A stretch of 64,000 nucleotides of DNA from Octopus vulgaris. Taxonomy: Eukaryota. The notes under the pieces are model-generated. The model was not told the DNA's origin. It did no database searches and saw only the letters and a list, made by a program, of their open reading frames with translations. Positions 1-64,000 of this stretch are shown here, piece by piece. How positions within the stretch are numbered: position 1 is the first letter of the stretch; each line of letters begins with the position of its first letter. The stretch spans positions 41,044,001 to 41,108,000 of the forward strand of contig OX597826.1 of NCBI GenBank assembly GCA_951406725.2, read 5' to 3'. The translations under genes and the position numbers were made by a program.

Positions 1-39
1 ATTGTCCACTGGTAAATGCATCAGTTCAGATTGCTGCAG

Positions 40-40
<1 letters not shown>

Positions 41-86
<46 letters not shown>

Positions 87-250
87 GTAATAATGTAGTA
101 GTAGTAGTAGTAGTAGTAGTAGGAGGAGGAGGAGGAGGAGGAGAAGAAGAAGAAGAAGAAGAAGAAGAAGAAGAAGAAGAAGAAGAAGAAGAAGAAGAAG
201 AAGAAGAAGAAGAAGAAGAAGAAGAAGAAGAAGAAGAAGAAGAAGAAGAA
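41..250. repeat. Compound trinucleotide microsatellite (AAT)n-(GTA)n-(GGA)n-(GAA)n
   Basis: Directly visible; explains the poly-N/V/G/E and poly-L/F ORFs in the track. Confidence 0.97.
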
Positions 251-259
251 ACAACAACA

Positions 260-1166
260 AAAGCTGTAAAACAACAGAAATCCAAACTAAAACTGGAACA
301 GCAACAGATCATGATAAACCGATGGCAAGAAAAGCTTCTTCATGGCAAATACTGGATTAAACTAAATGCAAAGAAATAGACAAAGCAAAATCCCAGCAAT
401 GGTTGAGAAGCTCAGGACTCAAAGCAGAGACTGAAGGATTTTTAACTGCAGCACAACACCAAAGCCTCCCCACCAGAAATTACCAAAAACATATAATGAA
501 AAGAAATATAACAAGTAACTGCAGAATATGTGACAAGAAACAATAAATCATATTGTCTCTGGCTGCATAGTCTTGACTAAGAAGGAATATATTCACAGAC
601 ACAACAGAGTTGGGACCTACATCCACTGGAAGCTATGCCAACATTATGGAATAACAACAGAAAAAAGATGGTATAGGTACTCACAAGAAAAGGTCACAGA
701 AAATGAGAAAGCAACAATACTATGGGATATGCCAATACACACAAATAGAGAAATTAAGGCCAACAGACCAGATATCATCAAAGAAAAAAATGCTTTCTAA
801 TTGATGTATCAATACCAACAGATGATATTTCTCTATAAAATACAAAGATCTGGAAATAGAGGTAACTCAAATGTGGAATCTAAAAACAGAAACAATTCCT
901 CTCATAGTGGGTGCATTAGGTATGATAAAAAAAATATTCAGACAAATACATAACAAAAACACCAGGACTAACAAATATATATAACGTACAGAAAATAGCA
1001 ATACTAGGCACCACACACATCCTACATAAAACACTTTCAATACAGTAACTATAAGAACATCACAACAAACTACAGCACATACCCAAAGCACACACATAGA
1101 GCTGCGCATGATAGCATGGTGAAAGCAAATTATAAAAACAAGACTACTGAATAATAATAATAATAA
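260..1166 (+). mobile_element. R4/Dong-clade non-LTR retrotransposon, decayed 3' part (zinc-knuckle and restriction-like endonuclease region)
   Basis: Broken frames give WLRSSGLKAETEGFLTAAQ, CRIC, YIHRHNRVGTYIHWKLC, ILWDMPIHTNREIKANRPDII and IPLIVGALG; ends in a (TAA)n tract at about 1150-1166, typical of Dong. Confidence 0.8.
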
Positions 1167-1529
1167 TTTCTTTTTATTTGCCACCAGGGTGAAGGATGAG
1201 GAGGTCAATACAAAGACATACATTAAGTATGGAGATTTACATATAATGAAATGAGAGAAAAATGCGTATATAAATGTATAGAAAGTATTCACAGTATACA
1301 ATAAGACGGAGTAACGAAGCATACACAGCATACAATAGTAAAAATGAAAAATAAAGGGGAGATGATGATAGTGATGTGGCCCTCCTAACACAGGAGGACC
1401 TCTAGGAATAATGGAAGAACCCCACCATCCAAAATCTCCCTGAACATCAAAGACAATTACAGTCTCCAATTCCTGTTCTCTAACTCACAGCTCTATACTT
1501 AGTGTGGTACCATCCACTCTTGCCATTTT

Positions 1530-2465
1530 TGCAACTTTCATCCACTTTCCAATAAATTCACTTGAGAACAGCACCTTCCTCACCACCCTCACTTTCCCTT
1601 TCAAGTGAAACTTGAAAAAGTCAATAAGTTCAAAAGTGGAAAGTCTCTGTTCACAAGCCTTTCAGCCTTATCCACCAGACAACCCTGTTTGCCACTGTCA
1701 TCAAGCAGGAAAACTGCCTTACCTGCCTGATTAGAGGAAATCAGGGGAGCAATCCTCACTATAGACTCAACCAACAAATGAATCCATCCCACACACAACA
1801 ATAGCTGTTTGACATAACTGCACAGGTCAGCAATGCCTGAACATTGAATGAGGGCATGCAGAACAGTTTCGTTGCTCTGTGCATCAGTCCAACATCCCAA
1901 GATGCTATCTAACAGCATTGACCTGCCTCTCCAGGTGCTCAGCCACAAACCCACTGACTTGTCGGATTTGATATTGGCCCCTGCAACAAACTCATATTCC
2001 TTTAGAACAGTGCCAACCATCTCCACATTGGTGGCATTTGACACCATGATGGTGACATCATCTGCATATGCTGACACTGACATTTCCAGCTCAAAAGGGA
2101 CACCCCTTAACTGTTTCAATTTCTGCAGCAGTGGCTCAAAAGCCAGCACATACAGAAGAGGTGATGGACCAAGCATGTAATGCAAAATGGTTCCAACAGG
2201 TGGGCAATTCCTATGACCACTGAGCAGGCGTCACTGTGAATTGCAGCAATCCAGCCTCTGGAAATGGTTCAAAAACCACCTGTTTTCAGGACAGTTTCAA
2301 TGTAGTGATGGTCGACCCTATCAAATGCTCTAGATTGATCCAAATGGATTGGGGCCCCACTGAAGCCAGCTTTAGTCCTAGCCCCCTCTATGATGTATCA
2401 TATAAGGTGGAGGTTGCCATGGATAGACTTCTTCAGGATTGCACATGTTTGTGCTTCCCTGACCA
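1530..2465 (-). mobile_element. L1/Tx1-like LINE reverse transcriptase remnant
   Basis: ORF 1601-2185 contains SPLLYVLAFEPLL and SAYADDVT (RT catalytic YADD), then a HALIQC zinc-knuckle-like piece; internally deleted. Confidence 0.75.
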
Positions 2466-2499
2466 GACTATTTTCATGACAGCAACAACAACAATAATC

Positions 2500-3200
2500 T
2501 GAAATTTGGGGGAGAAGTCTAGACGATTACAACCTCAGCAGAGTTTGAACTAAGAACATAAAGACAGAAGAAATGAAACTAAGCATTTTTTCCAACATGT
2601 TAATGATTCTGCCAGATCAATGCCTTATTAATAATAATAATAAGGGTTTCAAATTTTGCCACTAGGGCAGCAATTTTGGGAGAGGGGATGAATTGATTAC
2701 ATCAACCCCAGTCTACAACTAGTACTTATTTTATCAACTCCAAAAGGATGAAAAGCGAAGTTAATCTCAGTAGCATCAGAACTCAGAAAGTAAAGAGGTA
2801 GAAGAACTGTTGTTAAAAACCTTACCTAGCTTACTAACAACTTTGCTGGCTCACTGCCTTAGTAATAACTATTATCATTCCTACTATAGGCACAAGGCCT
2901 GAAATTTTGTAGAAGGGGGTTAGTCAATTGCATGAACCCCAGTATTCAACTAATATTTGTTTCATTAACTTCGAAAGGATGAAAAGCTAAATTGACCTCA
3001 GCAGAATTTGAACTCAGAATATAAAACTAAAAGAATTGCTGCTAAGCATTTTGTCCAGTAAGCTAATGATTCTACTAGCTCACAATAATAATAATAATGG
3101 TTTCAAATTCTTGACACAAAGCAGCAAATTCAGGGAAGGGGGCTAGTCAATTACATCGACCCTAGTGCTCAACTGGCACTTATTTTTTTTATCAACCCCC
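2500..3200 (-). mobile_element. Cluster of decayed tRNA-derived SINE copies (family with the CCTTTCATCCTTTCGGGGTCGATAAA-type core), separated by (TAA)n
   Basis: Repeated gaaaggatgaaa..gacctc..gaatttgaactcagaa motifs match the intact copy at 28192-28423. Confidence 0.75.
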
Positions 3201-3722
3201 AATAATAATAATATGGTTTTGATGCATGTGCCTTGTGTACCCTTATCAAACAAGTAGTCATACATTGGGCTTTGTATATTTGTATCTCAGTGTCACTTTA
3301 ATAGCACTGCCCTCTCACTCAATAATAATAATAATAATTTAAATAATAATAATAATAATATTAGTAGTAGTAGTAGTAGAAAATATAAAAAAACAAAACA
3401 CTGCATGTATCCAGTAGGCGATGAGCTGTGCTTGGATGTGAAATAAAAGCATGCAATAAAAATAAACTACTGAAAAAAAAATCAATAATATTCAGGAAAT
3501 GAATTGTGACTTGGTGGTCACTAAGGAAGCTGGGTGGGTAGCATAATGGCTTTAAGGGCTGTACTAGACACATGCAGAAATACAGACATCAAAGTCAATA
3601 ACAAATCCATATGGTATACCAAATGGAAAGCAAACTGATGATGATGATGATGATTTCAAATTTTGGTACAAGAAGAGCATACTGGTATTATATTTTACTG
3701 ACCCGACTAAAAGATAAAAGGC

Positions 3723-3950
3723 TTAACCCTTTAGCATTTAAACAGGCCATATCTGATCAAAATATTCTACGTCTTACGTTCAAACTAGCAAGATCTAGCC
3801 TCTCACACTTACCCCACAATGTCATTCTAAAGTTAAACATTCACATCATCAAAATTTCATAGATACAAGATAAGGCATCACGTAAATTCAAAATAATGTG
3901 AATAAATAAGCATTACATTTGGCAGAGTAATCTGAATGTTAAAGAATTAA
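3723..3950. mobile_element. piggyBac-type MITE (TTAA-CCCT termini); related copies near 31297-31524, 34090-34315, 45620-45830, 53226-53450 and 58602-58800
   Basis: TTAACCCTTTAGCATT...AATGTTAAAGAATTAA with TTAA at both ends; the internal sequence recurs through the window. Confidence 0.7.
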
Positions 3951-5164
3951 GTTTATGATATTAGGATATAGTTCAGACAACAAACAGATGCTACCAAATA
4001 TTGTAAGACATTTTGTCTGTCACTCTATTAATTCTACCATGATGATGGTGGCAGTGGTTTTGGTAATGGTAGTGTTGGTGGTGGTCGTGATTTCTCTCAT
4101 TAACCTGAAGCCATATTACATATATTTGATTCAGGTTCTTGCATCAACCTAAAATACTGGTTTCAAATTTTGGTACAAGACCAGCAGGTTTGACGGAGAG
4201 GGTAAGTCAATTACGTCAATCCCAGTGTTCAACTGGTACTATTTTATCGATTCCAACAGGACCAAAGGCAAAGTTGACCATGGCGGAATTTGAACTCAGA
4301 ACATGAGGACAGACGAGAGCTGCTGACAGACAGTTGTATCTACTCTGATACAACAATCTTCACTTCTACATTTCATCTCAGATAAAATTTCTTGCCAAGC
4401 AGGAACAATAACAAAAGAGACATTCCGAGCAAAAGATCCAGATAAACTCTGATCAAGCAGACCTAAGGTCAATGCAGTTCTATGACCATCTCATCTTTCT
4501 ATATATTAATGACTATACTATTCAATATATCCTTCTTTTTCGTCAAGACTGCAGAATGCGATTTGATCGCGATTTACTTTTTTTCTCACAGGTTCAGAAC
4601 TGCATAGAGGCTCCTTCATTAGATCGATCCTAACAGTTATTGATACGTTGGTGTTAAGAATTTAAAAATGATTTTAAATAAATATAAATACAGTAACCAA
4701 CAAAATACGATTAATTGCGTGAAATACCTAATAGATAAAATTTGATAAACATTGTCTGTTAGACAAGTAAGTTCCAACCAGTGTTCCCCAATGATGATAC
4801 ACACACAGATGCAACTGGATAAAACATAAAATAGAAAGATGCCCAAGAAAATGCATTTTCTTTTTCAATATGTAATTTAAGGAGGGGCAAAAACAACATC
4901 AAGAATACAAAATGTTATGACACCTGTTGTTGCTTAGTATCAAGTAAATCATAAGCAGATCAATGGTATTCCTGCCGTGACTTATACCGTCTGTTTTTTA
5001 GACAGTGTATCTAGACCACACAATCCTACATGACCCCTTCTATAAGACAAGATATGATTTGAAGGAGATTTGATTATAATTTCTAGTAGGTTAAAGTTAC
5101 CAAATACATCAGTTTCTCGATCCTTTCTCCTCCCACATCACACTTCAGTTTTCAAAAAAAAGCG

Positions 5165-5569
5165 GGATCTTTTCGGTTTGAACGGCAGTTTTCTCTAGCT
5201 GTGTCATATGAAATTGTCACCCATAATTATGACCCTAGTATCAATCTATTGCATTTCAATCTGTTTTAGGGTTGGGTTAGGGGGGGAGGGTATCTTTTTT
5301 TCTTCACAAATGTAAATAAACCCAATCTGTTTCTTAAACGAGGGACATATTCATTCGGCACAGAATGTTTGTTTTTTTACCTCAATAGACGTCATTGATT
5401 GGTTGAAATTGAAGAAAAAACAACAAATATCTTACAAACTATAGAATTTTCTCAATAAAGCCAAGAGAAAAAGATGTTTTATAAACACATTCTACCAGTA
5501 TACGAAGTTTAAAATTTTTTAGTTACCTAGAAATTATGTTAAAAACTGCCGTTCAAACCGAGAAGATCC
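5165..5569. mobile_element. MITE with 28-bp terminal inverted repeats
   Basis: GGATCTTTTCGGTTTGAACGGCAGTTTT pairs with AAAACTGCCGTTCAAACCGAGAAGATCC (1 mismatch); no clear TSD. Confidence 0.85.
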
Positions 5570-6160
5570 AAACATTATCCTAAAATAAATTTTAAAAATC
5601 CCATCACCTTCGAACGATGTCAGGACAAATTTCTTCAAGGGATGGATACCGGACAAGCCACCTACATCTCAGTCAACAACTTCCAACTTGAATGAGCTAT
5701 GATACCACAAAACTTGACTTTAAATGACTTAATAGATTCCATCAGGTGATACTATTAAGTTAAACGTGGCCTGGGCCAATTTGGCCGAAACATATCAAAG
5801 TGTATTAAATGTATGTATATATTATCGAGCAAGTGTTATTCACTTGTTACATATGCCCCACCAAAATACTGTCACAGCCCTCCGGTGGGGCGCCCCGTCT
5901 TAAGAAACATTGATAAAGATGCTAGTTCATTATCTAGTCACGACACATTTAAAATTAAGGGAAAATTCATATCAAAAGTTGGCGCGCTCATTTGTAAAAT
6001 AAATTGTTGTCTTGAGATTTCGAAACAAGACATCATTGACTTCAAAAATTCAACAGGTAAAAACATGAAGAAGTTTGGATCCAGAACAAATTACTAATCA
6101 CCACTGCAACTACGACCATCATTGCAATAAGAAAACAAGGTAACTGATTAGTCTCTATAT

Positions 6161-6303
6161 CAATCTAGGGCAAACTACGGTCCGCGGGACTTTCTGAATG
6201 GTGCATTTAATATAAAATTACTTTTAAATTTTAGTAGTGTTGCCGCCTGATGATGAACCACATTTCGTACGAGCCGCTTCTCGAGAAAGGTTGCCCATGC
6301 CTG
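6161..6303. mobile_element. Short hAT-type MITE with 8-bp TSD
   Basis: CTCTATAT at 6153-6160 and 6304-6311; degenerate termini CA..GGGCAAA / GTTGCCC..CCTG. Confidence 0.7.
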
Positions 6304-7439
6304 CTCTATATAGCTAGACCTGCTAGAAATAGTACCCAAACTCACGAACCATTATTAATGTCTTTAAAAAGGAGGCCACAGGTGTACCCCTAATTTACAC
6401 AATGCATATAAATAGGACGAGATCGTAACAACTGTATTGTCTTTAATCATAGGTCTACTGGCTTAGGGTTGACCTGGGGCCGAAGTACATGGACAATCAA
6501 TTTGCTAGAAATAACTCCCAAGTCTTCCTACCAATACACAACCTGACGTTTTAAAGCGAAGGACATGGGACATATTATATAATGTAATACTGGGCACATT
6601 GATATAAACAAAAGCAAAAAGCTGTAATGGTCTACGGGATCGGGTCTGACTCGTGGCTAAACAAGTGTACAGTAGTTTCACTAAGTTTAGTTAATGATTT
6701 GGCAAAAGTTCAGATTGAAGAATTAAGACAAGTACATTTAGATAAACAATCCAAGTATGTATGTATGTATGTATATATATATAGTCTCTGGTGGAAATGT
6801 ATTTAATAGCACTGGTTTGTCATATATATATATATATATTTGATGTTGGAAATGATTTTAAATAATTAAAAAAAAAGTTATGACAAAAAGAACGATGGGA
6901 AAACAACAATAAACAGAGAGACATCAGCTGGAAGAAATGTTTTCTCCTCAGAAATAAATCTAAACTCGTAAGTTGAGAAGGTATAAAACATAAATGGTAA
7001 GTAATTGATAAATTAGGGCTTGATGGTATTAAATAAAAGTAATTAAGGCAAATACAGTTGGTGAGTGAAGTGGAATAAAGGGCAAAGCATGAAGAAATCT
7101 GTGTTTATAAATGGAACAACGATGAGTGATGTGAAACACCATCAATATTATTGTTTTAGTCAGCTCTGAGAGAGATTGAAGAAGAATAGTTAAGTTAGGG
7201 GTGAGACAGTTTGAGAGGATTATTATGGAGCGAAGAAATAAAATCTGTTGTTGTCTGTGTGTTTTGTATTTGATTGTTAATTGTTATGGGCTTTACTTAT
7301 AAAATTGCGAGGAAAAAATTATTGAGAAAAGAAGTTGAAAGCAGAGAAAACAGAGCCAGAATGAATGCTCACCGTCAAATGACTTAGCTTTTATAACACT
7401 AACCAGATCGGTGTGTGGAAGGATACCTTGCACCCAGCA

Positions 7440-7510
7440 TGCATCAGTTAACCACGTGACTCACTCCGTCCAATCATATCATTCGTAATCGGTCGACGGA
7501 AGTTTAGTTT
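7440..7510. promoter_or_regulatory. Candidate (bidirectional) core promoter
   Basis: Motifs clustered in a locally CpG-rich patch: E-box CACGTG 7453-7458 overlapping TGACTCA 7457-7463, CCAAT 7470-7474, ETS CGGAAGT 7497-7503. Confidence 0.5.
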
Positions 7511-8858
7511 CACTACTAAATAAAAAAATTTTCTGTACTGGTTCTACCTCAGTGTTGTTAGTTTTACTACAGCTTTCTTTAACGTATTTTGTTATTTAAC
7601 TCTTTTGTTTATTATTAATTAACTGAGTATACCTAAGATCAAAGACAAGCCAGTCGTAACCATCCATCACATCTATAAACAGATATCCAGGACTGGTGCT
7701 TCTAGCAGGTTGAGCGACCACATACGAGCTCCCTCATTGGTTGATATACATATATTAATTCAGTCCCAGTTATTCTATGGTCAACCTGGTCTTTCCCTAA
7801 CCTTTATAGAAGTATATATAAGTGCATATTTCGTAAACTCTCCCTGTATATCTAGGACTACATTATCTTTTGTCTTTTTCTTTTCTTTAACACTAGGATA
7901 TGATTTTGGCTGCTATTTCTAACGGGTAGCTCAAATGTATATGGACAACCACTGTCAAAATCCATCGAAGGCGTTCTAGCTGTAATCATCATCCTATCTT
8001 GTTTTTATTTTTATCATAGTGGGATCTTGTTCGTTTTCTTGCAACCACTTGAAGATTTGTTTAAATCACAATGGATGCAGGACCACATTATATAATGTCA
8101 TTCCATTTTAAAAATATAGTGCTCGAATCGGAAGGATTTTAACTGCTATTTCTAGCAAATCTTGCGACTAGGTAGTTTCGCCGCCGTTGATGTTTGGCTC
8201 GTAAAATGTTTATTGATGACCGATTTGTTGGGTTTTTTTCTGTTGAACTTAACGGTGCGTTCTATGATTTATATTTCATTCCTGCATCGTTAACATAAAT
8301 CACATTCTATTTCTATTCACTATACATAGATATTAAATCCCTCCCTCACTTTCATACTCCCTATACAGATAATTTATTAAACTTCTGTCGTTATTATTTA
8401 CATTTGTGATATTCGTCACAATGTACAAAATTAAAAGCAAAAACGGTTTAAAGTAAACAGTTATTGCATTCAAGTTATGTGATTGTTAAGTTTGTTTTTC
8501 AAGCACATGGTTCGGGGTTCGGTCCCACTTTGCGACACCTATGATAAGTATCTTCTACCATATCGTTGGGCTAACCAATAAATTTCTTGTGGGTGGAATT
8601 TTGCAAACTAAACCTCATTGTGTGTAAAAATGTGTACGCGCGTCATGTAATGCGATTTGAATTTAAATCGCACGACAAAAATAAAACTATTTAGAAATCT
8701 GTATAATCCTGTATATCCAAAGGAAAACTGAAGTGTAATATTATAGGTTGAATTTCATTTAATTAAAATCTACAATCGTGTAAGTCTCGAAGTATATAAA
8801 GTAAAGCAGGACAGTTTGTTTACATAATAGTTATATAAGCTCTCGTTTTCTTTTGCTT

Positions 8859-9119
<261 letters not shown>

Positions 9120-9455
9120 GTGTGTGTAGGGAAGGAGAAAGGTTACGTGATGAGGTGACACTTATGCTTTTCCGCACGTTCAAGCTGTGATAAGGAGTGT
9201 TGTTATAGTCTGAGTTTCATTTGATTAAAATGTACAATCGTGTAGGCCGCAAAATATATGTAAAAAGCAAAGCAGGACAGTTTGTTTACATAATTATATA
9301 AGCAAGCTATCGTTTTATGTGTGGAGGGAGGGATAGAAAAAAAAAGTTAAATCTTTTAATGTTAGCAATAAAGATTACTAGAGTTACGTCCCTTGCACAC
9401 TGACGACCTTCAGTGGTTTTGTGTAAGCAGCATTGATTCCCTCCACTCAGATGAG

Positions 9456-9649
9456 ATGGCCTTCATTCACCGCACTGCTTATAGCATAACACTCCAGCTT
9501 TGGGCTAGACAACGGCCCCAATGTTGCCATAGATTTTATGCTTCCCTCACCAAAAAACAGAAAGAACATTTAGCAAGCGGTCCGGATTTAGCTGATTTCA
9601 TCTTAGATGACGAGCCTCAAAAAAATATCCACAGGAAAAAAGGTGAAAG
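9456..9649 (+). CDS. LIAS: Lipoyl synthase, mitochondrial - coding exon 1
   Basis: MAFIHRTAYS...LASGPDLADFI...RKKGE; GPDL.DF is the conserved LIAS N-terminal block; donor AAG|GTAATT at 9650, phase 2. Confidence 0.88.
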
Positions 9650-11079
9650 GTAATTGTTTGCTGTCCACTTTTATTTACCGATTAATTCCTTTTAAGAATA
9701 TTAGTCCCACAGTCCTATGTATGGGGACATGGATAAGTTGCTGTAAAATTGCTCTGTTATTTGATAGAAATACTCAAGAGTTCAGAGATACCTTTGTTGT
9801 TTATATTTTGCTTATATAAAGAAGGCTTTGATGTGAAACGAGATCGTGTACGACATCGTAAATGATGAAATATGTAATCTTTATCTTATCTATGGTCATT
9901 CATCTACACAAGTCACGTTTTGCTTTATATAGCTTGTGTACACATTACATAACGCCGAGATATTTTTTAAGGCCAAAACTAATAATGCCATTCCTTGTCT
10001 ATGTGTGTGCCTGTTCTCTTTTTATGTATTTATGGGTTGTGTAAAATCCGCAAAACATTCTTGAATTTTAAATTAGACAGTATAATACTGCCTAACGCAT
10101 TTTATGAAATTCATAAAAGCATTGTCTCTGTTGTATCGTCGACAGCTAAACTCGAACAGATACGTTGAAGATAACGCGTTTGATGCATAAACTTCGATTC
10201 TGTTTTCTGCTTGGAAATTTGCGGGTTTTACATACACATGAAGCAGGCCAGAAAAAAATATACAAGGCTTTTTTCTTAAAGTTTAAAATAAGATATTGCT
10301 TGCATGACTTCGAACCCATAAATACATAAAAACAGAATAGACATACACGCAACCCATTAACTTTCTTCTCCTGCTCCCATTTCGGCAACTCGTTTGGCAC
10401 AGAAATACCCGAAGTCGTCGAGTTATATCGAAGGAATGCCGTACTAATGTTCTAAGGCATCTCCTAAAAGATTTTCAACGGAAGTGACTGACCATTTGGT
10501 GCTATATTTACTCTACGATGAGAAGTCCACTCCGGACTCTTATTTGAACCACAGTCAGTACAGGATGAAATAAATGAATGAATTATAAAGGAAGTTATAT
10601 AATCGCATCTTCCTGACAAGCAATAAATTCGAGTTGTTTCGGCTGTAAGGAACCGTGCACCCAGAATCGATTGAATGATGGACGAAGTACGCTTGCGGTA
10701 TTTAGCTGAAGAACCTAATTACGTAACCCTTATTCCTTTCTGAATCGTTTATTAATTGATGGATAGACAGAGAGAGAGACTTGCATGTGTTGAATTAGCA
10801 AGTAGTAGTGTAATTGGGAACGCATCTGACAATTCGATTTCTGATTTCTCTCTCTCTCTCTCATATGTGAGCCACTTGTAGAAGAGTATGTCTAGGAGTA
10901 TATAATGTAATATCATTTCCCTATTTAAGGGAAATAATATTCCCTTTTTGCTGAACCACTCAGTTATGCAAATATTAAAAAAAACAGCACTGGTTATCAA
11001 GCAGTAAGCATAGAAACACGACATTCATGCATACATACATACACACACACACATACATACAAACATGTGTGCGTGGTAG

Positions 11080-12160
11080 CTGTCCTCCTTATTAGTTTCC
11101 ATTAGAGCTGTCTCTATGATGGTCTCTATGGCATTCGTTACTCTACTAACTTGGTTATTATTACACTGCTCCAGCCAGAACAGGCGAAACTTGGGTTGGA
11201 AGGCATCAGCCAGTTGGCACTCCAGGTGTTCTAGGAGGAGCCCAAACCTTTTCGTGATGCCTGCCAGTATTGCATCTACTAGAGGACTGCAGTACAGGAG
11301 ATGTTTGAACTTAGTCTCCTTCAACTTCATAACAGTAGCCACTACAGTTGGCAGAAGATTCCAAAGATAGGCCTGGTCCTCCCCTTGGATTTTATTCAAG
11401 GCTTTGGCAACATTAGACATCACCTGGGCATACTCTGTCAAGAAGCTGTCATCAGAGTTAGTGAAGGTCTGCAGCTTCAGCTGTGTCAACACCTTGTGGA
11501 CAGCTCCGCTATTCTTCTCCAGCAGGTTGTTGAGGACAAGAGTCATTGGAAGAGTTCCATCTGGTACTGTTGGGGACCACCATCATCCTCTTCAATGCAT
11601 CCAGAACGCTGTTTGCCGCCACCGTGCTGTGGCTCTGCAGATTCCACAGCTGTTGTGCCTTGGACATGGCCTTCCTGTTGGCCAACTTGAACAAAGTGTT
11701 GTGAAGAGCCTTGTCAGCATCCATGCTGACTACCAAATTGAAGGTATGGGCTGCACATTTCATGTGCACTGGCAGGTTGAGGGCCAGGCCACTGGACTCA
11801 TCAAGGGCAGCATCAATAGAGATGTACTCAAATTTGTCCACATCCCCAGCCTCAAGATCCACATCCTCAACACTCTCCTTGTCTGGTTTAGCAGCAGCCT
11901 CAGGAATGTCTGACAAGGGTTCAACTTCTGTACCAAACTGCATAAATGCCTTGACAAAATTTTTGCCGATGTCCATCATTGTCCTGGTCACCTTGTCTTG
12001 CAGATGGAACTTGTAATGGGTGTCCATCATGGCTTGGGTGAGAACATCAAAGGTGTGATGTCTTCTGCGGCAAGAGCAGGCCAGGACAGCGTGTTGTTTC
12101 ATGCAGGTCTTGAGGTTCAGCCAGTGTTCCATCATCCTCAGGTAGGACTTGTTGTGATCA
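11080..12160 (-). mobile_element. hAT-superfamily transposase remnant (frameshifted) in LIAS intron 1
   Basis: ORFs 11509-12342 and 11025-11546 give CAAHTFNLVV, PNSTRWNS, ALNKIQGE and FQPKFRL, all hAT motifs; frameshift near 11540. Confidence 0.85.
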
Positions 12161-12511
12161 TTCCCAGTGCTGCCTGAATGGCTTCCGTGCAGGTGGCACA
12201 TAAAAAGTACCATTCGAGCATGATCGTTGCCAGTGCTGCCTGACTGGCTCCTGTATCGGTGGCACATAAAAAACACCATTTGAGCATGGCAGTTGCCAAT
12301 GCCACCTGACTGGCCCTCATGCTGGTGGCACATAAAAAGCATCTACTACACTCTTGGAGTGGTTGGCATTAGGAAGGGCATCCAGATGTAGAAACTTTGC
12401 CAGATCAGATTGGAGCCTGGTGCAGCCTTCTGGCTTGCCAGCCCACAATCAAACCATCCAGCCCATGCCAGCATGGAAAGCGGACATTAAACGACAAGGA
12501 TGATGATGATG
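12160..12511 (+). mobile_element. RTE-LINE 3'-tail-derived repeat ending in (GAT)n; other copies at about 14460-14722, 20170-20400, 30105-30458 and 59560-59820
   Basis: Shared gagtggttggcattaggaagggcatccag...gcatggaaagcggacgttaaacgatgatgat sequence. Confidence 0.8.
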
Positions 12512-12730
12512 ACACACATACATATATGCATGTATGCATGCGCACATGCACACACACACTCACGCATACATAAATACAAACAAACAAAATTTCAAACTGA
12601 ACTGTGACTTAAACACAGTTGTGTCGTCGCTACCTATCAACAAATGGCTGTAAGTGATTTATCATTGAACAGACACGTGTACAGTAGAAAGACAGATTGA
12701 ACAAGCAAACAAATTGGTATTGGTTTAAAA

Positions 12731-13052
12731 CAGGCCTGGCCAACTTGAATTACATTGCAAGCTACTTTAATCACAGAAAATCTTTTGAGGGCTGCTTGTA
12801 TACTCTATGCACTAATAGTCAAATAATCAAATTACAGAATCAAGAATTTTTTCATACTTTTCATTTGTTTAAAATTATAAAATTGTAGGCTATTGCTTTA
12901 TTGCCACTTATAAATTTTAAATTTATTTTGAAACAAATGTTTTACACAAACAATTTTATTTTGAAATTAAACACAATACTCCAAGAAAGTATCAAGCAGG
13001 CTGCAAGATAAAAGTCTGTGGTCTGCATGCAGCCCGTGGTTGGCCAGCCCTT
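12731..13052. mobile_element. hAT/Charlie-type MITE inserted into an older inverted-repeat element
   Basis: Termini CAGGCCTGGCCAAC / GTTGGCCAGCCCTT; 8-bp TSD GTTTAAAA / GTTTAGAA; flanks TTGGTATTGGTTTA ... TAAACCAATACCAA are inverted. Confidence 0.65.
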
Positions 13053-13852
13053 GTTTAGAATATGGAATTTACATATCTAAAGATAATTGTAGAGCTGCTA
13101 CAATAGAGTTGTTTTACACTCTATTCTAACAAATCTATTGTAACAGCTTTACAATAAGCTATATAAATCACATGTGCTAAACCAATACCAACTTCTTTGC
13201 TTGTTCATTCTATCTTTCTACTGTACATATGTATGTGTGTGTGGTTTTATTGACATACAACCAATGTTTAGAACTCCACGTGTTCAGTTATATTAATTCA
13301 AAAAATTTGAGGAGTAAATGAGTTTCTTTCTGCAGTTCCATTCCAATATTTCAAACACAAGTACAAACATAAAATAGCTGTGGAGATCAAATTTTTACCT
13401 TTATTCATAAAGTGATATATATGAGATACAGGTGTTTATGATTTAACTTTCATAAACGTATAGTGAAACATGGGTTGTATATATTTATATTTCTAGAGGT
13501 AACACACACTCACTCACAGTGGATTTTATATATATAGATTAAATATATTTTCCCCTCTTCTTTCTCTAAAGTAACAGTGTAATTACTTCTAAATGTAACC
13601 TCTTATGTCATAACTAAAGTGTATTTGTTCGGGCTCACTAGTGTTATTTCCTGTTGCCTTCTCTATGTAGACCTGAGAAATAAGGTGTTAAATGTGAGAG
13701 TAAATAGATGTGGTAACATTTATGTATCTCCTGCAGACATAAAAAAACATGTGCATATCAATGTATCAGACATTGAATAAAATTTACAACTTGTCAATAT
13801 AAATTAAGTTCCTGTTTGTCTCACAGTCTTTTTTTTCATTCCAAATTCATAG

Positions 13853-14049
13853 ACTTCGGTTGCCTGAATGGGTGAAGACAGAAATTCCAATTGGCAAGAG
13901 CTACAGTGAAATAAAGGCAAGTTTACGGAACAATAAATTACACACTGTATGTGAAGAGGCCAAGTGTCCAAACATTGGAGAATGTTGGAGTGGAGAGAAA
14001 GGTACAGCCACTGCTACTATTATGATCCTTGGCGAATTGTGCACACGAG
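13853..14049 (+). CDS. LIAS: Lipoyl synthase - coding exon 2
   Basis: Acceptor cattccaaattcatAG; [13 protein letters not shown]...[17 protein letters not shown] (CX4CX5C auxiliary-cluster motif)...[15 protein letters not shown]; donor G|GTTGGT, phase 1. Confidence 0.95.
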
Positions 14050-16399
14050 GTTGGTTTCTTCTTTCTTATATAATATTTATTTATTTGATTGAAGTGTTAG
14101 ACCATTGGAGAAAATGCTTGGTAGTATTAGTTCCAAATTTTTACGCCCTAAGTTCATCTTTTCAGGGTCAATAAAATATAGTGCTTGTTAATAACTGGTA
14201 TAATCTAACCCCTTCTCCTCAAAATTGCTGGACTTGTGTTATTAAGGCAGCAGCAAGCTCGTAGAATCATTAGCACTTCAGGCAAAATGCTTAGCAGCAT
14301 TTGGTCTGTCTACATTCTGAGATCGACTTCACCTTTTATCCTTTCGGGGTTGATAAAATTAAGTACCATTTGAGCACTGGGGTCAATGTAATCAACTTAC
14401 CCCTCCTCTGAAATCGCTGGCCTTGTGCCAAAATTTGAAACTATTATTATTATTATTACCATTCGAGTGTGATCGTTACCAACGTCGCCTTACTGGCACC
14501 TGTGCTGGTGGCATGTGTAAAAGGATTCAAGCGAGGTCATTGTCAAACCACCTGACTGGCCGCTGGCCTTGTGCCAAAATTCAGAGTGGTTGGCATTAGG
14601 AAGGGCGTCCAGCTGTAGAAACTCTGCCAAATCAAGATTGGAGCCTGGTACAGCCCTCAGTCAAAATTGTCCAACCCATTCTAGCATGGAAAGCGGACGT
14701 TAAACGATGATGATGATGATGATTAATGTGGCAAGCTGACAGAATCATTGGCATGAATCAATAAATAAATAGTTTTTAGCTTTTAAAGTTTGTAATTTTG
14801 GGGTAATTTTAGCCAACTGTAAGACACATTCATGTCTGTTTCCATAGTAACAAGCCAAACATGAGAACTCTTTTGTCTGTGAGATAGCACATGTTGACAT
14901 ATATATTCTACTCGAAAGCATGTGTGTTGATGCTGTGTTCTGTTGCCTGTACTCTGGTCGAGAGAAGTGCTAAAAATAACACCCAAATAGGCCTTAATTC
15001 ACGCACCCCCACCCCAGTTTTTTTTTTTTTTTTTGCATAATTGTATGAATTCCCGAGTGTAGAATTACCAAATTCGCAAAATTTTTATGAAAATTCCAAA
15101 AAATAAAGAAGTTATGAGGGGTTGTATGTCATGCATAAAGCAGAAGTTGATTTATTTACAGTTTCATATTAAAACATGTCACGCACAAAATGACAGCGTC
15201 CAAATCCTGTTTTCTGACTGGGTGAAAATTTTCAAAATTTAAACCTCTATTTTTCTTGAAAAAAATTAAATATCTCCTGAGATTCAACTTGGAAAAGTAC
15301 ACTAATGAACCAAATTTTAAAATTTACAATAAACTGGAGTTTCTTTGTAATTCTAAAGTAGAGTACATTTGGTTCTAAGCCTTTGTTTTGGGGGGATTTT
15401 TTCCCTCTTTCCATAGAGTATAGGTACATTCTAGGAGGGCTGCCTGATAGCAGTTCTTTGATTTCCATTTCATATCAAGTTTTCGCAACTCTTAACACTC
15501 CAATAACAACTGGGAGTATTCTTACATCTATATTATAAATACTCACCATTTTAGTCTTCAGGCGTTAATGTTTGGACATTATTCCACTACATTTACCAAG
15601 CAAACCATATCAATTTGTAAACAAAATCTAGATCCATCAACTTTAATAATAAAACTGTCATTTCACTTTTATTTCATTGTCTGAACATTTTGCATGTTCC
15701 AATCACACCATATCTATTTATCATTCTGGGTTTGATAGTGTTTTTGTTGATTTAACCAACTATAACCACCACCACCACCATCACTACCATCCCACCCTAA
15801 AATAATTTTTAGCTTTGTACAATTATTCAAAAATCTGTTTCACAGCTGTTTGCCAAAATCAGTAGATCACTCGAATAAATGACTTACAGTATTAAGTTAT
15901 GTCCCCTTATGTTTGCAGTTCAAATCTCCTCAGGACCCTATGTCAACTTGTCTCTTGTTAGACCTCACATCTGGTCTGTCTCTACAGTATATTTGTTTCT
16001 CACTGACTCACATGTTGATAACTTTAAGAACCACATCTTAATTCTTTTTACCTTTCCTCACGTCTTCATTATTTTACACCCCTTATTCTTTTTTTTTATT
16101 TTGTTGCTGGCAGGGATTGAAGGGGTCTGCTCTAACACATCTTGCGTTTTAGTGAGGTCCTTTCTCGTCTGATAAACTCAACAACAGTGAAAACAAGCAG
16201 CCTTTATAGTTGCCTCATATACTTTTGGTTTCGATACCCTTCCTGCCACTAACCATTTCACAGTGTGGACTGTGTACATCTATTCATTCCACCAGTTGTT
16301 ATCTGCAACAAGGCTAAAGAATCACCTTTACCTTGCACCAGTTTTTATTCTCTTTAACCATTTTAAATTTCATTCTAATTCAATATTTTTATTTTGCAG

Positions 16400-17091
16400 G
16401 ATGCCGTTTCTGCTCTGTGAAAACTTCACGAGCTCCTCCTCCACCGGACCCAGATGAACCAGTGAATACAGCCAAGATCATCGCATCTTGGCTAGTAGAT
16501 TATATCGTGATAACTTCAGTAGATCGTGATGACATCGCAGATGGTGGAGCTGCCCATTTTGCTGAAACAGTAAGGCAGGTGAAAGCCCACAAGCCAACGA
16601 TTCTTGTGGAATGTCTTACCTCTGACTTTCGTGGCGACTTAGAATCTGTTGAGAAAGTTGCTAACTCAGGACTAAATGTTTATGCTCACAATGTAGAAAC
16701 AGTTAAAGACTTCCAGTGGCTTGTGAGAGATCCTCGTGCTAACTATGACCAATCAATGAAGGTTCTAGAACATGCCAAAAAAACTAAGCCAAAGTTAATC
16801 ACAAAAACATCTCTTATGTTAGGATTTGGAGAATCTGATGACCAAATCTTAAAAACAATGGAGGACTTGAGGAAAATAAATGTGGATTGTTTGACTTTGG
16901 GTCAGTATATGCAACCAACAAAACGACACATTAAAGTGAAAGAATATGTTCACCCAGATAAATTTCAATATTGGAAAGAAGTCGGTGACAAATTAGGATT
17001 TGCTTACACTGCTAGTGGCCCATTAGTAAGATCTTCTTATAAAGCAGGAGAATTCTATCTGAAAAATTTGGTGAAAAAGGCAGCCTCTTAG
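16400..17091 (+). CDS. LIAS: Lipoyl synthase - coding exon 3 (radical SAM barrel and C-terminus)
   Basis: Acceptor ttttgcAG; completes CTRG|CRFC (CX3CX2C); contains [40 protein letters not shown]; TAG at 17089-17091. Exon lengths 194+197+692 = 1083 nt = 360 aa plus stop. Confidence 0.97.
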
Positions 17092-17156
17092 TTGAGAAGA
17101 GGTCAGAAATTTCCTTCACTATAATTCCTGTAAATATAGGTATCATATTTATTGTT

Positions 17157-17162
17157 AATAAA
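17157..17162 (+). terminator. Probable LIAS polyadenylation signal
   Basis: AATAAA 65 nt after the stop, followed by a GT/T-rich tract (ggtttgtgtccatttt). Confidence 0.65.
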
Positions 17163-17564
17163 ATCTGTTAATTCTACCTGGTTTGTGTCCATTTTCTGTA
17201 TTTCATAATTGTTAATTTGATGGAATTTTACAGACTCTTAGCTTTATCTTTTATGGTGCATATTTAGTAGTTAGTGGCACTCCGTTACTTACGATAAGGG
17301 TTCCTGTTGATCCGATCAACAAAACAGCTTGCTCATGAAATTAACGTGTAGTGGCTGAGTACTGCACAAACACGTGTACCCTTAACATAGTTCTTGGGGA
17401 GATTCAGCATGAGACAGTAGGTGACAAGGCTGGCCCTTTGAAATACAGGTACTATTCATTTTTGCCAGCTGAATGGATTGGAGCAACATGAAATAAAGTG
17501 TCTTGCTCAAGGACACAACACACTGCTAGGAATCTAACTCGTGAGCTAAATACCCTCCAGTATC

Positions 17565-17960
17565 TCTTTACTCTTTTACTTGTTTCAGTCATTTGACTGC
17601 GGCCATGCTGGAGCACCGCCTTTAATCGAGCAACTCGACCCCGGGACTTATTCTTTTGTAAGTCCAGTACTTATTCTATCGGTCTCTTTTGCCGAACTGC
17701 TAAGTGACAGGGACGTAAACACACCAGCATCGGTTGTCAAGCAATGCTAGGGGGACAAACACAGACACACAAACACACACATGCATATATATATACATAT
17801 ATACGACAGGCTTCTTTCAGTTTCCGTCTACCAAATCCACTCACAAGGCATTGGTTGGCCCGAGGCTATAGCAGAAGACACTTGCCCAAGATGCCACGCA
17901 GTGGGACTGAACCCGGAACCATGTGGTTGGTCAGCAAGCTACTTACCACACAGCCACGTA
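17565..17960 (-). mobile_element. Young tRNA-derived SINE
   Basis: Minus-strand head GTGGCTGTGTGGTAAG (A box)...GGTTCAGTCCC (B box), CpGs retained, AAAAGAGT-type tail; related fragments at 32560-32710, 46170-46310 and 46965-47260. Confidence 0.8.
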
Positions 17961-18417
17961 TACCTATACTATAGAGTGTCTATAGTATGTACAGCTATAC
18001 CACTGTATATATATATAGTTACACTATCTTTAAAGTGTATATTTACAAAGTGTATCACTACACCATAATTTAGAGGGCATATTTACATTATGTATAACTT
18101 CATTACATTAAAAGTGTATAGTTATTGTATGTGTAGCTGCATTACATTTCAAATATTTCGTTTCTGATTGTCACCAGGTCTTATTTCAGGAGATATACAA
18201 AATACTTGACTGGACTAAAACTAGAAAACTTTTATTTCTAAACTAAATGTAATACAATAATTTTATAGTTTCATCCACTAACATTACTATCAACCTTACT
18301 TTAAATGTAAAGATTCCTAGTTCAGATTTAATCTGGATTATCCAAGAAGTCATCTAACAAGAATGACTGAAATTAAACTGACTAAAATGTTGTGTGTGTA
18401 TATGCATGTATAATATA

Positions 18418-20113
18418 TCTATATATAAAACTGAGAATGTGTGTCTATGTGTGAATCCCTAACACTCAAGAAGTACCCCAACTGATTTCATTCAAATTTT
18501 ACATATGCATAACTTAGGGTCCATGGAGTGTCATGGGTGAAAAAAATTTTCAACTTCTTGCCTAATGCAGGCCTGGAGAAATCTTTTAGACTGGTTCGGT
18601 ATTACGTGTCAAGAGATATTCTTTCACTTTTAATTCTAATGTGATAAGACTAAAATCGTCTTATTTCTATTATATTTGAAATAAATGAATAATTTATATC
18701 CTAATGTGAACAAAATTATGCATCGGCAACTTTCTGTCTTTACAGCCCACAACAGTGGAATAGTGTGTCAGTATATGTGTGTTGACTGACATAACAAACA
18801 GTTGGAGGTGAAACTCTTGACAAAAAACAATGAGGTGGCAGGTCCAAGGAATATAAAAATACACATTTGCCATTCAATTACCAGTTAATAATTATCGCAG
18901 TAGATGCAAAGTTGCAAGATATTTACAGTTACCCTTAAATTAGCATTTAATACATGTGCTTAATATGTATGTATATATATATATATATACATAGTAAGAA
19001 ATTTATCTATAATAATTATTATGGCATTTATCGTTAAATTATCAGTTCATACATGTGCTTCTATTTGGTTCATTTAAACTGCATACAAAAATAGACTTAC
19101 TACATACATACAACTGCTTACAAAAATAGAGATTAATGTATAATTTTTTCTATGTTCGTAATTTTTTATTTACAATATTGAAAAAAATATGCCACCAAAG
19201 AAAAGACACAATCGCTCCAGAAACATAAAGCAAGAAGGATTGTAGAAAACCAAAGGCAAGAGTCTCAAAAGAGAAGGGAGGTGAAACTTTTTCAAGACCA
19301 GCAAAGGCATGCTGCAGCACTTAATGCTGAATCATTAAAACAACATTTTAATGATTAGACAGAGGTCCAATAGAATAAGCTCTCAGAGACAGAACATGTA
19401 CAAATTTGTTCCTCACAACACCTGGAGCTGCTTTCAGGTATGATCCATCTCATTCTTATAAAAATAACTCTGTCCAAATTGGTGTGCTAAACTCAAATTG
19501 TCATTTCTGCAAAGCTTTAAAATATCCAAATGAAGCTAATGCTATGCACTGCTCAGGTGGTAAGGTAAGATTGTCAGCACTACCAGCTCCTCCTCAACCT
19601 CTTATGGATCATCCTGTCAAAGGATTTTCTGAACAATATCAGACAATACAATTCTGCATTTCAAATGACATCATTTGGTGCATCTAAGGAGATAGATGAA
19701 CATGGATTTATGTCGACGTTCAAAGTTCAAGGACAAGTCTCTCACTTCATTGGTTCCCTGTTACCCACAAATCAACAACCAAAGTTCCTTCAAATTGACT
19801 TTATGAGTGATGTATGACAACAGACCCAAAGGAGATGTCAAAACTTCAGACGATGGGTCGTGTTAGATGCAGTGCCAATCACCACAAAGGAGATTATATT
19901 CACTGACAGCTTTTCGGTGGGTTCAAAAATCACATACCCCACCACCCCCAATTCTCCATGACAGGTTATGGCCTGGAGTCCTCCAAACAGACGCATGACA
20001 TGTCACTTAGTCAAATTAGCCCACCATTTACTCCACAAATGATTTGTCATCAATGCTGCATTTTCCTGTATCACGCCATTTTAATCCCAAGCAACACCAG
20101 GTATCTCTGCTAG
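18418..20113 (+). mobile_element. Helitron, internally deleted, with RepHel N-terminal remnant
   Basis: A|TCTATATATAAAA start and CTAG|T end at 20110-20113 after a degenerate hairpin; coding remnants AFRYDP, CHFCKALKY..CSGGKV.L and FLNNIRQYNSAFQMTSFGA..FKVQGQV. Confidence 0.85.
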
Positions 20114-20151
<38 letters not shown>

Positions 20152-22682
20152 AACTCTAGAGATAAAGGTCATCATCATCGTTTAACGTCCGTTTTCCATG
20201 CTAGCATGGGTTGGATGATTCGACCGAGGTCTGGGAAGCCAGGAGGCTGCACCAGGCTCCAGTCTGATCTGGCAGTGTTTCTACAGCTGGATGCTCTTCC
20301 TAATGCCAACCACTCCATGAGTGTAGTGGGTGCTTTTTACGTGCCACGAGCACAGGTGAGGCTGGCAACGACCACGATCAGTTGGTGCTTTTTATGTGCC
20401 GATCGTGGCCAGAAAATTCTGACTTTACATATATTCTTAAAGATCTCAACATTTTGTTGTGGCTTCACTTTCTTCTAAAAGACTGAAACTAATGACGTGT
20501 TGAAATAAAGAGTTAGAATAACCTAATGGACCTGATATTATATTTGTAGAACTATCACCTCACAGTTTGCAATTTCAAATCACTAATGGGTGTGATATTA
20601 TCACTGGACATCTTTATTGTAAATGTGTTGAAGGAAGGTGTACTAAATGATGTACACAACAAAATTTGCAATTAATTGAAATTTCCTTTTAAGTTAGAGG
20701 AAGAAAACAAAAACTCAGTAACACCTAAACAAGAGATAATTTCAAGAAATCCAAGTTTAGTTTTACAAAACGAATTGACATGCTTCAGAGAAAATCTAGT
20801 TATGGTTTGTAGGTAAGGAGCCCAAAAATGGATGTTTTAGGCTATTGGACCTCAACAGAGAGTGTAGCCAACTGAAGCCTACTTTGATCAATTGACAGGA
20901 TTTTACATTGAGAAAAACAATTACAAAGATTTTGGCCAGTAAAATATAGCCTAGCAATCACTAGTAAGATTGGCCATGCCTTCACTAATTGTTTTAGGTG
21001 CTTATGTAGCTGCAAGCAGGCACAAACATTCTCGCAGCCCCCTTACCCATGACCCAATAGCATATCAGAATGTAACAGCTTGGAGAGAGGTGCTCTAGTA
21101 CTCATTTTCCGCCACATAGACTTGAACAATGAGTAATAATTTGTATAACAAGAAAAAACCTTTTTGTGAGCAGAAATATTTCTATTCTTTAAACCTTGTC
21201 AGAAAGAATATACCTACCTTATTGTCCACTTATGTAGCTTATAGTTGTTTATTGAGTATACAAACTAGGACGCAGATAAGCTGGTCTGTCTAATTTGCAT
21301 AACAGCTTATATTCTGACACCATTGATTAATTTAGAGTACATGATGCAGCATTTTTTGATAATTTGAAATATAAGGTATACCCTTCCATAATAAACACAT
21401 GATTTTAGCCTCATTGTGAAAATTATGCTAAGTAAATACAGCACAAGTCTATATTTCTCCATGTAAAAATGGGTTTCATGTGACTGGTTTCTAGTCTTGT
21501 TAGAGCATCGTTAAGGAAATAATACCATAGATGAGTCACTTATTACTACAAACTAGGACTTACTAAACTGTACAGTAAGGAATTGGTCATTTAGATATTA
21601 ATCAAAGTTTTATGGTTAATTTCAGTTTCTTAATTTGCTACATCAAGTAAGCTATCACCCACTTTACTAGTGTTTTTGCTTCTAAACACATGTCTTATCA
21701 CTAGTCTAACCTAATGAACCATACAACACTACTACAGCTTAGACCAGATGTGGTATCTATTTACAGCTATGTGCACTGAACCATTTATAAATTGACACAA
21801 CACAGTGCCAATAACAAGACACAAATCACTAAGCTCTCTCTCTTCATTACCTGCTCTCTTAGATAATCAACCATCATATAAACAACAAAAATTTAAATTG
21901 TCAATCTTTTTTTAAACCATGAAATTTATTTATACAAATGATAATTTAAATAATGATAACAAAACCTGCCAGAAGAACAAGATGTATAATAAATGAACTG
22001 ATGAACAATACAAAATTGTCAAAACTATAGTGATATCTGTTAGGTAGATGGAAATATATGTTTGATATGTTTGTTGGCTGTGAATCTTTTATATATTGGG
22101 AGGCTTGTTATTCTGAGCCGTGCTCCAATCTCTTACGGTTGAACTTGTTAAACAGTTTATGGTGGTTTTGTTGTTTGTATTATTACACACTGATATAGTA
22201 TGATTGTTTTCATTAGTAATCTTATATAATTTTGGGAGGCTCTGCAGCATATGTGTGTATGTGTCTATCTATATATATAATCTTAAAAATAATTACATTT
22301 AAAAATATATTCTATTTTAGTGTATATGTATCCACATATACACACACCTCTTTAATATTTTAATATATATTATATATTTATATTTTTATGTATGTATGTG
22401 TATAAATCATCATTCGACATACTTTTTTCCATAGAAGAAAAATTGTTCATGGACAACAGGTAAAATATACAGGACAGAATATATAAACAAGGTCAGCATA
22501 CTTTTTCATCACCTGTTGGCCCTCAGTCAATGGTTGATGAAAGATGTTTATATCCTATGGTTTACCTGTTGTTTGTGTTCAACTTTTCTTTTATTTAGTG
22601 GTAAGAACAGCCAAAAAAGTACACATATATATGAGTATGTATGTAAGTGTACATGTACATATGTATCTTATATACACATCAT

Positions 22683-23790
22683 TATCATCATCATTTAATG
22701 TCCGCTTTTCATGCTGGCATGGGTTGGATGATTTGACTGAGGACTGGCGAACCAGATGGCTGCACCAGGCTCCAATCTGATCTGGCAGAGTTTCTACAGC
22801 TGGATGCTCTTCCTAACGTCAACCACTCCGAGAGTGTAGTGGGTGCTTTTACGTGCCACCGGCACGAAGGCCAGTCAGGCAGTACTGGCAATGGCCACAC
22901 TCAAATGGTGATTTTTATGTGCCACCTGCACAGGAACCAGTCCAACAGCACTGGCAACGACCTTGCTCAAATATATCTTTTCATGTGCCAGTAAGGCGAC
23001 GCTGGTGAGGATCATGCTCAAATAGTGCTTTTTACATGCCACCGGCACTGAAGCCAGTCAGCTGCTCTGGCAATGATCACACTCGGATGGTGCTTTTAGT
23101 GCTCCACAGCATGGATGCTAGCCATCGAATTTGATTTCGATTTCACTTGCCTCAACAGTTCCTCACAAGCAGAGCTTAGTGTCCAATGAAGGAAAGGTAC
23201 GCATAAGCAGGCTGATTACACCCCTGGCATAGACCACGGGTTATGTTCTCACTTGGCTTACTGGGTCTTCTCAAGCACAGCATATTTCCAAAGGTCTCAG
23301 TCACTAGTCATTGCCTCAGTGAGGCCTAATGTTCGAAGGTCGTGCTTCACCACCTCATCCCAGGTCTTCCTGGGTCTACCTCTTCGACAGGTTCCCTCAA
23401 CTGCTAGGGTGTGGCACTATTTCACACAGCTATCCTCATCCATTCTTGCCACATGACCATACCAGCACAGTCATCTCTCTTGCACACCACATCTGATGCT
23501 TCTTAGGTCCAACTTTTCTCTCAAGGTACTTACACTCTGTCAAATATGCACATTGACATTACACATCCATCAGAGCATACTGGCTTCATTCCTTGCAAGC
23601 TTACGTATGTCCTCAGAAGTCACGGCCCATTTCACTGCCCTGTTGCATGGCTGTTCGTACACATGCATCATACAGACTACCTTTTACTCTGAGCGAGAGG
23701 CCCTATGTCACCAGCAGAGGTAAGAGCTCTCTGAACTTTGCCCAGGTTATTCTTATTCTAGCAGCTACACTTTCAGTGCCAATCCTCCCA
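22683..23790 (-). mobile_element. RTE-clade LINE, 3' fragment with (GAT)n tail
   Basis: Minus strand reads WYGHVARMDEDSC..VEGTCRRGRPRKTWDEVVKHDL, the typical RTE C-terminus, followed by the 3' tail shared with the short repeats. Confidence 0.85.
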
Positions 23791-24029
23791 CTACTGACTG
23801 AACCTTAGGAGGGGCATTATGCCAGTAATAATAAACACACACTGGTTCGTTTCTTTATTGATATTGTTCAGTATTGTTTGTGTTTTTTTTTCTTTGTCAA
23901 ATAATTATTTCATTACATTGTTGCAATCTCTTCAGTGACACATCTCTCTACTTCCATTTCTTTTGAACTTATGTTTCAGCATCAGAACACACACACACAT
24001 AGACATGCAACTGAATTATGCTAAGAGAG

Positions 24030-25620
24030 GGTATAAGATCTTTGACTAGAAAATTAATCATCTACTCTATATGGATGATCTAAAACTGTTTGTCAAAAAC
24101 GACAAAGAATTAGAAGAGCTCCTGAATATTGTCAAAGAATTCAGCTCTGATATAGGTATGGAATTCAGACTTGATAAATGTACAATGGCTATTTTCAAGG
24201 CAGGAAAGTTCATAAAGGCAGAAAACATAAAACTTGATACCACCACAGTTATTTAAAACCGAGACAAATCCGAAGTATACAAATGTCTGGGAACAAATGA
24301 AGGTGATGGTATCTAGCACTCTAAAATGGAAGGGAAAATCTGCAAGAAATGCTACAAAAGGGTAGGAATGTTCCTAAACTCAGCATTAAATGTTGCTAAC
24401 AAAATTAATGCGATCAATTCTTTGGCCATACCAGTAACCACATATAGCTTCGGTATCATTAAGTGGAGTCTCACTGACATGCAGAATATGGATGGAAAGA
24501 TCTGTAAAATCTTTACAAGTTACTGAATGCACCATCCAAAATCAGATGTAGACAAGATTTATCTCCCAAGAAAAATAGGTGGAAGAAGCCTGATACAGTT
24601 CAAACAATCCTTCAAACCAGCAATAATAGGCCTTGAAACGTACCTTATTACCAGTGATGTGCTCTTATGAACTGCATTACCAGTGATGTGCTCTTATGAA
24701 CTGCACTGAAGCATGAAGATTCCAAACAAGTTTCAGTCATGAAGCTAAGTCAGAAATTTAAAAAAGTCTTTTGGCCTACAAGTTAACAATAAGAATGACC
24801 AAAGACACCCTAATACAGACAGATGCAGAAGACTGGTGGCTTTGGATGAGGAGTAGTGACCTGAAGGTAGAGACAGAAGCACTTATATGTGCAGCACAAG
24901 AACAAGCATTAAGTACTAATTATGTGAAGTGCAGAATCAACAATGCTACCAAAATAGACAAATGCAGAATGTGTGGTGAGAGGGATGAAATAGTATGGCA
25001 CACTATTAGTGAATGCCTAAAGATGACATGACAATGTGGCAAGAATAATCCATTGGGAGCTCTAAGGAAATTATGGCATACAAACAGCTAAGATGTGGTA
25101 TGATCAAACCCCAGAAGAAGTCACCGAAAATGAAGATTGCAAAATCCTGTAGGATGCAATGATTCAGTGAAATCACCTGACCAGACATTGGAAACTAGAC
25201 ATTGTTGTGGTGAATAAAAAAGAAAGAACTTGCATGAAAATCAACATAGCGTGTCTTGGTGACAACAGGATCAAAGAGAAAGAAGAAAAACTGAACAACT
25301 ACAATGATTTGAAGAGGGAAATACAAAGGTTATGGTCAATGAGGAGAGTAGATGTGATACCAATAGTAATTGGTACACTTGGAAGTATCAGCACTCAACT
25401 ACCAGCATGGCTCAAAAAGATCGGTACAAATGTAAAGACAGAACACCTACAAAACCCAACATTGCTTGGAACAGCAAGGATTCTTCCCAGGGTTCTTGAA
25501 GCATGACCAGTAAACAAGTGTCATCTCAGTCTGCTGGCTGTGGACAGCTAACACTTTCCATCATACCCAGCAAAATAAGCTGAGAGTTTTCATTAAATAA
25601 TAATAATGATAATAACAATA
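24030..25620 (+). mobile_element. R4/Dong-clade non-LTR retrotransposon remnant (RT end, zinc knuckle, RLE)
   Basis: HLLYMDDLKLF, NKINAINSLAIPVTTYSFGII, LKVETEALICAAQEQAL, CRMCG and IPIVIGTLG; many stops; TAA-rich tail; internal 29-bp tandem duplication at 24647-24704. Confidence 0.88.
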
Positions 25621-27137
25621 TTAAGTAGAAATGTTGGTGATAGGCTGAGTCAATTAAATCAACTTCACTATGACAAATTCTGGATGGATGAAAGGTAAAG
25701 TGAATCTTTTGGGTATTTGAACTCAGAACATACAGTGACATAACTAAAAGTATTCCCTCTGTAATTCCACAACTTAAAAAAAAAATCTTAAAACACTATT
25801 AATTTCAACTTCATTCACTGTGTACTTATTAAACTAAGGGATCTTATGTAGCATTATAGAACAAGGATAAATACCTTAATTCTTTGTCAAAAAACCTTTG
25901 TACCGTCATATTTTGTGAGGTGGTTATTTTTATTTTTATTCTTCTTGGAGCCATCTTCTTGAAATCTACCAACCACTACCATTATTATTCTGTCTTACAG
26001 ACATTTGCAAACATAAATTTTAATATTTGTAGACATTTTTTCATTTGCCAGTGATAAATAAAAGCTGGTCAAGAATGTTATTTCTTTTGACAGCTTATCA
26101 ATACTTACTGATTCCAAACTTTGGCATAACTAAGGACAAAAATGAACTGTTCAAACTCAGCTGATCAATACTATAAAAATCGTTTCCAATATCTTAAATG
26201 AAGAAGATCTAAGCAAAGAAAGAGGAAAGACAATATTTGGACCCAAAATATTTAAAACTTATAAGAATACATTTTCAATAAATATCAATATAGTGTCACC
26301 AATATTTTGATCAACTCTTGTAGGAAATATTTCCTTTGAGTAAAATATTATTTACAAGTCTTTGGAATTTTTTCAGAGATATTCATCTTAAAATCTTTAT
26401 AGTAGTTTCATTAAAAAATATTTATCCAGACTCTTTACATCCTTTCTCTCTCCCCCTCTCTCTCTATATATATATATATAAACATGAATTAGAAGTAGCT
26501 TGAGGTATATAAACAAAGTTGAACACACACAAGGTATGTATGTCGTTAGTTTGTCAGGCAGTTGTATTTTGAACTAACATGCACACCTTGTGTATGCGTG
26601 TTTGGTGTTATATATATATACACACATTTACATGCATGTATATACATATATGCGCATGCTTGTATGCATGTATGATTATTTTGTAAAATCAACAAAAATA
26701 GTATGTGATCAAGCTATGAACAGTGGAAAATCCAATATTTTGGACAAAGTCTTTTTCAGGAAAAGGTTGACAAGAGTAAAATTTTAAAAATACAGAAGAA
26801 TTTGACATCCTCTAAGTTGCAAAAAGGAAAGAAAATGGTAAATTGCACTGAAGAAGAACTCTATCTGAACCATCAATTTTCACTCCCCGCAGCAAGTTTA
26901 CTGTACTCTATTGATATTACTGTATAATAACAAGTCTTGCCAACACAGACCAATCCTGTCTCCTTGGAGTCTGCTTAATTGTATAGCACATTTATATTGC
27001 ATTCCATAAGCAATGATTTGAGATCATTAAAAGACTTTTGCTCTTCCTTAAACTGTTTTATCTAAAGTATCACCTTGTGAATTCCAGGCTTGCTTTTCAA
27101 CTTATTTGTTCCAGTAAAAATATTTTTGAAAATCTTG

Positions 27138-27280
27138 TTAGACAGGTAAGTAGTGTTTCCTGTCTTCAAGTGAAATGTTTATCCATAAAGAGTTAGATAA
27201 ATCATTACTCATCCAGTTGTAATGGAACCAAATGTTCGTCGCAACAATGAGATATTCTGACAAAGCAAACATAGTGAAAA
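27138..27280 (-). CDS. PGAP2: PGAP2 distal alternative terminal coding exon (B)
   Basis: Strong acceptor ttttctatttttcAG at 27282-27281, phase 1; (V)FTMFALSEYLIVATNIWFHYNWMSNDLSNSLWINISLEDRKHYLPV*, matching the PGAP2 F.FA..EY..V..N..FH block. Confidence 0.8.
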
Positions 27281-27407
27281 CTGAAAAATAGAAAAGAAAA
27301 TAAAAGAAATAAACAATACAATTTAATTCATTTACCATCGTAATTATTATTAAAACATGAACATGTATAGGTGTCTATCTATCTGTCTAAAAACATACAC
27401 ACACACA

Positions 27408-27449
<42 letters not shown>

Positions 27450-27451
<2 letters not shown>

Positions 27452-28690
27452 GAAATTAATAGAAAAACAAAAGACGAAGACAGGTGTATGAACAACAAGC
27501 AAGTGTATTAGTCTGATGATCAGGAAAAATGAAAAAGATTTTTACATTTCGAGCCTATGCTCTTCAACAGAAAGGAATAAGAGAAAATAAACAGGGAGAG
27601 AGTGAAAAAAAACTTGTAGATTTCAGCAGTCCAGCATGGCAAATGATTGGGAAAAAAGAGGTTGAAAGGAAGGGAGATAATAATAAAAAAAGAGAGGTCA
27701 AATGAAAGGGAGATAATAAATGCTAGCGATCCCAACAAGAGAAGGTGCGCATGTATGTGTGTGACTCTGATGTGTGTGTGTATGTGTGCATGTGTAACGT
27801 GTGTGTATTGTGTGTAGCAGTTGATGTGTGCTTTCTCATGTAGTGTGTGCATGTGTGTGTCTGTGACCCAAAATGTGTATGTGTATGGTGTATATACGTG
27901 GGTGAAAGTTATCTTTGTCTATGTATGTTGTGTGTGTATGTATATATAGCCTGTGTTCAAGTATATGTGCTTGTGTAGGCGTGGGAGTATATATTGTGTT
28001 CAGGTATTGTGTGCTTGTGAGTGTATGGGAGTGTGCATGATGGTGTGTGGTATATATACTGAGTTTCACCTTTGCATAACCTACCACAGCTGCATAGGAT
28101 GGAGCACACGCAGCCTTTGGTCATATTTTCTTCAATTGGTGGTTTCACTTGAAGGAGATATTTGCAAAGTGTTGTATTACTCTTGAATACTTATTTCTTT
28201 ATTACCCACAAGGGGCTAAACATAGAGGGGACAAACAAGGACAGACATAGGTATTAAGTCGATTACATCGACCCCCAGTGCGTAACTGGTACTTAATTTA
28301 TCGACCCCGAAAGGATGAAAGGCAAAGTTGACCTCGGCGGAATTTGAACTCAGAACGTAGCGCCAGACGAAATACTGCTAAGCATTTCGCCCGTAGTGCT
28401 AACGTTTCTGCCAGCTCGCCACCTGAATACTGTCCTGATGTCATATTGGCCACATATCTTTTGTATCTTTTTGGAGAGGCCCTTCACATAGGGTAGACAG
28501 ACTGTGGACAGTTTATTGGTGTCATTCTCTCTTCTCTTCATAATTGAAATGGGTAGTTGTTAATAGATTGTTATTTAGCTTGATCATTTCTTCCATGGTG
28601 GGTTGATGTACAGGCAACTAACTCAACACTACAGTAAACTACCACACATGTACGGTCTCCCTAAGTTCACCAGTTAGGACTTTGGTGAAC
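27450..28690 (-). mobile_element. Penelope-like element remnant (GIY-YIG endonuclease end and 3' terminal repeat), interrupted by a SINE
   Basis: LPYVKGLSKKIQKICGQYDIRTVF|KSNTTLCKYL...GCVCSILCSCGRLCKGET is a degenerate G.VY.IPC.C...YIGET; hammerhead-like core at 27537-27575. Confidence 0.75.
28192..28423 (-). mobile_element. Young full-length tRNA-derived SINE with 8-bp TSD
   Basis: TGAATACT at 28184-28191 and 28424-28431; head GGCGAGCTGGCAGAAACG, B box GAGTTCAAATTCC, core GCCTTTCATCCTTTCGGGGTCGATAAA. Confidence 0.9.
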
Positions 28691-30072
28691 AGACTTATCA
28701 CAATCAAACAAACATAGGTATCTAGTTATCAAGCTCAGTACTCACTGTTTTGAGTTCAAGTCACACTGACTGTTTTGCAGGATCACTAATCATCATTATC
28801 ATCATCATCAACATCCTCAACATTATCATTTAAACCTGCTGGCACAGTTGGAAGATCTGATGAACTGGAGGACAACATTGAGCTCTGATGTCTTTAGATT
28901 TGATGCAATTAATATAGGTGATTGAGTAGAGACACTCGGCAAATTCACCCACCAACAAAATATGGCTTCATGTCTAGTCAAATGGAGTAGGTAATTTAAA
29001 TGTAGTTGAAACAAATATTTGTAGGATGTTTTACAATCACATAGGCATAAAGTGGTTGAGTGAATATGGTATAGGATTGCCAGCACACAAAACTTGAGTT
29101 TAATTATTCTACTGCAAGTATATCAATCTATATTCAGGGGACACTTAACTCAGCAAAACATATCAGGTCATCTGGGAGTATAACATGAAACAGACTTGCA
29201 CCATAAACAGAAGATTTATTTCTTACTCAAGTCACTGAAATTTATAACGTCTCTCTGAAAGCTTTACAATTTAATCGTTATCATTACCACTGACATACAC
29301 TGCAGACATGTTTCAATTAACTTTGAAAATAATTAATTTAAATGAATTTAGTTAAATAATCAAATTTTTCATAATTAAAAAAGTGTTTGGAACATGGATG
29401 GTTTTCATATAAAATCATGATGAAAGGTTTTAATAGAAATGCATTTAGATGAGAGAGTTTGTTTTATAGAAGCAGAGGAATATCATGTGGATTAATGACA
29501 AAAGGGTTAAACTCCAGTCAGGTAATATGTACTTTACTCAAAGCATTGCCTATGATAAAAGGTAAACACATTGAATCATTGTGAAGGAAACCAATACACA
29601 CACACACACATAATATACAGAAACCAACACACAGGCACATACATATAATATACAGAAACTAACACACATAATATACAACCAACACACATATATAATATAA
29701 ATGCACATCCAAATATTACATGCACAAACAAAAAGAAAAATACAAAAACATGACACTTGTTATCAATTTAGCAAAGTGTAACAGTTTCTGTGAGAAGACA
29801 TCAATGACCAAATTGACTGGATCTCAGATAATCAGAGGCTTAATGTTTTATATATAGTCACAACTATGTGTTCATAACTGGCTGCAAGGAGTGACAGCAC
29901 TGTAAAACTGTTCAGTTTCATTGATTTACATCACTAAGTTCCAATTCCTTCCATGAGAAAAAAGTTCTTTTGATTGATCAGTAGCACATTATATATATAT
30001 ATATATATATATATATCTATATATATATCATCATCATCATTTAGCGTCCGCTTTCCATGCTAGCATGGGTTG

Positions 30073-30106
<34 letters not shown>

Positions 30107-32716
30107 CCAAAATCCAAATCCAAATCGATCAACATCAATGGAAGTTGCAGCTGTGATACCAGTGCCGGTGGTACGTAAGAGAACCATTCGAACGTGGCCG
30201 TTGCCAGCGCCACCCCGACTGGCCTCGTGCCGGTGGCACGTAAAAAGCACCATCCAATCGTAGCCGTTGCCAGCCTCGCCTGGCACGTAAAAAGCACCCA
30301 CTACACTCACGGAGTGGTTGGCATTAGGAAGGGCATCCAGCCGTAGAAACATTGCCAGATCAGACTGGGCCTGGTGCAGCCTTCTGGCTTCCCAGACCCC
30401 AGTTGAACCGTCCAACCCATGCTAGCATGGAGAGCGGACGCTAAATGATGATGATGATGATATGTACGGGATAGGAATTTATGCTTGATCTGATTGATGA
30501 TACATGAAGCAGAAATAAGCATCAATCTCTTGGATCTTTATGGTTTGAGAAACCAGCTGCCCAAACATCAATATCTTCTTCTTCTGCTTCCTCTCTAGAA
30601 TTTTCTTAATGATTGATAGCCATTGTTTAAAGTATCTTCAGTTCAGTGCTGACATATCTAGAAGACTGTCTTAAGATTGCTAGTGCACTAATTTAGACTC
30701 CTGGTAAGTGAATTCTGCAATACAGCTTCAATTCCTGGTTGAACCAGTTTTGCTTGCTTTTAGTTATTTCTTATGAAATTATGTCTTGAAAATTTGGTTA
30801 CAGATCCTATCTTTCTTCTTCTGGTTATTTTCTGGGTCTCTAAGATTGGTTAGGGGAAGGAAATAAGTTATCCTCAGGCCAGACACCTCACCTGAATACA
30901 TGTAACAAACTGTAATCCATTAAAGCTACCCATGGGCAAGTGATGGTGTTAAGCAGGGTGATGTATTAAGTGCAGGCATATAAAATAAAGGTTCACAAGT
31001 TCAAGCCCTGTCTGATCATATCTACTAACATATTGGAAGATGGTGAGAAACATTAAAGCACAATAAATCATATACAAAAAAAAAAATAAAGTTAATACTA
31101 ACAATATAAAAATATTATCTGTCAGTACATCATTGTTAAGTTTGGCATCACTAGTTTTCAAATTATGAGAGTTATTATTTATCAAGGACACTAGACTGAC
31201 TACCAGTGTACAAACTAACATTTAGTATGTTATCACTGACAAAGTGCTATAACACTGTCAAAGACACTTAATATTGAACAGTTTAGAGCAGTAAGCTTAA
31301 TCCTTTAGCGGTCAGAATACTCTTTCAAATGTAATGCTTATTTATTCAAATTGTTGTGAATTAATCATGCACTGTCTTGTAACTTTGAAATTTCAATGAT
31401 GTGATTGTTTATTTTTAGAATAACATTATATGGTAAGTGTGAGATGCCAGATCTGGATGGTTTGAATGTAAAACAGGTACAATATTTGGGTTAGATATGG
31501 ATGGTTTAAATGCTAAACGGTTAACCCTTTAATCCTTTCATGACCATTTTTCTCGTGAAATATTATCACTTTCAATTAACTTTGAAAATGGTGATGAATT
31601 TTAAGGAATGTAGTAAAATATCTTTGTCATCCTTCCTCTTGTGACCATGTCATTAGAAGAAACTAAACTAGTAAGGCTCATAAAGAGGCACAGTTCACTA
31701 TGTTTATTAGTAAGGGGACAATTTATGACTGTTTCTAACTTGCATTTTGAGAAGAACCTTTAGTACAAATGTTTCCAGCCACTGTACCATTGCACACTTG
31801 TATGTTACAAGTGTGTCACCAATGGGCCAAAGCTTTTAGAAGTGAGTTGGAAAATGTCAAAATATTCAGATAACTTTCCAATGCACTATTCTAGTGCAAG
31901 TGAATTTCTTTGCATTAAAATGCAATGTATCCACCCATCTCTATTTTAAAGCAATTTTGATATTTTTTATAAAGCAAAACTTATAAAGAGTTGGTGTGTC
32001 ACTATAACATTTTTAGCAGTTCATTCAGTGTTCTATGGATAAAAATCGGTTGAATATAATTATTTTAGTAGATTGGTGTCACAATGTTTTTGCAGAAAGG
32101 GATCTAGATCAAACTCTTAATGCCATACAAACTGGAAAATTTTCTCATAAGCATAACACTTTTTAATAAGCCACAATGAAAACATCTTTCAGTTAGTAAT
32201 AAATTCCAATTGCTGTGGTGGAAGAGAAATATTCTTTCCCAGAATAATACTTTTAGTTCAGTGCATGTAACTTTTCACGGTAGTTCCTGATATTCATTCG
32301 CTACAGCTTTATATAATTAACTCCTGGTCTGTAAAAGAAAGTGTTCTAGGTAGGGTTTAACAAAATTCTTGAAGACTTAAATTATATTGGAGAGAGGTGT
32401 GTCATATACATTGTTGTACATTGTTACATAATTGTTGAGGTGTTCATTGCATGGATGTGAAAGACTTTGTCCATAAAATGAAAAACAGCAAAACTGGCTT
32501 GTTTTAGTTTCAAGTATGGTAAGTGTATCTGTATACATAAATACATGTGTGCATGCAGGTATGGCTGTGGTAAGAAATTTGCTTCTCAACCACATGGTTC
32601 TAGGATCAGTCCCACTGTGTGGCACCTGTATGGCAATTGTTTTCTGCTATAGTCTCAGACTGACCAAAGCCTTGTGAGCAGAGTTGGTAGGCAGAAACTG
32701 AAAGAAACTTGTCATA

Positions 32717-33118
32717 TCTTCTTTATATATAAAAGTAAGGTTGTGTGTCTGTCTCCTACGATTTAGATTCCTAACTACTCCCACATTTTGAGGTGCAGTT
32801 TAACCAAAACTGGGTATCTTATAGTCGTGATTCATATCGAGCCCTTCTGGGTATTAGCGTGCGTCTACGATGAGTCTATGATTTTTAAAAAAATTTACCA
32901 TCATTGTTTTCCATTTTAATGCATTTTTTCGCTATTATATAAGGGAAGTAACTCTCTAAAAATGTCTACGATGAGTCAACGATTTAAAAAAAAAATTTAC
33001 CATAATTTTTTTTCCATTTTTAATGCATTTTTTTGCTATTTTTGGGCTATAACTCTCTAAAAATGCTTATATAGTTATTTCCCTTACAAACCCGAGCAAC
33101 GCCGGGCGATACTGCTAG
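32717..33118 (+). mobile_element. Non-autonomous Helitron
   Basis: 5' TC(TTC)TTTATATATAAAA; 3' hairpin CCCGAGCAACGCCGGG then CTAG|T at 33115-33118; internal tandem duplication. Confidence 0.85.
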
Positions 33119-36100
33119 TAGTTTATATAGTAGTAAATGAATGTCACTGTCACACAAGCAAAGCCATTATTTTCAATATACTGCAGGAACATATCTGGCC
33201 ATGGGGAAATATTATCTTGCTTGGAAATAAAAGAAGGTTGGCAACAGGAAGAGAATCCATCTCTAGAAAATCTGCCTTAATAAACCTTTCAACCCATGCA
33301 AGCATGGAAAGGTGGGCATTAAAATGGTGATGATAAATAAATAAACATTTTCAAATTTATTTCATCGATGCAACAAGGAAAATCATAAAGAACCCATATT
33401 ACCATCAACATCATTATCATTGTTGTTTTTCAAGCTGAAGAAGCCTCTACATAGTCACTCAACCAGTGAGAAATAGCAGCCAGATTTACATTGAATAACT
33501 CTGATATTTGTTTTAAAAAAAAGGAAGACACATTGGATAATGAATTCCTTGATATACTATGTCTGAAAAAAAAAGATGACTTGGTCACAAAATACCTTTG
33601 ATCAGATGCCTACTCAATCAGACTGAACCTTGGGCTAAACATCATAGTCACTATTGTTGTTTTAATAGTTTGTTTTTCCCTCCTGACATTGGTTGGATAT
33701 ATTTTCAAAACACTTCTTAATCCTACATCATTTTTTCAGTGAAGTCAGCCCAATCACGTTCCTTCAGCTTTCTGTCACATCTACCTTACACTATTACTCA
33801 ACATATCCATTTACACCATCACAACCATCTCTCTCTTAATTCCCAGGTTGCTCCACTCATGTACAGTTGCTCTTTCCACACACAAAATAGATTATACTCA
33901 GCTCATACAGACACTACTACAGACCCAGCTTTATTGAAACACAAAAAAATACCTAGTTGATTAACCCCAGGACAAACCTGATCCAACATATTTATGATTA
34001 AAAGTGTTCCAATTTTTATTAAGACACAGCATACTAAGGATTATTCTTTACAATGTGTTCTTCCTTTTATAAGGCAGAAGAGTGTGTTATAGCCCTTTAA
34101 CATTTAAACCAGCTATATTTACCCCAAATATTCTATCTATTTTATGCTCAAACTGGTCATATCTAACCTCTCACACCTATCCTACAATGTCATTCTAAAA
34201 ATAATCAATTACATCATCAAAATCTTAAAGACCATAAGATAATTCATGGTCAGTCCAAAACAATGTGAATGGATAAGCATTACATTTAACAGAGTAATTT
34301 GAATGCTAAAGCTTTAGCCGAAATGTGGTTGGTTTTTCTAAACTGGTTGAGTGACCATATAGAAGTTTCCTCTTCCATTCATATAACAGCTGTTGTTGTT
34401 AACCATGTTTTGCCTTGGACCAGCCCTGACTGAACTGGCCTACAATGAAAGATATTCCAGCCATGACCTGACATGTTTCTAATCTTTTTATAAACCTAAG
34501 AGCACATTGTTCAGTGAAGCCTTCCTGTTTTAAGATGGCTGGATGTGGTTTGAGGGATTTTAGCTGCCATAAAACACAAAAACATGAAAGATGAAGGTTA
34601 ATCTAAAAAAGATTAATTATTGTTAATGATCAGTAATAATTAATAAACTCACAACATTTTCAGGCAGAAAGCTATTTCTGTGTCTTCTAGCAGTTTCCCT
34701 GATTCTGATTCTAAAACAATGAAATGTTTTCACTCCATCTCATCTTCGAAATAATTTTGAAACAACCAACCAATTACAGTAATTAGCATCATTGCTTTTC
34801 CATTTTATTGGCAGAAATTTATAAATTTTTCTCTAAATTCATTGTTTCTTACCATTAACAAACATTTTTCTTGTAATTTGTGCATTTTCTTATTTAAAAA
34901 CAACAGAAAAACATAACTTTGTAAACAAGCTGTGAAATAGAATACAAAACAAAAATTCCTGAGTACAAAAAAAGAAAAACAGGAACTAAATCAAAGATAA
35001 AACTATCTGAAAAAACTTGGAATTAATTTTTTATTCATTTAAATGCCTTTTCAATAAAATTTGGTATAACATAAGAATATGGGCAATTAAATTCTTTAAA
35101 ACAATACAAAACAACAACAATCTCAAACAGGTCTTTGGAATTCATTGTTTCCAGGGGTAACTGAGAAAAGTAAAACATTTCTCACTAAAAACTACAAAAA
35201 TTAGGTATAATAATAATAATACTATTATGTACTTATTTTTGTTTTGGTGGGTGATATGAGATAAAAGATATATTTTTTTTTTAAATCAAGAAAAACTTTT
35301 GGCTAATATTTAATTAATGATAACATACTGAAATATACCTACTTGAATTTATGTGTGTGTGTGTATTATATATATAGCAATTACAGCATAGAAGACAGAT
35401 TTTAGTCATTGGAAAACATTCAAAAGTTTAACATTACTTAAATCATATATCACTTTAGGTCAATTTTGACAGCAAATTAATTAATGATTAACTGAAGTCA
35501 ATAATGGCTAATATGTGCCTTCTACACTGTAATTGCTTTAGTTTCAGCACATGGACTCTAGTCAAGTCCCTTGCAAAACAAGTACAATTCATATATAAGT
35601 GGTCAGCACATCCTTATGTTAGAAATATGTAGTCTGATGTAGAGTATTATGATATGGGTGACAGGATTACATTAATGGATCTAAAGGTTTCTTCTAAATG
35701 GCCATTTGACTGGGTGTTATAAATATTAGCAGCAGACTGAGAAGAAATTTCTTCTCACTGTGTATAATCAATTGACCAAAAAGCCAACTGAATGAAACCA
35801 TGGTTTAGATAATGTATCATCTTGTTTATCTCACATGCACACACACACTCCACAAGCACACACACACTCCACAAGCACACACACACACTCACACAATGTC
35901 CTCTATGATTTGGTCCCTCAGAAATGAAATGCAGAAAGTAATATTGATAGAATTAACAGAAGAATCAATGAGATCTATAGACCTGATTATATAACAAAAG
36001 AAAAATCACAATTATTTCCTTCAATATTTCGGACTGATTTGACTTATTAGATACACAGCAACACACAGACAGATATGTGGATTCTTAAAAATACCATTAA

Positions 36101-36514
36101 CTAATTAGTTTAGAGTGCATCTTTTGTTTTTTATCTTCTAATTTTCTATAGTAAAAGAGAAATTATGTTAGAAAAGGCATCAATCAACAAGGCCAGAATT
36201 CATTGTCAGAAACTCATAAAAGAACTGCTCATTAAATCAGTCCTACATGTCAGTACATCAAGAACTTTGTTATTAGGACTTCAAATACTGTTTGCAAAGT
36301 TTGATATTACTATGCTATAAATAAACTGTCTACATCTATTACTAGATCTAATAATACTAATACTATTACTACTGCACTTGCTGCTTGATATTAATGCATT
36401 TATATGGCATACTGAAGTCATCTTCATCCCTTTCTAAGGAGCAAACAATTTACATAAAGGCAACAACACCTTTTTTATATTAAAATAGAACACATACACA
36501 CTTCACACACATAC

Positions 36515-36558
<44 letters not shown>

Positions 36559-39500
36559 CAGTTAATAAACACAGGATTTGAATGTGAGCTATATGTTTCA
36601 TTTTCAGTAAGTGGGTTAGCGTGTATAGCATACCAACTTGAATGATTGCAGGATAATATCAGGCCCATCTGATTATTGTACTATCCAAGCATGAAACGTA
36701 TAGGAGCTCACATTTAAATCCCATGTCTTATCAAATTATATTCATCTCCCACCGGATTGAGTACTTATTGATTTTTACCAGTAACTGAACAGTGCACTAT
36801 ATATATATAATACATACACAGTGTGTGTATATATATATATTGGGAGAGTTATATGAAAGCCTATAAATATATTCACAAGTAATCCCATCAAGATAGTCAC
36901 AGGTAAATGTGAGGAAAACTTATGTGAATATAACTAACACCAGAATCACAATAGTGTCTATAAGCAATAGAACAATAGTGTTTTTGGGTGAAATTCTTAC
37001 AAAATGTGTTTGTGCACTCACACATCTCTTGCCAGAGGAACAGGATTATACTCCCTTCTTAGCCTGACCAATAGTAAATTAATGAAATACCTGACTAGTT
37101 ACACACTTAACAACAAAACTTCCATAAACTAGAAACCCTTCAACAGGTAAAACCCTTACCAAAATTAAAATCCCTTTGAGAGACAATCATGCAATATTAA
37201 TGTATGTCAATATATGAACTAATATAATCAAAAACACCATAAACCAAGAACTTGTAAACAAGTTTACCCGACAAGAACTATAATTTCAATAAAGGACAAC
37301 TCTAAAACCCTAAGAACAAAAGGTTCACAATCAACGACACACACACAAATAACAACAAATATATCCCATCTTCATTTGCTTAACAGATGATATTATGGTA
37401 TGTGTGTATGTATGAGTGTGTATGGATGTATATATGAATGTATATACTATACTATTTAGATACATATAAGATAATATGAACAAGTGTGGGGAAGAATAAT
37501 TCTTTTATACATTATCATATTTTCATTAAATAAAATATAATCTTTTGAAGCTTAGGAGTTGTAGAGGGGAAAGCTGCAGTTAAGTGAATTGAAGGCTACT
37601 TAAAAATCAAAACAGCATATTCATGTTAATATATGTTGACCTGAAATATCAGGTCATATACTTCGATCTGCTGTGCTAGTGCCACTCAAATTTGATCTGC
37701 AAGTGTTATTCAAGCTGATATTCAATATTAGTTACATTAGGAAGAGGTTTAAATTTGCACAGTCATCCAACTCATGCCAGTGTAAGAAGAAAATTAATTG
37801 AAAAACATGTTTGGAAGCAAATAGACCAAACAAAATAATAATTACACAGTTTTATTCATTTCAGTAACTACAAAACTATTTCAATAATGTAGAAAAACTA
37901 ATATCATTCACAGCAATAACAACCAAAATAGTTATTCACTAAAATTTAACTCTTAAAAATTCAACCAAATAAAATTAATGAAATGAAATTTTAAACAAGG
38001 AACAGTAAAGAGAATTTTAGTTTTCTCATGATACAGTTATATTACAGTTACAGTTCTGTTATTATTATAACACATATCACTACTATATTATATAGTATAT
38101 AATATTATATAACAGTACAGTTACCTTGCTTTTACATAACTACCTGTAGTACGAATTACTGTAAGTTTCTGCTTACACAAAAAACCTTATATTCTAGTGA
38201 TATTGTGAGTTACTGTGGGTAACTCCTAAGTATGTTATCTCCAAGTTAACCGCTGATCTTAACTATAGAAACAGACACTTCAAAATAATAGCTGTATAGT
38301 CACCATTCCCCCACTTTTTTTATATTTTCCAAATGTTACAACAGTACAATAAATATAATCATAACTTCAATAAATACAGAACAAAGATCTTTTTCTATCA
38401 GGTGCTTTCAACTGTTGCTAGCAGTCTTGTTCCACCTGTTTCTTACCATCAACAATTATTCATAAGGCTACATTAGATAATTCATAGTGAGATAGTTTGA
38501 TGTCCTATCCAAAAGGAGATTTATTCTTATCTCCTACAAGACTCGATCTCCCTTAATTATCCATTTAATCATCTCATCTCTACAGTCACATACCACACAA
38601 TCTCACAGATATGGAATACATGGTGGAGTAGACTTAATTAGTTTAACACCACCATGGGCGTTTCCACTCTGCTGGAAACAATCAGACCAGCTCTGAATGT
38701 TTGAGAAAAACTCCATACCTTGACACTCTGTTTTCTACTACAGCAACCCATAGAAGTGATTTCTTCCTCCCTATCTCCAAACATCTTGGAGATTTTGTAA
38801 AAGAAATGTCATGGGTTTTGTGTCTCAGGTCCTTCACTAAGACAACAAAAAAAAAACTACCAAAAAAAAAAAATCATAGTCTCACTATGTTTTACAGACA
38901 TACATGGAACTTACTTGTATGTCTATGAACATGTACTCACATGTCAAGCTCTCACTGTAACTATATTTCACCATAATTACAATCTCGCTGGTAATTATGT
39001 TTAATAGATATATTCTAGATGTACCTTAGTCATATTCTCATCATAACTGTGTTTCACATGCAATGGTAGTGTAGAACATAAAGGAGAATAAAACATTGAG
39101 AGATTTTCTTCTTCAAAACATGTTTCACATATATGCCACACAAAATATAAAATGTGTACAAAATTTTAAAATAAAGTATTTTTTTTATAAATGATGTACT
39201 AAAATAGTAATAAATAAACAATTTGTTTTAAATCATTTTCACGGTTCTCTGATTTTGTCAAACTGACTGGGAATAAAAAGAAAAAAATGCTATTTACATG
39301 TGATAGAGTGTATACAAACTGGCAGATTAAATGGTGATAAATTGTGAATAAAGATTTATAAAAAAAAAAAGATACTTTAGTCAAAGTGACAGATCTGAAG
39401 GTAGGAGTTGATATAGCAATCAATCTAAGATTATTACATAATATTATTTATAATAAAAAAAAAACATTTGTAAACATTGCTCATTATATATACAGATACA

Positions 39501-42500
39501 CTGTTAGAAAAAGTTAACTCAACATGGAACTTTACAGCAATCAACATTAATTGCAATAATTAGTTAACCACAAACATGATTACAGAGATACATTATAAAT
39601 AATAGAAAAAAATTATTTTTTTGAAAATTAATAATACTGTCTTACAATACACATAATTTCTGATTAAAAAAATATAAAACGGAAACAAATTTAATGAAGA
39701 GATCCATACTTATTTGACTTTGATGGTCATGCTTTATTAATTAAAGAATTATTAAATTCAGATTATATGTAAAAAATGTTTATCAGAGATTATTTGTCTC
39801 CTTTTTGTTAAAGTAATGTCCAGTAGCCTTCTGGAATGTAGTAAAATGCTAAAAATATCCCACCCAAAATGAAGAGGCTTGCAAGGACTAGTACTAACTA
39901 AAGAGATAAATCTCTCCTTGGATACAATGTAAGTCTGACACAGTCAACATTCCTCGATAACCCATTCCCCGACTGCCAAAATACAATGAAATATGTGTCA
40001 TGTACTGAACTCCAAACTTCTGAGTTGGCAATGCAATAATTTTATCCATCCTACCATTCTTCTTCTGCACTGATATGTTAGTACATCCTTGAGAGTATAG
40101 TCTTTGTGCAATGGTGATTTCAAGGGAAAAGAACACAGCAGAGAACATTTCAGTTGCCTTTTTCCAGCCTTATGGGAGGATTTGAGATAATCATTGTATT
40201 CGAAAACAATAATCCAGTTAACTGTGCCTCTCAATGGAACCTATTTTCAGTTAGGTACAGACAGTTTTTAATCTGTAAAATGCCAAGACAACAACATATC
40301 AAGAAATGGCAGGATACCTGATTCAGGATGCCAATCAGGTGGCACCCAACAGATATGGTATTTTGAAATTTTTTCTCTGTTATTTTTTTGGTTTTTATTA
40401 ATTTTTTAAACTGTTTAGTAATAATATGAAGTAAAACATCATGCCATCACACAAATATAGTAATCACACACACACACACACACACACAACAAAAAAAATA
40501 ATAATAAATTGAACTGCATACCAATTTTTTGGAATAGACTCAAAAGTTCAGATTTAATGGAAGCAAAAGAAAGGGGACGAAAAAAGCAATCTGATAGACT
40601 TTTGTGATTCTTATAATTCAGATGTTAAAAATATCAAATTATGATCTATGGAAAAAAAGAAAAAAAGATAAATATATAAGCACTTTCCACCCAACTCTAC
40701 CCATTTCTTATGAAAATTAGAATTCATATTCTTGTAAAAATATCTAGTATCACACAAAAGCACAAACTGTCCGTAAAAATGCTATTCATCTTAGCAATTT
40801 TAAAAAACTTCAAGCAAAGATAAATACTTATTATTAATAATAATAATAGATTTATACAGTTTATTGTAGATTTTTGAAGAAAACTGGAATTAAATTCCTG
40901 TTTGTTTCAATAATGTTACAGTAAATATCACACAGATATAGATAAAGCTTTGACCCTTCACAGAATCATTAGTGAATAATATGGTGGAGATAAGGAATGA
41001 GGACAATCGGTTGGGAAGGAATTTATAAAAAAATAAATAAATATCTTCAAAGCCAGCCTAAAAAAGCTCACTAAGAACAGTGAGCAGTGCTAATTGCAGG
41101 GTGTGAAGTGAGTGAGGGAGAGATAAATACCACCCCTACTAAGACGGCATTCTCTCAAAAATAAGATTCCCAGAATGTCTTGCATATATTTCTATCTGCT
41201 AGGTAAACCAAATTATAAACAATTATAAGTTTTATCCAATGATACAAATGAAATGCAAGCAGTAGATTTGAACAGGGGACTTTTTAAGTAGTCCTGTACA
41301 ATAACCACTGGGCCAGTTTGTCACAATTGGGCATGGTTTGTTCTAAAAGTAAAAGGACTGAACTCACAGCCTGTTGACATTAACAAGGGGCCTATATGTA
41401 TATGTATACATACAGCCATACACATAAACAAACAGTTGATGTGCTTCTTCAAAATTTCCAACAACCAAAGTACTGATCAACCCAAGGCTAAAGTAGAAGG
41501 CAGCTGCTGAAGGTGCCATGCAGTAAAATTGAACCTGGAACCATGCAATTTCAAAGCAAACTTCTTCACAATACAGCCATGCCTGTCTCTGCACACAACA
41601 CACATGTGTGTGTGTGTCCAAGTATACACATATATAGAGAGGAACTACACAAGTGTACAACAATCCAGAGTAAAAAAAAACAAATATGGTAGGATTATTA
41701 TTACCAATATTATTGGTTATGGTTTTTATGGTTTTAGTAGTAGCGGCAGCTGCTGCAGTTGTATCATCTAAAACTGACCTGAGAGTGGATATGGATTCAC
41801 TGGCTCCGCATCCCTGTCAATAATACCTATCGGTTCCTGTATACATGTCTTGCCAGGTCTGTTGCAGTAAAAACAGTTTCTTGTTTTTTTTGCTAAGCTA
41901 TAAACATACTGTGACCAGGATTAGGCCTAGGATGATGGCACCTGAGTAAGCTGAATTTCTGCACCCTCACGACTAGAAATAAACAAATTTCTAATAATTT
42001 ATCAAATGTAAGAAGGTTTTATTTCATTTTTCTACTTTCATATTTTTCTCTTTGTAGTTCTTGGAACATATTAAACATGACATAGTACCTCAACCACAAC
42101 GCTTCTTTAAGCACATCATGTCCCAGGCAACTACTTGAGTTGCTGGTAACGTCAACAGCTTTGACTGTGACACTTGTATTATAAAACATGTTGACATTTT
42201 CAATACTGAAATATTCTAATTCATATGTAAATTAGGATTTTACTTTGGGTTTGTTTGCTTTTTAACAAGACAATACTTTCTAAACCCAGCAACATTTCTA
42301 TACTACAACACCTCAAAGTAAAAAAAATAATAAACAGAATTAATGGTATTCTAAAAGAGATATCCATTTACTGAATATAACTTCCACATAGTATATGTCC
42401 CCTTTCTTTAGTAACTTAATAGTTTCAATATGTGACATCAGTTCAGATCTTTTGCAAAACAAATATAATAAAGGCATTATTATAACAGTTTTAGTAAAAA

Positions 42501-42612
42501 CGTTACAAGCTTATAATAATAGTCAAAACAACTATTGACAAGTAAATAAATTTCTTTGTAGAGAGAAAAGCACAACAATTTGTTGGCAGTAAATACACTT
42601 ACTGTAAAATTG

Positions 42613-42654
<42 letters not shown>

Positions 42655-43259
42655 TGTATGCATGCAATAATGTTGAATTAATAACAAGATGTTTATTTTA
42701 AAATGTAATGATAAGTGCAATTTTCCACTGACATTTTTGAATAAAATTAAATGGTAATGAAAAAATATTTGCCAAAACAAATGCGATACATATTTCATAG
42801 TAGTTGAAGCTGCCTGCTATTCTTCCTGACGTGTGTGTGTGTGTGTGTGCACGTGCATATATACATGGGAAGCAGGATTAGTCAATACATAACAGAGTTA
42901 ATAACAACAACAATAAATAAATTTTTTAAAAAAGTGAGATTTTACATAATTGTTACTTTGAGCTTTGTATCTCTACTTTTGGTCACAAGTCAGTTGCTAT
43001 AGAAACTGGAGATGTAAAAGTTGGTGTAGAGAGGTGTAGAATCACAGCTTTTACTTCTTCACACACATATATATATGCATGTATATACATATACGCACAC
43101 ACACATATATATGTATATACATATACACGCATTATATGAGAGAAAATATAATACAGAAGAAAAATAACTAATGAAAATAGCTAATTAACACTGAACTAAA
43201 ATTCCTTATATCTTAAGTGGTACATATATTATGTGCATGCATGTGTGCATGTAAAGGAA

Positions 43260-43408
43260 TCAAGTTTTCTTTTCCTTGTTCTCCACCAGGCTACCATCTG
43301 CTATGAGGCATAGGTTATAACCATTATAGTCAAGAAGCCAAGTGTAGCCATGGAATGTGATGTTTGAAAATACCATCAGATACTCAATCAAGGCAAAGAT
43401 AGAATACA
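43260..43408 (-). CDS. PGAP2: PGAP2 proximal alternative terminal coding exon (A)
   Basis: Not in the ORF track. Acceptor ttattcttctttcAG at 43410-43409, phase 1; (V)YSIFALIEYLMVFSNITFHGYTWLLDYNGYNLCLIADGSLVENKEKKT*, close to the vertebrate PGAP2 end as I recall it (VYTIFAILEY..LTNMAFH). Confidence 0.88.
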
Positions 43409-43979
43409 CTGAAAGAAGAATAAATCAGTATCAGAGAGAGAGAGTGACAGAGACAGACAGAGAAATGTGCCAATACAATAATTTAAAACATTAACATGTG
43501 TACAGAAATTTAAACCTTTTGATACGAATCCACCTGAAACCATCCCAGGTTCTATGATAGCAGCTTCCCATCAAAATTTTGCTTTTCCTAATACCAGCAT
43601 TGTAAAGACACAGTTAATTTAGGAAATACTTCATTACTTTCAAAATTAACTGAAACAAAGGCCAGTGTATTTGAAGAGAAATATGGTAACTAAATGGTTA
43701 ATAATCCAAGTTAAAAACTTGTCTTCAGAGAAAATATAACTTGAATTCAAGGTAAAGAAATCAGAAAAATAATTTTAATATAAACCTGTTCCTCAATTAA
43801 TATTTATGATTTATTAGCATTCATAACACTAATTCTGAGGGTTTGTAATTAGTATTACATATAAACAAAGTCATTATTTCTCAATGGTGTCAGTAAAGAC
43901 TGAAAAGGGGGGGAAAAAATTGCGATGTTTAATAAAATTCAGAAGTATTCGTTATTAGCAATGGAAATAGTATTAGTTC

Positions 43980-44176
43980 AAAATAGCATTCTTTATAGCT
44001 TACTTAATGTGGATATACAGTAGAAAGCCAGAAAACTGCAGTATTCATCTTAAGAAATCATCTTGTATGGTAGTGCTCTATATGTCGATAAGTGATGCTT
44101 TCTTGAAATGAATACTGCAGTTTTCTGACTTTCTATGGTATATCCACATTAAGTAAGCTATACAGAATGCTATTTT
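43980..44176. repeat. Long imperfect inverted repeat (foldback/MITE-like)
   Basis: AAAATAGCATTCT..ATAGCTTACTTAATGTGGATATAC..AGAAAACTGCAGTATTCAT pairs with its reverse complement ending at 44176. Confidence 0.9.
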
Positions 44177-44784
44177 AAAGATAATATGGTTTTAAAACAT
44201 TTTCTACTTATCCAGCAACATCATTATGAAGAAAGATCTTTATGGATGTAAATTCTATTTTGTTGGATCGTTAATAAATGAGGAAGACAAGCAAAATGTT
44301 TTACTAATAGTTTAGGTGTGTGGCCAGGGCTGCTATTGATCAGTTTAAAAACTTCTGAAGAAAGGGTACTATGGATGGTGTGGTAGGGTGTGTCAGTAAT
44401 AAAATAATAATAATAATAATAATTGTGTACAGTGCTCAGGTGCACTACAACTCATCTAAAGTGTATATATAATCAGGTGTAGTTTCGGCGGATTTCGGAA
44501 AGCATGAGGGCCTTAAAGGATGCAGTGTCATGGCAGTCAACAACTGACGCAGGCAGTTTATTCCTAGGCAGAGACTCAGTTCACAAAGTGACAGAAATTT
44601 ATTCAATTGATTCCAATGTAATGCTGTGATTAAACCTTTACCATAAAAACCTATCTGAACCACTTTACACCAATGACATAAAAAAGGGGCCTGTTTTATA
44701 GTTATCAAATGTAATACAAACTGTCAACTCTAACTTTATATAAAAACTTTCAAGTGGCTCCAAACACCCACATAACGACTCCGC

Positions 44785-44817
<33 letters not shown>

Positions 44818-44831
<14 letters not shown>

Positions 44832-45016
44832 AGAGATAGTAGGCCCCTACATCTCACCATATAAACAGAATTTTTATTTTTATTTTAAATACCTACTGAT
44901 TTATTACTTGGCAACACGTGTTACCAAGTAATAAAACAGTAGGTATTTAAAATAAAAATAAAAATTCTGTTTATATGGTGAGATGTAGGGCCTACTATCT
45001 CTAAATTAAAATATAT
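44818..45016. repeat. Near-perfect loopless palindrome of about 200 bp
   Basis: Arms of about 100 bp centred on AACACGTGTT (centre 44917/44918); only a few mismatches. Confidence 0.93.
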
Positions 45017-45094
45017 TTCTTCATTGAGAATAATTTGAACCTCTGTCATGCCGGATTTTTTATTCCCTAAAAAATAATATTTAAATATAATAAA

Positions 45095-45521
45095 CTAGCA
45101 GCATAGCCCGGCGTTGCCCGGGTATGTAAGAGCCCCTAGTAGGCAACGACTAATCCCAATCTAGTCCTTTCCCTCTAGGGAACGAAGGCGCATGTGTAGG
45201 TTGCAATGTCTTCTCTTCACTCGAATACTTCTGTGTATACGATGTTCCTAGCTGTCCCTTTGGGCGATAAAAAGGTCGAGTTGTGTCCCTAGACAGAAAA
45301 TGTGTTGCATATAAAAAGCTTAGATTCTCGACCCCATGTCGAATTTATCGATTTTTTTCAGAACTGGGGGAACTTTTCAAAATTTTTGCTGCGTTAGTTT
45401 TGAATTATGACATTGGGCTATGTGTGTGTCAAGTTTCATCAGAATTGGTTGAAAGCCGTGGTCAGGGTGAGGGTACAACCTGACAGACACACAGACAGAC
45501 AAACTGCCGTTTATATATAGA
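45095..45521 (-). mobile_element. Non-autonomous Helitron
   Basis: Minus strand: TCTATATATAAA start at 45521, hairpin CCCGGGCAACGCCGGG, CTAG|T end at 45095. Confidence 0.87.
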
Positions 45522-46680
45522 TATATATATATATATATATATATAAACATGGACAGTCCTATACGGTGGCTCAACCTGCTAGATGTAGCAGTAAAATCTG
45601 CATCAAATCACACTAATGTTTTTAACATTCAGATTGCTCCATCACATGTAAGGCTTACTTATTCACTTTGTTTTGAGTTAATCCTGTGTTATTTAAGAGC
45701 TCCGAGATTTTGATGTGATAGTTTATTTTTAGAATGACATTACAGGGTAAGTGTGAAAGACCAGATCTGACTGGTTTGAACATAAAACCAATAAAATATG
45801 ATATGGCTGGTTTAAATGCTAAAAGACTAAGATGATAGAAAGGTCACAGCTGGTTTACCAATCATCGGAGACCAGAACTGACAGAGTTAAACAACAACAA
45901 ATAATTTTTTTTTTTCCATTAACCTAATTTCTGCATAATTTTCACAAGGAATCAAAACATAAGATATACAAGTAAACTTTAAAGAAGGTAGGGTGCATTA
46001 GGTACATCAAGAGTGGTGTCTCCAAATTTTAGGAAACTTGGACTTTCTGAAGGATGCAATGTTTTAACAGCAGGCAGCAAATACAAGTAATTTAATAATT
46101 CATTTCATGCTTTGACAAATCTGAGTGTGAAAAAATACTTCTGAAAGTCTTTAATTCTCTGTTTTTGCTCTCTATCTCTTTTACTCTTTTACTTGTTTCA
46201 GTCACTAGACTGCAGCCATGCTGGGGCACTGCCTTGAAGAACTGTTAGTCGAAAGTATTGATTTCTTCAAAGTCTAGTACTTATTTTATTGGTCTCTTTT
46301 GCCAAGCCACTAATACTATACATGTATGAGACATCATTGCCATCTTTCTTTACTTATTACTGCTTTCTCTGTCTCCACATTTACCCTTTTCTGATGAGCC
46401 AAAGTGCACCTGAGCACTGGAAACAATAAGCTTGTTGTTATGATTATGAAATCTGAAAGTAACTAGTGACTTGTATGAGGGAAGTTCAAACAGCAATAAC
46501 ACTGTAGATCACAGACCCAAACTAACTAACACATACAAGAATATAGATTACATTGGCATGCTTATAATTGGAAGTACCTGAGAGAGAGAAAGAAGGAAAT
46601 GCCACTACTACTGTCACAATAGAGGCTCATAAAAACTGGGCTGTTCTGTCAACAGATGCAGTAGAATTGTGCCAGTGAAC

Positions 46681-46863
46681 ATGTCACAAATGCAGTTCTA
46701 TATTTAAGAGATGAGGAATTATGTACATTATTTACACTTGACGGATATTTGTCCTCATCTTGTTTGTTGTTAACACGTTTCAGCTGGTATACCCAGGTTT
46801 GAAATTTCCCCAAGACACCTGATGAGGACAAATATCCGTCAAATGTAAATAATGTCACAAATG
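46681..46863. mobile_element. Small element with 35-bp inverted arms and 12-bp direct repeats (probably Penelope-terminal-repeat derived)
   Basis: ATGTCACAAATG at 46681-46692 and 46852-46863; arms 46725-46759 and 46821-46855 with one mismatch; residual CTGATGA and GTTTC pieces. Confidence 0.65.
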
Positions 46864-47467
46864 GTTTTGACATTTCATATTAACTGAAAATATATTATCA
46901 AACAAATGAAGTAAATGTAATAAACCCTGTGCGTTTTCCCAATGAAAACATCAACTCTTCCACTTATTCTTTTATTTGTTTCAGGCATTAGATTGTGGCC
47001 ATGCTGGGGCACCACCTTGAAGAATTTTAGTCAAATGAATTGACTTCAGTACTTGTTTTTTTTTATTTTTTAAGCCTGATACTTATTCTATCGGTCTCTT
47101 TTGCCATAAACATAAGACCAGTTATGAAGCAGTGGTGGGAGACAAACACACACACACATATATACATGATGGGCAACTATCAGTTCCCATCTACTAAATC
47201 CACTCACAAGGCTTTGGTCAGCCCAAGGCTATAGTAGAAGACACTTGCCTAAGGTGCCACACAACACAATATTTACACTATGACTAGCATACTTGTTTTT
47301 GTATGTGTGTATAACAGAAAGAGAGAGGGGAAGATGATTTAAAATATATGTATATACTTCAAAAGACATGATATATTTTTTTTTACAAATTCTAGGGCAT
47401 ACAATGAAAAATTATTAATACTGCATATAATAATGCTGATGATGATGATGGTGGTGGTGATAATGAT

Positions 47468-47506
<39 letters not shown>

Positions 47507-49821
47507 TACAATTATTATTAATGCTATTAATCCTCAATAATCCTTTCTAGTGAGTTATTAGTTATTTTATTTATTGATCGTTATAAATAAGCTCCACTTA
47601 CAAAAGACATCTAACACTATTAATTGATTTTACAACCTCATTACAACATAAAGCAGCCAACATTTACTCCAACAAAAAAAAAAAAAATCAAACAAACGTG
47701 TAGCCATATATTGTCTTAAGATTCGGCCTTTAATCCAATAATCCTTTGGTGTTTCATAATTTTTGTTTATGTGAAAGATTAATTTTGAGTAAATGGACAC
47801 AGCTGAAGATTGAAATGGATTTAAACTGTTTTTCTTTGTGATTCTGTAACTATCATCACTACTGCTATCATCATCACCACCATCAACATCCTTTCTATGG
47901 GTTGGATGGCTTTCGTATACTGTCATAACCCCTTTTATCCTCGATATACATCAATGTTTCACAGTTGGATGTCCTTCCTACCAACAACCACCAGACTGGG
48001 TACATACATTTGGTTCTACCAACACTGGAGATTTTGTTTGTGACAAGACTAAAACAATCCCCTCTGCCCTCTATTAGTTCTTATTAACAGATACTGTCTT
48101 CCAAAATGAGTCATCATCAATGCATCTACATCACCTTCATTCATTCCTTCTATCTTGGTTATAAAGTAATCTAAAGAGAGATAACTGATTGTATGCTCTG
48201 TCTGAAAAGGGATTGACAAACTAGTCATTTCAGGAGGAAATCTTCCACAAAGCACCACCAAAATTCTGGGACCAACAAGCCAGATAATCTTTACTATAGA
48301 TAAGCAATGACTGGCAGACTGGGATCTAGGAAAAATCACATTCACAGGAACATACAACTTTTGTAAACTGTAGACTTTCATAATTCAGCTTTATTTTTCA
48401 TCATTTATAAAAGTGAAATGGTTAGTGTAAGATATGGTATTGAATGACCAGGATAAGAGCTCTAAATTCATAGACAAATACAGGCACATCCAACACAGAT
48501 TCTAGATTTATTTAAATTATTTCCACCTCTAGAGGATATGTCATAATTAAGACTTTGGAGAATTTTTGATAATCTTGAGATTATCTTCCCTATGATACAT
48601 CCTCTACAGGTGGCAGTAATTTTTATGAATCAAAAAATTATGTTACATGATATTTGATATGGCTGTGTTGGTCTAAGGTATTCTTTCTAACTCCTACACT
48701 GCCGCTATTACTTTTGATGGATTCGATTTACCTGTGATGGGAGAGAGGGAGATGGTTATTGATATTGAGTTCTCTCTCTCACTTGTACAAAAGCTTAAAA
48801 AAAAGTTGAGATAACTATCATCTCTAAATACTCCTTGGAGCAGGCTCCATCATCATCAGCCAACAGAAGGGGTAGGATGATAAGAAGCTGGGTGTCTTTA
48901 GCAGAATAATTCACTAGGTTATGAGTAATCTATTACTTATAACCATTACTACAAATCTATTGTCATCAGGGGCTACTATCCCCTATACTCCCACTACATA
49001 AGTGCTCCACCCTACTGTTTTCTGTCACTTATCTATACAGACTTACTGTTTCCTCTGATGTTATTGAAGGATGTCTAGCCCCTGATTGTAGATCAGTTGT
49101 TAACCTCTTCCATTGTCACCATTAACATAAAGCTTTGATACCTTCTCTCAGTCCACAAGGAGTAATGATAGCTTGTACCATCACTTTCACAGCAGTTATT
49201 TTTAGCACTGCTGGGCTCCCTCAACCCTCCTAAGGAGCAAATCTGATGGAGTTACCAGTTTAGCTTGCAACAACCCAGCCCTTGTGTTTCCAAGTTGGGT
49301 TCTTTCTACTGCTTTTTCTACTATTTAGTCATATAATCATAACCTCTAACTGCATTTTTACTCCTTACAAAACTTGGCAAAACAACCAAAATTCCATAAC
49401 CAACTCTCAACACATTTGTAGGGATTTCTCTCACATCTAAACATTTCGCCCTTAGACATCTCGCCTTTTCTTTGTACCAGTTTATAAAGCTCTATACACA
49501 TATGTGTCAATATATCTCATCATATTGTTTACATGTCAATCAATTTTAATCATGGAACCCAAATCCACATTTTACAAATAATCTGTCATGTAAATTTTTA
49601 TAAGACTTTGAAATATAACAAAAATTGAGATAAATTTTAATCATATAAAAAAATTTAGTTTGAAAATATTGAATAAAATTTGTTCATAAAATTAAATTTT
49701 ATCACATTTTAATCCTTTATCTTGCAGAATCCCACAAAATTTACAAAGAAATCCAAGCTTCATCAGAACCCAGTTAGACAAACTATGCTCTGAGGAAGCC
49801 ATAACCACACATCAATGGGTG

Positions 49822-50518
49822 TGTAGCATGGCAGTTTCAGCCATTTTGAAATATGACTATAGCGATTTCTAATATCGTCACTGTTGAAAGGCAAGGCAAG
49901 AACTGATCTCGTTTGAGGTTACAGCCATCTTTGGCCAACTAGTTCCTGTTGTAAACACTAACCTGATTGGTTGACACGTGACGCGATTTGTCTCTACTTA
50001 TTTCGAGGCAATGTCCTGAAATAACCAATCACGGCCTTTGGTTAAGATTCCGTTTTTGAGGCTCGTTTGAGCCAACCAACCGGTATATAAAGGAGTGTTT
50101 TCAGACACTTTTCGGCTTTTAGTTCCAGTTCTTCTAAGAACTAACTTTAGGCCACAGCGTTACTCAACCAAGCGATATACGATTGTTCCGGCTACGCTAA
50201 TGTACACAATCATAGAAAGTCTACTATCTTCCCTGTCGCCACCATCATGTACCTTCTATGCCAGCCGCATTCACCCTGATTGTCCTGCCACACACACGAA
50301 CACACAGACACAAGACATGCGAACGCTTACAAACTCCTAACGTTGACACGATCGTGAAATAAATAATATTTATATCTCAACAGCAAGACTTGTCGTCAAT
50401 TCACTTATGTTCTATTGTTACTGCATATATTTATGGCTTGTAGTAATTCGTTAAGAATATGACCACGTGCGATCGTATTCCCTACACGATATGACCACGT
50501 GTGATCCTATTGCTTACA
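49822..50518 (+). mobile_element. Solo LTR (697 bp) with 4-bp TSD
   Basis: GGTG|TGTAGCA...TGCTTACA|GGTG; TATATAAA 50084-50091; AATAAA 50358-50363; CCAAT boxes and CACGTG upstream of the TATA; CpG-rich relative to flanks. Confidence 0.8.
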
Positions 50519-52617
50519 GGTGCAACTATCTGCCTCTATTGTTATTGGCCATCATGGAGCTTTCTATGACCATTTGAGCTGTTAGAAATCACAGCAAAAT
50601 TCCTTTAAATCATACCTACTGTCTCCAGAAAAAAAAGATTACACTGGACAATGTCATACTATATATTAAAATATTGAAACAGTCTTGGCTGGAATCATGA
50701 CTAAGTTGAGCTAAGCAACAAGAACATAGATATGTGCATATGCATGTGTGTGTGTGTGTCCAAATATAATGTTTTTTTTATGATGTTTTACATTTTCTCA
50801 TTAAATCTTTGTTCAGCCAGGAACTATAGCATTCCTAAATCCATTGACATTTCTAGAGCTTCACAGTCTCATCTTCTGAATGAAGTGACAGTAGTGGCAT
50901 TGTTTAATCGCTAAATATTTGTAGTGTTGGTTTATGTTATTGGATAAACCAGCATTCTCATTATCTTGAATACCCACTAATAAAAGCAAAACACCATTAC
51001 TGTAGTTTCAATTAGAAGATGAGACAAAGAAGGTCTGGTAACTTTTAATGTATTATAACTGTTAATGTTCCACATTAAACATAAAACATTAATGAGGAAT
51101 TGTGAAAAAAATTTTAAATAAAAATAAACTCACACATAAACATGTTTTAAATATAACCTACATACATATATCACCATCTGCTATTCTATGTTGACATACA
51201 CACACAACCACTACCATCATCATCATTTAACATGGGCTCAACGGCTTGACAGGGTATGGCAAACAACAGGGCTACGTTGAGCTCAAGTGTCAGCTTAGGC
51301 ATGATTTCTAAGGTTGGATGCCCTTCCTAATATCAACCACTCTGCTGTGTGTACGGGGTCCTTTTCTTTTCATGCCACCACCACTAATGAAGTTGCCACG
51401 TAACTTATAAAAGACAGCCAACTTGAGCAGGATTTCAACTCAGAAAATAGAGGGACGTAATCAAATACAAGCCATTTTATCCAACACTATCAAGTCTGTC
51501 GAATACCACCATGTGAACATCATCATCATCACCATTGTTTTAACATCAGCCTTTCTATGCTTGCATGGGCCTATTCATTAAGGCAGATTTTCTATGGCCA
51601 GATGCCATGCCTGTCACCAATTTTCACCTGTTTCCCCACAACAGATATGTTTTTATGGAAAATTAGAAGTGAACAACAATGCTTGCATGTCAGCGATGCT
51701 CATTGACAACTAAGACATGATGTAAAGGCAAAGGGACACACTCACACAATGAGCTTCTTTCAGTTTCTGCTAACTAAATCCACTAAAAAAGCCTTTGTTG
51801 GTCAGGGGCGCTGGGGAGACTGAACCCCAGATCATGCAGCCGGGAAGCAAACTTTTTAGCCATACAGCCATGTCTGTGCTTATTGATAATTTTTAAAAGT
51901 ATCTTGTTAATTAAATTTATCAAACAGATGTTTCTTGTAGAGGGTTTTTTAGTAAGACAGAGCAGGGAAATGGTAGAGTCACTAGAGTTTGAAACAGAAT
52001 GCATTCTGGTATTTGCTCTGAGTCTGTACTTTGAGTGCAGACCCCACCAAGGTCAACTTAGCTTTGCATCCTTTTTGGGGTTGATAAAAATGCCCCAATC
52101 TTTGATGGATGGATGGATGGTGAGTGGGCAAAACTACAGTCAGATACCTTACAAATTTTTTCCAGTTCTTTACAATCAGAGTTCAAATCCCATCTTGTCT
52201 TACTTGTGTGACAGAGTTAATCTGTCACTCAGTTTAAAACCAATACCTGGCACCCTGAGAACCTTTAATGGAGTTTTTACAGTTGCAAGCACTCAGGCCA
52301 TGTCACTGATTTGAGAATACTTTCTTCCCACCAATCTTAAAGGCCTTGTAAAGGGTCACAAGCATGGATTTCCTTCCTGACTAAAAGAATAAAAGCAAAT
52401 TTTTAACCTTGTTTAAATTTCACATTGTTATTCCTCATGAAGATAGCACCAAATTTCTCTCTCAATAAGAATTACTAGCTTCATTTAAATTAACTCAACT
52501 AAATTTGTGAGAAGTTCCTATATCTTCACTCTAACAAAACTGTCAAGTATTCAAAAAAAAAAAATGAAAACAGATAGAGACATAAAAGCTGTCATCAGAA
52601 AGCAAATAAATGCTTAC

Positions 52618-52726
52618 CTCCTGGTTCGCAGTATTTATTATGTCGCCAATACACGTAAGCAGCAATGAAACAACATGATATGTTGAACACAAATAAGGTA
52701 AATTTGGTTGAATAAGATTTCCTTTC
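52618..52726 (-). CDS. PGAP2: PGAP2 penultimate coding exon
   Basis: ctattctAG|ERKSYSTKFTLFVFNISCCFIAAYVYWRHNKYCEPG|GTAAGC; RHN.YCE.G is a PGAP2 hallmark; phase 0 in, phase 1 out. Confidence 0.93.
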
Positions 52727-54259
52727 CTAGAATAGAAAACAAAAATAACAGGCCTGAATGGTTATAGAATGTTTTATAAAAATTCATTTTAATGCAATTA
52801 TGTAAATTCACAAATATATAGCAATACATCTTGGTAGAGTCAATAAACCAAATAACACACACACAGTATTACATTACATTTTATTATTGTTTTGTGTTAA
52901 CAATATTATTTCATGTATAACTTAATTTCAAAGTCTTTCACCATTTCTTTCACTTGGATAATTATGGTGGCTAGACATAGCAACCAAATCTCCCTCATAC
53001 CACTTTATGCACGACTGGCATGAGAATGATCTTCGACCAAGTTACGTCACAGAATAGAAACGTTTGTAATGTCAAGTGACAACCACACATTAAATGACAA
53101 GTTCTAGTGTACAGTGTTTACATGTCTGTACAACTTTAATACTCAGCTGTATTAACTAAATCAGTCACAAAAAATTCCTGTTATATATTTGATCTGTGAC
53201 CTACTGATGATTATAGATTGACAGTTTAACCCCTTAGCATCTAAACTGGTCATATCCAGCCAAAATATTCTACCTGTTTTATGTTCAAACTAGCCAGATT
53301 CAGCCTCTTGCACCTACCCTAGAACATCATTCTAAAAATAAGTAATCACATCGAGATTTCAAAGCTGTGAGATAATGCATGGCTAATTCGAAACAATGTG
53401 AATATATAAGCATTACATCTGGCAGAGCAACCTGAATGCTAAAAGGTTAAAACTGGAAGCACATTAAAATGAAAAAATAAATAAATAAATAAATAAAAGA
53501 CAAATAGTAATAAGACAGACAGCAGTGCAGTATGTTCAAATAAATTTTTTTAAATCTCATTCAACAAAAAAAACTAGTATGGTAAACAGGTTTGGAAAAT
53601 CAGGAGAGAATGTAGAAAAAGGGAGCATTACCAAATGGCTAGAAAATCAGCTAGGTGATAGGTATATTTAGCCAAGGGTAAAACAGAGAAGAGGAGATTT
53701 GTACATGTCTTGCAATGTGAAGCTGAGAGGCATGAGGTGAAAATAGTCCAATCCTGGAATGGCATGTCCTTGACAAGGGAGGTTGCCCATTATGTTGTTG
53801 ATGAGTCTGGGATGACATTGACATCTCTTTTCTTCAAGTTTCTGACATCGGATTATTTCAAAGCATGCAGCTCCTTCATTACAGAGGAGCACCAGGTTTG
53901 CCAATTCCGAACAAAGTATTCAAGTTGTGCCAGTTGAATGTTGCAGGATTTGAGGACAAGCTTAAGATAATCCCTGTGAGGAAGCTAGAGTCATTTCATA
54001 TCCTTTGTCTCCAGTGAATTAAACATATTACTTGGAAAGATAAGGTCCCCCACACAGAAATTCTCCAGCAAGCAGGAATCTCCAGCATTGAAGCCAACAT
54101 CCAATGCCATCTAAGATGGGCTGGTCACATCAGGATGCCTGACAATTGTCTCCCAAAGATGGTCTTCTTCAGAGAGCTTTCAACCATTGCTTGCCCACAC
54201 AGGGGTTTTGTAATATGCATGAAAGACGATTGCAATGATTTGGACAGCTGTATAAAGTG

Positions 54260-54410
54260 TTAATCCCTTAATGTGGTTAGAGTTTGTGGAAGAGGGAAAC
54301 CCAGGAAAATATAGGATGATGTAGTGAAGACTCACCTTGGGACCCTCAGCCCCACAACAGCGATGACAAAGGACAGGGTTGTCTGGCCATATGAGGTTCT
54401 CAAGGAAACC
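54260..54410 (+). mobile_element. RTE LINE C-terminal fragment
   Basis: GRGKPRKI.DDVVKTHL..L resembles the RTE end at 23250-23460. Confidence 0.55.
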
Positions 54411-55249
54411 CATTCACCTCATTAAAACTAAGTTCTGGAAGCACTGTATTTATTGCACTTTTCACCCACATGTTAGTTTCCCACCACCACCACTGAACCA
54501 AACTACCTCTCATCATGCCTAACTATACCCTGCTGCTGCAACCTACCCCACCTTATTTCTCATTACTCTCTTGCCACTCCTCTACCTTGCTCTCCTCAGC
54601 ATCCTTCTACCTTGCCCAGCTTTTGACTGTGATATCACCCTTCAATCCTACCCAATTTTTACAAACCCCCACTCTGCTGACTTCTATTCCTCTCATACAT
54701 TGTAGGGATCACCTGGACACCTCGTCCTTACTATCTCATCACAGTTCATACTGATCATTCTTTCTCTCTCCTCTACTTAATGTGAGTAGCCATGCAGCTC
54801 TTCTACAAGAACCAGTTCTGTCACCCACTTCTCATGTACTCTAACCCATCATCTCCTAGCATAAAGCTGACTTCACTTAGAGTTAATAGACTTACAATTT
54901 GCATGGCAACCTCACTAGAGCTGGTGGTACAAAAAAAAATCATCCAGGACATGCTATAAAGTGGTTGGCATTAAGAAGGGCATCCAGCCCCAGAAACATG
55001 CTGAAGCAAACACTTGAACATGATGCAGTCCTTGGACCCTCTAGATCTTGTCAAACTATCCAACCCATGCCAACATGGAACATTGATGTTAAATGATGAT
55101 GATGATGTAAACAGACCTTTCTAATGGGGCCAATTTACTCAAATTCATTCACAGAATAAAAATTTAATACAATAATGATTTTCTATTTTACCAATTCCTG
55201 TTGAGTATTTTTAATAGTTCAAACTATTTTATAATTGCAAATGAAACTG

Positions 55250-56150
55250 GGTGGTTAAAACCTGTAGGGATCAGTGCTGATGGGGTTTCTTCAATATCAG
55301 GAAAATACAAGACTGAAGGCTCATTATTAAAGCTATGATACTAAGTGCCAAATGGACATTGCAGCAGACATGAAGAATTGATAGCAAGTACCAAGCAAAG
55401 CTGAAGATGATACTGGATGAGGCAGTGAATGTAGTTGATTTTATTAATATCCTTTAAATTGCCATATTTTTAGTGTTTGCTGCAAGATATGTGCAGTACT
55501 TCCAAACACATATTCTCAGGTGGTTAGGTGCTTACTTGCATACCTGAGTTACATGATGAAATACAATATTTCTTCATAAATTATTCCATGGTAGTGAATA
55601 TCTCAATTTTTCATGGCTAACTACTAAGGCTTATACATCTCCCATTTTTACATATTTGAATGGCCTAAAATAAAATCTTGAAGGTAGACTCCCAAGTATT
55701 TTTAAGGCTGGAGTAGAAGACCTGGTCAGGAAATTAGATTTGTGGTTGAAAGTCAGTCAAAAAAGTCTTTGAATACTTTCTGGACATTCTGTGACTTTTT
55801 TGCAAAGTCTAACCCCTAAGAAATAAGAAACCTTTAAAATCAATTTTTGCAAAATTTAAAGGACAATTTTAAGGATTATTTTTCCCCTTCTTGATACCAA
55901 TAATAAGTGAATCAGGGATAGATTTCATGTAGTTGTAAATACCATAAAATATTTTACTTCAATTGAAGAAAACAAACTTTAACGTCTTTTTGAGAAACCT
56001 CATTGAGGTTAATCTTCATTCAGTATGGCTTCTCAAACTTTTAGTTACCTTCAAAAAGAATACCTATCTAACTAATATTTAAAGCACTGAGATATTTAAT
56101 GCTATTCCTCAATACATATTTATATGAGCACACTTTCCCTTAGCTGTTTT
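55250..56150 (+). mobile_element. Highly decayed hAT Charlie/Buster-type transposase
   Basis: GISADGVSSISGKY, AKWT, RHE and LKMILDEAVNVVDFI pieces in shifting frames. Confidence 0.55.
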
Positions 56151-58010
56151 ATATAATACAGGATTAACAATGCTAATAATAATAATAATAATCCTTTCTA
56201 ATATTGGCACAAGGCCTGAAATTCTGGGGGAGGGGCAAGTCGATTACATGGATCCCAGGGTTCAACAAATACTTATTTTATCGATCCTGAAAGGATAAAA
56301 AGTAAAGTCAACCTTAGCAGAATTTGAACTCAGGACATAAAGACAGATGAAACGCTGCTAAGCAATTTGCCCAGCATGCTAATAATTCTGCCAACAAAAC
56401 CTTTACTTATTGTGATGATGATGAGGAGGAGAAGAATACTAAATACAGAGTTCAGGTGCACTACAACTGCTTTAAAAACAGTAAAAGAGAGCAGAATTTG
56501 GAAACTGCTCAAACCAGTTGACCATTGAATTTGAAATGTGGAATACAGAATCAAAAACAGCATCAACCAGCTCATTAAACAAGCATCTTTTGTCTTGATT
56601 TTTTATATCTATTTAATTGCATATCCAGTATCCAGTTATATATATCTTTCCACTAAGGGATGAAACAGGAAAAACAAGTTTGTTTGAAGTTGATAAAACT
56701 GGTTCACTGAGTCTACGGACATTTCAGAAGCCTGGGAGTTCATGGGGAAAATTCATTAAAAAGGGTTTTTGAGGGAAAAGGTTCATAGTTACTGGTCACG
56801 TCATTCTGTTCACAAACAAACCTTCAAAAAGGTGGACATACAAGGCTGCAATTAGACTAAAAAATATAAGACCAGTTGATAGTGCATTGGCAGAATTGTT
56901 AGAGCATCAAACAAAATACCTTGTATTTAGTTTGGAAATTTATGTTCTGAGTTCAAATCCTGCTGAGATCAACTTCACCCTTCTAAGGTCATTAAGTACT
57001 AGATAAATGCTGAGAATCAATTTAATCAATTCACTCCTCCCCACAAAATACGTGACTGTCTGCCTATGCTAGAAATTATCATCATCATCATTGAAAGTTG
57101 GATCTATGAATTCTGTTCTGCCATATTCCTAGCCATAACAACTTTTCCAAGCCTCTCTTTAACAATAGTTAAGTACCAAAGAGCAAAAATTATTTTTTTA
57201 AAATCTAGAATAAGAACATACTACACATAAAAAATGTTTTTGAATACCATCATCTTTTAACATCCACTTTTTCATGCTCACATGGGTCAGGCAGAAATCA
57301 CTGAGATAGATTTTCTATCGTTGCATGTCCTTCTTAGTTGCCAACCCTCACCTGTTTCCAAGTAAACTAATATTTTGCCATGGCCAGAAATGTTTTCTAT
57401 AGAAGATTACAAACTAGTGGTACCACATGTATAACAGTGAAGCTCATTAACAACTATCATGTGCGATCAAGACACAAACATGCACACACCCATACATATA
57501 GATGGACAGATAGACAGATATATAAATTATATATATATATCATCATTTAATGTCAATTTTCTATGCTGGCATGATTTGGACAGTTTGACTGGGACTGGTA
57601 ACCCAGATAGCAGCACCAGGCTCCTACAGCTGGATACCCTTCCTAACATCAACTACTTTACAAAGTGTACTGAGTGTTTTTTCTGTCTTACCAGCAGGGG
57701 TGCTTTTTACATGTCATCAGGTACTGACAATGACCACAACTCACTAAGCTTGGCATTACTTCTCAAGCAATACATACACACATACAACTAAGCTATAGTA
57801 AAAGACACTTGCTCAAGGTGTTATACAGTGCAACTGAACCTGCAACCATGTGGTTGGAAAGCAGACTTCTCAACCATACACCCAAATCCATGCCTATCAT
57901 TATTTTATATTTTTATGACTTTTGTTTCCAATTTTGTTTGCCTAAAAAAATATTTATTAAAATAAGAATTTCCTTTATTTACTTAAATTAATATAAAACA
58001 AGGTCCTTAC

Positions 58011-58126
58011 TCTTGCAGACATCGTCCTGCCATCGTATGTGCGGCCCCATTTCACTAGAATTATAGTCAACAGCATATAACACAAAGAAGATACAAGAAA
58101 TGTGATGAAAAACTTTTCATGAGCAT
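58011..58126 (-). CDS. PGAP2: PGAP2 internal coding exon
   Basis: ttttttcAG|(Y)AHEKFFITFLVSSLCYMLLTIILVKWGRTYDGRTMSAR|GTAAGG; phase 1 in, phase 0 out. Confidence 0.93.
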
Positions 58127-58442
58127 CTGAAAAAAAAAATAAAAAAGGAAAAAAAAAGTGAATATAAAATCAAATCTTGAATATTATTTTATTTTAAAAT
58201 TCTTAAAATTAACTGCATTATTTTTATGCATACACACACAGACATTTAGGAATTATACATTACAACACTGTTGTTTGAATACATAGACATATCTTTCCAA
58301 GGGTAATACTCCTGCCTTTAAAAAAAGATATGATGATTCACAAATGAACTTAAACACCTACAATATCATTGTTATTCTATGAATATATTGAATTCTTTGT
58401 TATAGCTGTTCCACATTCACTATATGTACGCCTCACCGTATA

Positions 58443-58490
<48 letters not shown>

Positions 58491-59143
58491 TACTCAAACA
58501 TACACATAGTGACATCATTTAATGTCAAGACAAGAACAAAGTAATGATTACATCTGTTTCTACAATCTCAATGCAAACTATGAATAGAAAGAGAGAACAG
58601 TTTAGCCCTTTAGCATTTTATCCAACCATATCCCTCCCAAGTATTCTATCTGTTTTATGTTAAGACTGACCAGATACAACCTTTCACACCTACCCTACAA
58701 TGTCATTCTCAAATATATACAAACATACTATTGAAATCTTGAAGCTACAAGATAACATATGATGTGAATAAATAAGCAATACATTCAACAAGGAAATCTG
58801 AAGTTGACTGGGATTTCAAGTTTTACCTATTGGCTAATTCAACCCAATCAACTAGATCTTCACAATAGATTTGACTCTCTTTTCAGTAGTGAGTCACCTT
58901 ATCAGATGCACCAGCATGTAATAATGATAAAGAAGGCAGTAAAGTGGATGAAAACAAGACAATGGTGTAATAATAATAATGAAAAGAGGAATGAATATGA
59001 AAATAAAATAATAGCTTTCAAAAGAACAGCAGCCATAAATCTTCAAAATCTTCACACAAATGAATCCATTAACAAAAACAAACAACTGTCATATAATAAA
59101 TCATTATCATCATTGTAGTAATTATCAAAAAGTGTGTACTTAC

Positions 59144-59402
59144 AGTGGTTTTCATTTGATGCTACATAAGTGAGACCTAATAGAGCTAAATTTTCAATTA
59201 TGTGCAACACACATGCAATGGCTGCTAAATGTCCGTACAGTTTGTTCTTCTCAGCCAGCCTGACAGACATGTGGAAGTTATAATATGTAAATGCTACTAA
59301 GAAGCGGGGAGCACAATGAAGCCCAATACATGCTCGCCACACATATCGTTGAGGAGTAAAACCACCAATAGCTGCACTGATAGAAGGCAAGTAGTTGGGA
59401 AC
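59144..59402 (-). CDS. PGAP2: PGAP2 (post-GPI attachment to proteins factor 2, Frag1/DRAM family) internal coding exon; upstream exon(s) not found in the window
   Basis: ttcttttcAG|VPNYLPSISAAIGGFTPQRYVWRACIGLHCAPRFLVAF...ENLALLGLTYVASNENH|GTAAGT; near-identical to the PGAP2 signature. Confidence 0.96.
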
Positions 59403-60359
59403 CTGAAAAGAAAAAAATAGAATTAAAAAACAATTTAATCATGTAAGATAATTATATATATATATATATTCTTTCATTTGTTTCAGTCATTTGACTGCAG
59501 CCATGCTGGAGCACCGCCTTTATATATAAACATAAGGGTACCCAACGATAAAATATATACTAGCATCGCCTTACTGGCATGTGTAAAAGATTCAAGCGAA
59601 GTTGTTGCCAGTACCGCCTGACTGGCCCCGTGCCGGTGGCACGTAAAAGCACCCACTACACTCTCAGAGTGGTTGGCATTAGGAAGGGCATCCAGCTGTA
59701 GAAACTCTGCCAGATCAAGACTGAAGCCTGGTGCAGCCATCTGGTTCGCCAGCCCTCAGTCAAATCATCCAACCCATGCTAGCATGGAAAGCAGACGTTA
59801 AATGATGATGATGATGATGAATGTCATCATCGTTTAACATCCATTTTCCATGCTGGTATGAGTTGGACAGTTTGACAGGAGGAGCTGGTCAGCTGAAGAG
59901 CTACATGTGCTCCATGTCTGTTTCGGCATGGTTTCTACATAAAACAGAAATTGCAAACAAGAGACTCCAACTAACAACTAACACATGAAGAACCAAACCT
60001 TCCTAAGATGTTACCACCCTGTTCTTCCTCTTCTTAAGACACACCACCTTGTTTTTCCTCTACGCTGTTTGTCTCACCAACTCCTGAAATCTTTCCCAAG
60101 ACTATTCTTGCTCAAACAACCATTCCCCCACCACCACTACCACAGTGTCAGTGTAATACTAAGGAGCCAACCCCTAAACACAAATCAAGCCAACAAACCA
60201 ACAACTCCCACCTAAATTTCATTAAATTTATATCAATACAGAATTCCCAATCTTTAAGTGTCTCAGTTTAATGGACACTTAAAAGCAAAGCTGATGAGGT
60301 TTCATCAAGAAAGGAAACAGTTTAACCCATCTTTCCATCCATGGTCACAATATTTGGAA

Positions 60360-60735
60360 GCACTCCGTCGGTTACGACGATGAGGGTTCTGGTTGATCCG
60401 ATCAACGGAACAGCCTGCTTGTGAAATTAACATGTAAGTGGCTGAGCACTCCACAGACACGTGTACACTTAACGTAGTTCTCGGGGATATTCAGTGTGAC
60501 ACAGAGAGTGACAAGGCCGGCCCTTTGAAATACAGGTACAACAGAAACAGGAAGTAAGAGTGAGAGAAAGTTGTGGTGAAAGAGTACAGCAGGGATCACC
60601 ACCATCCCTGCTGGAGCCTCGTGGAGCTTTAGGTGTTTTCGCTCAATAAACACTCACAACGCCCGGTCTGGGAATCGAAACCACGATCCTACGACCGCGA
60701 GTCCGCTGTCCTAACCACTGGGCCATTGCGCCTCC
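60360..60735 (-). mobile_element. tRNA-derived SINE (third family); partial copy at about 17278-17550
   Basis: Head GGAGGCGCAATGGCCCAGTGGTTAGG...GGTTTCGATTCCC followed by a non-tRNA body. Confidence 0.8.
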
Positions 60736-61171
60736 ACTCACAATATTTACAACAGCCAACACAAACAAGAAAAAACCATTTGCTAACTGCAGTTATGAAG
60801 CTGCAACATACAGATGACAGATACAGGTGCAACAGCTGGCCAGCATCCAAAAAATGTTGGCTGTTCTCATAGCTGGCTGCATCAATTATCACAGTCCGCC
60901 AACTTCAATTTGAATTCCACCTCTGACCACTTGTTATTGTGTGGGGGATGGAACATGCCCACATCATCAGTGGCTGTTAGTTCAATATTTAGCTGATCAC
61001 TTGAGATCATTACCTATGTGTAATCCATCACCATACATTAGTGGCCTCCATCAGGATAGAAGCACAAACTGGGTGCAGTGTAATGCACCAGTGTATTTAT
61101 GGAGACTATAATACACAGCTTCCTTTTACTAAAGGTAATACCATTCCACTAGCACCCATACATACATACAT

Positions 61172-61206
<35 letters not shown>

Positions 61207-62489
61207 TCATGTATATATTTACACACACACACACTACATACATACAGTCATGCATACAAATACTTCTCCATGCATACATACACTCATGTACACATACGCA
61301 CTCATGGATACACACATGCTCACATATCCATAACTATACACTAAACAAAAATTAACTGGCATGTTTATTTATACTCTGATACACATAAACACTTTTGTAC
61401 ACCATGAATATAATACACACACATGCATATATACACAGATGCACACAAGCATATATCCACACACACACATACACAGGTTTTTAGGCAACAGAGAAGCTAA
61501 GCAAGTGCAGACTGCAGTACACTGCGTCAGATATTATTGATGTAGCAATAAATATAACAGTTGAGAACCGAAGATGAGAAATATTATTGGATTCACACAT
61601 TTCTATTTCTGTTGAAACATACACTGCAGGAATAACAGCAGCAAAAACATCAATATACGCACATGTAGGAATGAATGTATGTGTGTGTGTATGTATATAT
61701 ATATATATATATATATACATACACACACATTCATACACACATATACATGAATGCAAATATTCAATCTTCGCACTCTAAGTTCAAGGAATAGTATTTACTA
61801 ATGCAGTTTAAAAAAGTTGGCTCTGAGGACTTAATTATTATTATTATTATTACATATAAATAATAATAATGGTTTCAAATTTTGCCACAAGGGTAACAAT
61901 TTTGGGGAAGGGGTTAATTCTATTACATCGACCCTAGTGTACAACTGGTACTTATTTTATTGACCCTGAAAGGATGAAAGGCAAAGTTGACCTCAGCAAA
62001 ATTTGAACTCGGAACATAGCAGCAGATGAAATACTGCTAAGCATTTCACCCAGCATGCTAACAACTCTGCCAGCTTGCTGCCTTAATAATAATAATCCTT
62101 TTATTATAGGCACAAAGCCTGAAATTTTAGGGGAAGAAACAGTCAATTACATTAATCCCAGTGCTTGACGGGTTCTTATTTTATTGACTCGCCAGTATGA
62201 AACGCAAGCGTTAAATACTGATGATGATGATGAAGAGGGCAAAAAAGTAAAGTTGACTGCCAACAGAATTTGAACTTAGAATGTAAAGAACTGGAAGGAA
62301 TGCCACAAAGCACTTTCTCCAGTGCTCTGACAACTCTGCCAAAGAATAATAATAATGTTTAAAGAGCTTGATGTCTTACATTGGCCAGAGAGAAGAGGAG
62401 TACAGTCAATTAGTTCTCATTATTTTATCAACTCCTGGAGAATGAAAGTAAACGTCAACAAACTTTAGTTACTCACTCAACTGATGACA

Positions 62490-62915
62490 CCTTGGACAGA
62501 AATAATTACAGAGGTATCAAATTGTTGGACCAGGGATGAAAATTACCAAGAGAGTCATAGTTCAACTAATTAGGAAGAGAGTTAATCTAGAAGAGATGCA
62601 GTTTGGTTTTGTGCCAGAGAGAAGCATTACTGTTGCTATTTTCCTGGTAAGGGAACTTCAGAAGTACTTAGCCAAAAATAAACCTCTGCACTTAGCTTTT
62701 CTTGACATGGAGAAAGCCTTTGATAGGGTCCCCCTGCTCCCATATCTGGTGATCAGTGTGGAAACTAGGGATAGACGAACAGTTGGTGAGAGTTGTACAA
62801 GGATACTGTCAATATGGTGAAAGTTGGCAACGTGCGTAGCAATGAATTCAGTTTAGAGGTGGTTTACCAAGGATTGGTTCTCAACACCCCCTTATAGTCC
62901 TCCAGGCTATAACAG
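62490..62915 (+). mobile_element. RTE LINE reverse transcriptase fragment
   Basis: YRGIKLL, MQFGFVPERSITVAIF and AFLDMEKAFDRVP. Confidence 0.85.
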
Positions 62916-63067
62916 AGTTATATCCAGTGCCAGTGACATATAATAAAAAAAGACACCTGTGCCAGTGACATATAAAAAGCACCAGTGACGGTGAAACATA
63001 AAAGGCAGCTATGCCTGTAAAATAATCCAGTACACTCTGTGGAGTAGCATCCAGCTACAGAAACCAG

Positions 63068-63105
<38 letters not shown>

Positions 63106-63383
63106 CTTTGTACAGGTGTACAGTACATAAAAGCGTATTGTATTCCAGTCCTCAGTTTTGAACATTTTAGATGAGGATTTTTTCACTTGCCAAAAGACAA
63201 GGCCATCCATTTTAAGAGTGAGGTACAGTCAACAGAACAGACTGTTACAGTATATTATTCCTGCTTCTATTTATTTTACCAATAAAGACACATTAAAAAT
63301 TCCTGTGGTGGTATGAACTCAGAACTCTAAGGTACTAAACAAGACAGTTTAAAGTATGCAATTCCTGCCTTCCATGAAGACAC

Positions 63384-63733
63384 GTGGCTCTCAACAAGGA
63401 TTCATATGGCCCTGAGGGTCTATATAAGATTTTTTGAAGGTCCACACAGCAAAATAGTAAATTAAGAATCCACAATAGTATTTTAAGGGTCCCTGAAAAA
63501 ATTTTGCTTTAGATGTATGTATTGGTATGTATTGCAAGAAACAGCTAGGTTTCTTTCTCTAACATTTTACATAGTTTAACCTACACAAATTCATGTGTGA
63601 AAAACAAAATATGAATTTGAAAAGAAGTTTCTATGAAACTAGTTTTTAGACATCAAATGTTTGTGGGGGGTCTACCAGAATAAATAGTAATCAAAGGTGT
63701 CCATAGATAAAAAAAAACAGTTGAGAACCCCTG
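63384..63733. mobile_element. MER5-like hAT MITE
   Basis: Termini GTGGCTCTCAAC ... GTTGAGAACCCCTG. Confidence 0.55.
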
Positions 63734-64000
63734 ATGTAGACCATAAAACAGAAAGGGGGTATAATCAGTTAAGCTAAGTATGGACTTATTTCATTGAATA
63801 CAAAATAAAAGCTGAATGCAGCAGGATTAGATTTGAAAGTAGCTAGACAAAACTAAGAGTGTAAGGCATTAAAGCTTTTCGTACCAGTGTGTCTGTCACT
63901 TTACCACCGTCTTTCACTCAATTTTTAACATTGAGACAAACTTGGAGGGAGAGAATATTAGATTTGATTGGCCCCAGGAAGATGATGAATGACAAAAATG

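Follow-up and report, generated by a model that had tools for sequence, protein, structure and literature searches.

Homologous alternative last exons in the PGAP2 gene of Octopus vulgaris and other lophotrochozoans encode tails that differ in a lysine at position -3

The PGAP2 gene of Octopus vulgaris raises the question of what is achieved by joining one upstream coding sequence to either of two last exons. The window, the whole stretch of 64,000 nucleotides of contig OX597826.1 that was analysed, contains a single PGAP2 gene on the minus strand, whose exon 1 lies about 11 kb past the window end. Coding exon 2 (59144..59402, minus strand; VPNYLPSIS... to ...ENH; phase 0 in, phase 1 out) and coding exon 3 (58011..58126, minus strand; phase 1 in, phase 0 out) were placed by tblastn and splice sites. 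The penultimate, shared exon (52618..52726, minus strand) encodes helix 5 with the motif RHNxYCEPG, is 109 nt long, is bounded by AG...GTAAGC and ends in phase 1. Both last exons, the proximal exon A (43260..43408) and the distal exon B (27138..27280), again on the minus strand, join it in frame. Each is predicted to encode helix 6, a strand and a tail, which ends in KEKKT (KxKxx) in A and in HYLPV, without a Lys at position -3 (Lys-3), in B. The frame with exon 2 matches the Pfam family Frag1 (PF10277) with 63.3 bits (E=3e-17; curated cut-off 30.3), and the shared exon aligns to Frag1 positions 156-190, scoring below the cut-off as a fragment. Among the 120 matches listed, all named ones are PGAP2, PGAP2-like or CWH43-N and the rest are unnamed or hypothetical. 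Based on these matches and on a tree of the shared upstream part, sequence comparison assigns the gene to PGAP2, and its nearest named relatives are not DRAM or TMEM150.

The acceptors of A and B each have a pyrimidine tract ending in TTTCAG, and splicing from the shared exon in phase 1 opens frames that give both peptides as the earlier note had written them. The likeness claimed there is also confirmed: among the first 20 residues, A and B agree at 12. Counted by codon position in the first 59 nt, the matches number 14/19 (first), 16/20 (second) and 7/20 (third), a pattern of saturation at third positions and retention at the other two. When some 4 kb surrounding the exons were compared by blastn, simple-repeat or AT-rich bits were all that matched besides a weak match on the exon itself, and thus the flanks have no homology. 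A six-frame motif scan of the window for further copies of the last exon found exactly two and no third. Tblastn in the window and a genome search found no copies of the upstream exons between A and B, as the earlier note had held, and none belonging to B nearby; the other PGAP2-family gene of the genome is 40 Mb distant and has its own last exon. The common phase, tandem arrangement and homology agree with the proposal that A and B are paralogous alternative last exons of a single gene, while the further proposal of an old duplication maintained by selection is supported on a wider scale by a comparison of 11 genera, including a brachiopod. Constitutive inclusion of both exons is ruled out, since A has a stop codon and no donor-like site; no strong donor-like site is present in A, in B or in the 400 nt 3' of either.

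That both exons serve as transcript alternatives is indicated indirectly by the isoforms that automated RefSeq annotation gives for two Octopus species, and by short contigs. In O. sinensis, isoforms X1, X3 and X4 use A and X2 uses B; in O. bimaculoides, X1 and X3 use A and X2 uses B. The O. vulgaris A and B tails are identical to those of O. sinensis X1 and X2, respectively. Logan contigs whose proteins cluster with Sepia pharaonis PGAP2 encode both tails (B type 12+1, A type 1) and, at 943-1047 nt, are too short to hold introns. A search of sequencing runs with the shared exon as query listed no RNA run and is given no evidential weight. Between Octopus and the Sepia-like sequences, 29 of the first 35 residues are identical in A and 18 of 35 in B, next to 23/36 in the shared exon. 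The suspicion that B is a dead duplicate, a piece of another gene or an assembly artefact, which could draw on two predicted proteins named O. vulgaris that have neither exon, is largely refuted and is by now extremely improbable: the B tail matches O. bimaculoides X2 at 44/47 residues and Argonauta at 33/47, is recognisable in Sepia, and follows the shared upstream part in both RefSeq isoforms and contigs, while neither copies of the upstream exons nor the other family gene lie near it.

The arrangement extends beyond octopus. Eleven genera of cephalopods, bivalves, gastropods and a brachiopod (Octopus, Sepia-like, Pecten, Mizuhopecten, Potamilus, Haliotis, Littorina, Aplysia, Biomphalaria, Physella and Lingula) have paired isoforms that are identical upstream and end in one or the other of two homologous last exons. 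In nine of the 20 clusters looked up, no pair was seen (Mytilus, Saccostrea, Pomacea, Branchiostoma, Tachypleus, Argonauta and three more), and those vertebrate and amphioxus proteins that were retrieved showed a single last-exon type. In fused gene models from Biomphalaria, Bulinus and the annelid Lamellibrachia, the hydrophobic or B-type exon comes second, as in octopus.

The tails of these pairs differ in a consistent way. Exactly one of the two has Lys-3 in 10/11 genera, where shuffling gives a mean of 1.5, and in 6/7 lineages, where the mean is 1.0; the test uses no A or B labels, and none of 20000 shuffles reaches the observed pattern. The contrast between the tails that had been seen in octopus is therefore general. 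Lys occupies position -3 in 42/76 lophotrochozoan-type tails, and each of the other nine positions has 1-13. Among vertebrate-type tails, Lys-3 is found in 75/77, or in 75/81 when four initially omitted rows are added. Since it is carried by 75/81 of these tails, Lys-3 is, judged from the alignments, the ancestral PGAP2 ending. Vertebrate PGAP2 is a Golgi multi-pass protein required for GPI reacylation, and the available text of that source leaves open whether PGAP2 itself is the acyltransferase (PMC7125958). Because Lys-3 is ancestral and is shared with this Golgi protein, A represents the default state and B is derived.

The octopus A tail ends in a canonical KxKxx, as had been recognised, with Lys at -3 and -5. 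The full KKxx or KxKxx motif occurs in 4/11 A tails only, and it is Lys-3 that extends to 10/11 genera. The partner tails never have Lys-3, and 8/11 have [LIF]-Pro near the end, a feature that was defined post hoc, after the data had been seen. Littorina is the exception; Arg-3 is found in one of its exons, while the other comes with two endings, of which one has Lys-3. A class II PDZ ligand has the form Phi-x-Phi-COOH. The B ends of Octopus (L-P-V), Potamilus, Haliotis and Lingula are of this form and those of the other seven genera are not, three of them ending in x-L-P-R, so that the earlier reading of B as a class II PDZ ligand or terminal-valine signal fits 4/11 B tails and not the other 7. 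Loss of Lys-3 and [LIF]-Pro (8/11) appear to be the more general features of B. No single known motif is common to the B tails: PDZ class II is found in 4/11, YxxPhi in 3/11 and a hydrophobic end in 6/11. A YxxPhi endocytic signal, present only in octopods, Sepia and Haliotis, was rejected as a general reading of B and may apply at the level of single lineages.

AlphaFold models of the two forms each have six long helices, and the only strands in both are 22-27 and 257-262 (pLDDT 82 and 91). The strand of the last exon is predicted to pair with the N-terminal strand, which would place the tail on the side of the N-terminus. Seven K/R lie in the loop that links helix 4 to helix 5, and the charge bias is partly in line with a cytosolic tail, the orientation proposed here. 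A fold search gave no PDB match at E<=0.001, and the best hit of a wide search, a designed helical filament (Z 11.3, rmsd 4.2, 205 aligned), falls in the range of generic helical bundles. The exchange of exons alters about 40% of helix 6 and the next strand, and for this reason the effect of the choice could lie outside the tail. It is conceivable, though rather unlikely, that A and B are true alternatives in which the selected difference resides in helix 6 and the strand, tuning lipid substrate, acyl-chain preference or partner binding, with the tail secondary. Residues that vary little or not at all (F230, E234, Y235, N241 and H245) are encoded by the exon, A and B differ at 8/20 first residues, and coleoid B forms a long branch that has conserved features of its own. 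However, eight conserved helix-6 positions are unchanged in 20/22 exon copies, and across classes the helix region carries almost no A-versus-B signal, while the tail contrast recurs in 10/11 genera. Since the conserved helix-6 residues are kept in both, the core activity of the two forms is probably the same.

The exons also differ in what follows their stop codons. The first AATAAA past the A stop (42692..42697, minus strand), a candidate poly(A) signal, is ~560 nt (~0.56 kb) downstream, and the candidate of B is a tandem AATAAA (25929..25940, minus strand) ~1.2 kb past its stop. The presence of a candidate signal for each exon, and the account in the available part of PMC8373072 that alternative poly(A) use selects duplicated 3' exons, would suit control at the RNA level, in which two 3'UTRs set tissue-specific stability, localisation or dosage and the proteins are equivalent. 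This seems improbable, as such control predicts neither the conserved pattern in which Lys-3 is kept or lost nor a [LIF]-P end that recurs, and the A and B UTR regions are similar in U content and ATTTA count.

We consider it likely that the choice of last exon switches PGAP2 between an ancestral, COPI-retrieved form (A) and a derived form that escapes retrieval (B). Use of the proximal acceptor and poly(A) site would give the A form, and skipping to the distal acceptor would give the B form, each transcript with its own 3'UTR. The A tail would be bound by alpha/beta'-COP, causing the protein to cycle from the ER to the early Golgi. According to the available portion of Jackson et al. 2012, COPI binding hinges on Lys-3 and the free C-terminus, KTKLL having a Kd of 6.8 uM versus ~160 uM for STKLL (PMC3521961). 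Stronger binding is expected for the full KxKxx of A in coleoids and pulmonates than for tails with Lys-3 only, as in vertebrates, scallops, abalone and Lingula. The B form would travel further down the secretory route, to the late Golgi or beyond, where a partner that reads the hydrophobic [LIF]-P-x end might hold it. Several observations speak against the sorting switch: no more than four of the 11 A tails have the full dilysine motif, and Lys-3 by itself is a weak binder; the B tails share no single known motif; Littorina deviates from the pattern; helix 6 and the strand change along with the tail; and nine of the clusters looked up showed no pair.

How the pairs arose is a separate matter. 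It is quite possible, although less likely than not, that they arose independently several times and converged on the same tail contrast, rather than descending from one lophotrochozoan duplication. The exon tree scatters the B-type exons (five changes; one change in 0% of bootstrap trees) on 38 columns, too weak to decide A/B orthology across classes. A one-residue insertion and a Trp after FH are common to coleoid A and B and missing in most other copies. The available text of PMC9741552 describes convergent exon duplication as common. The 78 cross-class quartets of the helix region, likewise too weak for A/B orthology, group as K+K/H+H in 36, crossed in 11 and within species in 27, with four ties; those within species are as expected of multiple origins. 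However, the AU test does not reject a single origin (p-AU 0.133), starred branches link Lingula B with unionid B and unionid A with coleoid A, the octopus genome agrees in exon order with the three fused gastropod and annelid models, and the pair-bearing genes fall in one orthologous group. A more far-reaching possibility, rather less likely than not, is a single duplication in an ancestor of molluscs and brachiopods, perhaps also annelids, after which the retrieval-free tail was kept, with [LIF]-P-x as an undescribed sorting signal and B used in a post-Golgi or DRAM/Sfk1-like capacity. An ancestral duplication of this kind would be more than half a billion years old. If it is true, last-exon choice would set GPI or related lipid remodelling in a post-Golgi compartment, or PGAP2-B would have a DRAM/Sfk1-like role beyond the Golgi.

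At this locus nature provides two proteins that share a core but have opposite tails, and the pairing recurs in 11 genera, which makes tail-swap experiments straightforward. The near-universal Lys-3 of animal PGAP2, vertebrates included, is a candidate weak COPI signal. If B works beyond the Golgi, splicing would decide where GPI remodelling or a related activity takes place in a major animal lineage. A literature search on PGAP2 in molluscs or octopus, and on PGAP2 isoforms or C-terminal splicing, found no account of paired last exons, and the main text of two human tandem-exon papers, as available, does not name PGAP2. The earlier note knew of no description of the arrangement; these searches turned up no paper on it, though both isoforms are already in the automated RefSeq annotation.

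Vertebrate PGAP2/FRAG1 (PF10277 Frag1/DRAM/Sfk1) is like the octopus protein in sequence (~45-52% identity), core motifs and the Lys-3 of A; unlike octopus, it has one last-exon type among the proteins retrieved. The alternative 3' exons of LAMP2 encode a transmembrane helix and a sorting tail. LAMP2, with three homologous 3' exons, and NECTIN2 resemble octopus PGAP2 in having duplicated last exons, between which alternative poly(A) use decides in these human genes, and the available part of the same study counts 77/236 human substitutions derived from tandem exon duplication as C-terminal (PMC8373072). Unlike these two, PGAP2 is a multi-pass lipid-remodelling protein in which the exon forms part of the conserved core, and its last-exon event is so far lophotrochozoan only. 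SLC35A2 is similar in that a C-terminal splice choice gains or loses a dilysine in a multi-pass Golgi protein, UGT1 being in the Golgi and UGT2 in the ER plus Golgi through its dilysine tail (PMC3180625). The SLC35A2 difference is confined to the tail, and the available text holds no statement on duplicated exons that we could find, whereas PGAP2 exchanges a whole helix together with the tail. Since duplicated last exons with differing sorting tails are known elsewhere, the PGAP2 pair is a new and old instance of such a choice rather than a new mechanism.

The PGAP2 gene of Octopus vulgaris almost certainly has two alternative last exons, A (43260-43408) and B (27138-27280), both on the minus strand. 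Each follows a pyrimidine tract and a CAG acceptor and has a frame open to its stop. In the common penultimate exon (52618-52726, minus strand) the end phase is 1 and the donor is GTAAGC, the remaining coding exons within the window are at 59144-59402 and 58011-58126 (minus strand), and the first coding exon lies about 11 kb outside it. The coordinates, phase, acceptors and intact frames of the earlier note are all reproduced, as is its count of 12 identical residues among the first 20 of A and B. By codon position, nucleotide identity between the two exons is 14/19, 16/20 and 7/20, and their flanks have no homology apart from simple repeats, a pattern that indicates, as had been proposed, an old duplication with selection acting on the protein. 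The window holds no third last-exon copy. Two stretches, 60012-60083 of the window (minus strand) and positions 656-709 of another genomic locus, L019, correspond to first exons that O. sinensis uses as alternatives in X3 and X4; since a stop codon interrupts the X3 match in O. vulgaris, the X3-type N-terminus is unlikely to be truly coding there.

B is very unlikely to be a second gene, in agreement with the earlier note: no repeats of the upstream exons were found between A and B in the window or by genome search. Nor does it belong to the more distant PGAP2-family gene (35-43% identity), which sits 40 Mb from it on this contig, at about 81.10-81.13 Mb (loci L013-L016), and for which the one last exon found ends in KKQR, a KKxx motif. 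Helix 6 of that gene, NMGFHMTAAYDF, resembles the vertebrate and arthropod sequences more closely than either window exon does. The lipoyl synthase gene LIAS (13803-17088, plus strand), which matches Pfam LIAS_N and Radical_SAM, is convergent with PGAP2 and ends about 9 kb from the candidate poly(A) site of B. By likeness, we presume that the open frame at 9372-9650 may contain the first LIAS exon; those at 361-797, 1604-2230, 24050-25503, 53662-54260 and 62506-62817 resemble LINE-type reverse-transcriptase fragments, and that at 11028-12342 resembles a decayed hAT-like transposase.

Indirect evidence that both exons are used is good, although the gene models concerned are all automated. In O. 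sinensis RefSeq models, the tails of X1, X3 and X4 are exactly A and that of X2 is exactly B; in O. bimaculoides, X1 and X3 carry the A tail (47/49 identical) and X2 the B tail (44/47), and an Argonauta model has a B-type last exon (33/47). Among Logan proteins that cluster at 90% with PGAP2 from Sepia pharaonis, the upstream sequence is the same and either tail occurs, B on 12 + 1 contigs and A on one. Since each of these contigs, 943-1047 nt long, bears the entire 260-residue frame, we infer that they are spliced transcripts. Counting against the use of both exons, two predicted proteins named as O. vulgaris use neither: one ends in an 11-codon segment at 40611-40646 (minus strand) with a good pyrimidine-TAG acceptor, and the other continues past 52618 into intron sequence. 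Neither would have helix 6, and both may be minor or spurious forms.

Exon pairs of this kind extend beyond cephalopods. When all retrieved proteins were grouped by identical upstream 100 residues, pairs of homologous last exons emerged in 11 genera: Octopus, a Sepia-like genus, Pecten, Mizuhopecten, Potamilus, Haliotis (four species), Littorina, Aplysia, Biomphalaria, Physella and the brachiopod Lingula. Among the 20 clusters whose members were inspected, 11 fed into a pair and nine did not: the single-member clusters of Argonauta, Pomacea and one further protein, two other clusters, Branchiostoma, Tachypleus, Mytilus (one exon common to all nine members, though isoform numbers skip) and Saccostrea (which shows a short extension instead, and another gene copy in tandem). 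Since 90% clustering can conceal partner isoforms, these nine are not proven absences. In-frame fused two-copy gene models occur in Biomphalaria, Bulinus and the annelid Lamellibrachia, the B-like copy being second in all three, as in the octopus genome.

A single ancient duplication seems fairly probable as the origin of these pairs. Within each of four groups (coleoids, pectinids, abalones and euthyneurans), exons of one type cluster together, A apart from B. The cross-class exon tree, with 38 saturated columns, does not unite B-type exons in one group, and a single origin is not rejected on those columns (p-AU 0.133). Two starred cross-class branches join Lingula B with unionid B and unionid A with coleoid A, the expected direction, and the exon order of the octopus genome and fused models also agrees; a one-residue insertion common to coleoid A and B counts against it. 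In a quick-search tree of the shared part, the genes that bear a pair form a single group. Additional whole-gene copies from scallop, abalone and Elysia nest within the lineage of their own species, whereas those from oyster have no resolved position among the bivalves. Second whole-gene copies (scallops, abalone, Batillaria, Elysia, oyster) all end with Lys at -3 (8/8).

In nearly all genera the two tails differ at this third residue from the C-terminus. Exactly one pair member has Lys-3 in 10/11 genera and 6/7 deeper lineages, a count blind to the A and B labels; shuffling the last 15 residues gave means of 1.5 and 1.0, and the observed value was reached in 0 of 20000 tries. Littorina, entered with isoforms X3 and X1, is the only exception, and its X2 ending has Lys-3. 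With some rows placed in their group by likeness, Lys-3 occurs in 75/77 vertebrate-type tails (75/81 counting four extended-tail isoforms first left out) and in 42/76 lophotrochozoan-type tails, whereas each of the remaining last ten positions has Lys in 1-13. Lys-3 is, on comparison of these tails, the ancestral PGAP2 ending. The KxKxx motif noted on octopus A is confirmed, and Octopus, the Sepia-like genus, Biomphalaria and Physella, four of 11, have a full KKxx or KxKxx in A. Within the final six residues, [LIF]-P occurs in the partner tails of 8/11 genera versus 0/11 A tails, a feature chosen after data inspection and among related, non-independent genera. Their last residue is hydrophobic in 6/11, and YxxPhi occurs in 3/11; the suggested class II PDZ ligand fits 4/11 and is missing in the other seven. 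PGAP2 tails also vary without a duplicated exon in Saccostrea, Littorina, Tachypleus and Esox; in the first two the alternatives are an ending with Lys-3 and a longer one (HPV; SLPSA), a hint that selection has favoured this two-way choice more than once.

AlphaFold models for the two O. sinensis isoforms, B and A (mean pLDDT 82 and 91), whose exons match the window by tblastn, have six long helices, and the last exon encodes a helix (226-252), a strand (257-262) and a tail of low confidence. Since the sole other strand is 22-27, the N- and C-terminus are predicted to share one side of the membrane. The helix 4-5 loop, on the same predicted side, has seven Lys or Arg residues, and we infer that side to be cytosolic. 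Of 22 exon copies, 20 keep all eight conserved positions (Y, F, A, E, Y, N, F, H), so both isoforms probably retain the core. A less probable rival to a sorting role is that the swap acts through helix 6 to change which substrate or partner is chosen; another is control purely at the level of the 3'UTR.

That last-exon choice is a sorting switch is somewhat probable, each step from motif to location being a prediction. COPI makes its key contacts with Lys-3 and with the free carboxylate; relative to KxKxx, binding drops about 20-fold for a peptide that has Lys-3 only, and Arg is no substitute for Lys (Jackson et al., PMC3521961). In mammals PGAP2 resides in the Golgi (PMC7125958), and the retrieved vertebrate tails have Lys-3 only. 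On the simplest reading, A would be the ancestral form recycled by COPI, and in coleoids and pulmonates its second lysine probably draws it to an earlier point of the pathway; B, its signal lost, should drift later, its hydrophobic end possibly caught by a partner.

The exon pair is real and kept far beyond cephalopods, and the sorting hypothesis is testable. Literature searches, with thin coverage of subscription journals, found no paper on PGAP2 in octopus or on its exons in molluscs, and no account of this exon pair; the two last-exon forms are present in automated annotation, yet appear undescribed. The class of event is already known, and PGAP2 is an additional instance: duplicated 3' exons chosen through alternative poly(A) sites number 77 human cases, LAMP2 being among the triple ones (PMC8373072), and convergent exon duplications are common (PMC9741552). 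The main text of neither paper mentions PGAP2, and their supplementary lists could bear on it. For a location switch that depends on the tail, SLC35A2, with its UGT1 and UGT2 forms, is an experimentally tested precedent (PMC3180625).
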